A stretch of DNA of 64,000 nucleotides from Epithemia pelagica (Eukaryota > Protista > Bacillariophyta), in contig OX337240.1 in assembly GCA_946965045.2 (NCBI GenBank), positions 3,100,001-3,164,000 on the forward strand, read 5' to 3'. The stretch's first letter is position 1; each line of letters opens with the position of its first letter. Position numbers and translations under genes: made by a program. Positions 1 to 64,000 of the stretch are shown here, piece by piece. The notes beneath the pieces are model-generated. The model worked only from the letters and a program-made list of their open reading frames with translations, was not told the DNA's origin and ran no database searches.

Positions 1-1503
1 GTTCTGGCCAAGACCTTGCCAGACTTGGTAAGCACCCAATAAGTCGCTCCCGATCCTGTGCGCGATTCCCAACCAAAAGCCCAGGTGCCTCTGTACCTCC
101 GCCGTATCCGCTTTGGAGTTGTCGTGGTACCAAACGAGGTCGAAAAAGGAGAAGTCGAGCCACTCCGATATATCTGGTGTGTCACCAGTGAGTCGCTCCA
201 AACCGGAACGGTTGTCCTGTCCCCGTGCGACGCGACTGAGAATGCCAGATTCATGGGCGAGACCGTAGTGCCAAAGACGGCGTGGAACCCGACAATCAAC
301 CATGCGACGATGCCATCGCTGTTTCAAAACGCCGATCTCACGCTCCGCGCGGTGGTTTTGTTTGCTAGTACCCTTCTCGGCCCATTTGAGATCGATACGG
401 TGAAACCGTGCCAGTTTCGTGAACTGTGTCTTGGGACCAGTCTGCTCACCAGCAAGGTCCGCAGTAAGACCATCAGGTACACCAACCTCATCAATGAACT
501 TGGCAAGACTCTGCCCGACGTCAGCTTTCGATGTTAACGGGTATACAGCCGTAAATTGGCCATCCGTGAACACCTGCGCGCACTTGTTTCCAGCCAAGGA
601 GGTGGTTCGAGAAAATAGTGTGTCCGTATAAAACCGAGTGTTCAATCGGTGTCTGTGTAAAGCCAAGTTATCCACCCGATACCGTCTCGTAATAGGGTTG
701 ATAGCAGTGCGGATACCTTGTTGGGTGGTCACTCGGAGCGTTCGTCGTGCGGATTCCAGTCCAATCATCCATTTCTTACTGAGATTTTCTGGGGAAACTG
801 ACGAATGACGGTCAGTCGTAATATTTCTCACATGGCGCTCATCGGCGAGTCTCTGAGCCATAAGTCGCGGGTCGCACGCACTGGACACCAGTCCAATTTC
901 TAACGCGATGTCTTCATGCGCGTCATCGTAGGGGTCACGACTTGGCATAGCAAGATCGACCGAACGCGGGTCCCATACTTCCTGGCGTGTCAACGTAATG
1001 GCTGGTAACGTCTCGATCTCATGACTGGTGGGCGCACGTTACTCGAAAAAGATCGTGGTTCCCCGCATTTCAAACGGAATGTGCAATCCTTCTGCCTCAA
1101 TACCGAATCCTTCATCTTCCTGACGAGTTGGATCATCGCGAACCGAATGACCAGCGTACCGGATTTGATTCTGGTTTAACAAAGTTTTCCTTAAAGAACT
1201 ACCAAACCAGAGCATTTGACGCCCAATCAGTATATATTCCGCCCCCGATACCTTGTCTCTGATGCATGTTGCACATGTGGCAATCGGTACGTGTCGAGAT
1301 GCTGCCTGCTTTCCCATGAAGTCACTAACCTTGCACTCCATTCCCGTGGTTTCGACCAAAGTCCAGTTTATTCCAGCACACGAAGTGTCTGCCATAGTAT
1401 CCATTTCATTGTTCCCGATTGTGCCAACATGACAATCCACCGTATATTCCACTTGCCCAATGGCCACTTGCCTCGGGCCGCATATGACCATGGACGCCTG
1501 GCG
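1..1503 (-). pseudogene. Copia pol (aspartic protease and integrase), disrupted
   Basis: Protease motif EMDTMADTSCAG. After the TAA at 1039-1041 the same frame reads SVSPENLSKKWMIGLESARRTLRVTTQQG...FYTDTLF...QNHRAEREIGVLK...TPDISEWLDFSFFDLVWY, an integrase core, and then shifts frame to YWVLTKSGKVLART. Confidence 0.88.
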
Positions 1504-3389
1504 TCATTCGGAATAAGCACCAGGTCCGAACCGGCGTCCATTTGTGCTACCTCGGTCAGTGCCACCTGTGCCTCCGCCTGTTCCTGCGTCGTTTGCACCT
1601 GCCACGGACGGATCCGTTAGCACCGAGGGATCAACACCCCCCGTGTCTGCCGTATCGATGTCCACATTCCCAATTTCCCGACCACGTCCACGCCCGTCGC
1701 CACGTCCATCGTTACCACCGCGACCCCAATGTCCCCGTCCGGCATGACGACCACCACGGCCACGACCACGGCCGCCAGAATGTCCGTATTGCCGGAGGCG
1801 GGCGCGTTCCTGATGAACGTAAGCTTGTCCCGATGGCCCGAGGGTTTCCATCTCTTGAGAAGAAAATCGCCGATTAACATCGGTGACATCCACACCGTAG
1901 AACGTAAAGATGCCGTTGTTCTGCTGTAACCCCAGAAAAGAACGTGCACGGGTCGGGGAATGTTCAAACGTGTTGGTTTCGGAGATAAAACGATGACGGG
2001 CACGATTACCTGTTCCTGGGATGACCTGTGGGTATATTTCCGAAACTTCACAAGAAATATACGCAATGGCAGCAGCCAAGTCCCCACGGTAATTCGTACG
2101 GACAGTACTCTTGATGACGGCGAACTCGGCCGTTGAAATACGAATGTTATCAAGGAGAATCTTCACTTGGTTAGCACCGGAACGTCGGTTGGGGGTATCG
2201 TCCAAGGTGCGAAAGGCCCGAAGTAATTTAGTCGAGTAGGCATCGAAACTAAAGGCACGTTCGTTGTGGTAAAAGACAGAATTAAGAAGTGCTTCGGCCT
2301 TGTTGATACGCTTTTCTTTTTGTCCTCCCCCATCATAGTGATCTACTAAGGCTAACCAAGCGGCGCGTCCATTCTGGGATGCCTGGAATGGTTGTATCCA
2401 CGTAGCGGGTTGATCACGGACACGGTCACTGAGTAAACGATAGACTGCCTTGTTGTCTTCACGAAAGAAAGGCCCGTTGAGGGGGTAGCTGTATAATTCT
2501 TGTTCACGTGTTGTCTGAAATATGTGTCCAGGTAGCACCTCTGGCCGGATAACATAATCTAGAGGAGCTTGTTGCTTGCCAATTATGTGTGACAGGTATG
2601 TGGGAAATTCCTTCGACCAGTCTTCCCAGCTATCTTCCTTCAAGACTTCGGGCTTAATGTCGGGCGCCATGTCAGACTCGGCTTTAATTTCCATCTCATC
2701 CAGAGAATCAGAGAGAACCACTTGGTCAAAATGTCTTCTGGATCTTGAAGCCCAAAAGCATAGCCCTTGTATGTTCTTGACGACACTTGTGGGCAGACTT
2801 ATATTGTTCGGAGCCGGGCGCTGCTCCACCGCGAAGCCAACGACGTCACGTCATCCTTGCTCATCCGCCCGAACGCATGAATGGAGTTAAGCCTTTCGAC
2901 ATTTTCTAGAACGTTTATTTCGTTAGCATTCGCCCCACAGACTGTGAGGACCAGTCCGACTTGTGAGAGAGCAGGTGGCGGTCCCGCTGGTGGATGCGGG
3001 ATCGGAGGAGGAGGCGGCGGAGCGCCGCCGCCGTCACCACCCCCGCCGTCGCCATCTCCGCCTCCATCGCCTCCGCCGCCGTCGCCGCCGCCGTCTCCAC
3101 CACCGGCAGGAGCGGCAGGAGCACCTCCGTCCCCAGTTCCAGTACTCCCAGTTCCTGTTCCTCGAGTATTCCCGACTCGCGAACGCGAGCCACCAGTACT
3201 ACCACCAGTGCCACCATCACCGAGGTTCCCATTCCTTCCTGTTTTTCTCGCCGCAGGTTTCCGTCCTGCATCTGTCCCCGTACTGGTTCCCCCCGCTGGA
3301 ACAGCGGTTCCCTGCACATTCCGTGCTTCCGACCCTTCGGGGTCATTTTCCGGTGGGTTCTTCGTTGCAGCTCTAGTTGCCGTTACCAT
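1504..3389 (-). pseudogene. Copia gag, frameshifted
   Basis: ORFs 2799-3389 and 1504-2829 join by a 1-nt shift (DDVTSLASR/MEQRP). It contains gag-like PLDYVIRP, DNKAVYRLL and NGRAAWLALVDHYDG, and an RGG-rich tail. Confidence 0.85.
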
Positions 3390-3415
3390 ATTCCTGTAGT
3401 TCCCTTCCCAGTCTC

Positions 3416-3433
3416 ACTCTGGGTCTGATAAAC
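3416..3433 (-). promoter_or_regulatory. Primer binding site, non-TGG (half-tRNA type)
   Basis: GTTTATCAGACCCAGAGT directly abuts the LTR terminal CA on the minus strand. Confidence 0.6.
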
Positions 3434-3670
3434 TGTTTCGTTCCGTTCGTAACAAGAAGATTAGTAATTATACCTAACGTAACGTGTATCATGCAAAAGT
3501 AGTAAACCAGTAAACGGTAATTCCCCCAAAGATACTCTCCAACATCCGGGTAACCCCACCGACCCGAATGAAACATTGGGCCGCAAAAGCAAGAGAGAGA
3601 AGAGAGAAGAGAGGCGCTCAGGATAGTCGGTGGGAATCGCCACGTCAGTGTGTAACCCTCGGACTTAACA
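3434..3670 (-). repeat. 5' LTR of the Copia element (237 bp)
   Basis: Termini are TGTT...AACA, next to the PBS and upstream of gag. The second LTR is outside the window, so the boundary is not confirmed by alignment. Confidence 0.72.
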
Positions 3671-3696
3671 AAAGCGACCTAAACTTGTTGACGCAC

Positions 3697-3938
3697 GTGT
3701 CTAGTCTACCGGTCTCTGTCCTCATATGAGGACATCATGTCCAAGATATTAAAGCCTGGCAACCTTTACCAAGATATTAAAGCCTGACAACTGGTACTAT
3801 GACCAAACTAAACCTGAGGAAAACGATGGTGCCATCCATTTTTCTCTATGCTGCAAAGAATACCATGAACTGAGATGTGCCAAATGTGTCCTCATATGAG
3901 GATATGTCCTCATATGAGGACAATGGTAGACTAGACAC
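3697..3938. mobile_element. MITE-like element, 242 bp
   Basis: 14-bp perfect inverted termini GTGTCTAGTCTACC (3697-3710) and GGTAGACTAGACAC (3925-3938). Three copies of the 18-bp palindrome TGTCCTCATATGAGGACA (3717, 3887 with one mismatch, 3905). A 23-bp direct repeat at 3741 and 3769. Confidence 0.7.
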
Positions 3939-3979
3939 TAGAGGAGGGTAACGTTTTGATGTGGACGAAATACTAGAGG

Positions 3980-4012
3980 TAGCTCTCTAGGTAGTAGCTA
4001 CCTAGAGAGCTA
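3980..4012. repeat. Perfect 15-bp hairpin
   Basis: TAGCTCTCTAGGTAG-tag-CTACCTAGAGAGCTA. Confidence 0.85.
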
Positions 4013-4653
4013 GCTACTAAATACCTATCTAGCTAGCTAGGAGTATAGTAATAATCATATTGGTAGGGATGACTTCATGGCTAATGACATTTACCATAAA
4101 CCCAGTTGACAATTATTATTGACAATAATTACCAGCACTGACACTGGGAATGAGGAACGAGGAATCGAAGATCGAAGATCGAAGGTCGAAGACCATACAC
4201 CATACTCCATACTACGAGCTCGTACTTCCTACTTCATACTTCATACAAGAGCTACTACTTAGTGTTCGACTTCTTTCATCTTTTCCTCTTCTATATTTCT
4301 ATGGCGTCGAAGTGTCTCGTCGGTTTGTTGGTTGGACAATGGGTGTTTACTGAAAGTAGTTAACAGACTTAACGAACGAACACAAACTCAAATATTTTGT
4401 ACCCATAACCTGCTCATTGGATGCTTATGTTAAGATACAGCCAAGAAATGCTCGGCACCTCGGACTGCCGAGCAAACGAAACACCCTAAACACAACATCC
4501 TCAACGCACGTAAGACACCTTGCCACCTCTATAGATATATATGTATTCGTATAAGATATACATCTTGCAACCCCCCAAACAAAGAAATTCCTTGGTTGTG
4601 GTTTGCACCTCCGCCTCCACCCTCCTCCTTCTCTCTCTCATGGTTGAATCACC

Positions 4654-5886
4654 ATGGAGGAGTTTCGTCCGGCTTCCTTGTCTCCAGACTCTTCCTCTGA
4701 TGAATCTACCCTCATGCCGACACCAGTTGCAGCTGAAGAAGGGGTTGAAGAAGAGCAAGTGGTAGATGACAACGAAGAAATTGATGTCTCGGCAGAGATG
4801 CGACGACTGGACGAGCTTCGATCCTCTCCAGGAGAAGGAAACTTGCCTATGAGGCGCCGTGAGTCTCCCCGTCTTGCAAAAAAGCGTGAGGATATAGCTG
4901 CTTCGGTCGCTGCGGCTATCAAGAAGTCCAAGCGCAGCAACAATCCAACTAACTTGAAGGCGACAACACAAGCCGCGAGGGCGACAACACAACCTGCGAG
5001 GACAACACAACCTGCAAAGACAAGTACGAAGACGAAAGGAGGAAATGGTGGGGCAGGGCGGAGCAAAGGACCAACCTACAAGAAAGGGGAAGTTGACTTT
5101 CTCCTAGATCTGTTAGAAGACCTGAAGCCAGCCTGTTCTGATGAATGGGACATCGTCACTCAAGAGTACAACAAGCAGTTTCCAGGTCGTGAACGAGACA
5201 AAGACTCGTTGCGACGAAAATTCAACATCTTACACAATAAGAAGGTACCCATAGGAAACCCCACAATGCCCGAGGATGTGGAAAGGGCCAAGATGGTCAT
5301 TGGTTTGATCTGCGCAAAAGTTGATGCTGGTGGTGATGTTGATGAAGACGACCTTGGAATAGAAGAAGACGAAGAAGAAGAGGACGAACAACCTTTAAGG
5401 ATCCCGACGAACTTATTCAAGACTGGTGGCGCAGAAGCCACCAACATTACAGAATCTTCTATTTCCACAGTACGTTCCCTTAAATCCGGACGAACTCCAC
5501 ATAGGAGGTCACCCAAACAAGAACAGGCCCAAGAGCAGAAGGACCTCATGACCTGGCTCATCATGAGCATGAACAAAAAGCAGGAGAAGGACGACGAAGA
5601 CAGGAAAGAGCGTGCAAAAGAGGCCCAGCAAAATGCAACAATGCAACAGCTGCTCTTCCAACAGATGCAGCAGCAAGCAACAATGGCCCAACAGCAGGCC
5701 ACACTTGCGGCACAACAGCGCCAACAAGAACAACAACAGTTCATGATGTTTATGGCTGGTATGTTTGGAAAGAACGCCGACAACAATCATAATTCAAAGA
5801 AGAAACGAAGCCGTGAAGAAGAAGGAGAAAATGAGCACGATGACCATGGAGGACACAATGACTATCAAGATCACGAAGAAAATTAA
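4654..5886 (+). CDS. Harbinger Myb/SANT-like DNA-binding protein
   Basis: GPTYKKGEVDFLLDLLEDLKPACSDEWDIVTQEYN...RDKDSLRRKF followed by a Q-rich tail; lies inside the TIRs. Confidence 0.85.
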   Translation: MEEFRPASLSPDSSSDESTLMPTPVAAEEGVEEEQVVDDNEEIDVSAEMRRLDELRSSPGEGNLPMRRRESPRLAKKREDIAASVAAAIKKSKRSNNPTNLKATTQAARATTQPARTTQPAKTSTKTKGGNGGAGRSKGPTYKKGEVDFLLDLLEDLKPACSDEWDIVTQEYNKQFPGRERDKDSLRRKFNILHNKKVPIGNPTMPEDVERAKMVIGLICAKVDAGGDVDEDDLGIEEDEEEEDEQPLRIPTNLFKTGGAEATNITESSISTVRSLKSGRTPHRRSPKQEQAQEQKDLMTWLIMSMNKKQEKDDEDRKERAKEAQQNATMQQLLFQQMQQQATMAQQQATLAAQQRQQEQQQFMMFMAGMFGKNADNNHNSKKKRSREEEGENEHDDHGGHNDYQDHEEN

Positions 5887-5934
5887 GGACAACAATCAAA
5901 TAAAATTTAGTAAGAGTTCCATTGAAAGGATATT

Positions 5935-7152
5935 CTAGAAATTACTAGTGGCACGAGCAGCATTTTGACGGAGTTGTGGCATGTATGTCGTCTGGATTTG
6001 ATTAAATCCAACAGTTGATGCTCTAAAGTTGTAAAGAAGAGCAATCAACCGTAGAATGACTCGGCGCTCTCCAACCTCTTCACAGGAGAGACGGTCTTTG
6101 AGGCGAGGGAAAGATGCCTGTAGACCTCTCATCCCCCACTCCGACAATTGCCGAACAGAAGTTGCGGCACGAAACACTACGCGTCTCATCCGAACATTAC
6201 CATCGTTGTCAAAATTTGACTGATGCGACTTAAGCAAGGAGGGACGGTTTTCCCTTCCAAAGGCAGAATCAACTACCACACGGGCTCCACCATTATCTCT
6301 CTCCCGCTCATGTAGTTCATCTAACTTGTTGTAGATGTTTGAAATAGAGGCAAGTGTAGAGTCATGCCATGAACCTGGAGCGTTTATAAAACAAGCACGG
6401 ATTTTGCCATCCGGTGAGTAGACAAAGAGATTGGACACATAGTGGTCGTGAGTCCATCCATTGTAAAACATGTTTTGTGTCAACGGATTTGCGGCAACAC
6501 AGAGCTTCAAACCATCCATGGCTGCCCAAATGTTGGCAAGACAGGGGTACTTGGCTTGGATTGACTGTTTGAATACAGCAATTTCTTCAGGTGTTGGAAG
6601 CTCTACCTTGGCGTCTGGATGCTTGGCAAGGACCTTGACCAGGATCCTCCTTCCGAATCTAAGCCACACTGATAACGGGTTGGCTGTGAAGCCGAATATC
6701 CATTGTAGTACTTTCCTGGATCCTCGAGTACGGGTCCATGCCAGCACAAGTCCTAGACACATGACCGCTGTTATTTTCCTGCGCCTACCATGATTCCTCC
6801 TTGTAAGTCGTTGCATGTGTCCCCGATTGTTATGTGACTGTGGGTAAGGAGTGTAGGCTTTGAACATTGGTCTGAACAGGGTTAGAAGCCGATTGAACGC
6901 TGCATGATCAAAACCACAAAGGGTGATTAACGCGTCATCCTGCATTGACCTATAGAGGTGCATAAATGCAGAGTTAAGGGGGTCATGTAACGCATTTCTG
7001 CGGATTACGGACCTACGCAGTTGGTTGTATTCGTCTACTTCGTTGTTGTTCTGTTGCTGGAGAAGCAACATCATCAGAATGGAAGCTTCCTCCATTGTCT
7101 TAGTTCTTGTACGGTGGAGGGAGACGAATGAGCATTGGGGGAGATTAGGCAT
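5935..7152 (-). CDS. Harbinger DDE transposase
   Basis: WAAMDGLKL, VVVDSAF and RQLSEWGMRGLQASFPRL triad, plus FINAPGSWHDS. The real start may be MEEASIL near 7095. Confidence 0.93.
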   Translation of the reverse strand: MPNLPQCSFVSLHRTRTKTMEEASILMMLLLQQQNNNEVDEYNQLRRSVIRRNALHDPLNSAFMHLYRSMQDDALITLCGFDHAAFNRLLTLFRPMFKAYTPYPQSHNNRGHMQRLTRRNHGRRRKITAVMCLGLVLAWTRTRGSRKVLQWIFGFTANPLSVWLRFGRRILVKVLAKHPDAKVELPTPEEIAVFKQSIQAKYPCLANIWAAMDGLKLCVAANPLTQNMFYNGWTHDHYVSNLFVYSPDGKIRACFINAPGSWHDSTLASISNIYNKLDELHERERDNGGARVVVDSAFGRENRPSLLKSHQSNFDNDGNVRMRRVVFRAATSVRQLSEWGMRGLQASFPRLKDRLSCEEVGERRVILRLIALLYNFRASTVGFNQIQTTYMPQLRQNAARATSNF

Positions 7153-8346
7153 GCGTGTACACGTGTATCCAAAGATAGGTTGTGTTTTTATTGGATTTGA
7201 CCTATTTTGTATTCAGGACATACGATAAACTTAAACTTAAACCTAATGGTTGAGTTTGTGTTTATGTTTGTGTCCATTGCACTTTCAGTAAACACCCAAT
7301 AACAAAACTTATGGGAGATCGTGCCATCAGGCACAGGCAACTTCTTCCCGAAGTTGTTCAAACCTCTGCACTCTGCAGTTCCTGCCCGGTGGCAGCGCAG
7401 TCTTTTATTGACCACAGCTTGGTTGGGAGTGGTCGCGGATCCCAACGAATGCTTGTACGAAAAAAGAGTTCAACAAACTGCACAGCAGACCTGAACCAGA
7501 CAGAGGACCGACCAGAGTTCTTATTACAAGCACCGGTAGGACATTTTTCTGTTTATGGGCTTCTCATTGATCAACAACAAACAACCATTTCCGTCAGGAC
7601 CGAAGTATCTTCCGGGAGGGATAGGAAACCCAATCCAGTTTAGTTCCTAGCTCTTATGACAGAGGTAGACATTAGACATGGGTAGACTATGGCAGAAGAT
7701 TTGGAATTGCCAGTTCACAACGAGCCCCTTGGTTCCCATTCGGTACGCATGCATCGCCGGCATCCTACGCTCGCACCCTCAGAAACCCCAAAATTCACTA
7801 TAACCACTAAGTGTACTAGCGTTTTTGGTTAAGTATAAGACGGGACTTAGCCGTGAAAAACCCAAATTTCCAGTCTTGTCTTGACAGCCAAAAAAGACGC
7901 TATCGCGAATGCTCTTAGTCCGATGTAACTATCCAAAAAGCTTCTCTGATACTTAAAGGTCAAAGAACCAATGTTACATCGGGGTTAGTAGTTATTGCCA
8001 ATGTCTCAAAAACTGTCCCAAGAGGGACTCCCCAAAACCAATTAAAAATGAGAATAGAATATTGTGTTAATGGTTTGCACCCCAACATGCGCGTACCATA
8101 ACATTAAAATTATACAAATATGTATACCTAATAACACACCGGTCGCAAATCAATCGTCTTTTACTCATCCATTTCAAAACATGTATGGGCGAGATTATTG
8201 GGCCTCATGCCTATTTGCCCTCTCAAAATCGAAAATGTAATGACCCATTTCTTGTCTCTTACGGTCCATTAACCAATCCTCCTTTGACACATATCTGACA
8301 ACATGTCCTTACCAGTGCACAAGTCCTAATATTATTCCTGATCAAC

Positions 8347-11300
8347 ATGGACCCATCCCTGTACTGCAAGGAAGTGACATCTCCAACAGAGACGCAAGAA
8401 GATGACAACTTGGGCGATATGATGGAAGAACCACCCCAACCACCCTCTCCGAACCTACAAACACGTTCTATACGCCGGACAACAGGCAATTCGATTGCAA
8501 AATCATACTCGGAACGAGAAAGAGTTGCACGAGTCCGCCGCGAGTTTGCTGACGACGATACCAAGCCGTGCTCTGTGTTTGGCTATGACAGACACAAACG
8601 ATACAGGGGAGGGTTCTTTTTTTGCGGCGAGTGTCAAAAAGCTGATGACTTTGAACGCTTCAACCCGGGTCATTTTGTCAACCGAAGGAGCAAGGAATAT
8701 GCTTGTACCGCGTCACACGACAACATAATCCAACCAAGTGACCGCATCAAGATAATTTCCATGGCAAAACCTCCTCCGTCACAGAAAAGAGCTTCTTCTT
8801 CAACAAAACGCGGGCGTCAAGTTGAAGATAACGATACAAATGATGACAATACCTGTTCAGCTCATTCGATACCACGGAAGAAGCAACGAAAGCCACCCAG
8901 CAATACAACTGTAACTTCTGACAAGATATTCGAAGACTCTGACGATACCTCTGTCGTCTCGGTCAATGTTCCGGACCCTCACCAAGTACCAACCCAACAG
9001 GGAGTACCAGTGTTTCCTAACAATGAGTTGAATCCTGACCATACTCATCAACCACCGAACCCTTCTTCCAATCATGACCCAAGATCTGTACAAACTCCTC
9101 CCAATGACAGTACGACAGCAACTCTGAACCCATCCGAAGCGAATTCTGACAACAGCAGACCAGTCTACGTCGACAAAGCCACACAAACCGACTCTGTGTC
9201 GATGGACAGTGGAAAGGATATCATTATTGAGGCACTTCGTGTGGAAGTTGAAAAGCTCTCGAGGAAAAACGGAAGCGTCCGTCGTCGAGTCAAAGAACAG
9301 CGTGAGACAATCAAATCTCATTTAAACGAGATTTCAAAATTACAGAAGCGAATAACCCGACTCGAGGCTAAGCACGGAAAGATTCCGAAGTCATGTTCTA
9401 CGGATTCTAACATTGACAAGCTCGTTGCACACATTCAAGCCGTGATTGTTGAGTCAATTCGCAATCACAACGGAAACAGTCATCGTGCCAAGAAGTTTTT
9501 CCGCCAGTTGTCTCGAATGCTATTAAATACGGAGATTCACTACAATCAACTATCAGAATGTCTTACAAGATGCGTACAACGTCATCTAAGAAAGACAGTC
9601 TTTACTCCATACAACATTTTACAAGCAATGGATTTCGCCGGTGGGACACTTAATTACGGTGGAATCGAGATCCTACGGCAAGTAGAAACGGGCGGTAAGA
9701 AGAGGAAGCATACCATGATTCCTTCAACATCGGCCATTCGTCGATGCGCTTCTCTCATCGAGTCTTTCGCTGATTGTGCTGTGCCTTACCGTCCAATCCG
9801 GAATAAGAATACCGGTTCCGAGGGATTCTATTTTCGGGCGGCCGATGTTTTCGTCGCGATACTTAAGGCAGCGGGGATGTTGAAAGGGGAGGCAAGACAG
9901 AGGGCAATCCGATTTGCCCAAAGTCTCGACGGAGCGACACTAACCAAATCTTTATCACATGTGCTCGGCGGCATCAAGTTCAACGACAAAGGATGTCCCC
10001 TCAAGAGTCAGTCCAGGGATATGGTCTTCCCCCTAGTGTGCATCATTGGCCGTGAGACCAAGTCAATTGTGCGTGGCTTATTTTCTCGAATGATAAAAGA
10101 GATTCAAGAAGCCTCCGATAAAGTCCTTCCTGCTATGCACGCAATCGTCGCACTCAAGATTGTCACCAACTGTGACATGTCGGTGGATTGGAAGCTCTCG
10201 GGTCGCGGAGGTGCGGCGAAAAATGCAACATATCCGTGTTCCAAGTGTTTTGTGCGAAGCGACGAACTCCATACCAAGACAGGAGAGCTGTCTCAGTGCA
10301 AATGGTGTCTACACCACAAGTACATACAGCATGACAAAGAATGGAAGTGTCGTCATTTCCCAATGACGACAGAAGAGCAAATCGCTGGCATGAAGGAACA
10401 AGTTGACAAGTTCGAAGAAGACATGCCGGAACTCTCCGAACAGATTTCGGATGTTTGGAAGAAATCAGCAATTCACATCAATATTCACACGGATCCTAGA
10501 GTACCACCACTGCCGACACTTCTCGACAAGGTAAATTCGATCCACTTTGACATCGATGTGGCCACTGATCGACGCAAAAGACAAGTCTACTCGTCCAATC
10601 TCAACAAAGACTTGGAGCTTCGGGACCTGCCCATAAGTGGTTCATTGGCGGAGCGTCAACGTCGGTTAAAACAGAGTCACATAGCAGAATGGACCTATGT
10701 AGATGCAAGTACGACGATTTCCAAGGCAGGTGAGGTATCAGTAACAACGGCATTGGTCATGGTAATGGACACTGTGCCCTGTCTGTTACATATGGAAATG
10801 CGTCTTGGAATCAAAATCTTGTCCATGTTATTCAAAACTGGACTGACCAATTGTAAGCAGGACCTCCTACCATGGATCGAGGAAAAGGACCGTTCCTCGC
10901 TGGATCGAAAATGCCGGGCGTTCATTGATGGATTGGAAACCATTCTAAACGAGAAAATTCTAGGCAGTCACATGCTGCCGACCCAAGAATCATTGCCATT
11001 TGATAAAAAGCAGCATGTCATGGGGGAACTGAAACTCAACAATGGTAAGGTTCGACAAATTATACCATTGATCGAGCTACTCGTGGAGAAGTGTATTGTT
11101 GACGAAGCAGACAAGGCACGTTGGTTGGTAGCCATGGACCATTATCGACTAGCTATGAAGATTCTTCTGCTTCGGAGAGACGTGACGGACCAAGAAGTGA
11201 TGACGTACCAGAAGCACGCTGATCTATTCTTCAAAGAGTGGCTGCTATTATTCGCAGAGGAGGGAATCACTAACTACATGCATTTGATCGGGAGTGGGCA

Positions 11301-11799
11301 TGTGGGAGAGTATCTACTACACTGGAAGAGTCTTTACGCCCACTCCCAGCAGGGCTGGGAGGCTTTCAATAGTCTGTTTAAGTCATTCTATTTCTCACGA
11401 ACGCAGAGAGGGGGTGCCACTAACCAAGGATTGGGGGAAAGATCACGGCTCAAGCCAGTTGCTAAGTGGCTCCAACGACGCTTGGTGTTCTTTATGGGGC
11501 ATACTATGGAAAGCATCTACGAGTATATGTCTTCTCGGACAGTGGAAGTGAAGCGTTCAGAACGTGATTGGGTTAGAAAATCGGGTGGTACGATAGAGTT
11601 TGGACAACTGATACAACAAGGAGATGACAATTCGTCAGAGTTTGATTCTTCGGAAGACAAGGATGGAGAAGGATCCTTCACAGATGCAACAATGGACGAT
11701 TGGGACATAGGAACACAAGAGTTGTATGGTACGTGGAATAAGGACGACGAGGCAGTGTCGTCGTCATCGGAAGAATCAAAGGACGACGATTGGTGGTAG
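8347..11799 (+). CDS. RAG1/Transib/Chapaev-like DDE transposase (1150 aa, intact)
   Basis: QSLDG (first D), FPLVCIIGRET, TNCDM...YPCSKC (second D and ZnC2), PCLLHMEMRLG, and ITNYMHLIGSGHVGEY...SQQGWEAFNSLFKSF (ZnH2 and catalytic E). These parallel RAG1 core motifs as I recall them. Confidence 0.8.
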   Translation: MDPSLYCKEVTSPTETQEDDNLGDMMEEPPQPPSPNLQTRSIRRTTGNSIAKSYSERERVARVRREFADDDTKPCSVFGYDRHKRYRGGFFFCGECQKADDFERFNPGHFVNRRSKEYACTASHDNIIQPSDRIKIISMAKPPPSQKRASSSTKRGRQVEDNDTNDDNTCSAHSIPRKKQRKPPSNTTVTSDKIFEDSDDTSVVSVNVPDPHQVPTQQGVPVFPNNELNPDHTHQPPNPSSNHDPRSVQTPPNDSTTATLNPSEANSDNSRPVYVDKATQTDSVSMDSGKDIIIEALRVEVEKLSRKNGSVRRRVKEQRETIKSHLNEISKLQKRITRLEAKHGKIPKSCSTDSNIDKLVAHIQAVIVESIRNHNGNSHRAKKFFRQLSRMLLNTEIHYNQLSECLTRCVQRHLRKTVFTPYNILQAMDFAGGTLNYGGIEILRQVETGGKKRKHTMIPSTSAIRRCASLIESFADCAVPYRPIRNKNTGSEGFYFRAADVFVAILKAAGMLKGEARQRAIRFAQSLDGATLTKSLSHVLGGIKFNDKGCPLKSQSRDMVFPLVCIIGRETKSIVRGLFSRMIKEIQEASDKVLPAMHAIVALKIVTNCDMSVDWKLSGRGGAAKNATYPCSKCFVRSDELHTKTGELSQCKWCLHHKYIQHDKEWKCRHFPMTTEEQIAGMKEQVDKFEEDMPELSEQISDVWKKSAIHINIHTDPRVPPLPTLLDKVNSIHFDIDVATDRRKRQVYSSNLNKDLELRDLPISGSLAERQRRLKQSHIAEWTYVDASTTISKAGEVSVTTALVMVMDTVPCLLHMEMRLGIKILSMLFKTGLTNCKQDLLPWIEEKDRSSLDRKCRAFIDGLETILNEKILGSHMLPTQESLPFDKKQHVMGELKLNNGKVRQIIPLIELLVEKCIVDEADKARWLVAMDHYRLAMKILLLRRDVTDQEVMTYQKHADLFFKEWLLLFAEEGITNYMHLIGSGHVGEYLLHWKSLYAHSQQGWEAFNSLFKSFYFSRTQRGGATNQGLGERSRLKPVAKWLQRRLVFFMGHTMESIYEYMSSRTVEVKRSERDWVRKSGGTIEFGQLIQQGDDNSSEFDSSEDKDGEGSFTDATMDDWDIGTQELYGTWNKDDEAVSSSSEESKDDDWW

Positions 11800-11834
11800 A
11801 ATAAAGTTAGTACTTGAATTATATGTTTTGGACT

Positions 11835-13523
11835 CTACGAATAGGCAGCAACAGCGGCCAAGACATCTTCACTATGTTCAATGAACATCACCTCTTGCCC
11901 ACTCGCGGGTTTGTCCTTTGAGTGCTTCTTTCCTCCAACTACGAGACAGGCGTACGTAGGATTCTTTCGTGGGGGGATCGTGCCTACGATCTTGAGTGCT
12001 CGGTCTTCCAGTTTCTTGTGATTCGTCGGTTCCTTGAAGGACGTAAAGTATTCCATGGCCAACGTGTCCAGAAGAATGGTGCGGGTACACGTCTCGTTGG
12101 CATCAAAGAGGCATGCTATTTTGTAAACAGTGCCATCTTTGAAGAACTGGTCGCCTTGGTAGATGGTGGTTTCTCCAAAATTAAATTGGATCGTATCATG
12201 ATGAGGATGGATGGAAAAATCATCCTCTTCATTATCATCTTCGGAGCGAACTGAATTCAGGATTTTTTGAATGGTGTTGGGTGAGGCAACCTGGTTGGGT
12301 GCTTTCGGTGTTTCAGGCTCGTCTTCTGATGATTCAGAACTGGATTCAGTCTCTGAGTCGTCCTCCTCGTTGACATACGGAGTACAGGTGAGAAGGCAAT
12401 GCAAATGCTTGGTTGGGGGAGGTCAAACAAGAATTCCTCCCCGAGAACAATCGTAGATGTAGCGCTCGTATGCAACAGTGACTTTGACCGCGAATGGAGA
12501 GAAAGAAAGATCAACTCGTTGTTTCGTAGTACGACGACGGATCTTCTGGGGACTGAGTTCTTCGGGTGCATTCCCTTTGACCACAGTCAAGGTGTGGCCT
12601 CGCTTCAATGTCCTTCCAGCCTTGCCATCGACCAGTGTAGGTTTGCTTTCAGTTGAACCATAGACACTTGCAATACCGAGAAGCCGACGAAGCATATCAA
12701 GGTCCTTGAATGATTCGAAGCGGATCATGCCTGTCTCGAATGACATCTTGATCTTGGATCGGGTTAAAGACGAATCAATGTGGAGGTAAGTTTCAGAAGA
12801 ACGGAAAACATGACACAATAGACTCTCAATACCTGAATTGAAAATGATGTGAATATAATTGAATGTTTCCAAGGGTATGGCCCCGATTGAAACTGATGAC
12901 TGGTCGAAGTTCTCGGTCTTGCCACTCCTCCTGTTAAGAATCTTCATGATACCTTTCCTGAGTTGAAACAATCCTGACCACACATTACGATGAAAGCAAC
13001 GGGGTGGTGCACAAAGTTTGGGAATGTGGGTGCTGAAAGTGTGCAAGTCCGTGGGGAAACAAACAACTTCATCAGAATCAAGAGGAAAAAACCTGGGCGT
13101 GTCATACAACAACATGTTCTTGAACCGCACAACAAAGACGTTTTGGAGGCCGTCGCCCCAATGATTTTGTGGTTGGCCGAGCTCGGAAGGCATGAAAACA
13201 AAAGCAGGGAACATTATGCGAAACTTGGCGTACTTCGGGTCCTTGCTTGACAGAAGGTCATATGATTGATAAAGTTCAATGCATCCTGAGCCAGGTCCAT
13301 CCACGATAGGATGGTTCGCGTGGAGAGGAACAGGGGGGTGACACTTGAGATTCTTCTTCGGAAACAATGGATAATACAATTGGATCTTGACTTCGCCATT
13401 CTCAAATTGCTCCAAACGACCAACAGTGGTGGTGTTGGGGTCTTGGTTCGGTAAGCGGACATGGACAAACGTCCCCATGCGTAAGGTGTCGTCAAAGGCA
13501 GGAATGTAGATGGGCGGCGACAT
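11835..13523 (-). pseudogene. Convergent partner ORF of the RAG1-like transposase (~562 codons, one in-frame TGA)
   Basis: ORFs 12423-13523 and 11835-12404 are in the same frame, separated only by the TGA at 12423-12425 and six sense codons. Function unknown. Confidence 0.65.
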
Positions 13524-14301
13524 TTCGGCGAAGTAATAATTCTGGTCAGGTCAAATCTGTGTTTTGTCGTTGGATCACTCGTTCGATGTCGCGACAACAG
13601 AGTAATGAACACAGGCTCTTGTTAAGATGGATTGCCATTGGCATGATGGGTCTAGGCTCCGAGTTGGGAAGTACCGAGTCAGAAATTGTGAGCGAATTGT
13701 GACGTTTCTTCATGTAAAACATATAATTAGTTCAGAAAATGACATTAGTTTGGTATAAATAGAATTTTGTACGCGGGCATGTCTTTCTGAGTGAAGGAAC
13801 GAGTATTTTTGAGGAGGGCTGGCGATTTTGTCACGTGCGTTCTGAAAAAATGGGAACAGAGCGGCTGGAAGTGTGCCAATTGCCAATTGCGTGCATACAA
13901 AAACAGATTCTGTAAAGGGTAGCTTAGTCCTGTTTCTGTTTCGTGAGATAATTGAGCCAGGACCAGACAAGCGAGGGAGTAATATCTAGCGTTTGATGTC
14001 TGATCATACAAATTCAGTCGGCTACACAACTTAAAGGGCGTGAAAATCAATAAAATGAATAATTAATTATAGCTCTGAGCTTCGCCAGAGAACACCGACA
14101 CAATGGGCAGCATAGTTGGGCTTCTCTCGACATAATCCGGTGGTCATAAAGTCATCGCAAAGAAGACCCAATCACCAATCAAGATCTGATTGATCTTCTT
14201 TCGTTTCACGCAGCAAACCACGAGCATTCGCGTCACACGAAAGACATGCCCGGTGGGATGACATCGGTTCATGACTTGTGTGAGATCGTAGCGTATAATT
14301 T

Positions 14302-15111
14302 TTGACGAAACAAAGTACGAAACAGCAGCCAAACAAAACATCTTCATTGACATTCTTGCGCCTATTCCAAGTGACGCTCATCATCATGATCCAAACAATG
14401 AAAGGCGACTCCTCTCATTCCACACACTCAACCATGTCCGTGGCTGGATCCTCACCATGCTCACCATCCGGCAAGATTTCCACTTCAGCAACATCCCAAG
14501 TTGGTTCATCGGATGGTCCTCGCTCACAAAAGCGAAAGCGACCCGTTAACAAGGTTCATTTCAATGAACACCAGAACCAGTATTACGAAGATACCAAGCA
14601 CAACAGTACAAGCGACGTGGATTGTCATCAAGAAACATGGTACAGCAACTACGACTATAAAAAGATGCGCTGCGATATGCAACGTGTTCTTTGTGAGGCC
14701 CATCAAGAAATGTTTGCGGCACCTTGGACTTGCACAAGCTTTTCCGAGACTTTGTCAACTCTGTTGGAGCATGCCACAAGCGTCAAGTTTGTTGTGGATG
14801 ATGTCGACCGCATCTTGACCAAGGAAACAAGACAGAGCATCAAGACACTCTACCAGCCTCATAATGCCACGGAACGACTGGAGTGGATTGGTCTCGAATA
14901 TCAATTGGCCAAGATGTTAATGAAAGAAGCACACGTTCGACGAGAATCCATTCAAGAAATTGTGGGAGATATTCAAGCAGAATACCATTTGGGCTTGTGG
15001 AACCAAGCTGAGTATTCGAATGAACTGCAGGAGTCCTGCCGAACCTTCACCCAAGCCATGGGATTGTTGGCCCAGATGCTGGCCCAAGCTCAACTCATGG
15101 TAGCCGCATGA
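14302..15111 (+). CDS. Unknown protein, paralog 1 of a local three-member family
   Basis: KVHFNE, ETWYS, IGLEY and ELQESCRTFTQAMGLLAQMLAQA blocks are shared with the ORFs at 19980 and 21614. Likely ATG at 14386. Confidence 0.75.
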   Translation: MTKQSTKQQPNKTSSLTFLRLFQVTLIIMIQTMKGDSSHSTHSTMSVAGSSPCSPSGKISTSATSQVGSSDGPRSQKRKRPVNKVHFNEHQNQYYEDTKHNSTSDVDCHQETWYSNYDYKKMRCDMQRVLCEAHQEMFAAPWTCTSFSETLSTLLEHATSVKFVVDDVDRILTKETRQSIKTLYQPHNATERLEWIGLEYQLAKMLMKEAHVRRESIQEIVGDIQAEYHLGLWNQAEYSNELQESCRTFTQAMGLLAQMLAQAQLMVAA

Positions 15112-16755
15112 CGAACCTTTGCTCCGCTACTTTTCTCTTTTTGTGGTTCTTCTGCTTTGCCAGAAACCAGCGCGACCTTTTGCTATAAAAGCCAAAGTTT
15201 TACCATTAATGTTCATTTTTCATCTCTTTTATTCGTCTTGCAGTATCCGCATGTAGGTAGTTGTTCTCAACAACTCGTCAAGGTAGGTAGTTGAGTGATA
15301 CTTGTTGCGGTTTCCTGGCACGAGAAAGGCCAATCATGGCCAATCCGCAAACGTCTGTTTGGCACTGGCGCCATGTGCGACCAGTTTTCGTACCGCTCAG
15401 GGCGATTCCACATTTGCAGTTGTACGATTTCACTCTTGCGCGTTTGGTGGAATTTCGTCCATGGCGACTCCTACCGAGTCTTCACCCCCGTGCCTTGATG
15501 GTCCATGGATTATGTAAAAAACATGGTTTCAACCGACTCGTATCGATTTCGTCAACAACATGGTTGTCTGCATCGATGCACAATGTCCCATCTCCTTCAC
15601 TGAAGGTGGTTCTGCTTGGAGTTTGTCTGATTCATTCATGGTGGGATGATGCCGGATGGTGGCGTTTCCTTGTTGCTCTTTGTGGTTGGGGAATCAACCC
15701 ATTCACTCTTGGGCATGTCGAACAAAGATGCTTGTAGCATCAGTCTTGTATTCGTGAGTCATGATAATGGTGGGCCTGTGCCAAACCCAATACTAATCAC
15801 GAACATGCCCTCACACCACCAAGCCGTTCGGGTCCCTGGTCCTGTAGTGATTTTCTTGTACTTCTACTACCGCATTGTTTGTGCCTATTGTGGACTTGGT
15901 TGGGCGAGAGCAACACCTTGCGACTTGACGAATCTTGGAAAAGACAATGAAAAAGAGGAACTACATCTGTGAGAACGGTGCTGTTCAAAACACTGACTGT
16001 CTGTGGAGGCACTAAAGGCAGTGGCTTGTTTCCTTTCCCCGCAAACTGTACTCACCATGTCGTTTTCTCCCTTGATTGAACCATCATGTAGTGTTGTGTT
16101 TGATTCTCTTGGAGAGTTCTGGTGGTGTGGTGGTGGAAAATGTTTGTTTGTATGTTTGCTTTTTGCCAAGGAGCTTTTTGCGTCGATTGAATTTTGATCG
16201 TTTCGCACAGACGGGTTCTCCTCGATCATGCGCGACTGACACTCATGTTCACAGCACGCCACTCGTTCGTCATTTGAACGAATGACTGTCTTGGACATGT
16301 CGCATCCACCATACATCATTGCGCGTGCACCAATCAAAACACAGGAACTGAACACGGACAGGCCCGTGTCATTTTCATTGCACTCCATATGGTTCACGCT
16401 GGGAAAGTGCATCTGATTGGTAAATTGTGTACTAAGATCATAGAACCCCAGCGTTTAGGACCAATTACGGTTTTCGTTTTTCGTGTTCCCCACATTTTGT
16501 CACTCCCATACTGAAAAATGCAAAATAAAATAGTGCCTAATGCATAGCTACCACGGTAGTGCAATGTAGAGTACTCCTAGGAGTATGGTGCAGTCCGAAC
16601 AATAAGTCATCATGACATGCGCCTTTCTTGCAAAGTAAAAGTTTCAGTTTCATTATAATATCTCAACACTTTTTATCCATTCGCGAATCTTATGTTTCTA
16701 TCGATCAGTTCGTTTCAAATGTTCAAAATCCATAACAGCGACTCAAGCGCCTAAA

Positions 16756-19406
16756 GTGCCAATGTCAGGTTTTGATGCAATATGCAATCCCCCGATGATA
16801 ATGTTACAGAAGAACAACCAACCAACCAGAATCATCACCATCCTCTTCTTCCTCGCTGTCGTTTTGCTCCGTGTCAATTCCAAATTACTACAACTGCGGA
16901 CCAGCAGATACGAGGAGCAGATGCGAAGCGTAGACGCACGAAGAAAGACCAAAAGACGCAAACGAGAAAATCACCGGAGTGCGAGTAACATGAGTGCGAC
17001 GTCGGCGTCGGCAGCGACGGCGATTGAGCAGGGAGGTTCACGCCCCCGCGATGAGGACATATTGGGAAAGTATCTCAGAAGAGAAGATTTTGTGGATGGT
17101 ACAAACAAAGATAAAAAATATCTTGACTTGAAAATTGAAGCGGTGCGGATCCTTCGAGACGATATGCGCGATTTGGTCCGAATAGACTTGGACCGTTTGC
17201 TCGAGGATGGAATCATAGTGCTCAAGGCGCCTTACGATGCATCGACAGATCAACGAGTGGCTCCTCAAGACTTTGGCTTTGACGAAACACTAGCGCACAA
17301 TTTGGATGTGCAAGAGCTTGACATCAAGTTGCAAGAAGTGGAAAAGTGGCACTCTACTGAAGACACTCGCAAAGCATACCTTGCCCCTATCCTGCCCATT
17401 GTACAATCAAGTGGCACGGGCAAGTCCAGAGTCATGCACACGCTCAGAAATTCGCCACGGCGAAAGAGTTGTTCGCGTACTATTCTGTTGACGAATGAAC
17501 CCCCCAGTTCGACTGGTGTCAGGCAAGGTTCCTTTGACAAAATCCATCACGTTGGATCGATGACAAACGAAAAAGAAAAGACGAAGCAAAATCGAAAGCT
17601 GCGAGAACTCGTGTTTCAAATGTGCGAGGACTGCATGGCTTTGTATATGGCCGTGGACCAGGACAACGATGCACCACCACCATCGATAACTCTATTCTTC
17701 GATGAGGCTCAACACTTGGTACCGGAAGAGGGGTACCTCATCCGTGTACTACGGTGGATTACTCGAGAAAAGGATCTACATACAATGAATGGCGCAAATT
17801 TCCGGATTACAGTGTGGTTTTGGCAGGAACAAACTCCTCTCTTGCCAATTTCTTCCCAGAAACAACACCCGCGTCGACCTCTTCTCGTCATTTGCGTGAC
17901 GACAGCAAGTACTATGAATCTGGAACGGTTGCTTTCACCCCGTTTTTCATGTTGCGAACAATGGGGTGCTTGTCCAAGAGAATGATTGAGCGACAAGACG
18001 ACAACAATTCCTCGACTGCTGTTGGCCCAGTCACGGAATATGAACAAATGATACGGTACAGTCGTCCGCTTTTTGCAGTATTGCAACAGAGAAATGAACT
18101 CAATTCCGAAAAGGAGTACGAAATTGCGAATAAGATTATTCTTGCTAAAGGCAGTACAAGCTGGCACCAATTTCCGCGACCATGTTTGAGTGTGCTGGGA
18201 ACACGCGTTCAAATGGGGCCTACGAGCGCTTCGGTGGTTTCGGAATTGGTGGCCAAAGGCTACGCTCACTTAACGTTTTTCCAACATGCAAGCGGCGATG
18301 ACAGTGCCAACCGGGCATCGTTTGCTTTTTTACCTGATCCGGTTTGTGCCCGCACCGCAATGTGCCTGATGGACGAGGAATACACCTTCATAGGAAAGGC
18401 TTTTTCGGGAGCTTCGGTACAATCACCATTACCCCCGACAGTTTGTGGTGCAAACGAGACTTTGGTTGTTAAAATGATGGGAAGGATATTTTCGGACGGG
18501 ATTTGCCTCCCTGCCAGAGGTGATTTTGGAGAAGTGGCAGCTGCGCTGTACCTTTTGTTGTGTGGCGACGTGCTGCGCAAGAGGAACGACCCCACGTATC
18601 ATTCTTTATCGGTGGACTACCTTGAGTGGATAGATACTCTTCAAAGTCAAGGCCGGATGAAAGAAGGCAACGCACTCTCATCGGGACTACGTGTGAACTG
18701 CATTCAATTCTATCGGCAATCCCTTCGATTCACGTTGGCTGAATTGGCAGAATCATGCTTTCTAAAAAAGATGTATTGCAAGGGGTGTGCAATTAATTTT
18801 GCAAATAACACCCAAGCTGTTGATCTTGTGGTACCGTGTCGCAAAGTCAGTACGGACGAATATTTACCCGTTTTCGTGTCTGTCAAGAACTATGGAATCA
18901 TGACACCCGGTGAAGCAACTGATTTCCTGAACTGCTCATGGAGTGCACTTAAAGATGCCGGCATTAAAAAGGGTATTTGTATTTTACTGATTATGGGACA
19001 AGTCCATGGCGAGGGCAACCATGTTTCAGGTGAATCCTTCAGAGAGGAAACACTCGGCGACGAAAATGACAAATACGAGTCTCTTGTACAAGCCTTGCGG
19101 AATGCCAAGTGGAAGGACATTGCAGACACACTTGTGCCTGGTTTTTTGTGCATCCATAACGATGCATTTGGTATCCACAAGGCGCTACTGTCGGACACCA
19201 CCGTGACGGACAAACAGAAAGCGGAAGCTTTTGCCGCTCACAGTGACTTGATTCTCGAGTCCTTTGATGGAAAGAAGAATCCTTCCGAAATTAAGCTTGG
19301 TGCGCAAAAGTACCGCAAGGAGGCAAGAGAGTTTTTTTGTGAGACCGTCAATTGCGTACATCGATACGAAAAAGAAAGAATGAAAGGGGACGCGAAGCAG
19401 TCCTAA
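16756..19406 (+). pseudogene. Crinkler/RHS-type P-loop NTPase plus REase-fold protein with one frameshift
   Basis: Walker A IVQSSGTGKSR and Walker B LFFDEAQHL. The frame switches at ~17812-17817 (NFRITV to VLAGTNSS). C-terminal AVDLVVP...VFVSVKN resembles a PD-(D/E)xK core. Confidence 0.65.
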
Positions 19407-19979
19407 GTTTATGTTAGAAAACGACCCGAGGAGTAACGAGCGCCTATTGCCAAAATGTGTTGCGCGATTCCCTTTGGGTTATTCCCACAACCATTCGGAT
19501 TGCACTCTTCGCTCCAAGGTGCTCTCATACAGGCCAAGACCCACCATAGTACCGCACCCGGTGGTCCAGCCTTGTGTAGTACGCCCAGGGTGGCGTACGG
19601 AGTGTGTATAGAGGAGAGTGAAGAGGATACTAATTGTCTTTTTTGGTCCACGCTTAAAGTATTTTGAATTGCGATTGTTGTTGTCGTTTGGCATGGTATC
19701 ATTTGTCAGTCAGTGAAGCCGGGTTATCCATTCTAGTTAAGTCATTTGCCAAGACGATTTGCTCCCGGCGGTGCCCTGGCAAAAATGGTGGCCAAATAAT
19801 ACGGATCACCGAGCACTTGCGCAAAATCTTGATGCTTTTCGTTGCCATTTTGACGAGTGATGATGATGATACTGTTGCTCGGTGTCAGCGACAGGAATGG
19901 AACGAAACCCTCACCCCCCATGCCGTTCCCCACAGGAAGCGATGGTTGGGAAACGAAATCACATTTTTATAGAGTGTAG

Positions 19980-20963
19980 TTATGTTCTCTCCCTTTGGTG
20001 GTCGTTTGGATCGAGACAACGACTCGGTTCTTCATGGGGCGTAATACTTTCTTCATACACCAGGATGGCGGCAGCCTCATGTGCGTGTCCCAGGAATTGG
20101 GCAAAGAGGGTAAAGGTTTGCGAGTAGTTGCGACAGGAATCGTGGAGTTCTTGGTCGTATTCGGAATCGTTGGGCCACAGTCCTTGACGGTGCTCTCGTT
20201 GAATGTCTTGTACGACCAGTTGCATCAAGGTTCGTCGTTTTTTGCATTCACGTCGAAGGATACCCAGGGGGAAATAAAATTCCAAACCCACAAGAGTGTC
20301 GTCCACTTTGTCCTTGGAGGATGACGAGGAAGCAGCGGTGTGGCGCTTTGTAGTCGACTGATAGAGAGTGGACAAGTAGGTTTCAATTTCGGGTGTCATG
20401 AGAATCGAGGCATTTTCCAGGACGTAATCAATGGGCGTAATCACATTCAATAAGCGTTCCAATGTTTCCGAAAACAAGGCAGCACACGAAGAAGGATCCA
20501 TGCGTTCTGGGTTGTCCTCCTGTTGGGTGGGACAACGACGGCGAGCGGATCGACGACGGCGTTCTCGACGCACGGCGTGGTCCAGGGTTTGACGAAACTC
20601 TGTCACCATGGCAGTGTAGTTGGCAAGAGTGTACCAGGTGCCTTGACAATCGTGGAGTGAGTGTCGTACCAGGTCGCGGTAGTGCTTGTTGCGACGTTCC
20701 GAAAACCGAACCTCCTTGTGCCGTGGTGTCGTCGTGTTCATTGTAGTGGTCGAGGATCGGTTTGGATGGAGCGTTCGTGAGTTGGAGTGCGATCGAACGA
20801 GAGACGAAGAACGGCAGGACGAAGTTTGAGGATATCCATTGGTTTGGTCGTCCTCCGAGAAAGAAGAAGAAGGCGACTTTGGGGAGTTGGTCGACACCAT
20901 GTGCTTGGTCGAAAACGACGACATTCGTTGAAGGGAGGATGGAAACGACTCGAGCGGAATCAT
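19980..20963 (-). CDS. Unknown protein, paralog 2
   Basis: EVRFSE, GTWYT, VGLEF and ELHDSCRNYSQTFTLFAQFLGHA. Confidence 0.75.
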   Translation of the reverse strand: MIPLESFPSSLQRMSSFSTKHMVSTNSPKSPSSSFSEDDQTNGYPQTSSCRSSSLVRSHSNSRTLHPNRSSTTTMNTTTPRHKEVRFSERRNKHYRDLVRHSLHDCQGTWYTLANYTAMVTEFRQTLDHAVRRERRRRSARRRCPTQQEDNPERMDPSSCAALFSETLERLLNVITPIDYVLENASILMTPEIETYLSTLYQSTTKRHTAASSSSSKDKVDDTLVGLEFYFPLGILRRECKKRRTLMQLVVQDIQREHRQGLWPNDSEYDQELHDSCRNYSQTFTLFAQFLGHAHEAAAILVYEESITPHEEPSRCLDPNDHQRERT

Positions 20964-21613
20964 GGTTTTGGTTGGCTTTGTAGTCTCTTGATTCTATCGT
21001 CGTTGTTGTTGTTTGGAGAGTCTCTCTTCTTTTTTGTGAGGAGAACTTTTCACGCCTAACACCCAACCACATTGTTGTTGTTTCGCCCCGCCAGTTTGGA
21101 TGAAACAGAACTGCCGGAAGAAACCACATGGACATAAATAAATCAGAAACTGACACTGCAGAAACGAACTCTGATATTTTGTTACTTAGGCTCATGGGGC
21201 AGGGCTTAATCGCAGGGCGAGCTCTAGTATCGCGCTGCGACAAACAGAGCACCTGAGAGTCTCAACGACCGTATGAAGACCCGAAGCCCGAACATGAACA
21301 TCCATTTTTGGCATATGCCAATATGCGACGTAGTTTGTCTGACATGTTGGTGAACGCATTGGCACCATTACAATAATAGGAATGGTACCATTTTTTGGAC
21401 CAAAACACATTTGCCTGGACGGAATCGTCCAAGATTGCCCGGCACACACCACATGAGGTAATATCGATTTGGTGGACCAAAGCGAGGACTCGACCTACTA
21501 GCTAGAAGCTGCCTGCGAAAAGAGGATCAAGCTTTAAAAAACTCTTCTGTTACCCCATTTTAGGTCTACCTAATAGTGAGACCATCCAGGGTCACAAAAT
21601 AACACAAGTATTT

Positions 21614-22945
21614 TCATCCTCCAAGGTACTCGTTTCGTTGGTGATCGAATCGTTTTTGCGTTTGTTGGTGTTGTCGTCGTTGTCGCCGCCTCCGCCGTTC
21701 AAACATGGGAGAAACGGGTGGAGAGGATGGCAAGGTGTTGGAAGAGATCCACGCCGAGATGCTGGCTCGGTAATGCGCTTGCGCTAGCAATTGGGCAAAG
21801 AGAGCCACTCCTTGAGAATGCGTGCGACACGAGTCTCGCAATTCCAGTTCCATTTCGGCCGCACTCCACAATTCGGCTTGAATGTCCGACACAACCTCGT
21901 GCATGGCTTCGTGTCGCGCCGTGATGATTCGTTTCACGTCGGGTTGCAAAAAGCATTCCAAACCAACAATCGAATCTTCTTCCGTAGTGTAGTTGCTCGA
22001 ACACCTGCTTTCCGAGTGATACGACTCCTCGTCCTCGTCGTCATCGTCTTCTTCTTCCAAGGGTGGTGGTTCCATGGTCCATGGTCGCTCTTCCTCCAAC
22101 TGGTACAAGGAGTCCAATCGTTCCTGCACTTCAGATGTCACGATTCGCGTGACACTGTGAAGGACATAATCGACCTTGCAGGTCATGTCCAAGAGATCAC
22201 AAAGGACATTTAATGGCGAAGTTTTATGACGTTCTCCTGCTGGATGCTCGTTTGGGTTTTCGGTGCTGTCCTCGGATCGTCTTCGTCGTTTCTTCTTGGT
22301 ACTAGTACTGGAGGAGGAGGCACGACTGGCAAAGGACTGCTTGAGTCGAGTCACCGCTTGTCGCGCCTTGGACCGGATTTCATTGTATTCTTCATCCGTA
22401 TACCACGTATCGATCAAGCAATCGCGACTACTCTTGTTTCGAATATCATCTTGGTAGTACAGAGTTTCGGACAAGTTGAAACGGACGGAATACCGACAGG
22501 TCTTGGAGGGGAAAGGAGGAGGGCTTGTGTATGGCAGGGCTTGAGGCAAAGAGGAGGAGGATGGCATGCGACTCATGGGACTGTGGATACCACTGCTACT
22601 ACAAGAACTACCACTGCCTGGACTGGAGGGTTTTCGGGAATTGCAATAGTAGGGTGAGGCAGTTGCTTGAGGAAAAAATGGGTCATCATGGTCGACGGGT
22701 CCCAGTAGTTCGATGGATGGCATCATGGGAAGATGTGTGGTATTCATTTGCATTTGCAGCAATGGCTTCTTTTTGCTTTTGGATAAAACGGGTGACTTTG
22801 GTACAAAAATGGCGGGTGGTCGAGTGGATGTAGTGGAGAAGGCAGTTGGTCCCTTTGGTGACTTGGTGCAGTACGTTGGACTCTTCTTGATTGGAATTGT
22901 TGTGGGAGAACGATTGTACTGGTTTCGGCTCGGTCGTAGCACCAT
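21614..22945 (-). CDS. Unknown protein, paralog 3, with a Ser/Pro-rich N-terminus
   Basis: SVRFNL, DTWYT, VGLEC and ELRDSCRTHSQGVALFAQLLAQA. Confidence 0.78.
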   Translation of the reverse strand: MVLRPSRNQYNRSPTTIPIKKSPTYCTKSPKGPTAFSTTSTRPPAIFVPKSPVLSKSKKKPLLQMQMNTTHLPMMPSIELLGPVDHDDPFFPQATASPYYCNSRKPSSPGSGSSCSSSGIHSPMSRMPSSSSLPQALPYTSPPPFPSKTCRYSVRFNLSETLYYQDDIRNKSSRDCLIDTWYTDEEYNEIRSKARQAVTRLKQSFASRASSSSTSTKKKRRRRSEDSTENPNEHPAGERHKTSPLNVLCDLLDMTCKVDYVLHSVTRIVTSEVQERLDSLYQLEEERPWTMEPPPLEEEDDDDEDEESYHSESRCSSNYTTEEDSIVGLECFLQPDVKRIITARHEAMHEVVSDIQAELWSAAEMELELRDSCRTHSQGVALFAQLLAQAHYRASISAWISSNTLPSSPPVSPMFERRRRRQRRQHQQTQKRFDHQRNEYLGG

Positions 22946-24243
22946 GTTGGGACGACGTGTTGGTTGTGGCTCGTTTTATGGGAGGACGTGGTGCCAATCA
23001 TCGATGGAGGCATGCATGATGGTTTGTGCGCATTTCATTTGTTTTTGTTTTTTGTAGTCTTATTTTTTGTAATCGTAGAGTGCAGCATTCGTGGGGGGAA
23101 CCCTTCCGAATGACGAACCGTGGGTCTTGGTGCTTTGGCCAGTCGATTTACGCTCTCAGTGATGTTTGTGAGATGCACGGGGGTCAAGTTCGGCCAGTGG
23201 ACTGGGGGACTGTTGGTCTGGAACTCTTTTCAGGCCTATCTCCCAAAAACCAATATGTCTCTCAGATCGCCCCCATCTACCCACACTCTGGATTCTTCAT
23301 CCCCCTAAAAAGGTTCTTGGCCTTCACATGTCAGTCCTCTTCTACATAGTATCTTTGTACGACAGCGGCCGAAGTTGGCCCCCAGAAATGAAGTGGAATG
23401 CCCCTAAATGTGCGACTCTGATTCCACGCAGGACCGCCCGGTTTTTCTGTATGCAGAAAAAATGAGACGCCACACCAACCTTGTTTATGCATCTTTTGAG
23501 ACGCTGTTCCTGTTCAGCTGAATATGGACTTGTGCCGTCTTCTGGAGATAAAGAATCTGGACAGCATTGCTCTGAACCAAGATTGAACCAATAATCAAGA
23601 GGACAACTCATCGCGGATAAAAGAGATAGAGATAGGTCGGGATATTATGTACTTGTCCGGCGACAACGAAGTGTGAGTTGTGAGTTCATAGGAGTATCTC
23701 AGAAGATGTGAACCGGAATGGTGCTTCCGAGACTACTACTTAAACTACAGACAACATAGTACGAGTAGAGGATGGGTCCTGGATGCCATCTCTGGGACCT
23801 CGGTTCATTCACTGCAATCTTCCACACTGGTTACGAACCACTTTGGCCCCACCATCCGCGATGTCAGAGGACGACCCAAAGTTTTTATGGTGATCTCTAA
23901 GCACATAGTATATGTATGAGGAGTTTATCAATCGCCCCTTTTTTATTGCCAATATTCTCTCCGTGTTGAGTCCATCCTACTCCGAGCTATGCGTTCTACC
24001 TTCTACCTATCACCTACTCCTACCGTAAGTGCTTGGAGCAATGGGTCTTGCGGAACTTTTGGTTTCAGAAGTACGAGTACCGGTTCGCATCCATGGGGAT
24101 ATGCCACATCTTCCGAACCCATACCACTCGTGCCCACTGCCCACACATGGCCTTTGTCTTGTTGAATCCCTGCAATCTTCCACACTGGTGAGAAATCTAA
24201 GGTTCACGGACAGCGTTCACCAAGAGTCTCACCGACTCTTCTA

Positions 24244-24400
24244 CTACCTCTACTCTAGGTAGAGAAGAGGGGCTGGCCTTGCATGGCTCTTCTACTTCCT
24301 CTACTCTAGGCTCTAGGTAGAGAAGAGGGGCTGGCCTTGCATTGCTCTTCTACTACTCCTACCTCTACTCTAGGTAGAGACGAGGGGCTGGCCTTGCATT
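24244..24400. repeat. Three-copy ~60-bp tandem repeat
   Basis: CTCTAGGTAGAGA(A/C)GAGGGGCTGGCCTTGCAT occurs three times with variable CTAC-rich linkers. Confidence 0.85.
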
Positions 24401-26467
24401 CTGATCCGGCGCATTCTATTAGGCAACACATCATGCCAATGCACGACAGTCCGTCCGCACTTCATCTTGGACATCGGATCGCCACTGAAAAAAGGAACTA
24501 TCATCTTGGTTCTTGACGTCATATGAGAGCCATCGTGATTGTGTTAAGCACTCCCCCTTACTCAATCACGAAGCAACCATGCTCCTAGCTACGAAACCAA
24601 TCATTGCTCTCGACGCATTCAATCTTGTACTGATTCCTCCCAGTAGATGGATGGCACAGGTCATGTCCTAGTTGCATTCGGAGGCTTTTGTGGGATGATT
24701 TTTGGAAGCGTATTCACCAGACCATTGTGTATAACAGGCAGTATCGCTTGCTAATGGTCATCACAGGACCATGCAATACCCATTGGGACTATGGTGGCCG
24801 GTTGTCCTATTCCCCTTTGACTATCTGAGCCATGGATTGAGACGGTATGTCTTCTCGCCAGGAAGAGTTGCTCGCTTAATTAGTATCCATCGCTATTGTT
24901 GACATGTCTCAGCCTTTTCGGGTGTTTCCGAGTTGTTTTCCGAACATCCCGTGTCTCTCAACATATCCGACAACACAATTCTATCGGCCTGTTGTTTTGC
25001 GCCCACAACGTATCAGCCTCACTCATGTATTCTAGAGACATGTGTGTGCCCGGAATTATTTTTGCCCCGCATTCTCTGTCTCTGCATCAATCAACACGAG
25101 ACAATGAGTTGAAGGTCCAAAATGCTTGCCGTGCCTCCGTGGATGATGGTTTTCGTTGTGGTATAACGGTCCAATGCGGCTTCCTTCATCCACATAACTG
25201 CTCCGAACCGTGAATTTCGTCCATCGTTGTTTCATGAAGTGCCAGTAGCAATTGATACAAAATAGTTGGTAGAAAGTGTCTCGGGAATTGTGGTTGTGGA
25301 CAAAAGGAAAAAACGCCCCTTGCAAGATGTACTTGGCCCCTTTTTCCTTTCAAAATGTTCGTGCCAAACAACTTGTGTACTCCGCTGATGGACGTAACGC
25401 AACATGGGCTCATCAAGTTCACGTCTCGTTGGACGATCCGGAAACAGTTCCCCAGTGTTTGTCAGGCTCTTGGGACGAAAACGCCGTACTCCCCATTTGG
25501 ACGTCTCTGCGGACGACAAGGCAACACGTGCCCTTTTTGTAGGCACAAGTAACAACTAGGTAGCACAGGACGACCGACCACCACACCCTCCTCACCCTGG
25601 CGTACTGCCAAAGCGTTGGTAACCTGTACAAAATAGGATACTGGGCCTGCCGATCCGTGTTCGTTGAACATGAAAGCCGTACTCCCCAGTTTTGACGTCT
25701 CGAGGAATGTAAAAAGACACCATTTCCTCAGGTTGAGTGTCTCTCTTTGGACGATTCGGCAGCTATCCCCATTATTTTACGTCTCTTTGGGGGCGATCCA
25801 GAGCCCATCCAATAGAGCGTAGTAGCTCGGCAGCAACATAGTGTCTGGACCTCTGGACTGGAAATCGTTAGAGTTTGGGTTGCTGCCTACACTACAGAAC
25901 TGAACCGACCAAACCACAACCTCATTCCCAGTGCATTGCGCCACCAGGCCGTGAGAGTTGCAGTGTGCTTGGGACAACATTCCCACTTGCGAAAACACAC
26001 CAACGAACCAGAATAAAAGTGTCAACGCCGTAAGGCAGCCCAACGCTTTTGGAGGGAATAGTATCAAGGGCCTTGACTTCTTTTCCGGCTGTGGAGGAGA
26101 GGGCTTTCGTAGTTCGTAGACGCCATGGTTCCGGTGCTTGTCTTGTTGTGGAGTTCTCTCGAGAAACTGTCCGATTCACCGGGTGTATAACTTCTGTCAT
26201 CCACCCTACATTTTCCTTTTTTCTTTTTATTTTTTGCTAGAAAATAGAATTCAATTTTTTCCTACAAAAACAACCTATAACCGCCATACCAACAGCCATA
26301 GTGTCCAAACGGTGTACTTGCCAGCAATCCAAAAGAGCCTATTGCATGGAATAACAAAGAATTCTCTGCCTCCACTGAATGACCAGATCTTCCAGCAGAA
26401 GTTTTCCCCACCACAGCAGACAACTCTCTCATTTCACCCACCCACACTAACACCAACAAAGAACCTG

Positions 26468-26830
26468 CTCCATTGTCAGTGCCACTCAAACTGTCCCAAC
26501 TTCATCAATATCTGTCCAAATCAGGTCCAAAGTGGCTCATTCTCTTCCTCTTGAGCCGTAAAAGAGAGTGGTGTGGAGCAATCAAGTGCTCAAAGTTTGG
26601 TTCAGAAGCAAAAGAGGAAACTATTTGACCCTCCCTGTTTTGACTCCTCCATTGTCAGTGCCACTCAAACTGTCCCAACTTCATCAATATCTGTCCAAAT
26701 CAGGTCCAAAGTGGCTCATTCTCTTCCTCTTGAGCTGTAGAAGAGAGTGGTGTGGAGCGATCAAGTGCTCAAAGTTCGGTTCAGAAGCAAAAGAGGAAAC
26801 TATTCAACCCTCCCTGATTTGAGACCATTG
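26468..26830. repeat. 179-bp tandem duplication
   Basis: CTCCATTGTCAGTGCCACTCAAACTG... starts at 26468 and again at 26647, with a few substitutions. Confidence 0.92.
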
Positions 26831-26936
26831 TCAAGGAAAGATTGCAAGCTTGGTTTGTCCATTTGTCAGCGCCAAAGCAGGTTCTATTCTAGCTTTGGTG
26901 TAGAGGACAAGGGCACTCCTTGTTGTGATCTAGTCC

Positions 26937-28472
26937 TTGATCATGGCTTATCATAACTGTATTTTCTGTTCACCCCCCTCCATGGAAAGGAAACAACAAG
27001 GAAAGAAAGGGAAGCGCGCAATTTCCTTATACAACATTGAAAGCAACGCCGACTTCATTCAATGTGAGAGGTGTGGTTCTTATTCTTGCAAAAGATGTTG
27101 TCAAGAGATTGTTGATCTTTGTGAGAAGATGAAGGTCACAGATGATGAATGGCTGTCAAATGTTCAGCGAATCCTGGGGGAAGAGACAGGTCGCTGCACT
27201 AATGAAAGTTTCATTGGATCCTGCTGTGAGCTTCAAAAAAATCAGAACAATCAAACCAATACACACTATACAGAACAAATTCCCCAATTGGTAAACAAAT
27301 CTGACAACAACCACCCTTTCCTTGATGGTTGTCTGTATTTCCCAGAATTCAATCTATTTGTTGACTCGCTGAAATGCCATACAGACACAGTCGACATACA
27401 TGGTCTTGCTGAGGAAGAGGGGCATTATGATGGAGTATGGCACTGTGTTCCATGTCTGGAAACTGTGTTGATGGCCAAAGACAAACTACTTCATCCCAAA
27501 CCAATTTCAATTGAAGAAGGGGACTGCAAATATTTCCATTTTGTCTTGGGACTCAACAACATCCAATGCCTTGGTATTGAGGAAGGAGGGTTCAGTGTTG
27601 ATGTGTATATTTTCAATCAACAGACAACATTTGATTCGACTATCTGGAAAGGATCAAACAATCTTACACCAGAAATGATCGTCGGAGGTCGGATGTTCAA
27701 ACCCAAGCCCTTTGCAGAAGCGTCCATAATTTTGGGGCGAATGAGCAGTAGCTCCACAACAATGCCTTTGCTTCTCTTTCGGTTCCATCGACCATACTCT
27801 GAATCATTAAAGATGTCAAGCGCCGAGCAAATCAAACTATACAACACCATCATTACCAAAATCAGCCACTCTGGGTATGAATGTATGCGGCGAGGAGGGT
27901 CATCAGGACATACTGAGTTAAACCAGGATTTCTTCAAATTCATCCATACCTCAGGATCTTTCCCAAGGAAAGCTGGGGCAGTCAAGTTTTTCAGAGAAAA
28001 GCTCAAATGGGTCTGCATATATCGGTTGACAACAACCAACAAAATGGTCAGTTTCACCTACAGCACACCCAGAAGAGGTGGTCAGTTCCAAGTGTCAACT
28101 GAAGATGGTGTTCGATTCAAAGTGTTCAAGGCAATGGTAGAAAGGAAAGTGTTTGCAGCCTTTGTCCTTCAAGAACTTTCTCAAGAGCTAGACATTTCCA
28201 TTGCACCTTCTTCTGTAGAAACAGAAATCAAGGAAATGAGACAAGCATGGAAAGAATGTCGATCTGATAAAGGCCAAGCTGTCAGCCTCCTCACCCACCA
28301 GAGTTGGTGGACTCTTGTCCAGCATCCTGTTGGATTCCATAGAGACGTATTCAAGAAAAAATCAAAGCATCTTGAGACAAAGTGTGTATTCACTAATGGA
28401 AACATGGCCCCAAAAATGGGTAGAGGTGGACAGGGAGTGCAGTGTTTTGCCTTTGCTGTATTGGATAACTAA
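26937..28472 (+). CDS. Unknown 511-aa protein with a Cys-rich N-terminus; second ORF of the MULE
   Basis: Long intact ORF ending 3 nt from the transposase stop (tail to tail). CERCGSYSCKRCC; C-terminal HPVGFHRD...LETK...GRGG. Confidence 0.7.
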   Translation: MIMAYHNCIFCSPPSMERKQQGKKGKRAISLYNIESNADFIQCERCGSYSCKRCCQEIVDLCEKMKVTDDEWLSNVQRILGEETGRCTNESFIGSCCELQKNQNNQTNTHYTEQIPQLVNKSDNNHPFLDGCLYFPEFNLFVDSLKCHTDTVDIHGLAEEEGHYDGVWHCVPCLETVLMAKDKLLHPKPISIEEGDCKYFHFVLGLNNIQCLGIEEGGFSVDVYIFNQQTTFDSTIWKGSNNLTPEMIVGGRMFKPKPFAEASIILGRMSSSSTTMPLLLFRFHRPYSESLKMSSAEQIKLYNTIITKISHSGYECMRRGGSSGHTELNQDFFKFIHTSGSFPRKAGAVKFFREKLKWVCIYRLTTTNKMVSFTYSTPRRGGQFQVSTEDGVRFKVFKAMVERKVFAAFVLQELSQELDISIAPSSVETEIKEMRQAWKECRSDKGQAVSLLTHQSWWTLVQHPVGFHRDVFKKKSKHLETKCVFTNGNMAPKMGRGGQGVQCFAFAVLDN

Positions 28473-28475
28473 ATA

Positions 28476-30005
28476 TCATCTTTTAAAGTGGTAAGTGTTT
28501 TGATAAGACTCTCGAGCCATATCAAAAGGAACATTACTTGAAACCAATGTGGTATCACTTCCTTCTGACGCAACATTTCTTTTTTTGGACTTCAGTTGTA
28601 TCTCCCATTCAGTCCTGTTGGCTGAAAGTGATTCTAGGAGTCTATGCCTAGATGATGGACAATTGAACAGTGGGAGCATGTCTTTGAAGAATGTAAAGAG
28701 TTGTGCCTGAGTTACGGAAGTGCCTGTCGGGATGCTGAATGCTGGCTGTGGATCTTCATCAATCAGCATGTCGGTAGGATCCATGTTGTCCCTGGGCATG
28801 GCCCCACACTCCAATGAGAAGAGAGTATCTTCATGAGCTGTGGACTCTTGTGTAAATGCAACATTAGATTCTGCAAGAGAAGGATATTCTTTGACCTTGT
28901 AGTTTGTACACAAAACGTGCGGGCTGTTCAAGAATTGAAGAAATTGGGGAATTCGAACACCCTTTCCACTCACTACATAGGGGAATTGTCTTGAGGTGGG
29001 GACATCTGCTTTTTTGCACCGGATACCAAAGTTTTTCTCCTCCGAACCTGCAGTAAGAGTCAACTGTTTCTCAAGTCCAGCTTGAGGGTGATAGGCAAAG
29101 TATCCAAAATCAGTGTGCCATCGAACATCAATGTTGTCAAGATCGTAACAAGGTTCAATGGAGAACAAGTGTCGACAAGGAATGCCATATCTATGCTTAT
29201 ATCCACACTGGCAAACAAACACACCATTGCTGTCTTTTTGCACCTTCCATACATTCCAAAATCTCGGAATATCAAGGACAAAATGTGGTGACAGATCAAT
29301 ATTGTCTCGAAAAACATGCCATGTATTTTGAGAAGTACACATAACTGTGTAGTTATTGCGCTCCACAAACTGATTGAGAACAAGATGTTGCCCATATTGG
29401 GAAAGTTTTTCCAAAACATGTATATCGTGGACTGTTGGGTCCACAAAAAGAGGTGTAGACAACAGATTTTTGGCCTCTGTACTTCGACGGACGCGGGTTT
29501 GAAGTTGTGTGTATGTCAACATTGCGTTGGCTGCTTTGTCCATGGACATGTTGGGCTTAGCAGAAATGTCAGATTTCTTGCAAGATTTGTTCATGGCTTC
29601 TGCTGAATTATTCATGTATTCGTCAAGACATCTGATGTATGTCTTCTTCCAGAACACATACGTGTTTTCATGTGGGAAGAGTTTTGAATTTAACCAGGTC
29701 AATATGAAATCAATTGCTGATGAACCTAGGGCAGATCTGACCTGCTGATTGACTTGCAATTCATGGAGAAGCAGTGACTTCGAAAAGAGATATTGACTCT
29801 CACGAGAGCAGGAAGTTCCATTAGCCCAGGAGAAAACCCATCTCTTCACCTTTTTTAGGTATAGCTTTTTGACAGGCGAGTCAAATAGATTGACTGGAAC
29901 AGTCCTCTGAATCGATTTTTCAACTTAATGGAACATACACCGGGCTCTCTTGGCATTTTTGAAATACAGCAGACAAGCTTCTTCTGCAGCATCGTATTCC
30001 TGAGT
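28476..30005 (-). pseudogene. MULE transposase, C-terminal half
   Basis: QEYDAA...RARCMFH (CxxH) then TAA at 29925-29927, NNSAEAMN (catalytic E) and SWIM finger CQCGYKHRYGIPCRH. Confidence 0.88.
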
Positions 30006-30727
30006 CATCTAAGGAGGGAAATGGGCCCTGGCGCTTGATTTCCACCCCCAAAAGCGAATTTCTAGAAAAAATTCGCCGAATTAAAATTTTTTATGCGCAG
30101 TTTATTTTTATATGCGCAGTTTTTAACTATAATCCTGCTTTCCCAACTAAATCTGCAAATCTAGGTCTAACAATGCACATTTCTCTAGCTAGTTCTAGAG
30201 ATCGAGCTGACTATCACGCGCATGCAACAATTTTAATGCGCACAAGCCCACGATCAAACCACGAATAACGCGCGCCACACTCCGATAATGCGCACTACAA
30301 CTATCTGGCGCGCTCGACCCCCCCGAGACGCGCATGACGCAACCCTCATGCGCAAGCGTCTGTCCCCTCACCTTTGAATCACGAATTTCCACTCCCACCA
30401 CATCACACAGCAGCTGCCAGAAAGACTGACGCACATGGATGTCCCAAAGAATGTCTCAGATGGATCCTCCTTCCCAATCACCCTAACCGCGGGGATTACC
30501 AACTCGACACTCTGATCCATCGAACAAAACCGAACAACTTAGCATACTAGTCATTCAACAATCAACGACCACCAGAATCGATGCTCATTCATCTCCCTCC
30601 ACCTCCACCCAACACACCACAACAAACAACAACTGCAGCAGCAGCAACAACAGCAATCGATCACCCAACGCTATCGAGATTCCCCTGTTCAATCCCATTA
30701 TCTATCCAGCTTCTTTCATCAACCTAA

Positions 30728-31853
30728 CAGCTCTGCCATTCCAATCACGCTACAATTAAAGCGGCTTGGGGCATCTGTCTGATTGTTTCTTGGTTCCTTT
30801 TCAGCCACCTTTTTGTTGCTTGCTTTCTCTCTGCCGAGATTCCCTTTTCAATCCTTTCACCTATCCAACTTCTTTCACCAACCTAACAGCTCTGCCATTC
30901 CAATCACGCTACAATTAAAGCGGCTTGGGGCATCTGTCTGATTGTTGCTTGATTCCTTTTCAGCCACCTTTTTGTTGCTTGCTTCCTCTTCAGCCACCTT
31001 CACTCCAAAACCGCTGCACCAGAAGAAGAGGAAGAGGAACTCAAGCACGGCCAGAGCATTCGAGACATTCGAGACATTGACACTTGCACTATCTTGCAGC
31101 TCTGCCATTCCAATCACGCTACAACTAAAGCGGCTTGGGGCATCTGTCTGATTGTTGCTTGCTTCCTTTCAACCACGACCTTCACTCCAAAACCGCTACA
31201 ACAGGAAAACAAGAAGAAGAGGAACCCAAGAAGAAGAACGACCACCAGAGCATTCGAAATATTGTCGACATTTGTCCTATCTTTGACACTTGCACTATCT
31301 TGCAGCTCTGCCATTCCAATCACCACGCTACAATTAAAGCGGCTTGGGGCATCTGTCTGATTGTTGCTTGTTTCACTCAGCTCTGTCCTTCATTCCAATC
31401 ACGCTATTACAATTAAAGCGGTTTCGGGCTATCTGTTAGATTGTTTATCAAGAACCCTCCTGTCCTCGTGATACTCCGACTTGAATAGAACAGACCCAAA
31501 GCAAGCAGTGTGACACGGTGGTAGCCAGTTGCTTCTGTTCTATTCTTGTCGCGAGATTGCTTGGACAACCAACCAACCCCTGGTTTTGGAGTAGCAAATT
31601 CTGGCACCGATTGTTGGATCACAACGAACAAGACGCTACACATAAAGCGCGTCGTAGTGTATTCCTTCGATTTGGTTGTTGTTTTGTTACCACCAGAGTT
31701 CAGGACCAAACCAAAGACGCTACACAATTCAGCGCACACTTTTTACTGTTTAGACAAGTACACAAGGTTGTCTCAAAGACGCTACAATTAAAGCGCTTCC
31801 TCGACTACCCTTGTTGTTGTTGTTGTTGAAACAAAGACGCTACACAAAAAGCG
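30728..31853. repeat. Array of ~60-bp repeats whose core is the dyad CGCT-N8-AGCG (nine copies)
   Basis: Cores start at 30748, 30907, 31117, 31326, 31402 (N11), 31634, 31718 (N9), 31780 and 31838. The first five sit in CAGCTCTGCCATTCCAATCACGCTACAATTAAAGCGGCTTGGGGCATCTGTCTGATTGTT-type units. Confidence 0.88.
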
Positions 31854-31871
31854 CATCGTGACAAGTACAAA

Positions 31872-33038
31872 ATGGCGGGCAACCGCATCAAGGGCCCTCG
31901 CTACAAAAAGCCACCGACCGCCAAGAATCCTGGTGACCCTTCTTCAATGAATGATGAAGTGCGAAACAAAAGAAAGGACGTGTCGACTATGACTGTTTCT
32001 GGTACCAATCATACACTTCGAACACACACAAGCGAGGAATCTCACTACACCGGTATTATGCCCATTACATACGAAAGTGTCCTCAATTGGTATGAAAGTG
32101 TTTTCCAAGACAAATCAGGAAAATGGACAACAGTGGAGGTACCACATGACGGCCATTATGTGAAGATATTCCTACCAATCTGTTATTCGCCTGCATTCCA
32201 AGATATCATCTGTCACTCCGTTTTCTGTTTCACAAGAATTAAGAACGAGATGGATGATGATGACAAGTTGACTCCAATGGTTGCTCGACTGTTGTTCAAA
32301 AAGACTCTCTACAGTCCTGTTTCCAATATTTGGAATCAGGCATTTGGGACGACAGTGATAGACAGTGCTGAGAATCTGAGACAAACCATTATCAGATTTC
32401 TTTCCTCTCATGGCTTAGTCTCTAAGAAGACACGCAAGGGGATCGGTGGGATTGGAGAAGCATTGAAACGATACCTTCTAGATGATTCCTCCCTTTACAG
32501 AAAACCGCGTCTCGTACCTGTTGGTAAAATCGCATGGGTTATCGAACATATGGTGGCCATACACCGTTTCATCTCAGAATCGACATCGGACGAGAACATG
32601 GACGTGATTTCCAATATCCAAATGGAGAAAGCACTGTTGTATACGATGCCTGACACATGGTTCAAGATGTACCTTGAAGAAAGAGATTCTTTGGTACAAT
32701 ATGGAAGAAACGGAGACGATGGCGGTATGTTCTACGATCTACTGGTTTATATAGAAAAACAAGAGTTACTGTCTGCCAGGAAATCGAAAGAAATTGCCGT
32801 GCAACGTCGGAGTACAGACTCGCCGGCAAAAAAGAGACAGAAGGTCGTGGCTGGTAATGATCCTACTAACGAGAGAAAGGAACAAGTACTACCAACTTCC
32901 ATTACAACGTCGAACCAAGTCGCCCTCAAATCAGACCGTGTGGAAGAGGTCAGGAAGATTATAAGCGACGACAATGAAAAAACCGCAGACAACGAGGTAA
33001 GATGTTCGAGCGACTTGTCAAGAATCGAGAAGGATTAG
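31872..33038 (+). CDS. Unknown 388-aa cargo protein
   Basis: Intact ATG-started ORF inside the TIRs, with basic NLS-like PAKKRQK. No domain recognised. Confidence 0.65.
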   Translation: MAGNRIKGPRYKKPPTAKNPGDPSSMNDEVRNKRKDVSTMTVSGTNHTLRTHTSEESHYTGIMPITYESVLNWYESVFQDKSGKWTTVEVPHDGHYVKIFLPICYSPAFQDIICHSVFCFTRIKNEMDDDDKLTPMVARLLFKKTLYSPVSNIWNQAFGTTVIDSAENLRQTIIRFLSSHGLVSKKTRKGIGGIGEALKRYLLDDSSLYRKPRLVPVGKIAWVIEHMVAIHRFISESTSDENMDVISNIQMEKALLYTMPDTWFKMYLEERDSLVQYGRNGDDGGMFYDLLVYIEKQELLSARKSKEIAVQRRSTDSPAKKRQKVVAGNDPTNERKEQVLPTSITTSNQVALKSDRVEEVRKIISDDNEKTADNEVRCSSDLSRIEKD

Positions 33039-33120
33039 ACAATCTCAAAAATGATTGATCTCTTTGTCTTAGAGACGTTGTGCTTCCATAAACAAGGGAA
33101 ATGAGGAGACAGGTGATGGT

Positions 33121-35028
33121 GTGGTACCACCGCCTTTCATTGAAATTCCACACGTTCTTGATCCTATAGTAAACCAGAAGAGAAGAAAAGACTCATGGGA
33201 CTCGAATGAATCCATCGACAACATTGGTGACGGTTACTTAGACAAGTTCGCAGAAAAACAAACTAACAGAAACAACGAGAACATCAAGTCGGCCATGAAG
33301 CTAGCAACCCAGTATGCTAAGAGTATGGGGAAGGACAACACGCATGTCGAAATCAAGACATTATTTAGGTGCACACTATGCATGTCTTACAGTGGGTTGA
33401 TGAATGACCAGGACCCTACAACGCGTGTTTTGCATATCCCACATAGACATCGTCGGAGAGATCTTTGCTACAACACTTCAAGGACGGGCATGCCGATTGA
33501 GTCTTTCTATACTTGTTTGAAATTGATGGTCCATCACAACCATCAGAACCTAGTATATGTTGACAAAGTAACATTTGATGAAGCAATCAGGAACCCATTT
33601 CCTAAGAAAATTCCTATGTCATCATGGAGACAACAGGATCCGAACACACTGATATTGGCGATCATTGCCTTGACAACAGCAACTGATGTCAGCGACCCAG
33701 CTTTATTGGCCTTCGAAATCGACAAAAAGATACTTCATATCTACGAACCAATACATAATCGATCAGACCAATACTGGGAAGGAACGACGCGTCATGTACT
33801 ACGGAAATGGGACCTGGTCAATACGTCAAAAGGTGCCCCGCCTGTCAGTCTATGTTATGACCCATCATTAGTGGAAGAAGATGAGACAACACATGATACA
33901 AACAAGGAATGTAACAAGTGGCGATATCGCATTGTGAAAATGCCAGAACCTAAGAAGGATACTCCAAAGCCAATGCCACAAGCTATCGTGATCAGAATGC
34001 TTGGAAACATAATGAGTAGTCGACCAAACCCGGGTCGGAAAGAAGGTCAGATAGACATGAGTATGACGATATCCAATTGTTTTTCGAGTAATCAAATACG
34101 GTACAATAATGAATTTTCGAGAGGACTAGAGCATGCTGTCGAAGGCAATTCGATTTCTCCTTTGGTGTTGGGACCTGACAATTTCGATGGCAACAGCGAC
34201 GACGATCCTGTTGAAGTGGGGTTTTCACGTGGTACCGATAAATACGAATACACGGAGAACGTCGATCTATCTGATGGTGGGTGTTCAGAGACGTGGACTA
34301 CGGATGGTGACATATTGTTCATACCGTGCCCGAAGGTGGGATTAGAACCCAAGGAGGTGTTACTTGACTCCAAACTTTCCAAGAGAGATATAAATCGATT
34401 GCTACCGACCGTTGTATATTGTCCAGATTCTTGTGTATGCTGTAACAGGGCATTGAAAACAGATACAGACAGCGAAGTCTGTACCCTCATCCCATGTGGA
34501 CATCTGGTTCACGGAAATTGCTTACGAATACGGTTCAAGTATCATAATGTATGGTGTCCCCAGTGTGGACAAAAGATCAAGAGTAACATCCACTCAATAC
34601 CTTTTGGGATTCCACAACCAGATTTGGATTCATGCAGTGTCTGTGTGGAATCTGAGAACAAGCACTTCGTGTGGCAGTTCTGTATGCTCATACGCCATAT
34701 TGTGGCGCGTACTTTTCAAATAACATCATTTTACGATGGTGTGAACTTTCCCCGTCAAATCACCTGGCCAATGTTTACTATTGTCCGCAGCGTTTGGCTT
34801 GAGGAATTGCGATCCCGTTTCTATTTTGATGATAACGATTGTGCCCCATACGATTATGCCCGAGCATCTGATAAAACATGGGCAGTATGGCTGCTTTCGT
34901 TGCCTCATTCTACGGCTGGTTTTCGCAACTACATGCCACTTTTTGTCAGGTGCTTCCGTAATTGTCTCGAAAGAATGGCTGAGACGGCGGAGTTGGAACG
35001 TGGAAATATGGATGGTAATGATCATTGA
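33121..35028 (+). CDS. RING-H2 finger cargo protein (635 aa)
   Basis: CVCC...PCGHLVHGNC...CPQC fits C3H2C3. The C-terminal domain is shared with 35090-36244. Confidence 0.75.
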   Translation: MVPPPFIEIPHVLDPIVNQKRRKDSWDSNESIDNIGDGYLDKFAEKQTNRNNENIKSAMKLATQYAKSMGKDNTHVEIKTLFRCTLCMSYSGLMNDQDPTTRVLHIPHRHRRRDLCYNTSRTGMPIESFYTCLKLMVHHNHQNLVYVDKVTFDEAIRNPFPKKIPMSSWRQQDPNTLILAIIALTTATDVSDPALLAFEIDKKILHIYEPIHNRSDQYWEGTTRHVLRKWDLVNTSKGAPPVSLCYDPSLVEEDETTHDTNKECNKWRYRIVKMPEPKKDTPKPMPQAIVIRMLGNIMSSRPNPGRKEGQIDMSMTISNCFSSNQIRYNNEFSRGLEHAVEGNSISPLVLGPDNFDGNSDDDPVEVGFSRGTDKYEYTENVDLSDGGCSETWTTDGDILFIPCPKVGLEPKEVLLDSKLSKRDINRLLPTVVYCPDSCVCCNRALKTDTDSEVCTLIPCGHLVHGNCLRIRFKYHNVWCPQCGQKIKSNIHSIPFGIPQPDLDSCSVCVESENKHFVWQFCMLIRHIVARTFQITSFYDGVNFPRQITWPMFTIVRSVWLEELRSRFYFDDNDCAPYDYARASDKTWAVWLLSLPHSTAGFRNYMPLFVRCFRNCLERMAETAELERGNMDGNDH

Positions 35029-35089
35029 CATATATTATAAATCTTGTTATCTGTTCCCAGTTTGCCTTTGGAAGAAGTCAAGTCTTTGT

Positions 35090-36244
35090 TTAATACAATG
35101 GTTTCGATGAAGACATCAAGGCTGTGTAACAATGACGGAAGAACGGCATGTAATTGTAGTATCGACCGAAAGACATGGAGACAAGCCATTTAGACCAGGA
35201 GTCTTGGTCGAGAACATGACAAAATGGAGATGTATACTGAGAAGACTCCATCGGATCTCGCAGTTCGTTGTACATCAACTCTGTTGCGTTTTTGATAATA
35301 TCCTGTGCATGTTTGGGAATCGTGCCTGGTCCTTTGCAATTGGGCTTCAATTGTGCGTACACCAACGCCCGTCCAGCAATATGACAGAATCGCCAGACGA
35401 AGTACTTGTTGCAAGAGTTCCAACAACCATGCGAGAAGACGCATTCTGAATAAGAATTGCATGGCCTTAAGCAAGACTTACACACCAATGGAACCTTGTT
35501 TATGTCTGATTCTTCGCGTGTGATATTCATCGAATCATGGATATACAGGGCTTCGGTGCAACAACGTTCATTCCCACCTGAATCACATCCGTTCATGGGC
35601 ACTCCACAACCATAACAACAATCGGCACATGAGAGAGATTTACCGAAGCGATGCCAACATTTTCCTGTAAGTCTACGATCTGTTGAAAGGTTGTCGGTTA
35701 CAAAACACCAAGGACAAACTGGCTCTGGGGGAACATCATTGGATCCATAGATTTTATTGACAAGCTCAGTGAACCGAATAACTTCAAGATGCAGCTTATC
35801 TCGGTTTGCTCTTGGTTTACACATCGGAGGAGAGTCACGTAATAGCAAGATTGGAATAGTAGATGGATCGGCAACCTTGAGCTTCTTCTTATATGGGTTT
35901 GGGATCAACTGATACGATGGGCGCTTGATTGGTGGTAGTTTCTTCTCCTCTTCTTCCTTGGTATCAAGCTTAGAAGAAGGAAGTGGATGACATTTGATTA
36001 TTGATTTGGACGCAGGCGGTGGCTTCTTGTCATGTTCACCGTCGCAAGTTTTCGGGGTTGGAGAGTGCGTTTTGACAATTGGGGTCCCTATTTCCTCTAG
36101 CTCATATGGGTTGATCATCATTTCTTCATTAGATGGAGGTATCTTTGTGACTGGAAAGTTTGGTTTGACCACCAAGGGTGGAACTGTTTTCTTCCTCGAT
36201 TTGTATGGGTTGATCATTGTTTGAAGAGGAGTAGAATAGCCCAA
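35090..36244 (-). CDS. Cys-rich cargo protein (384 aa), paralogous in its C-terminus to the RING protein
   Basis: CPWC, CWH, CADCCYGC and CKSC; NKYFVWRFC and WSKWLVSM...YNYMPFFRHCY. The N-terminus has repeated (I/P)NPY motifs. Confidence 0.7.
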   Translation of the reverse strand: MGYSTPLQTMINPYKSRKKTVPPLVVKPNFPVTKIPPSNEEMMINPYELEEIGTPIVKTHSPTPKTCDGEHDKKPPPASKSIIKCHPLPSSKLDTKEEEEKKLPPIKRPSYQLIPNPYKKKLKVADPSTIPILLLRDSPPMCKPRANRDKLHLEVIRFTELVNKIYGSNDVPPEPVCPWCFVTDNLSTDRRLTGKCWHRFGKSLSCADCCYGCGVPMNGCDSGGNERCCTEALYIHDSMNITREESDINKVPLVCKSCLRPCNSYSECVFSHGCWNSCNKYFVWRFCHIAGRALVYAQLKPNCKGPGTIPKHAQDIIKNATELMYNELRDPMESSQYTSPFCHVLDQDSWSKWLVSMSFGRYYNYMPFFRHCYTALMSSSKPLY

Positions 36245-37681
36245 CTGACTGAAGACTGAGGATGACTTTTGGAAAACGATGGAAAGTATCTACTATTTCA
36301 TCCAATTTATGTGTGATACTCTGAGTTGAATTGGTCGGCTCGCGTACGGTTGTGGGGGGGGGGGGGGGGGAGATTAGGAGGGGAGTGCTGGTATGTGACA
36401 ACCCCCCATAGAGGCAAATTATGATCATGAGGTCGAATTGCTGACGGAGGATTGTTTCAATCTTTCTTTCATTTCATTACAGCGTTTCTCGAGATTGTCA
36501 CGGGCACTTTCATTGAATTCGGAAGCCCATTCTTTGATGTTGCGCACGGCCCAGACATTGTCACTAAAGTTTCTCAAATTACGACTGTCTTCTTGGAGCA
36601 AATCTTTTTCAAGTGAAGAATGGAAATATGTTGGGATAGAATCACGGTCTTGAATCATTTCTGGGTTCTCATCCACTACACCAACAACCTCAACAATATT
36701 CCGGAGTGGAACCATGACAATTTCAGCTATTCGATGTAGGTCAAAACGCTTCCGCCATATTTGAAAGAGAACGGATGATTTCTCGATATCAGCTGCACTC
36801 CGTACGTATGTCGTTCGGAGAAGGACATGGGTCATCTCGGGTGAAGTTGAAGGTTGACATACCGGTGCAAGTTTTCGGGGTTGGAGAGTGCGTTTTGACA
36901 ATTGGGGTCCCTATTTCCTCTAGCTCATATGGGTTGATCATCATTTCTTCATTAGATGGAGGTATCTTTGTGACTGGAAAGTTTGGTTTGACCACCAAGG
37001 GTGGAACTGTTTTCTTCCTCGATTTGTATGGGTTGATCATTGTTTGAAGAGGAGTAGAATAGCCCAACTGACTGAAGACTGAGGATGACTTTTGGAAAAC
37101 GATGGAAAGTATCTACTATTTCATCCAATTTATGTGTGACACTCTGAGTTGAATTGGTCGGCTCGCGTACGGTTGGGGGGGGGGGGGAGATTAGGAGGGG
37201 AGTGCTGGTATGTGACAAACCCCCCATAGAGGCAAATTATGATCATGAGGTCAAATTGCTGACGGAGGATTGTTTCAATCTTTCTTTCATTTCATTACAG
37301 CGTTTCTCGAGATTGTCACGGGCACTTTCATTGAATTCGGAAGCCCATTCTTTGATGTTGCGCACGGCCCAGACATTGTCACTAAAGTTTCTCAAATTAC
37401 GACTGTCTTCTTGGAGCAAATCTTTTTCAAGTGAAGAATGGAAATATGTTGGGATAGAATCACGGTCTTGAATCATTTCTGGGTTCTCATCCACTACACC
37501 AACAACCTCAACAATATTCCGGAGTGGAACCATGACAATTTCAGCTATTCGATGTAGGTCAAAACGCTTCCGCCATTTTTGAAAGAGAACGGATGATTTC
37601 TCGATATCAGCTGCACTCCGTACGTATGTCGTTCGGAGAAGGACATGGGTCATCTCGGGTGAAGTTGAAGGTTGACATACC
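36044..37681. repeat. ~820-bp tandem duplication
   Basis: 36044-36863 and 36867-37681 are nearly identical (G-run length and a few SNPs). This explains the duplicate ORFs 36425-36901 and 36789-37067. Confidence 0.95.
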
Positions 37682-40600
37682 AGTGATGGTTGTATTTGTA
37701 TGTGGTCTGTTCGAGTAATGGGTATTTGAATGAAGCATATCGTTTGACATAGGATGGTATCAAATTCTCCGAGAGGTTGGTTGTATAACTCGTCAAGAGG
37801 TTTCCTTTTTTTCTTTGGAACTTTAGCCATCACCCAATCTCTCCATGGCCCCTCGCTTTGATAATTCGGATGAGCCCGTATATTTCCTATCCTGGGGTCT
37901 TCGAACTTAAGTTCTGTGCTCCCGAACAATTCCAGTGTGGTTGAAGTCTCATTTGTTGGATCATCACTCATCCCGTCTATATGATGAAAAAAGCGTTTGT
38001 AATGTAATCGAAAGAAGTGATTACAAAACTGTGGCAATGTCATGTCATGATTTGTTTTGGAATGGAATTCGATATTCACTGATACCACATCCTCCTCGTG
38101 TGGTGCTGCTGTCAATCGCCTGTGTACACTACTCGTCTGGTTTCGGTTTGATCCGTCTTGTTCTTTTCTGGTCGTGCCTGGAACTTGAATCGACATACCC
38201 AATGGAGACGGAAGATCCTTTTCTATTTCATTTGATGACTGGTCTTGATTATCACCAGAAGTATGTACGTTCGTGTGAGGTACTGGAATCAAACATTTTT
38301 CTCTGGTCATGGATACTACTATGACCGTTCCACGACTATTTGAGGTTGATGTGGTAGGGAGTTGGTTTTGGGATCCCTTTTTTCTCCTTATTTCATAAGG
38401 CGACTTCCCTTCCTGGAGAAAGGTGACATGATCTTCTTCAAGACCTGTTGCTTCCTGCAGCATTTCCAAGCTTTGCATCCACCAGATATTTTCTGCAAGT
38501 TGCGACTCAAAAATTCCTTTTCCACGTTTCTGTACCGTTTTTGCATTCAATTTCACAATTTCCTTGTGATTACTTTCCTCTGACTCCACATCAAGCAGTC
38601 GTGCTGGTCCAAAATTCTGAATCTGTTGTATAATGTGTATGAGATTGTGGAATTTTGGTATCATCCACCCGTTGGACATCAATTTGCCTTTTTTATCGAG
38701 CCTGGGTGCATATCTCCTGATGCCATCCATCAAAATCCGCACTGATTCGAGAGACTTGGAAGCTGTTGTTTGTCCTTCTTGTGAGTCTGGGTCTGTTTCC
38801 CAGAATGTATCCATACGAATCCAGCTGTTGAAACACAAAAGAGTCTCGAATAGATGCAGGAAGTCTATGTATGGTTCCCGCTCATCAACATCCCAGATAG
38901 ACCTGTAAGCAACTGGGTCATCATCAAAAACAGTTTCAGCTGTGATATCAATGTCAACACTATCATCATCATCAAGACGTGTACGTTCGTACTCTTCATC
39001 TGGTGGAGTATCATCCTCATTGTCAGCAATAGGTTCACTTGTCTCTTGCACTTGATCCATGTCCGCTTGACATGTCTTGTTGGTGGTTTTGGATGTTTGC
39101 TTTGCTTGTCGTTTTTTCCATTCCGCAACCACCTTGTTCCATTTCTTTGCCATATTCTTCGCAAATATAAGGCGACCTCTGGCAGTGGCACATAGAGCTG
39201 CTGAAGCAAACATGATCCCAACCCACTCATTGGCAGTTACTTTTGACAGGTTACTGATCCCGGTCGAGAATGATGTTCCAGGATATCCAAGTTTCGATGA
39301 ATACGAGAATACAGTCTGTCTACTTGCCCGAAAGATTGAATTGTAGACATAATCAAACATGGCCCGTTCAGTTTTTGTCATCAACGTGAAAAAGTCAATC
39401 ATGATGTATCTCATTATCCCAGATTTCAATGTATGAAGAACATCACAACTACTGGCCGAGAAAATCCCATGTTCAGAATTGGTTCCTTCACCCAGGTAAA
39501 CCTTGGAAAAACAAAGATCGACTGCATATTGTCCCATGTCATGCAATTGGGTTTTTGCAGCTGACACAAGGGTATTGACCCCTCCATCTCTGCTATTTTC
39601 TTGACTTACTTGTGATGTGCTCAAACAGGTAGGAACAGTCAAAGTCGAAAATGTATCATTGTCTCTCTCTTGGTAATCAACATCCTGTTCAGTCAGTTTT
39701 TCTCGATTTTCATTAAGACCCAATGCATTCAAGCACATTTTGTATGTACTTGCAGCGTTGATATAAGAACATTCATGCCATGGGTATCTGCTATCCCTTG
39801 GTTTAATGTTGCAACACCATGATAGTCTTCCAACACTTGGATGATGCGAGGCATACCGACCTGCAAGGTTATCCTGAGACTTCCCATCTCCTTTGACAAC
39901 AATCATTGGCAATATCAAACGAACAACTTTGATAATCCCATGGAGGCGTAGTTTCATCCATAAACCTTCCTGTTTTTGGATACTGACAAGACCTTCGAGG
40001 ATCTTAGTCAATTGAGCATGATAATTTCGGCAAGGAGTCCCTTTATCGAGGATATGTTTTGCCGCCGATGATTTTCTTTCCATGTCTGTAATAGTCCCAA
40101 GGATGATCTGTCGCCTTGCTTTCCTCATTTGTGTTTCCGTTAGAAAAGATGGCACCATTACAACAGGCTCCGATGTATATCTTCCATCCCCTGTTGCATG
40201 TGTTTTGTCCATATAACAGACAAGACCAACCACGAAGGCATCTGGATCATCTCTATATTTTTCCACTGTTTTCCGAAATACTTCTCCGTCTTGTATATTT
40301 TGGATGTGCTTGTTTGGAACATATGGACGATACGGATCGTCATCATCGAGGATCGTATTTTCTTTCTTGGTTGCATCGGGATCTTGTAATACACGCTGTA
40401 GTTGACTGATCAAATCAAATACTGGTGTTGTTATTGATTTCTCACTCTCTGGTACAACCACACCCTGTTTTTGGGTGAATTCCATTGGTACCGGGAAAAA
40501 TTTTGCCTTGGGATAATTGAAACCTTTGGTAGAAAACTTTTCGATGAACGTTTTCCTCTTTGAATGGTTGTCCAGGAAGAACCCAGGACCGCATCTTGAG

Positions 40601-41103
40601 TATGTGTCACTCGACCATGCCAGGATCGAATTGTACAAATATTTGGGGCAACCAGCTTTCCGAAGTAACATCATAAGTGAGACCAAGGCTGCATCGTGTT
40701 TATGAAGTTTCAATTGCTTCCCATCTCTATCAAGGAACGCAGGAAAATCAACCGGGCACTCCTTGCTGTTGCGCAGAATAATATTATCTGTATCACCAGG
40801 TACATAGTATGCTTTTGGTGGGTCAGCATGCGGAATAGTGGTTTCATCGTCCATGATATCAATATTCATTGGATCAGCATTCATATTACTGGCACAATCA
40901 TTGTTGTCATCGCCAACATTTGGCCATTTCCTTTGTGTGTTCATTTTCAATTCACAAACTGTTTGGTGACGGCTGATTCCTCTTGCATCGAAACGTGATT
41001 GACAGAAACGACACACTTGAAAGGATATGAAGGACTCCTCTTGTTGGCTTGTATTTGAGCATCTCTTTCGCGACTTCTTTTTTACTTTACGACGCTGGCC
41101 CAT
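37243..41103 (-). CDS. Plavaka-like (CMC) transposase, 1286 aa, intact
   Basis: N-terminal zinc finger CRFC...RHQTVC; VCYMDKTH; VKGDGKSQD; CDVLHTLKSG; PKFHNLIHIIQQIQNFGPARLLDVESEESNHK; IRAHPNYQSEGPWRDWV. Confidence 0.85.
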   Translation of the reverse strand: MGQRRKVKKKSRKRCSNTSQQEESFISFQVCRFCQSRFDARGISRHQTVCELKMNTQRKWPNVGDDNNDCASNMNADPMNIDIMDDETTIPHADPPKAYYVPGDTDNIILRNSKECPVDFPAFLDRDGKQLKLHKHDAALVSLMMLLRKAGCPKYLYNSILAWSSDTYSRCGPGFFLDNHSKRKTFIEKFSTKGFNYPKAKFFPVPMEFTQKQGVVVPESEKSITTPVFDLISQLQRVLQDPDATKKENTILDDDDPYRPYVPNKHIQNIQDGEVFRKTVEKYRDDPDAFVVGLVCYMDKTHATGDGRYTSEPVVMVPSFLTETQMRKARRQIILGTITDMERKSSAAKHILDKGTPCRNYHAQLTKILEGLVSIQKQEGLWMKLRLHGIIKVVRLILPMIVVKGDGKSQDNLAGRYASHHPSVGRLSWCCNIKPRDSRYPWHECSYINAASTYKMCLNALGLNENREKLTEQDVDYQERDNDTFSTLTVPTCLSTSQVSQENSRDGGVNTLVSAAKTQLHDMGQYAVDLCFSKVYLGEGTNSEHGIFSASSCDVLHTLKSGIMRYIMIDFFTLMTKTERAMFDYVYNSIFRASRQTVFSYSSKLGYPGTSFSTGISNLSKVTANEWVGIMFASAALCATARGRLIFAKNMAKKWNKVVAEWKKRQAKQTSKTTNKTCQADMDQVQETSEPIADNEDDTPPDEEYERTRLDDDDSVDIDITAETVFDDDPVAYRSIWDVDEREPYIDFLHLFETLLCFNSWIRMDTFWETDPDSQEGQTTASKSLESVRILMDGIRRYAPRLDKKGKLMSNGWMIPKFHNLIHIIQQIQNFGPARLLDVESEESNHKEIVKLNAKTVQKRGKGIFESQLAENIWWMQSLEMLQEATGLEEDHVTFLQEGKSPYEIRRKKGSQNQLPTTSTSNSRGTVIVVSMTREKCLIPVPHTNVHTSGDNQDQSSNEIEKDLPSPLGMSIQVPGTTRKEQDGSNRNQTSSVHRRLTAAPHEEDVVSVNIEFHSKTNHDMTLPQFCNHFFRLHYKRFFHHIDGMSDDPTNETSTTLELFGSTELKFEDPRIGNIRAHPNYQSEGPWRDWVMAKVPKKKRKPLDELYNQPLGEFDTILCQTICFIQIPITRTDHIQIQPSLVCQPSTSPEMTHVLLRTTYVRSAADIEKSSVLFQKWRKRFDLHRIAEIVMVPLRNIVEVVGVVDENPEMIQDRDSIPTYFHSSLEKDLLQEDSRNLRNFSDNVWAVRNIKEWASEFNESARDNLEKRCNEMKERLKQSSVSNLTS

Positions 41104-41667
41104 GATGGTACGATGCTGGTGGTTTTAGATTTTGGTTTGGAATGAAAAATGCTCTGTAATCGATTTCTGCAAATTGAGACATCGGTGGTCAATCTTGTGG
41201 CATATATCAGAATTTCTCCGCATTGGGTGGATCGGCCGACGTTGGTGCATAAAAGCGACTGAAAATCGCTTATGTACATGAACGGATCATAATATTTTCA
41301 AACGGTCGTGTGTATTTACTTAATCCAATCCAGCCTGCCGGGTTATATACCAACGGTGATAGCAGCGATTGGAATTCAAACACTGTGTCAATGCCGAGGA
41401 TACCTACACTGTCGACATTAGAAAGGAAATGACAATCATTCAAACCCATGCACCAATGTTCCATCTGACAAGTATGATGTACTTGAAACCACCTATGCTC
41501 ATCTTCATACGTTCTCCAAAGGACCATCGTTCAAACACGGAGTTTATGATTCAAACATGGAGCATTCCAGCATTTGAATTTGAATGGTTGTCCATCAGAG
41601 GACTTGTTGTCACCCTGCTCTTGTTCATATCCTTGTCATAAATCAGACGGAGCATCCAAGATAAACG

Positions 41668-43660
41668 ATGGCAGGAGTCACCACCAGAAATGCAGCTCCA
41701 ACGAGGCGTCGACCCTTAGCAGTCCGAAATGCAAACTATGGAAGTAATCAGAAAGAGGTTGAACGACAACGAAGAAGCATCTTGGCAGCAGTGGCAACAA
41801 GAAATAAAGAGAATCTTCCTAACAAGGATGGGACAATTACAAACAAAGATGCTCTTATTGCAGCAGCCAATGGAGGTTTAGTACTCCAAGAAGATAGTTC
41901 TGATGACGAGGAAGAAGAGGAACAGATCTCGATGAACAACGATCAAGCAAAAGCACAAGAAGGCACAACTGTGGAAGGGAGTGGTAATCTTTTGGAGCAG
42001 GCAACAAATTCAGAAAGTGATGGAGCCGATGTGACTTCAGCAGATGATAGCAATAATGAACAGGGTGGGCTGAGAACACAACCATCATCTGGTTTTGCGC
42101 AACCAACAAACACGGCAGTTAATAACATGGAGGAAGACGACGTCGGTGTAAATATTCTCACTGGACCTGAAATGCAACGAGCATTGCAGAATATGAGCAA
42201 TGGACCCAGTGAGTATGATGGAGATGATTTTGATCCTAATGAAAGACATTTTCCTGCTGGAGGACTTGTCAGTAAGTTGTTAGATGCACAAAATGGAGGA
42301 GGACAATTTGTCGGTGAGACGGCTCTAATGACGGGGGTGTTTGTGGGTTGAATGCATCAGGTGATACCTTTGCTAACGACGTTTCTTCCCTTTCGGATAT
42401 GTCGTCATCTTCGTCATCTACTTTGCTAACAACAGGGCCTGATCAGGCGATGGAAACTCTTCTACAAGACGATATTCAAAATCAGTTGGCACAGGAAACA
42501 CAGACAACAACAGTATACCAAAATCAATCATCTTGCCCGACAAGTACGATTGTAACATCCACTACACACAAAGGTTCTGTTGAAAAGGACAAGAGTAAGA
42601 AGCAAAAGCCGAAGAAAAAGCCTGAGGTGGTATCGGAGAAGTTCTTTGATACATTTGTTCGGAAGGTGGCATGGCGTTATGTCAAGTATTTCTCCATGTC
42701 CGAAGATACTAAGGCAGATCCGAATGGTCTTTGGGGGAAGTATGGCAAAACATATTTTACTGAGCACTATTTCAAAGGCAAAGGTATTACGGATGCAAAA
42801 CAACAAGAGGAGTGGTGGATTGAACATTCACCTTATATGCTTGACAAGTTCCGAAGCAAACGATCAAATGTTCTGGCTTCCATGCGAAAAGCATTCATAA
42901 GTAAGTGTCAATCGAAGAGTGAATGTGTTGGTTCATCACGTCGTCTTCTCATAAAGAGATGTGAGATAATTTGTTGCTGAATCTAGAACATGTGGGTCTT
43001 GATCTATGGCGTGACAGTAATTTCCAGCGGAGGTATCCATGCCTTTTGAACGACTGTGAAGACTTTGGGCCAATGCCTACCCTGGAAGAATTTCTGTTAT
43101 TGAGAGGAGAGAAGTGTGACAACTATGCCTATTCATATCTCTTGCAATTGTTTGGTCCATGTGTCTATGGTGAGAATATGCATAAAACCGTGATTGATTT
43201 CAATTTTGGTGACCACACTGAGCAGCAGGGAAAGGAACATTGCGAAAAGGCCTTGAAGTTATTCACTTCAAGTGACGAGGCGTTCATATTGACCATCCTT
43301 GTGGATTGCTGGGATGTGTGGACTCACATGGGCAAGACCACTTTCAAGGCAAAACTATTTGAATTAAATCCAAGGTGGTACAATGAAAATGGTGTTGATC
43401 AAATGATTGATACATCCTCAGCAAGGTATCCTCGCTTCAAATATTCAGGCAGTTGGAACTCAAGTCGATGTATGAATGAGGATGGTATGGACTATTTTGA
43501 GGATATGGAAGAGAAAATCGCTCGTGAAGACAGAGCAGGCGACCGTGGTATCTGGTTCATGATGTTTCTCAATGGGCAATATCGCTCTCGAATGGGGTAT
43601 GCAGATGATGATGCTGTGACAAGGCCTTCTAAAAGGCCACGAAAACGGTCATGGCAGTGA
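41668..43660 (+). CDS. Three-exon partner gene of the Plavaka-like element, join(41668..42271,42361..42900,42987..43660), 605 aa
   Basis: Two GTAAGT...AG introns (89 and 86 nt), both phase 1, join the three track ORFs in frame. TSSDEAFILTIL and YSGSW...EDG blocks. Confidence 0.78.
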
Positions 43661-43860
43661 TTGATCAGAGTGACAATTGGTTTCATTTCATATACTACTC
43701 CTATATAGCTACATGTATTGTGTTCCATTCATTCGCTGGTTGTTAGTGGGAGTGTGTGCATGGTGTTAGTTAAATGCACTGTGTTCAACTTGCTTGCACT
43801 TGATGCTGGAGTAATGCGCATGATGGTGATGTGACACAATCAAGGATGAGTGCATACATA

Positions 43861-44105
43861 GGAGGGTATGTGATGACTGTTGGTTCTTGACTGTGCATGA
43901 AGGTGGAGGGATGTGATGACTATTGGTTCTTGACTGTGCATGGTGTTGAAGTTGGTGAAATGTGGGTCATGCGCTTGCTGGTTCTGGAAAGCACATTTTT
44001 AGTAATAACGTGAGGAAGGGCCATGCGCATGTTCTTGTAGGTGTGCGCGTGTTCTTGTAGGTGTGCGCGTGTCCTGCGCGCGGATGATTCTAGTAGGATG
44101 CGCTT
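43861..44105. repeat. Right subterminal repeats
   Basis: A ~39-bp direct repeat (43861 and 43905), a 20-bp tandem GTGTTCTTGTAGGTGTGCGC, and many TGCGC motifs that also cluster at 30110-30360. Confidence 0.75.
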
Positions 44106-44168
44106 AGGGGTGCTTTCTTATCGATAATTAAACCGCCATAAACTGGCGTACCGTTCCTTCCTTAGATG

Positions 44169-45619
44169 GAGTCTCCATCAGTGATGAGTAAACAAACCCT
44201 GGAGAGATGCTGCTCACCTAATAATGCAGGGAGGCATTTAAGAAAGACCCATCTGTAAAATGCGATAGTTTCATTCGGCATGAAGATCCTAGCCACAACA
44301 AAAGCTTTGCCATTTTGGTCTCTACCACAGATAAGCAGTAGTGGCCTTGCTTCATTGTTGGTTTTATGCGTCGAATCAATAAACAACACTTCGGGGTAGC
44401 GAAGGAATTGTTGATAACTCGCGTCGTCGACCCATGCAGCACCAAGTAAAACCTGGCCGTCATTCCCAAGACAATGATTCAAACTAGTAATAAGGTCTCT
44501 GTCTTGATATGGAGTTGCGTCCATGGGTGCGTTGACTTCTTCTTCATTTCCTTTTCTTGTGACATACTCGAGCTGGATGTGAGGAAGAGTCATGGCCTCT
44601 TCAACTTGAGACAGTGAAATTCGACCCCCTTTGGGAACACGACCCTTTGAATGTTTGTGGAATGTACCACTATTCTTCTTGCATGTAAGGAAACAATAGT
44701 GTAAATTGACAGCTGGATCAGCAGCTTTGCACCTCAACCATTTTACCATTTTGGCTGCTGTTGTGGAGTTTTCTCCATCACCCTCTGAATCATCCTGGAC
44801 CATTTGTATGCGGCGAACAGAACCTTTCGACACCAACTCGTTCTGGTGTTCAAGGACAAGACTTCTCATTGATGTTGATCCAACAGAAGCATTGCCACCA
44901 CTCTGAATCAGTTTCAGTGCTGCTGGACAGAGGTGACGCGTTTGGTGTGACAGCTCATTTGGGAGTGGTTTTGGATGATTGACGTGGATATTGTCACCAC
45001 AAGCTTGTTTGAGATATATATACCCATTCTCGCCCTCCTTTATCCCCAACCTAAGGCAAACTGAGCATAGAGACTCTTTTGAAGTGGGCAGACCTGTTGT
45101 TGTACTTCGAGATAACGTTCTCCCACCAACCCGGTTATTTGTTTTATCTCTGTGGTAAGTGTGTGAACGGATCCCAAGCTTGATTCCTCTGTTGTCAAAA
45201 TTCTTTGTATTTGTTTGCTGTGTTTGTGCTGGATTGTTTACAAGGGACTGTTTCTTGGCACTGGCATAGAGTCGACATCGGTGGCATCGCAATTCCATGC
45301 CTCGAGCACCACGGGACACTAAATTGGTTCCTTCTCGAAGAGCAGCCTTTTTCAGATCTTTAATCAGTAGCTGCAAACCTTCTTCTGTATTTGAATAATG
45401 TGTTCTGTCAAACACAACTTTGGGAATCGAAGCTGGTGTGCATCGCCTAAACTCCTGTTTGTTTGTGAATTGGAATAGCTCTATAGAGCCAGAGATTCCT
45501 TCCACACGAGAAAAGGTGAGAGTGGCTTTCCAGGATGCATTACTGGGATCGGAGGACGTCTCCAAGGTATTGGTATGGGTTGGACTGGAATCTGTTTGTG
45601 TCATGGTCGTACTATTCAA
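44169..45619 (-). pseudogene. MULE transposase, N-terminal half
   Basis: YPEVLFIDSTHKTNNEARPLLLICGRD...NETIAFYRWVF...LLITDGDS, cut at the insertion. Confidence 0.9.
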
Positions 45620-45928
45620 AAAGTGAGTGGTTGACCATCAAAGACTATTTCAAATGGCGATAAATGGCATGGCTGGCGTTTGGATTTGAAATGGTGTGGG
45701 GCTGGCGTTTTGGCATGGCTGGCGCTTTGGAGGAAAAAAAGGAAATGAGAAAAATTGCTGAGGAGCGAAGGACAGAAAATATACACCTCTTGAATCATAT
45801 CCAATAATGTGAGCCGAATGGGTTTGCTGGCTCGCCCATACGCGCAAGTCGGCATAATGTCGTTGGTCACGCCGGCGCGGTCTCACTCCGAGGATAACTC
45901 GCCTATGGATCGCTTGTATTGTACTCAA

Positions 45929-46600
45929 AGCTTGCTTCCGAGATAGAGGGGCGCGAGTCCTGTTCAACGATCCCTTGAAGCCGGCGACAATCCGGTAGGT
46001 GTAACAGTCTTATACACAGTGTCCAAAATGGATGCTGGTCCCATCATTGCTCAAAAGGAAGAAACGATCGATGATGTGAATTCGGACGATGCCACAGCCA
46101 CAAATGTTCTTCCGTGGCTCTTCGAGATTGGAACCGATTTGCTCATAGAAAAAATGCCGGATATTTTGTCGGGCGAAATGACTTTTGAAACAGCGCAGGC
46201 GCAGGATGAAGACCTAGTCGTTCAAGCCGCAATGATTGACTCATCAGAAGCTGAAATGAAACCGTGGGAGGAAACAGCTTCTGACTTACATAATCGCCTC
46301 AGAGGTTTTTCCATGTGGCCAGGTGCTTTCATGTATCTCGAGGTGGGAGAAGGGAGTGCACCTGTCAAGTATAAAATCCTTCAAACCCGTTTGTTAGATG
46401 AAAAGGCAGAAGCTCCCACAGATGCCATTGAACGAGGTCCTAGTAAAAAGGATGGCCTGCGTCCTGTTTGTTTTGACGGATCCATCTTGGAAATAAACCG
46501 CCTGCAGCCTGCAACCAAGAAGCCGGTAGATGCACTTTCCTTTATCAATGGACTTCAAGGACGAACTGTGCGATATGTTAAAACACCAGAAGATCAATAG
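45929..46600 (+). pseudogene. fmt: Methionyl-tRNA formyltransferase, C-terminal two-thirds only
   Basis: SLLPR*RGASPVQRSLEAGD...VGVT...SKMDAGPIIAQ...HNRLRGFSMWPGA...NRLQPATKK. In-frame TAG at 45944-45946; the N-terminal domain was not found in the window. Confidence 0.85.
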
Positions 46601-46965
46601 ATTTTAAGTTTCAATGTTTCAACGTTATTTACTTTCTATTCAAAGCAAATTCGTTAACTTCTGTTATCATTATGACATGATGAATACTTTCGGTTCAATC
46701 GGATGAATCAATTAACCCATCTCGATCATCAACCGTACGACGCACGGACCTACTACACGTAGGACGTACCGCATCGTCCCTTTTTGGGATAAACGAGATT
46801 TTTTCGAAGATTTCTGAATCAGTCACATTTCATTTTCCTCCATTTTCATCGTCGCTACACTATTGACAAGTCAACGCTACAAACTCTTCTGAGCGCAACC
46901 AAAGCGGTCTAATGAACCTTTTTGGATCCAAACCAAACATTAGATCCTTCCTTCTCCTATCCACA

Positions 46966-48221
46966 ATGGTTGTCACTCGATCTGGACGCGGGGGATCCAG
47001 TCGGGGGCTGACTTCTGTTTCCGGTTTCGTCTCTTCTTCTTCTCGGAAAACCCGTCAGTCAAAAGCAAATGTTATTACCCGTCGTTCAACGACGAACACT
47101 TCGAAGCCATCCCTTGACGGAAAACTCTCCGCATCAAAGTTTCCAAAACCAAAACATTCGAAAAAACCCAACGGAAAACCCAGAAAGTCAACGAAAACGG
47201 CTGAAACGACGAAAGATCGGCCAAAGACAACCATTCTCGACACAAAGCAGCACAACGTCCCAGAAAATAGTAAAGATGGTGAACCTAATCTCCTACGTCG
47301 CTACCAGAAGATGTCATCGTTGGAGAGTTACGTAAGCGACCATCTAGACGAAATCGATCCCCATATGTGGGAGACGTCTGGTTAGAGTCTGAGCAACGCG
47401 AGGCTATAGTCCATTTGCCCAATCTTGATATGGGAGGAAAATGCGTACCGGGTGCTAAACTATTGCTCAAGCCAGCTCGAGACAGAAAGGGAAATTTAGT
47501 TGGGAAAGACGCCGTGAGTCCAAAGTATGGAACGCCAAAGTGTGAATTTATAGCCCAACTCCTACGGTATGACGAATCCGATCTCGGATACGAGCCAGCG
47601 TGGGTCGGTGCTCATCCGTCACTCGGAGAGAAAATCGCTGAGCAACTGGTTGGTCGAAATCTTCTAGGGCCAAATTTTCCAAGGGTTAAGAGTTTCAAGC
47701 GAGAGGTTCGCAATGTCGGCGGAACTGATATGAGAGCGGATTTCCTGATCGAACACGAAGATTCTACTCTGCCTCCTCGTATATTGGAAGTCAAAACCGT
47801 TGTGGATACGGATTATTCTCCACAGTCCGTCCCCGAACGAACAAAATGTGTCTTTATGAGCGATGAAGTGCCATATCGGAGGACCGCAATTTTTCCCTGG
47901 GGAAATTCAAACCAAAAAGGGCCCGATGGAGAAGCCGTCGTTTCGGCACGTGCTATCAAACACGTCCGTGAGCTTACTCGAATGGTTTTGGACGACGATA
48001 TAAACTTTGACTGCACGGTTTTATTTGTAGTGATTCGTCATGATGCAAAGGCCTTTCGTCCTAATGTGGACGCGTGCCCATCTTTTGCCAAGTATGTTAG
48101 AGAGGCTAAGGACGCAGGTGTTCAGATTCTTGCCAAGCAGGTTGCATGGGGTGAAGAAGTAGAAAACGTTGGAAAATGTTACGAGGGGAAGCTATTGGAC
48201 ATTTCTTGGCCTCGAAGGTGA
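46966..48221 (+). CDS. sfsA: SfsA-family nuclease with a basic low-complexity N-terminal extension
   Basis: KRPSRRNRSPYVGDV, HLPNLDMGG, MRADFLI, ILEVKTV, ARAIKHVREL and FRPNVDACPSFAKYVREAKDAGV. The frame break near 47296 is either an indel or a 38-nt GT-AG intron (47270-47307). Confidence 0.8.
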
Positions 48222-49026
48222 AGTAGAGTGGATTTTTAAAATGGTTCAGGCAGCGACGGGGCAGCAAGCAGACAGGTGCTGCCGGACACCAGACAGGAAT
48301 CGTCCCGATTTCCAACTACAGCAGTAAAGAAGATTCAGAGGCTATGTTAATTCATTTTCAGAGAAAAATTTAATGTTATTATTTGGAATGAAATCATGAT
48401 CTTGAGGATAATACGTGCACAAAACTTTTCTAGTAGATAGTTGTGGTGAGAAGAAGAAGAGCAAACAAATTGTAGCTAGGAGGTCATCAAAACTTTTCAA
48501 ACGTGCACCTATTGAGTCGGAACGTGCGTGCTGAACACGCTTGTTGCAGTCACCCAAAATAATCAAAATTTCGAGCCAGCTCATCAGAACACCTCGTTAT
48601 TTCACAAAACAATCTTTCTGATCAGAGTGGGAATCCAATGTAATTTCGACTAGAGGTAGCTAACATGATACTTTGGAAACACTCGTTTCATTGCTGTCTT
48701 GAACAGAGCCATTTCTTATGCCTACCTACTCTATCCGCAACAACGATTACTTGGGTACAGTTTGTTGTCAAATGGATTCCCTAGAATCTTCCATAGGACG
48801 TGAGAACAAAAGTCAATCAGGTGCTCGGTCGTGCCGTCTGGTGGCATCTGCTGTGGTCTCTTTGGGTTCGATCTACCTAGAAGTTGGTAGAAGTCTTCTT
48901 GTTTGACCAAAATGATGGGGCATGTATCTTATGCAAAGCAATGTACAAACAAACGAACGCTTTCTAACCACTCGGTAGGTCTTTCTGTCGAACTCATGTG
49001 CATATTAGGTCGCTGTTCCTGGTGAG

Positions 49027-52000
49027 TCAATGCTCCTGGTGTTGCTCATGCGGTTCCTCCGACGTCATTGTTATCGGTACAGCGGACGAGGGCGACATTA
49101 GATGGGGTGACGACAAGGACGAAGGCCCGCCACGCACCAATAAGGCATTCGGTCGGTCTGCCAGTCCCGGCGTTCCAAGCGCAGGGACCGACGTACGACG
49201 AAGGGTCGAGGAGGAACCAGTAGCATTTCGTCCACTTCCGAGGGACCAATGACGGAGAGGACCACGTCCTCCTCCCGGCGGGGTTCGTACTCCCATTGCC
49301 ATCATTGCAGCGCCACCTGTTTTGGGAAGAGGTGTACTGTGAAAACTTGTGGGAGTTTGAGGTGTCGACCAAGTCTGACGACTGCCAGGATTACCACTGC
49401 TCGACAGGTGGCTGCCACTGGTTGTTGTTTGGTAGCTATTGTGGTGATGTTGTTGCTGCTGTTGGTACTGCAAAAAGCTTTTGGGTGTACCAGTGGAGTC
49501 ATGGAAGCCGCTGGTCATGGAATTTTTACGCGATGCACATGGCGTGGTTGGGGCATCATGGGGTGATGATGGGGCTTCCAGTCCTTGTTGTTGTTGTTGT
49601 CGACGTAGCTTGAAACTATAGTGATGCATTTGTTCAATCCATGATAGCGTCAAGCTAGCTCGTCGTTCCAATACTGTTTCGCCGCCACCTTCAGCACTAG
49701 TGGCTCCTGTGGTTACCACTCCTCTACGTGAAGTTCGCCTGGGACTTTGCAGGACGACGTGATTTGTCTCTGGCTGGGTCGATACTAGACCGTCCTCCTC
49801 TTGTGAACGCATTGTGGATGATGAATCATTCGGATCCTTGCTCTTGTTCCGGTCTACACTTGTTGTTCCGGCTTCCTCATCGTCATCGTCCTCTCGTTGC
49901 AGTACCAGGGTGCTAGTGGCGCTAGAGGAAAAACCACCGCCGGTTGTACCCCAAAAACCACCGCCGGTTGTACCCCAATACTCTTCATCGTCTCCAAACG
50001 ACTCTGTGACACTGGAAACATCCAAGACGTCTTGGGCATTGGTATCAAAATTTCCAATGTTGCGACCTTCGTGTTCCGACCGTACTTGGTAGACTCCGGG
50101 TGCCGCTCGTGTCACGGCTGGATTGTGGTGTGGTGGAGAATCGGCTGCCCCCCAGGACCACAATCGCAACCGATTGTTGGATCGAGAACGAGTCAGAGAG
50201 GAAGCAATGGCATCAAAGGGTGCCATCAAGTCCGCATTGGGCAGCATTCCTTCTGAAGTTGTTGGATGTCGCGCTGTCTGTTGTTCCGACAGTATGGCCC
50301 TAGTAGGTTCCTTACCTTCGTGGTTCTCGTGTTCCTCCTCCTGTTGGTGCTGAGCATTGACCGACTCCATGGTACCCGATACTGAGGACTTGAGGTTGTA
50401 CTGTTGGTACCAGGAATAGGCGACCACCACGGCATTCCAAAATCCATGCAATGGAGTCAGGAGAGCCACGACGACCCAGAGCGCAAACCGATTGTAGTCA
50501 TTGTCGTTTTGGTTGTCGTCGTCGTCGTCGTCATGCTCCTCGGTTCTCATGGAAACCAGCTGCGCCACAGCGATCCAGGTCCACGAACAGGTCAGAGAGA
50601 GCAAGAAGCCAATGCAAGAAGCCACCATGACACGATTCGAAGAGAAAAAGGGAATGTGTGGTGGTTCTTCTTGCCGGCATTGGTGTTGCCGTGAGTATTG
50701 TTCTGTACTGGTGTTACACCGAACGAGGCCACTGGATGCGGATAACGGCTGTTCTGCTCGGTGACATGGTGGAGGTGTCGTCGGCGAGGTTGCCAGCTCG
50801 GGATTCTGGTGCTGGTTGTGGATTGGCGGGGGTGGTGGTGGTGATGATGATTGGGCGAGTAGAACTAGAGGCGGCGTGGACGGTACAAAGGTTCCTCGTG
50901 CCGCAACCGAGGATCCTCGACGAGGAGCACGAGCTGCCACAAAGGAGAAGGACGGTCCTCCCGTTCTGGGAGCAGTATTGGGATTGGCGTACCCATAATA
51001 CTCAGTATTGTTCTGGTGGTGGGGAGGAAATGGCGCATCATCCCCAGAAACCACAGGCGGCTGGTGTGCCGGCACGGCGGGCAGAACCGTGGTCACCAAT
51101 TCATGCACGGCAATGGAGGAACCTCGCCGAAAGGCTCGAATTCGCTCTTGTCGTGCTTGTTGTTGGCCTTGGTCATTGAACCATTCTTCATTGGTGGCCT
51201 GTTGTTGACCCTCTTGGGCGGGAGGATAATGAGGTGGGGGACCGCTGGCTGCCATCGGGTCGGCGCCCATGACGACACCCACCCCACTGGGAGCATGGCA
51301 GAGATTGGAACTGCTACCAGCCGCAGTGTGGAAATGGTGGGAGTGTTCAAGGCCACTGCTGCTGCTGTTGTCTGCTGATTGGGTATGATTCGAGCCGCGA
51401 GGAAAAACACCTGCTGTTGCCAGTGTGGTGGTTGGCATGACGGGCAAGGAATGTTGTCGCAGCACCAACAATTGTTGTTGTTGTTGCTGCTGCTGTTGAC
51501 GATCTCGTAGTCGTTGTTGGCGGGGAGACAAGGGAGCTTGAATCGAATGCTGTAGTTCGTGATTATTGGGTGGTGCGTTGCTTCTTCGAAAGGAGGAACT
51601 TAGCGATTGCGAAAGAATTCGCATGATATCCGTATTATTGTTGTTATGGGCCGAACCCGTGGCAAGATGGTCCCGATTCGTCTTGGAATGGTCGTCGTCA
51701 TCGGAAGGAGGATTGGAATTGGGAGAGGGACACAAGGATGGTACAGGAACATGACGATCGTCCAAGTCATGAGGAGGATCCTCTCTTTCGTTCTCCTTCA
51801 GTTTGGACGCTTGTTCTGCTTCTTGTTGTTGTTGTTTGTGAACCTTTGCAAGGTCTTGTGGTGGTTGGCTATTTGTCGTCCTGGTTGGACTGCCCTGCAC
51901 CAACATCCACACCACGACGCCCAGTGTCCAAACGATGGCCAATCCCAGGGGAAGAATGAAAAGAAGGAGTGCTGGTAGGTACGACACTGATGATGACGAG

Positions 52001-52547
52001 GATGAGGATGCTGGAATGGAGCACACCCAAAACAGTCCACCATCCTCAACGTGGCCCCCTTGATAAAAGGGAAGACCGGCCGCCGCAATCGTAAGGGCCA
52101 ACAAGGCCGGTACAGCCCACCACCCCATCAGTGAAATAAGAAGAAGGCGAGTGCCAGAATGATTGGTTGGTGGAAGGAAGGACGAGCACCAGAGGACCAT
52201 CATCATGGACCGTCGTCGTCGATGATGTTGTGGTTGGTGTGGTTGCTGTTGTAATGTGCCTCGTGGAGAGGAGGAGGATGACGCCGACGGAGGTTGTAGG
52301 CCTACTGCATCCGGAGTAGTAGTAGCGTTGCTGGGTTGTTCTCGAGAACCGTCTTCCATGCCGGATAATTGTGGTTGTGTTTGTGGTTGTGTACATGGTA
52401 CTGCTGCATTATTCTCACCGTCTGCAGGCTTGGTCGAATCGTTCTCCTGTATCTTCTTGTTCATCCAACGAGCACACCACGAGATCAAGGCCACGGTATA
52501 AAAAATGGCTGGAAATGGAGAGAGAAGCCAGTCCATTTCGAAACACC

Positions 52548-52614
<67 letters not shown>

Positions 52615-52615
52615 A

Positions 52616-52652
<37 letters not shown>

Positions 52653-53738
52653 AAGAGAAAGAGAAAGAGAAAGAGAAAGAAACAAGAGAGAAAGAACGAG
52701 AATCAGTATTGTTCTAGAGTATCCACACGAACGCAACGTGGTGGATAGGTTCGCCAAGGAGGTATCCATGCGAGTATAGAATAGTGATGGAAGACTCCAA
52801 ACCAAAGTACAGCAACAAACAACAAGACGCTAGTGGAGCCAAAGGTCCAGAGGTCAACAACAAGGAGGATTGTATATGGTTTGGTTTGGATGGATGGATT
52901 CAAGCAACATCAATACCAATAACAAGAAACGAAACCAAGAGAACGTACCGGCCATGCTCCCCCAGTGCAAGACAAATCCTTGGAGCGTGCACGTGGTAGA
53001 AGTCCCTCGGGCTCCCCACAAATGGTCGGAGGAGTCGTCGTTTTTTTTCACGGGCCAACTGGCCCACACCAAGGCCAAGGACGCCAAACAGGTGGAGAGC
53101 GAAGTGGCCACAAACAAGCCATGAGGAATGAAACGCCATAAGGAGGAGGAGGAAGATGGTTGGTTGGGGCTGATAGCGCCGGTGTCAAGTGGCTGTTCCA
53201 GAGTCGTTGTTTGATGTGGTGATAAAGAGGACGTTGGTTGTGATCGCTGTTGTTGTTGTTGTTGTTCTTGTTGTTTTTGCCAACCAACAATCCCCACGAC
53301 CAGAGTGGCCACGGAGGCCACGAGACTGAGCAGGGCGGCACACCGCGTGCACCACACCAAGGTTTGTTCGTGACAGGTGTTCTTCTTCTTGTTTGTGGTA
53401 GTATCGGATAAGTGTCGTTTTGTGGTTGTGGTAGTATTAGTTGTTTTTGTGGATGCCGTCCCTTGATGTGTTGTTGTTGCCGCATCAAGCGAAGAAGGGG
53501 TAGGCAAGACTGTGGGTGAGATTGTGGTTTGTTGGAGTGTTGTTGTTCTTGTGGTTGTTCTGGTTGTGGATGGGATTGGAAAAGGGGCCGCGTCGACGAC
53601 TCCCACGGATGGGTTCCAGAACAACAACAACAACACGCCTGCTACGAGTGCGGCAGTCCGCACTGAGCAAGAACCATCCAGGTGGTGAAGGAACCCTGTC
53701 GTGGTACGGCGGTGCCGTCGTTGCCGCTTGTCGGCCAT
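49027..53738 (-). CDS. GPCR-like 7TM protein, join(53738..52949,52508..49027), 1423 aa
   Basis: A phase-1 GTACGT...TTTCCAG intron rebuilds TM3 as CTLQGFVLHWGSMAAIFYTVALISW. Signal-like segment, TM1-7, TM7 LTPLHGFWNAVV. Confidence 0.8.
52548..52680. repeat. (GA)n / (GAGAAA)n microsatellite in the 7TM intron
   Basis: Direct reading of the sequence. Confidence 0.97.
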
Positions 53739-54322
53739 GGTGGTGGTCCCACACTAAACTCTTGCTCCGTTTTTTGAATGAGGGTTTGTTGGGGAACGAT
53801 ATAGCAATGTCTTGGGTATGGTATTCGGTACTCGTTACTATGCCCCGTTCCATGTGCCAATGTCCAAAGTCACTGGTTGGGCTGGGATCGATGAATCTTT
53901 GTTGGGCCTGACATGGCATCCGCGACCGATGTGGTTCCCACGACTCCCGTGTCAGACTGACGGATGGACGGACGCTGATGCCACGTGTCCGAACTGTGTT
54001 TGACGGGCACTGGGTCTGCCCGTGCGCCCTTTTTTCCACGGCTGTTGCTGTTGGTGTGATTGGTGGAAGCCGTTCTGCCCTTGAGATGGTTCCTCTTGAA
54101 CTTGAAGGGCGTTTGGTTCCGTTCGTGTGGTTCTTCATGGCGTGGTCGGTTTGGCCATGTTCTGTTTCACATTGCCTCTTTTCTTGTGTCGTCTTGTGTG
54201 TTGTGTTCCCCCATTCTTCTTCTTCTCCTGGTTAGAAGAGCCACCAACGATACAAACCCAACCCAGAGGACACTGCTGGGTTGAAAAAAGAGGTCCAGAA
54301 ATACTACTCGAGTGGTAATAGA

Positions 54323-54715
54323 ATGGCGTGGTTCTGTTGTGGTTCTTCTTCATTATCATCGTCGTCATCGTCGTCATCGTCTTTTTGGACTGGAGGTTGT
54401 CGTCGTGGAGTCTGGATGATACTCAGTGTGGTGTGGACGACCACGGGCTTGATGCGCATGGCCGTGGGGGCCGCAACTACTCCTCCTGGTGCGACTACGA
54501 GTGCGGAATCGCCGCCAGTATCATCCTCCTTCTTGCCAACCACACGGCCCGTTCCATCATCATCGTTGGCCGACGAAACGAGATTACCACCTTCTGTTGC
54601 TTCTTCTTCCTTTCAGAATGTCAAGCGAGAACCAAAGCAACAACCACAACAAGAACAAGAACAACAACCGGAACAGAAAGAAGAAGAAGAAGAAGAAGAA
54701 GAAGAAGAAGAAGAA

Positions 54716-54752
<37 letters not shown>

Positions 54753-57700
54753 TCGAGTTGGAGGAACCAGACAAGGCTCCGTCCTCTTCTGCTTCTGCTG
54801 CGTCTTTGTTGACACGTGCACCACATTCCAAAGGACCAACGTTCCACGATGACAACGACAACGACGAAACCACCAGGAATCCTTCTCGACCAGACGCTTC
54901 CTTGTCACATTCTTCCTCATTACCATCCTCCTCATCATCCTCGCCACCCCTCTTGATTGTGTGTTTGGTCGATGGAAGCCTCTATGCCTTGAATGCCTGG
55001 ACCGGAGAATTGCAATCCTCCTACTCGGCCGGTCCCCCCTTGGTACAACAACCACAATCACAATCGCAAGCACAAGCACAACAGTCGTTGGATGATGGGG
55101 AACAACAAGAACAGGACTGGGAACCACAACAAGAACATGAACATGAAGAAGAAGATTGGGAGGACAATGACGACGAATTTTGTAATTGGGACAGTTGGGA
55201 CTACCAAATGGAGGACGACAACAACGACAACATCCATCTGGAGGACAATCCCAATCACCACCAACAAGAACAGGACGAGGATCCGATCCATGACTCGACG
55301 ACGACGACGACGACGACGACGACTTCAGATGCCCTTCGCATTCATCCAGGGTTGGATGGTCAATTGTATTATTGGCAACCAGCATCTCACCACCATTCCA
55401 ACCATGACGACCATGACAATGACCAACACGATAATGATGGGGTCTTGCAACCCCTACCGCTGTCCATGTCCTCCTTGTTGGAACATCCCGTGCAAACCTG
55501 TTCTTCCACGACAACGACAAGTCGCAAAAAGGAGTGTGGCATTTTGACAGCATCCGTGGCCCAAACTACCTTGCTCGCCGTTGACGCCACGACGGGAGCC
55601 TTGCAATGGACCAGTCACAGTCATGCTCCATCCAATACCAATGGCAATGCCAATCCGGAACCAGTTCGGAAGGACAACGATTCGTCCACACCCGCCGTGT
55701 TGCTGCTCCAACGCAAAGATTTGGTCGTCCAACACGTGTCCTTGGCCACGGGACAGTGCTTGTGGAATGTCACGGTGGGATCCTATCAAGCCATTGACTT
55801 TTCAGCAGCCACTGAGAATGCCCCCCGAACCTCTTCCTCGGCACACGTTCCGCTCTTGAAATTTGCCAAGGGCGGTCGTGCCCTGTACGCCTTGGCAGCA
55901 GCCCCCGAGGAGGAAAACGACGAGGCATTCAAAGTCTTGTGGAAGATTGAATCCCCACATGTCGTGGCATCCGTCTTTGGCATGAATCGCCAGCAATGGC
56001 AACCGATTCAAGTCTTGCAGGAGGATGACGACGAAGAGGAGGAGGAAGAAGAAAAAGACAAACCCAACACTCCACCACAAGACAAGAATGGCGAATGGAA
56101 CGAGGCTTTTACCAAGGGTCCATGGACCAGATTTTTGCCAGCCTCGTCTTCTTCTTCTTCTTTCTCCTCTTCCTCCTCCTCCTTGTTTTCGTCCTCCTGG
56201 ATAGACTCGTGGCGACAAGAACAACAACAACAACAACAAGGCAGATCGCAAGCACTCTTGTCCTTGCCGGCAGGAGAGCCTCAACAAGAGCGTTCCGGCG
56301 ACTCGCACCACACCCAAGACTCTACCAATCCACTCAACAAGGTCAACCACAACAACAACAACAACAACAACGAACCACAACCGGATGCGGATCCGTTGCA
56401 ATATTACCACTTTCATCCGGGGCACTGTCGCAATGGTGCGACGGGAACCACCTGTCTTGCGTCCTTTGCCACTTCACCACCGTCACCACCAATCACAACG
56501 CCATTCTCGACGAATCTAGTACAGCAACAACACGAACAACACGAACAATGGATGCAAGCGACTCGGAGAGGGATTGTCCTAGTGGCACACTTGTTGGTAC
56601 TGGTAGGAGGCGTGTTGTTGTGGAAACGGCGACGACGACGCCAACAGTCGCAGTCGAGAACCACAACTAGTCATCACACGTTTGCCCCGGGGATTCGGTC
56701 CGTGTCACTCGAGGCATTGGCCGAATCCTCGTCTCGGTCACATGGTCCATCCAGCAGTATCAGCTTTCCAGGAGCCATTCCCACACGTTCCAAAAACAAC
56801 CAGCATGTCCCTCCAACAACCACCGAAGCAGAATCACTTCTGGAGGACCCGCAGGGCAATTCCGGAACAGTCCCAGAACCGCACGAGTCCAAAAATAGTG
56901 TCAACGCCACTTCCAGTGACGCCTCTGCCGCATCAACAACCCCCAAACCCCCAGTCGTGGACCAGGAGAACGTTCCGGCTCGGCCTGCTGCGGCCACGGC
57001 CGTGATTCCGCATCCAACCGGGGAGGGTACCTCCACAGTTCCCCTCGTTCAATATGCCCGCTATGCCTCGGAATTTGAAGAGTTGGAATCCTTGGGTCAG
57101 GGTGGATTTGGCAGTGTCGTACGGTGTCGGAACAAATTGGATGGTCGCGATTATGCCATTAAAAAGGTCATGTTGCGAGGACCGGTCCAGTCGTCGTCGG
57201 AGCAGCAGCAGCAGCAGCAACCGGCCTGGGCGGCTCGCAACGCGCAATGGCGCTTTCAACAAGAATTGGCTCGTGTCTTGCGAGAAGTCAAAATTTTGGC
57301 CGTCTTGGATCATCCCAATATCGTTCGATACTTTACCGCATGGTTGGAAATGGATGTCGAATCGTCGTCGTCGACAACGACATGCTCCGAGCAGCCACCT
57401 GGCTCGACTCGTGGCAAGGATCCCAACGAGGAACGGAATAGTAGTCGAGTCGAACAGGATTTGTCCAGTGTCTTGTCCTCCCGACAACCAGGCACTGGCG
57501 AGACTCCAAGTCATCAAGCGTCCTCCTCCATGTGGCGTTCTCGTTTGGGTGGTCGATGGGTACAATCCAATGTTAACACACCATCTTGGACGACAAACGA
57601 CGAGTCCTCCCTCCGGTACCGACCAAACAATAACTCATACTCCACCACTGCTGCATGGGAAGATCAACAACGGGCTGCGGCCGCCATTGCCGCCTCGTTG

Positions 57701-59314
57701 GGAGATGCCGCCGAGGAATGTGGCATTATTTTTGAAGACAGTAGCCGTTGCACGGGTGGTGATAATGGCGATAGGGATACTGGTGATGGAACTGACGAAA
57801 AGGCCTCGGTCTTGTCGTCCTGTCACAAACGACTGGCCTACCATCATCATCGCTCGGAGCAACTATCCGACTCGATGGATGCCTCCTCCGCCGGTGTGGA
57901 AGAAGAGGCATCCAAACATCAGGCACGATCGAACGACACTACACCACAAGTCGTAAATGACACGGAAACCACGCCGATTGTACAGCATACCTTGTATATT
58001 CAGATGCAATTGTGTCGATTCGAAACGATTGCCGACTTTTTGCGCAACAAGGAGGCCCGCAAGGGACGCACTGCGTCTCGTAGACGACGACGATCCAGCA
58101 GTAGTCACAACAAGGTGGACATTCCTCTGGCTCTTTCCCTCTTGCTCCAAATTTCCAAGGCCGTACAACACGTCCATGAGAAGGGACTGATTCATCGAGA
58201 CTTGAAACCCAGCAATTGCTTTATGGATACCTTGGGTGTCGTGAAAGTGGGCGATTTTGGGTTGTCACGAGAAACTCACAACTCGGCGTCTTTGACCATG
58301 ACGGACCAAGACGACGACGACGAGTTGGCAAACCGAGAAACGACGGACGCTGCCATTGTGGCACAGCTGTTTGGCGATGCCCAAGTTTCCCCCACCACCA
58401 ACGACAACGAGTCCGCAGGAGCAGCAGCAGCAGCAGCGGCGGCTCCACCTACGATTGACCACACGGCTGGTGTGGGGACTCGCTTGTATGCATCGCCGGA
58501 ACAAACCGAAGGCTCCAGCTACGATTCCAGCACTGATGTGTATTCCTTGGGCATTATGCTCTATGAGTTGTGTTACCCCATGTATACGGGTATGGAACGC
58601 AACATTTGTTTGAGCAAACTACGACAACAACGTCAATTTCCCTTGGATTGGTCCACGGTGGTGGGACGCCCCTACAGCCAGCCGATTCAAGACTTGGTCC
58701 AGTCCATGTTGGATCCTCGACCCTCGTTGCGACCCAACGCGGCCCAAGTGGCCTGGCAAATCCAGCAAATCATGGGGGAACTCACCATTTTGTCTTCCCT
58801 CACGCGACGAAAAACGTCATTCTTGGCCGACGACGAACAGCAGAATGGCGAATCCAACACCAATGGCCACGACGACGACGACGATGTTGTCTTTCTCAAG
58901 GTGGAATCCCAAAATCCTGAAACGGCCTTGGCCCATGCCGTAACCCTGATCCAATCCTGGCCGCATTCCGGCGACTCGTGCCAACGACGACGACCACGCG
59001 TGGAAATTTTGCAGTCGGGCATGGCCCGCCAAGTGTGCACGGGTACGACCATTTTGGAGTTTGCCCTCGTGTTCCATCACCACCACCACAACCGTCGGTT
59101 GTGGTTGGACCCGGAGAAGAATACGGAAACCACGAGTCTGCAACAACAACACGACGTACCAATAGGAGCCGAGGAGGAGGAAGAGGAAGCTCTGGAAGAG
59201 GACTTGGTTCGGTTCCTGGAACAAGACTCGGATATTGTCCGCGTGCAAGCCATTTCGGCCCATCATGCTCATCCTTCGCAACCACCACCCAAGCCCGACA
59301 CGGTTGTGACTTGA
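54323..59314 (+). CDS. PERK-like transmembrane eIF2-alpha kinase
   Basis: Signal-like leader; luminal propeller-like blocks (VDGSLYALNAWTG, HPGLDGQLY, LLAVDATTG, WNVTVG); TM followed by KRRRRR. Kinase motifs [37 protein letters not shown], long insert, LYIQMQLC, HRDLKPSN, DFGLS and GVGTRLYASPEQ. Confidence 0.9.
54680..54748 (+). repeat. (GAA)12(GAT)11 coding trinucleotide repeat
   Basis: Encodes E12D11 in the kinase N-terminal region. Confidence 0.95.
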
Positions 59315-59799
59315 CCGTGTTGTTGTTGGTGATGGAGTCCAGGAAACGGTACTCCGTGTATACGTAACTCTTTACGTAATGGTTGGGTAGCACACGTTCT
59401 GCAATAGAGGTGGCGACAGTAACTGGGCCACACTACTAGTTACTAGGAGTAACACAAAGCACGTTTCACTTTTGAGCGCCATGTCTCGTCCCTGTGTTTG
59501 CCACCAAGGATCTACCAAGGAGCCAACCGAGATTTGGAAAAAAACGTGTGTGGCATTCAATGATAACGAACCACACGTCGTATTGGGCAAGCAATCGTGG
59601 TTGCTGCTCCTCTAGAGAGAGTAGGCGTCATCCACATAAACAGGAGCAACAGTACCTACTGGTACGGCATTAATCGTGTGGACACTGACTCTACGTACTA
59701 GGTGTATATACTGGATCTATCGTAGAGACGGGTAAATTGCAACCACGGTGTGTGGCCACTCTACAGCCGACTGGCCAAGTGTGTTTAGTCTCTAGTAGT

Positions 59800-60918
59800 T
59801 TATTCCAGTGCAGGTCGCGGGGCTTGTCCCTCAAAGACAAATTCGGCCGGCCCGGACATGTACACCTTGTTGTTGTCTTGATTCCATTCAATCCACAAGT
59901 CACCACCGGGCAAGGTGACACGACAAGGTTGGTTCGGCAGTGTCGTGGGAATTTTGCCGGCGCGACAAGCCGCCACGACCAAGGCACAGGTTCCCGTACC
60001 ACAGGCCAAGGTGGGACCGGCGCCGCGTTCCCAGACCTTCATGCGCAAATGTTGCGGTCCCAGGACTTGGACAAATTCGACATTGGTCTTGGCGGGAAAG
60101 AGATTGGTGGCCGATTCCAAGGCCGGACCATCCGTCGCCAAATCGACGTCGGTTTCGAGGTCGTCGACAAAGATAATGGCATGCGGATTGCCCATGCTCA
60201 CAGCCGAAATCTTCCATGTCTTGTCGGGATTGTTGGGCGCCACGACGGGCAATTCGACGACGGATTCGTTGTCAAAATTGGGTTTCAACGTGGTGGGAAC
60301 TTGCGAAGCTTGCAAAATGGGTTCGCCCATGTCCACCGTCACGGTTCCATCTAAGTTCAGGACGGGAACAATGGGACCCGCCAAGGTATGAATGGTATAG
60401 GAATCCTTTGTGGTTGTTGTTGTTTTGGCGTCCAAGGCTTGCAAAAACTTGGCCAAACAACGAATGCCATTGCCACACATTTCTGGTTCACTCCCATCGG
60501 AATTGTAAATGCGCATGGCACAATCAAAAGCGTCATTGGGGGATTGCAAGGCAAAAATGACGCCATCGCCACCAATGCCAAAATTGCGATGGCACAAGGC
60601 TTGACTTTCTTGGGGAGACAAGCTCGGTTCCAACTGGTCGCGATTGTCAATCAAGAGAAAATCATTGCCCAAGCCGTGGTATTTGGCAAACGCAATCATG
60701 TTGTTGTCAGTCGGCAATGTCGCATCCGCTGTGCTACTACTCGAGTCGGCGACCGAAGCGAACTGTCGAGTGAGACCACCAAACCGCAAGGAAGTCTGCT
60801 GCTGGTTGGTTCGAAGGGTCGTAAAGGATTCCACCAGCACGAGACTGGTGGATAGCGACAACCACAAGAGGGACCAGGGAGAGAAACGGTGGGCGGCAAG
60901 TCTGCTCGTAAGAGTCAT
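59800..60918 (-). CDS. dapF: Diaminopimelate epimerase, plastid-targeted
   Basis: FAKYHGLGNDF, NSDGSEPEMCGNGIRC, VSMGNPHA, NVEFV and WERGAGPTLACGTG. Signal peptide ending LVES-F (ASAFAP-like) then a Ser/Thr/Arg-rich transit peptide. Confidence 0.97.
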   Translation of the reverse strand: MTLTSRLAAHRFSPWSLLWLSLSTSLVLVESFTTLRTNQQQTSLRFGGLTRQFASVADSSSSTADATLPTDNNMIAFAKYHGLGNDFLLIDNRDQLEPSLSPQESQALCHRNFGIGGDGVIFALQSPNDAFDCAMRIYNSDGSEPEMCGNGIRCLAKFLQALDAKTTTTTKDSYTIHTLAGPIVPVLNLDGTVTVDMGEPILQASQVPTTLKPNFDNESVVELPVVAPNNPDKTWKISAVSMGNPHAIIFVDDLETDVDLATDGPALESATNLFPAKTNVEFVQVLGPQHLRMKVWERGAGPTLACGTGTCALVVAACRAGKIPTTLPNQPCRVTLPGGDLWIEWNQDNNKVYMSGPAEFVFEGQAPRPALE

Positions 60919-62386
60919 TTCGGCAGAGTGTTCTGGTTGTTGTTGGTATTACTATTGTGGTTGTTCCATTAGTACTTGAAAGAATGGACGACACATACAC
61001 AAGTGTTGTGGGTCTCGCTCAGATCTCTGGATGGAGATTTTGTGCGGTTCGACGACGAGAGTGACGTTCTATCACAAACGCAGACCCGCATTCGAGGAAC
61101 TTTGGTTGTAAAATGAAGTGGGAATGTCGCAAGGACATTCGATCTCAGCGTGTGGCACTGATGTCTGTGAATAGTTCCATCAACTATAAAACGAATCATG
61201 GTCCAAGGAGTAGTGATTCAGTCTGCTGGAGAGTTCTATTTCCGCGATATTTTACGGAGAGTCATTTGAGTGTGCAGATTTGATCCTATTTTGGCCTTAA
61301 TTTTTGTTGTATTTTTTCACATAGAATGGTTCTGAATTCTGAAACTAAAAATGTGCCCAGCCGAGGAGGGATTTTGACTAGTTTCATGTAGAAAAATCCA
61401 AACGAAAATCAGGTGATTTCATGAAACTAGAACACAAAATCGGACAGTCGCAACACTCAACAATCCTCATCTGTTCTGGAACAGAGAGACTCTGGATACC
61501 GCAGGACATTCCCTCTGACAGGACAAAGACACTCCCAAACGTCCAAGCCGAGAGACGAGAAACCACAACCTGCGACAATGGCGACGGCTGTTGTAGGGGA
61601 TGCCGGGCAGAAATTGGTCCGATCAGACCAATTTCCGGTCAGACATCTTGGAACCTGCCAAGCACGAAATAATGGTGGATACACAATTCCCTGTTCGAGC
61701 ATGGCACGGTGGTTCCACATTCCTGTGGCGCTCCTCTACAAGGAGACAAATACTGTGACGCTCCATTACAGGAACGAAAGCCAGTCACCCAACACTTTGA
61801 AACCAAAGCTCACGAGATATGAGTTGCCATGGAAGCAAACAAATTTCATTCGGCTCGCTTCGCTTCCTGGTTCCGTGGAGGACAGTGTCCGTGAACCTTC
61901 CTCCTCCAAGGCGGCCCGTACCATGGGAGGGCAGGATCCAAGTAAGGATGATACGGATGGATCTGTCCATTCATTCATTTGCTGCTCGTTTGGACGACGA
62001 CAACCAGAACGTATCCACACCTACTGCCGTCGGTTCCACGGATCATCCAGACTTGACCACTGCGGCAAATCGCCGAGAGCGCAATTGCTAGCTACCTAGC
62101 TTTTCAACAGGGAAAAGCTACATGCTCGCTTGGTCCGTGTGAGCGCAAGCGAAAAGGTCATTCCACAGATTTCTACTGCCAATGTGCAGCGGCTTTGCTC
62201 TCTGGCTAGACCTTTCATGGGGGACGGATGGAGGAGAATGACAAACGTTTGGATGGGCTAATACGCTGGGATCGAATCGACTCTACCGTAACAATGTGCA
62301 GTACGTGCGCGCAAGGCTCTGCTGGGACTAACGATCCTTGTATAATAGTATGGAGCAACCGCCGCAACGACACAAGTAGTAATTCT

Positions 62387-62570
62387 ACATCCGCTCCGCG
62401 GAGTGGGGAGGCACGAGGAGGGGCTATTGACTCCGAGAAGGGCAATAGCTCCGAGAAGTGGACCGCCTTCTAAATCCGCGTCAGCGGATTTGGCGGTCCA
62501 CGACGAGGAGCTATTGCCCGCCGAGGAGTCAATAGCCCCGACAAGTGCCCCCACGACCAGGAGGGGATGT
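62387..62570 (+). ncRNA. Candidate structured RNA: 184-nt rod hairpin with four repeated symmetric internal loops
   Basis: Hand-paired stems of 11, 10, 15, 13 and 10+8 bp. Loops GCGGA/GACCA, GAGGA/GACAA, GAGAA/GCCGA and GAGAA/GACGA. Transcription is not shown. Confidence 0.55.
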
Positions 62571-62780
62571 CGCTTGCTTCTATCACCTCCGAGTCCCCCC
62601 CTAATTAACTGTCACACTTTTTTCCCAGGACTGGTTTTTTTGCTCCGCACTATCTTTTTTAGCTCCGCACTTGCTCGCGTATGAGAGCGCGGCCGTCGCG
62701 GGCAATATAAGGCTATATAAGACGAAAATCCTACTTCCATTCCGAGGAGCTATAGTAGTATTAAGAACTCCCTATGTCTA

Positions 62781-62919
62781 GTCCCTTTTGAGGAGGGTCG
62801 CCCGGCGCGGAGGGTAGAATGACGAGGAGGGCAATGGTCGAGGAGGGCGCACGCCCGACAAGACAATTGCCCGTCGAGTCATTCTCCCGACAAGCCGGGC
62901 GCGCCCGACGCGAGAGGAC
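62781..62919 (+). ncRNA. Candidate structured RNA: second rod hairpin with the same loop motif
   Basis: Loops GAGGA/GACAA, GAGGA/GTCGA and GCGGA/GACAA, plus an imperfect GAGGA/GACGC. Stem sequences differ from hairpin 1. Confidence 0.5.
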
Positions 62920-62991
62920 GGCCAGACACAGGGAAGTAGTAAACTTACTCCCTATCAAGCTGTGTAGGTAGTGAGAAATTCCTGGAAGCCA

Positions 62992-63043
62992 TGTCACAAA
63001 GTGTCACACAAATGTCACACAATTGTCACACAAGTGTCACACA
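62992..63043. repeat. Five-copy 11-bp tandem repeat TGTCACACAAN
   Basis: Units start at 62992, 63002, 63013, 63024 and 63035. Confidence 0.92.
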
Positions 63044-63256
63044 TGAGAGGGAAACCGCGCGACTCGCACGAAACTACTTCCCGGTCGTACAAAAAATTCC
63101 TACTGTAGTATAAAAATGTGAGACGAACTACCTACACAGTCTGGTATGGAGTTAGTGTCTCACTTTCCGACCCTCCCAACAAGTGCCAACCCGAACAAGT
63201 CGTAGAAAAGTGATCTGCTTCACTTTGCTCAACAGGATGATGAGAGGCTGCCTTGG

Positions 63257-63700
63257 TTGCAGTGGACCAAGGCTTGGCGGATGGGAATGATTGGACATGT
63301 TGCCACCAGACAACTATTACATCGAGAAGGCAGTCGTTACACTGGTTTCCCGTCATTTGGTGATTTGGGCATGATAGTCGGTGTCATGGCCCACTTGTTT
63401 GTATACACATCACAAGAGACCTTGCTGCAGTGTAGCCCATGTATGCTGGCCAATCCACCATTGGATGGCCACACCTACAAGGATCGATTCGAGGGTGGGA
63501 CCATGATGAGTGGCTGTTGTTCCCTCGGGCAGCACCGAGCTGCAAGATGAGGGCCTTCTGGACTGACCGGAGGAACCAGCAACCACTCTACACATGTGTG
63601 TGCTGGCTCCAAAACAGGACGACAAGCATGGCAGAAATTAGGAAACAACAGCAGCCATGAAACGCAAGAAGACGACGGAACATCTGCGTGTCGAGGTCAC
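63257..63700 (+). pseudogene. Possible decayed non-LTR retrotransposon C-terminal fragment
   Basis: IGHVATRQLLHR...FPSFG and QSTIGWPHLQG/RF across a frameshift resemble C-terminal blocks I recall from algal non-LTR proteins. No RT motif seen. Confidence 0.3.
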
Positions 63701-64000
63701 ATGGAGCTCGAATAAAGTCTGACGACGAGGTTTCCTGATCAGCGAATGCAGAAGTTGAAACAGATACTGTAGATCCGAGATCCAGGTCCTGAAACTTGAG
63801 ATTGACAATCAAGGTAGTATATCCGTACGGTATGTCCGATTGTGCATCGAGTCTAACGTGGTAAGGGCAAACACTTCTGGAACAAGTGTCGTCCGTGTTA
63901 GGATCTTTGTACAAGGTGATTGCATCGCCTTGGCTACTGCTTTGTTCCCTGGCTTACACCTCCGCACCTCGGGAGGTCAGAAGTGTCAAGAAACGCACAA

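Follow-up and report, generated by a model that had tools for sequence, protein, structure and literature searches.

The closest described systems to the locus reported here are the HLE2-reverse and proto-Helentron elements which, according to the available part of PMC11417382, carry a 5' stem-loop followed by an inverted repeat with its partner at the 3' end. The ends of proto-Helentrons are given in an excerpt of PMC4067079 as 5' TT and 3' CTAG, and Supplementary Table S10 of HELIANO, one portion of that source, lists HLE2 in both of the two diatoms examined. HLE such as DINE-1 and HINE (PMC5148889 among the sources, in excerpt) are non-coding and have variable central tandem repeats, conserved right ends, varied left ends and stacked termini. 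With respect to structure, CGAG facing CGAG is reported from NMR, in the accessible passages of PMC10085684, to form sheared, cross-stacked tandem G.A pairs in thermally stable DNA hairpins, and for the mini-hairpin GCGNNAGC the accessible section of PMC13037366 gives, in the example GCGAAAGC, 76.5 °C as DNA versus 39.0 °C as RNA.

The window analyzed here is a 64-kb stretch of the genome of the diatom Epithemia pelagica. In contigs of runs X1 and X4, position 62376 is followed directly by 63153. The 776 bases between are absent, the letters TAGT fit on either side of the joint, and these contigs represent an empty allele without 62377-63152. TAGT at the left boundary (62377-62380, plus strand) occurs once in the empty allele and twice in the filled one. 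An intron was also considered and rejected, given that the skipped stretch does not run from GT to AG under any allowed cut. The summed contig depth in X1 is 7,000-129,000 over 62369-63274 versus 30-830 in the flanks, and in X2 it is 2,400-69,000 versus 145 outside, values that are not to be read as copy numbers. Given the empty allele and a depth far above that of the flanks, the insertion 62377-63152 is a mobile, high-copy repeat. Parts of its right half are found with few differences in runs X5, X6, and X9 (marine sediment, biofilm, and marine metagenome), and across copies the right ends are conserved while the left parts vary. The non-coding locus is separated by about 1.5 kb from the start of a gene for diaminopimelate epimerase, whose best named relatives are from the diatoms Epithemia, Mayamaea, and Amphora.

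The insertion resolves into two related non-coding units lying head to tail, unit A (62380-62758, plus strand, 379 bp) and, behind it, unit B (62759-63155, plus strand, 397 bp). This division is made because contigs stop at 62758, the contig depth drops there, other copies share a TAGTA register and the right ends diverge. Unit A is made of a 5' rod, a spacer and a 3' end in TAG; its left cut, which would fall within the four-letter ambiguity, is placed where the depth climbs (bin 62374-62395). At its right edge, two contigs with the depth of the flanks, one of 1109 nt (X2) and one of 1152 nt (X3), match as far as 62758 and continue in other sequence. The TAGTA of other right-half copies is in the register of window positions 62756-62760, 30 letters before 62784, in three of the four runs with that loose end. 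For the right end of unit B, among the matches listed, at least seven contigs match through 63156 and at least two stop at 63155 before diverging; with the two contigs of unit A that stop at 62758, the T that follows the 3' TAG is, among these matches, variable between copies. Unit B is commoner than unit A in public contigs.

Both units are preceded by TAG, start with TA, carry a rod 7-16 nt inside and end in TAG. These boundaries, together with the loop motif described below, the words TGTCACA (once in unit A, at 62610) and CTAC[T/A]TCC, and AGACGAA about 35 nt from each 3' end, are the reason for considering A and B as kin; four of the six matches to CTAC[T/A]TCC in the window fall in this locus. 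The overall similarity of the two is weak, with a global score close to that of the top one among 100 shuffles and 3' ends that 135 of 5000 shuffles equal. In the right flank, 63175-63197 is 78% identical over 23 nt to the 3' arm of the rod of unit A, and in the left flank 62345-62359 carries GTATGGAG, as does the 3' end of unit B. From these resemblances, units A and B may sit inside an older remnant of their own family.

The rod of unit A (rod 1, 62387-62570, plus strand) had been described in an earlier note as a long hairpin, and refolding recovered the helix runs, both bulges, the G.G mismatch and the apical loop that the note had given. The runs are 6+4 (with one G.G), 6+4 (with a 2-nt bulge), 15, 13, and 10+8 (with a 4-nt bulge) below a GTCA loop at 62480-62483, and none of the 71 predicted pairs is G-U. 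The RNA fold has an energy of -136.6 kcal/mol, versus -66.8 +/- 4.7 for shuffled sequences (z -14.85), and in the shuffle comparison for which the note had called none of 200 was as good. Folded as DNA, the z value is -12.7, and rod 1 is the top-folding 200-nt stretch of the window. The neighboring stems at 62423-62458 and 62506-62538 both carry GCTATTG/CAATAGC, so that each arm can fold on itself, giving a branched form. The minus strand folds strongly as well (z -13.9), which means that folding energy gives no strand choice. It is the purine content of the mismatches that sets this choice, since the same loop places on the minus strand hold pyrimidine mismatches; the proposal that the plus strand is the functional one is supported on this ground, although both strands fold.

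The note had also claimed four internal loops of one kind, and all four sequences do fit a C-G...A-G pattern. Their 5'/3' strands read CGCGGAG/CGACCAG, CGAGGAG/CGACAAG, CGAGAAG/CGCCGAG, and CGAGAAG/CGACGAG, at 62397/62554, 62414/62539, 62434/62519, and 62452/62501, respectively. Among the 16 non-canonical pairs, 12 are G.A (p about 4e-7 if the 12 mismatch types are equally likely), and when 17 mismatches were placed randomly in 80 pairs, four blocks of the order mismatch-mismatch-pair-mismatch-mismatch appeared in none of 200,000 trials. The pattern is thus non-random, as had been claimed. A decayed inverted duplication that the repeat carries passively, with mismatches of no function, would find some room in the 18-bp period (2.4 copies) of the 5' arm of rod 1, from which arm growth by duplication is possible. 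Nonetheless, the dominance of G.A and the block layout lie well outside chance, a second rod repeats the motif between different stems, and other copies have paired changes, which leaves this reading largely refuted and very improbable. An inverted short tandem unit, which the note had named as a test, came out negative: inversion would put the complement of the motif on the 3' arm, whereas this arm repeats the motif itself. Fixed helical phasing of the motifs was likewise rejected, with a spacing of 15-20 nt that is not constant.

Rod 2 (62775-62930, plus strand, z -9.7), with a base that can be extended to 62767/62937, was missed in the earlier note, as was the element around both rods. It carries the same kind of loop at 62789/62906 (degraded in this copy), 62806/62888, 62823/62872, and 62839/62856. 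Over the 16 loop strands of both rods the consensus is C-G-A-S-R-A-G, with C in 15, G in 16, A in 12, G or C in 16, a purine in 15, A in 15, and G in 16. Beside the closing and central pairs, 24 of the 32 non-canonical positions are G.A and three are A.A. Each 5x5 loop is, therefore, best described as one G-C pair with a tandem G.A step on either side, and the loops as stacked tandem G.A pairs rather than as open loops. Half of each canonical rod motif is CGAG against CGAG, the block of PMC10085684, and by this analogy the doubled motif would also form sheared tandem G.A pairs as in those DNA hairpins. Compared with the block as presented in that part of the source, the rod motifs differ in joining two tandems through a common central G-C pair, at 15-20 nt from each other on a Watson-Crick rod, and in the A.A, A.C, and C.C substitutions that occur among the predicted motifs.

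It remains to consider how the rods vary among copies, which are known as variant tables and 30-letter loose ends and offer few events rather than a covariation statistic. In rod 1, the pair 62461/62498 changes from G-C to T-A (62461 G>T with 62498 C>A) in one contig, at depths of 1206.1 in X2 and 949.6 in X3, and the pair 62464/62495 changes from C-G to T-A (C>T with G>A) in contigs whose depths sum likewise. The depth of 62464 C>T is three times that of its partner 62495 G>A, and 62449 C>G has no partner change listed. In rod 2, two neighboring pairs are swapped in one contig of X6. In a loose end of X2, G-C replaces A-T in the tip stem, and the loop is GTAA. Position 5 of the loop varies only between A and G (at 62456 and 62827), and the loose ends of other subfamilies show unrelated stems beside the same or nearly the same loop words. 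One unphased pair suggests that the central G-C of the motif can flip to C-G. Because both members of stem pairs change in other copies and the loop motif mostly persists, the rod looks like a selected one-strand structure. Judged from these variant tables, the expectation that other copies keep the loop consensus holds for the most part. Of the broader proposal of a selected RNA or single-stranded DNA structure, the selected single strand agrees with the paired swaps and the mostly kept loops, the multiple sites for one protein may exist, and the retroviral-like RNA has no support here. Indeed, no support was found for an RRE/CTE-like export or packaging RNA, given that the rod is the 5' end of a non-coding mobile unit of about 380 bp with an empty allele and no LTR.

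That the note could not match the rod to an RNA family agrees with Rfam 15, in which no family reached the gathering threshold in the window; four weak matches to miRNA precursors lie far below threshold, the best being MIR1858 with 44.8 bits versus 137. ARAGORN found no tRNA genes, and neither a tail, an LTR nor a tRNA-like head is present at the A/B locus. The rod is not a new host RNA gene. An element that moves via RNA, SINE-like or another retro-parasite, with the rod as an RNA signal for a partner protein or an export or packaging factor, would profit from the very stable RNA fold of rod 1 and from a right part of the locus that is deeper than the left, as expected from 5' truncation. 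Tandem G.A motifs are common in RNA, and a single site cannot separate a 4-bp duplication from a shared core. Against this stand the missing tail, LTR and tRNA-like head, the distance of MIR1858 from its threshold, the lack of G-U pairs in rod 1, the sharp TAG ends with inverted repeats and a depth step that two separate units account for. Movement via RNA is, for these reasons, quite unlikely.

The balance leans to a rod that folds as single-stranded DNA, short of proof, because rod 1 has no G-U pair, its tip GC-GTCA-GC (62478-62485, plus strand) matches the DNA mini-hairpin GCGNNAGC as that section of PMC13037366 describes it, and no tail, LTR or tRNA-like head is found. The sheared tandem G.A pairs that CGAG forms against CGAG in DNA hairpins lean the same way. 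In the opposite direction, rod 2 has five G-U among its 57 pairs, one tip variant among copies is not GNNA, and tandem G.A, being also an RNA motif, counts against a DNA-only reading.

Beyond their rods, the units carry inverted repeats. In unit A, an imperfect subterminal repeat at 62385-62411 (plus strand), within the 5' arm of rod 1, is partnered by a 3' terminal arm at 62730-62758 (plus strand) that is flush with the TAG end, with 22 matches in 30 columns and none of 5000 shuffles as good. In unit B, an internal repeat at 62943-62972 (plus strand), directly behind the rod base, forms 25 of 30 Watson-Crick pairs with the 3' terminal arm at 63127-63156 (plus strand), which ends in TAG plus the shared T; none of 2000 shuffles was as good. 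A classical MITE was ruled out, since the 5' arm of unit A is imperfect and starts 5 nt inside, and the partner in unit B is internal. The center of unit B is a tandem repeat (62991-63043, plus strand) of 4.9 copies of an 11-bp unit with TGTCACA, and in other copies (X1, X4) one 11-letter unit is absent at 63002. The junction of A and B (62756-62763) reads TAGTATTA, which we take to match the circovirus/nanovirus origin nonamer in eight of nine letters. This likeness is probably due to chance, because other left ends do not have it.

This organization leads us to a reading, held at a probability of roughly 55%, in which each unit is a non-autonomous rolling-circle element of HLE2-reverse or proto-Helentron-like layout whose plus strand folds as single-stranded DNA. 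The rod would be the 5'-terminal hairpin of a non-coding, high-copy diatom unit of about 380 bp, and the transposase, a rolling-circle HUH enzyme and probably a RepHel of the Helitron2 type, would be supplied from elsewhere. This enzyme would nick between TAG and T, the displaced plus strand would fold as single-stranded DNA and be closed to a circle, and the circle would insert between another TAG and its T. Insertion at the TAG and T that end a sister unit would give the A/B tandem. C-GA-S-GA-G is predicted to adopt a pair of sheared G.A tandems stacked on each other. The G.A ladder would in this way keep the plus strand as a near-continuous helix, weaken the minus strand and the duplex cruciform and leave no perfect stem longer than 15 bp. 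In addition, the transposase or a host protein may bind at each of the motifs.

Within the parts of these sources used here, several likenesses connect the units to the described elements. The asymmetric inverted repeats with a terminal stem-loop of HLE2 are present in A and B; as in HLE2-reverse (FoHeli3-5) and proto-Helentrons, unit B has a 5' stem-loop, then an inverted repeat, with the partner flush at the 3' end, and as in DINE-1 and FoHeli1/2, the subterminal repeat of unit A is nested in the 5' hairpin. The 5' T and 3' TAG resemble the proto-Helentron termini, the non-coding units share with HLE the variable central tandem repeats, the conserved right and varied left ends and the stacked termini, and HLE2 is reported from pennate diatoms, the present host being a diatom also. 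Differences are found in size, given that HLE2 in the portions available has repeats of 12-17 bp and short stem-loops versus repeats of about 30 bp and rods of 156-184 nt here, and in the repeated double tandem-G.A motif. They are also found in the target: according to the same portions, HLE2 inserts between T and T and proto-Helentrons between A and T, whereas the one empty site here has TAG followed by T (plus strand), and no cut in the four shared letters fits. TAG precedes the element in this empty site and in the left ends seen. TAGT flanks the insertion on both sides, and the constancy of TAG where other copies end speaks for a shared core, although a site-specific duplication would look alike.

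With regard to an autonomous partner of the units, none was found among the window ORFs by Pfam (21 and 38, in overlapping sets, with no Helitron, RepHel, RT or recombinase) or in pattern scans of contigs, which gave no homologous locus. In viral contigs, scans for relatives gave 122 loci whose best folds are coding-like, one coding-like locus, and none, and a further scan gave 91 loci without a rod upstream. In metagenome contigs (41 of 64 parts), 120 loci held neither a rod nor a long match, and genome contigs gave no loci. Given the target mismatch and that no partner was found, the units are not filed as members of HLE2. The literature search, which had most subscription papers and Repbase outside its scope, returned no description of such a diatom element.

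Other open reading frames and repeats were observed elsewhere in the window. An ORF at 44162-45619 (minus strand) has a MULE transposase domain, and one at 5935-7152 (minus strand) a DDE_Tnp_4 (Harbinger-like) domain, faced by a DUF6818 ORF at 4654-5886 (plus strand). A MITE-like element at 3697-3938 has a perfect 14-bp terminal inverted repeat and internal palindromes, with further palindromes nearby at 3977-4015. There is a tandem duplication of about 830 bp with 98.4% identity at 36038-37685, and local direct repeats of 80-310 bp lie at 26465-26833 and 30675-31446. An SfsA-type nuclease domain (PF03749, E 2e-17), of a family that is commoner in prokaryotes, is encoded at 47289-48221 (plus strand), and ORFs of 1286 and 1169 aa at 37243-41103 and 49027-52536 (both minus strand) have no Pfam match.

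The junction of the ends of unit B bears on another possible kind of enzyme. The stretch at 62925-62972 repeats, in inverse form, first the 3' end and then the 5' start, and in a closed circle of unit B the junction is predicted to lie in a near-continuous duplex. A non-autonomous tyrosine-recombinase element, DIRS-like or Crypton-like, would use 62928-62972 as an internal complementary region that splints the ends, and its circle would recombine through a TAG(T) core with the same core in the target. A single core in the empty site, with a core at either end of the insertion, is the DIRS pattern as given in parts of PMC7192593 and PMC3266345, and a CryptonS is known in a diatom. Nonetheless, the ICR of DIRS acts as a template and is, in the same parts, described as exactly complementary, whereas here 25 of 30 positions (83%) pair even though the insertion is still polymorphic. 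No ITR pair encloses the complementary stretch (337 of 5000 shuffles are as good as the 5' start against the 3' end of unit B), the ends are not NTT as in that part of PMC3266345, the equivalent in unit A is weak (156 of 5000 shuffles as good), and the units have no RT or YR. As for Cryptons, the terminal direct repeats of CryptonS are 5-6 bp, mostly TATGG, versus the 4-bp TAGT here, and Cryptons are mostly low-copy. A tyrosine recombinase is, therefore, an unlikely agent.

A sequence-specific nick between TAG and T at both ends could also be made by another or an undescribed HUH group, with the logic of Replitrons or IS91. In the accessible portion of PMC10288648, Replitron-1 inserts behind RG and starts with T, Replitrons have small non-autonomous derivatives, and IS91 has a tetranucleotide target; TAG followed by TA fits both. 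That portion, however, reports no Replitrons in diatoms, and the units differ from Replitrons as described there in their giant 5' rod and in not having the 6-bp direct terminal repeat, their inverted-repeat layout being HLE2-like instead. Such a group is a doubtful source of the enzyme, marginally more so than movement via RNA is of the element.

A rather speculative reading, which we would not favor but which is somewhat less improbable than a tyrosine recombinase, sees in the units an undescribed class of diatom mobile DNA. The single strand would form a nicked dumbbell that duplexes its own ends, and the sheared-G.A ladder would be a strand code for an enzyme outside the Helitron, Replitron, Crypton, and DIRS groups.

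Units A and B are a transposon-like repeat, real and selected, with a G.A structural motif that lacks an explanation. Through them, an abundant diatom repeat would gain a name and boundaries. To our knowledge, most of what is known of non-canonical DNA pairs, sheared tandem G.A among them, comes from model oligonucleotides, and here selection appears to keep such motifs eight times in 780 bp of a mobile element. The many variant copies are a ready evolutionary data set, and with the element one could test directly how one strand is marked in a rolling-circle element while a perfect palindrome is avoided.

Follow-up and report, generated by a model that had tools for sequence, protein, structure and literature searches.

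The hairpin described here (hairpin 2), found in the 64-kb stretch of DNA that was analysed (the window), is on balance best explained as the conserved fold of a mobile DNA element that is short, non-coding and high in copy number; this element would be Crypton-like and non-autonomous, with the hairpin as its cis-acting, strand-specific end structure. A companion rod, hairpin 1, would serve likewise in another element, distinct from the first (module A). Both rods lie in a 776-base insertion, which is a head-to-tail array of two modules, A and B (Table 1). To our knowledge, end recognition by Cryptons and other eukaryotic tyrosine-recombinase elements is essentially unknown, and their ends are called featureless save for a few repeated bases. 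The non-autonomous cassettes, their empty site, the GTNG/GTAG signature and the refutation of a two-domain reading of the locus are what is new here.

Table 1. Positions of the modules, hairpins, joining sites and neighbouring genes in the window
Feature	Position	Strand	Remarks
Open frame with protein kinase domain	54281–59314		1677 codons; neighbour of the insertion
Diaminopimelate epimerase gene	59800–60918	−	Neighbour of the insertion
Left site GTAG	62376–62379	+	Target-derived; single in the empty-site form
Module A	62376–62758	+	383-bp non-autonomous element with hairpin 1; copies at other loci
Hairpin 1	62387–62571	+	Rod with four CGNGNAG/CGNCNAG loops; 7 nt past the left GTAG
Module junction GTAG	62755–62758	+	Right end of A and left end of B; A homology stops at 62758, B of L046 begins at 62755
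Module B	62755–63155	+	High-copy element with hairpin 2; copies in L044–L046; raised read depth
Hairpin 2	62781–62919	+	Rod; loops 62790/62906, 62807/62889, 62824/62873 and 62840/62857; tip loop 62849–62852
Hairpin 2, imperfect loop	62790/62906	+	GAGGA/GACGC
Hairpin 2, stem		+	GCCCGGC/GCCGGGC
Hairpin 2, loop	62807/62889	+	GCGGA/GACAA
Hairpin 2, stem with bulged T	62812–62823/62878–62888	+
Hairpin 2, loop	62824/62873	+	GAGGA/GTCGA
Hairpin 2, 11-bp stem (stem 2)	62829–62839/62862–62872	+	One G.A
Hairpin 2, tip-proximal loop	62840/62857	+	GAGGA/GACAA
Hairpin 2, tip	62845–62848/62853–62856	+	GGGC/GCCC around loop GCAC (62849–62852)
Internal GTAG	62968–62971	+	The short B of L046 ends on the right here or close by
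Tandem 11-nt units with TGTCACAC	63000–63045	+	3–5 units per copy
B right end TTAG	63152–63155	+	Element-owned; L044 and L045 homology ends GGAGTTA(G/C)

Results

The insertion consists of two separate mobile modules

Contigs from four public runs were mapped on positions 58500–64000 for depth and joints. The segment 62377–63152 was identified as an insertion of 776 bases, for which an empty-site form was also found: in two runs position 62376 is joined directly to 63153, with 776 bases skipped and four bases (TAGT) fitting both sides. Read depth was 100–200 (approximately 175) in the flanks, approximately 7,000 over hairpin 1 and 72,000–90,000 from hairpin 2 to 63156, so that the insertion stands at 40–500 times the depth of its flanks and the two modules differ from each other approximately ten-fold. 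No open reading frame of note was present in 61000–64000, none lay within the element, and the 64-kb window contained no second copy of the insertion modules.

Copies elsewhere were reached through spurious open reading frames that run through the rods and are called "proteins" in an ENA assembly; these led to eight 20-kb loci (L044–L051). Three weaker protein matches (P0003, P0005, and P0006) were rejected as unrelated repetitive proteins, and a third frame, read across hairpin 2, gave no protein match. Module A occurs alone in L047–L051 and module B alone in L044–L046. The preliminary description had taken the two hairpins for a tandem two-domain scaffold spanning 62387–62919. At the eight loci A never adjoins B, indicating that the two rods are not domains of one unit, and this reading was abandoned in favour of hairpins carried by separate mobile modules.

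Four copies of module A are full (L047–L050), with 96–98% identity and unrelated flanks, and one is truncated (L051). These copies are too young to carry a covariation signal. Hairpin 1, with a fold z-score of −15, makes up 48% of the module. In L048, the copy lies within a copia pol gene, flanked by gag-pre-integrase and SH3 parts, and in L047 it interrupts a LINE, with the RT part before the copy and a stretch resembling RNase H, read by eye, behind it. The hosts themselves are a LINE with Exo_endo_phos and RVT_1 domains (L047:6009-10900) and a copia-type integrase region (L048:9626-13186). The copy in L049 is antisense to its host frame. Within module A, three T6–T7 runs directly follow hairpin 1, and a duplicated 17-nt unit at 62635–62671 consists of a T-run and then GCTCCGCACT.

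The copies of module B correspond to 62799–63154 in L044 (93% identity), 62896–63156 in L045 (97%) and 62755–62975 in L046 (85%). The homology of L046, a short form of B in which hairpin 2 accounts for 65% of the length, stops at 62975, past GTAG and TGAG. The tandem units number four to five in the window, three in L044 and four in L045; one extra TGTCACAC lies in module A at 62610–62617, and the insertion contains every one of the five TGTCACAC sites that the window has on its + strand. These units may represent a candidate protein-binding site. When the B ends are joined, GGAGTT/AACTCC and GTCTGG/CCAGAC pair across the joint and extend the fold (63139–63153 with 62767–62772 and 62922–62927), with stems of only 6 bp that are too short to serve as evidence. 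Moreover, near-identical pieces of module B (62799–63156) were recovered from marine sediment and biofilm metagenome runs (X5 and X6), indicating that the host or close relatives are present in such samples.

In the long-contig ENA assembly, two copies are rearranged, each with its breakpoint at the tip of a hairpin. In L045 (11166–11484), the 3' arm of hairpin 2 is inverted, joined at the tip (62849), and precedes 62896–63156; in L051 (10256–10368), module A is cut at 62488, 5 nt beyond the tip of hairpin 1. The tip breakpoints in these two loci hint at folding of the DNA itself. Among the read joints, two deletions likewise have their start or end at a tip (62849 and 62483), in graph-based contigs where an artefact is possible.

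Insertion occurs directly 3' of a target GTNG

The left 4-mers of the module A copies are GTAG (three copies), GTCG, GTTG, and GTGG, each followed by TA, so that the N of GTNG is represented by all four bases. The right end is constant and reads ...ATAGTAG in all copies; the right-end 4-mer is thus GTAG for A, and it is TTAG for B. Left and right 4-mers differ in three of the six A copies and in the array in the window. The empty site in the window carries the left version, GTAG, and not the right-end TTAG, indicating that the target is the source of the left 4-mer, and the element that of the right 4-mer. No inverted complementarity was found between the ends of module A, and between those of B only a 6-base subterminal match (AACTCC/GGAGTT).

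The same signature was evaluated on the interrupted reading frames. Deletion that leaves a single copy of the four bases reopens frames of 483 codons in L048, 365 codons in L047 and 498 codons in L049 (antisense), whereas deletion from GT to AG leaves the frames of L047–L049 broken. The element therefore inserts directly 3' of a target GTNG and itself supplies (G/T)TAG, without a true target duplication.

The right GTAG of A is the left site of B, and the short B ends at or near the internal GTAG, which suggests that GTAG is a recurrent joining point of the modules. Each inserted element brings a new GTAG, consistent with the origin of the A–B tandem. The right flank of the insertion (63157–63206) has the look of a decayed 3' arm of a rod (CAACAAG and CGAACAAG, 78% like 62537–62559) and ends at another GTAG. 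In addition, "TAG + 0–4 nt + TCTCAC" follows B in the window and in L046, and in L044 it comes 37 nt later. An older cassette may have served as the target, or the preferred site may be a longer one.

Several classes of element were rejected on these grounds. A MITE with terminal inverted repeats (TIRs) is excluded by the lack of TIRs and by the differing left and right 4-mers described above. SINEs and LINE 3' tails do not apply, as there is no tail and the T-runs in A would stop Pol III; the idea of a LINE 3' tail, suggested by the position of A behind the LINE RT frame in L047, fails because the LINE continues past the copy. The elements start with GT and end with AG, as introners would, but GT...AG removal breaks the frames and the L049 copy is antisense.

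Hairpin 2 folds into a rod with serial purine-rich loops

Sequence checking and folding located every feature that the preliminary description had assigned to hairpin 2 at its coordinates. The rod contains three clean 5 × 5 internal loops and one imperfect loop, separated by stems of 4–12 bp, and each loop has an outer closing C-G pair, an inner closing G-C pair and a central G-C pair. The + strand folded as RNA gave −89.7 kcal/mol (z = −7.8), a value that none of the shuffles equalled, and the − strand gave −71.3 kcal/mol (z = −3.8). With DNA parameters, which leave G.A pairs uncredited and penalise the loops in full, the + strand showed a modest gain over shuffles (z = −3.1). The + and − strands of the whole element fold with about equal stability. 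A scan of Rfam 15 returned no family, the best match being a chance hit to mir-1253 (22.6 bits vs. a threshold of 103, E = 0.37).

The loops follow a paired frame, CGNGNAG on the top strand and CGNCNAG on the bottom strand, whose oppositions (G.A / N.N / G-C / N.N / A.G) recur eight times on stems unrelated in sequence. As proposed earlier, seven motifs are clean, closed by C-G and with a central G-C (62397/62554, 62414/62539, 62434/62519, 62452/62501, 62806/62888, 62823/62872, and 62839/62856). A strict search of both strands of the 64-kb window, with both 7-base frames opposed and at least five pairs on either side, gave five hits, all within hairpins 1 and 2 (one of them a spurious cross-pairing), and none elsewhere. 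The mean over 200 dinucleotide shuffles of the window was 0.01, and 500 local shuffles gave 0. In 830 kb of unrelated fetched DNA, three lone paired-motif hits were found. A hairpin-pattern search of JGI metagenome contigs returned two chance coding hits only, and pattern searches of viral contigs and of bacterial and archaeal genomes returned chance hits only, none with paired motifs.

The rod structure is under selection

Comparison of L046 with the window copy, to which it is 85% identical, revealed three two-sided changes in stem 2: C-G to A-T at 62832/69, A-T to C-G at 62834/67 and T-A to A-T at 62835/66. All loop frames are kept in L046, and all of its broken pairs are G.A or A.G. The basis for covariation is three B copies, one of them diverged, and hence a single stem in addition to the stems compared inside the locus. 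A palindrome that decays neutrally acquires mainly G.T and A.C oppositions. The symmetric loops of the + strand contain 28 oppositions, of which 26 set a purine against a purine and would read as pyrimidine-pyrimidine on the − strand, indicating that the loops did not arise by neutral decay of an inverted repeat. Selection at the level of structure, claimed earlier from the constant loops and differing stems within the locus, is supported by these results and by the same pattern between copies. Furthermore, a loose-end consensus of many read contigs, whose arms possibly come from different copies, suggests a perfect basal stem of 9 bp in the most frequent B variant, at a place where pairing in the window copy is imperfect.

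Discussion

A mobile cassette with a proposed folded end structure

The rod would begin 7–22 nt inside the left end of the element, and only the + strand would be able to form its C-G-closed loops (G.A, N.N, G-C, N.N, A.G). Most likely, the fold is a cis recognition structure for a recombinase provided in trans by autonomous relatives, with a tyrosine recombinase as the candidate enzyme; the repeated purine loops may recruit this enzyme and signal which strand is held. In integrons, IntI chooses the strand through unpaired features of the folded attC sites. No recombinase gene was present in the window or in the eight loci L044–L051. The crossover site lies outside the rod, indicating that the hairpin is not itself the site of exchange. 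The insertion setting with its empty site points to a DNA strand, rather than RNA, as the folded molecule.

A wider proposal, which we put forward only tentatively, is that these cassettes belong to a class of eukaryotic transposons moved via a strand-specific folded DNA hairpin that is read by a tyrosine recombinase, as a counterpart of integron attC and CTX-phage sites. The serial G.A-closed 5 × 5 loops would then act as a strand-selecting landing pad, and minimal cassettes would be stacked head to tail at GTAG cores. If DNA folding of one strand is required, single-strand site-specific recombination, to date described in bacteria and their phages, would extend to eukaryotes. Minimal, high-copy and recently mobile cassettes that consist largely of one strand-specific fold define the cis needs and are compact substrates on which binding and recombination can be assayed. 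Moreover, the family inserts in genes and transposons, and its arrays can be mistaken for structured RNA loci.

Alternative explanations

A transcribed element whose purine-loop rod binds protein for export, packaging or regulation, or feeds small RNAs against the family, would account for the stronger signal in RNA folding, the strand bias in folding energy, the four G.U pairs in the + strand fold and the T-runs after hairpin 1. G.A-closed internal loops are classic protein-binding motifs of RNA. We nevertheless regard a role as structured RNA as unlikely: Rfam contains no match, and in the runs that contain the stretch coverage is even across genic and intergenic sequence, as is typical of DNA. 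The hairpins also sit within DNA insertions that have neither a poly-A tail nor variable duplications, and the T-runs lie inside module A, which makes the whole element unfit as a Pol III transcript. In addition, a role in RNA only would leave the hairpin-dominated minimal non-autonomous copies unexplained.

Several features of the insertion recall a single-strand "peel and paste" or rolling-circle transposon of the IS200/IS605 or Helitron-like type, in which an HUH-type enzyme would use the hairpin as a subterminal recognition fold. The element inserts immediately 3' of a tetranucleotide and does not duplicate it, the left site is target-derived and the right tetranucleotide element-owned, the hairpin is strand-specific and near the left end, and hairpin 1 has at its foot the sequence CTAC, the complement of GTAG. 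This mechanism is quite improbable given that no HUH gene was seen and that the rod is present at one end only. Helitron ends (5' TC, 3' CTRR, A/T insertion) do not correspond to GTAGTA... and ...ATAGTAG, and the position of the hairpin is close to the left rather than the 3' end, which excludes a Helitron proper; Replitrons have different ends and are undetected in diatoms (PMC10288648). Finally, palindromes do arise and decay in repeats, and the read joints at the tips, which were taken from graph-based contigs, are possible artefacts. A functionless, decaying inverted repeat or fold-back, or an assembly artefact, is nonetheless highly improbable as an account of the rod, as the window, a second assembly and environmental runs all contain the structure, the oppositions are purine-purine instead of the G.T and A.C expected of decay, the 7-base loop frame is repeated on unrelated stems, and the changes in L046 are compensatory.

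Comparison with known systems

The retroviral CTE is a rod hairpin with repeated, two-fold symmetric, purine-rich internal loops that are protein-binding sites. Hairpins 1 and 2 share with it the rod form and the repeated purine-rich internal loops. The CTE, however, is RNA of a retroelement transcript, whereas the hairpins described here carry a DNA-type insertion signature.

Elements of the IS200/IS605 family such as IS608 insert 3' of a specific tetranucleotide without duplication, have a different tetranucleotide of their own at the other end, and carry a strand-specific hairpin near the left end, as observed here. They differ in being prokaryotic, in having short hairpins at both ends and in using an HUH enzyme, none of which was found here. 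Integron attC sites (PMC2727003, PMC5027507) resemble the modules in that structure is kept and sequence is not, unpaired features select the strand, and cassettes are joined head to tail at a short core. In contrast to the modules, attC is a bacterial single site with R and L boxes, extrahelical bases, one central spacer and cleavage inside the fold. The genome looks eukaryotic, and the modules have four serial symmetric 5 × 5 loops and a junction 7–22 nt outside the rod; an attC site proper was therefore rejected, and the resemblance is one of logic only.

Cryptons lack TIRs and carry terminal direct repeats of 4–6 bp that are the presumed recombination substrate, and a CryptonS has been reported in a diatom (PMC3212892). 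The modules agree with this description in having no TIRs, no true target duplication, and a 4-base direct repeat at both ends of which one copy is left in the empty site, and the host group fits (PMC3212892). They differ in that the common CryptonS end is TATGG and that of the modules GTAG, in that no recombinase gene was seen in modules A and B, and in their long strand-specific purine-loop hairpins, of which there is no description for Cryptons; PMC3212892 nowhere uses the word "hairpin", and a literature search found no description of purine-looped rods at Crypton ends. Judged by the end signature, which the modules share, the closest family would be the Cryptons, namely CryptonS of diatoms and oomycetes, of which the modules are probably non-autonomous derivatives.
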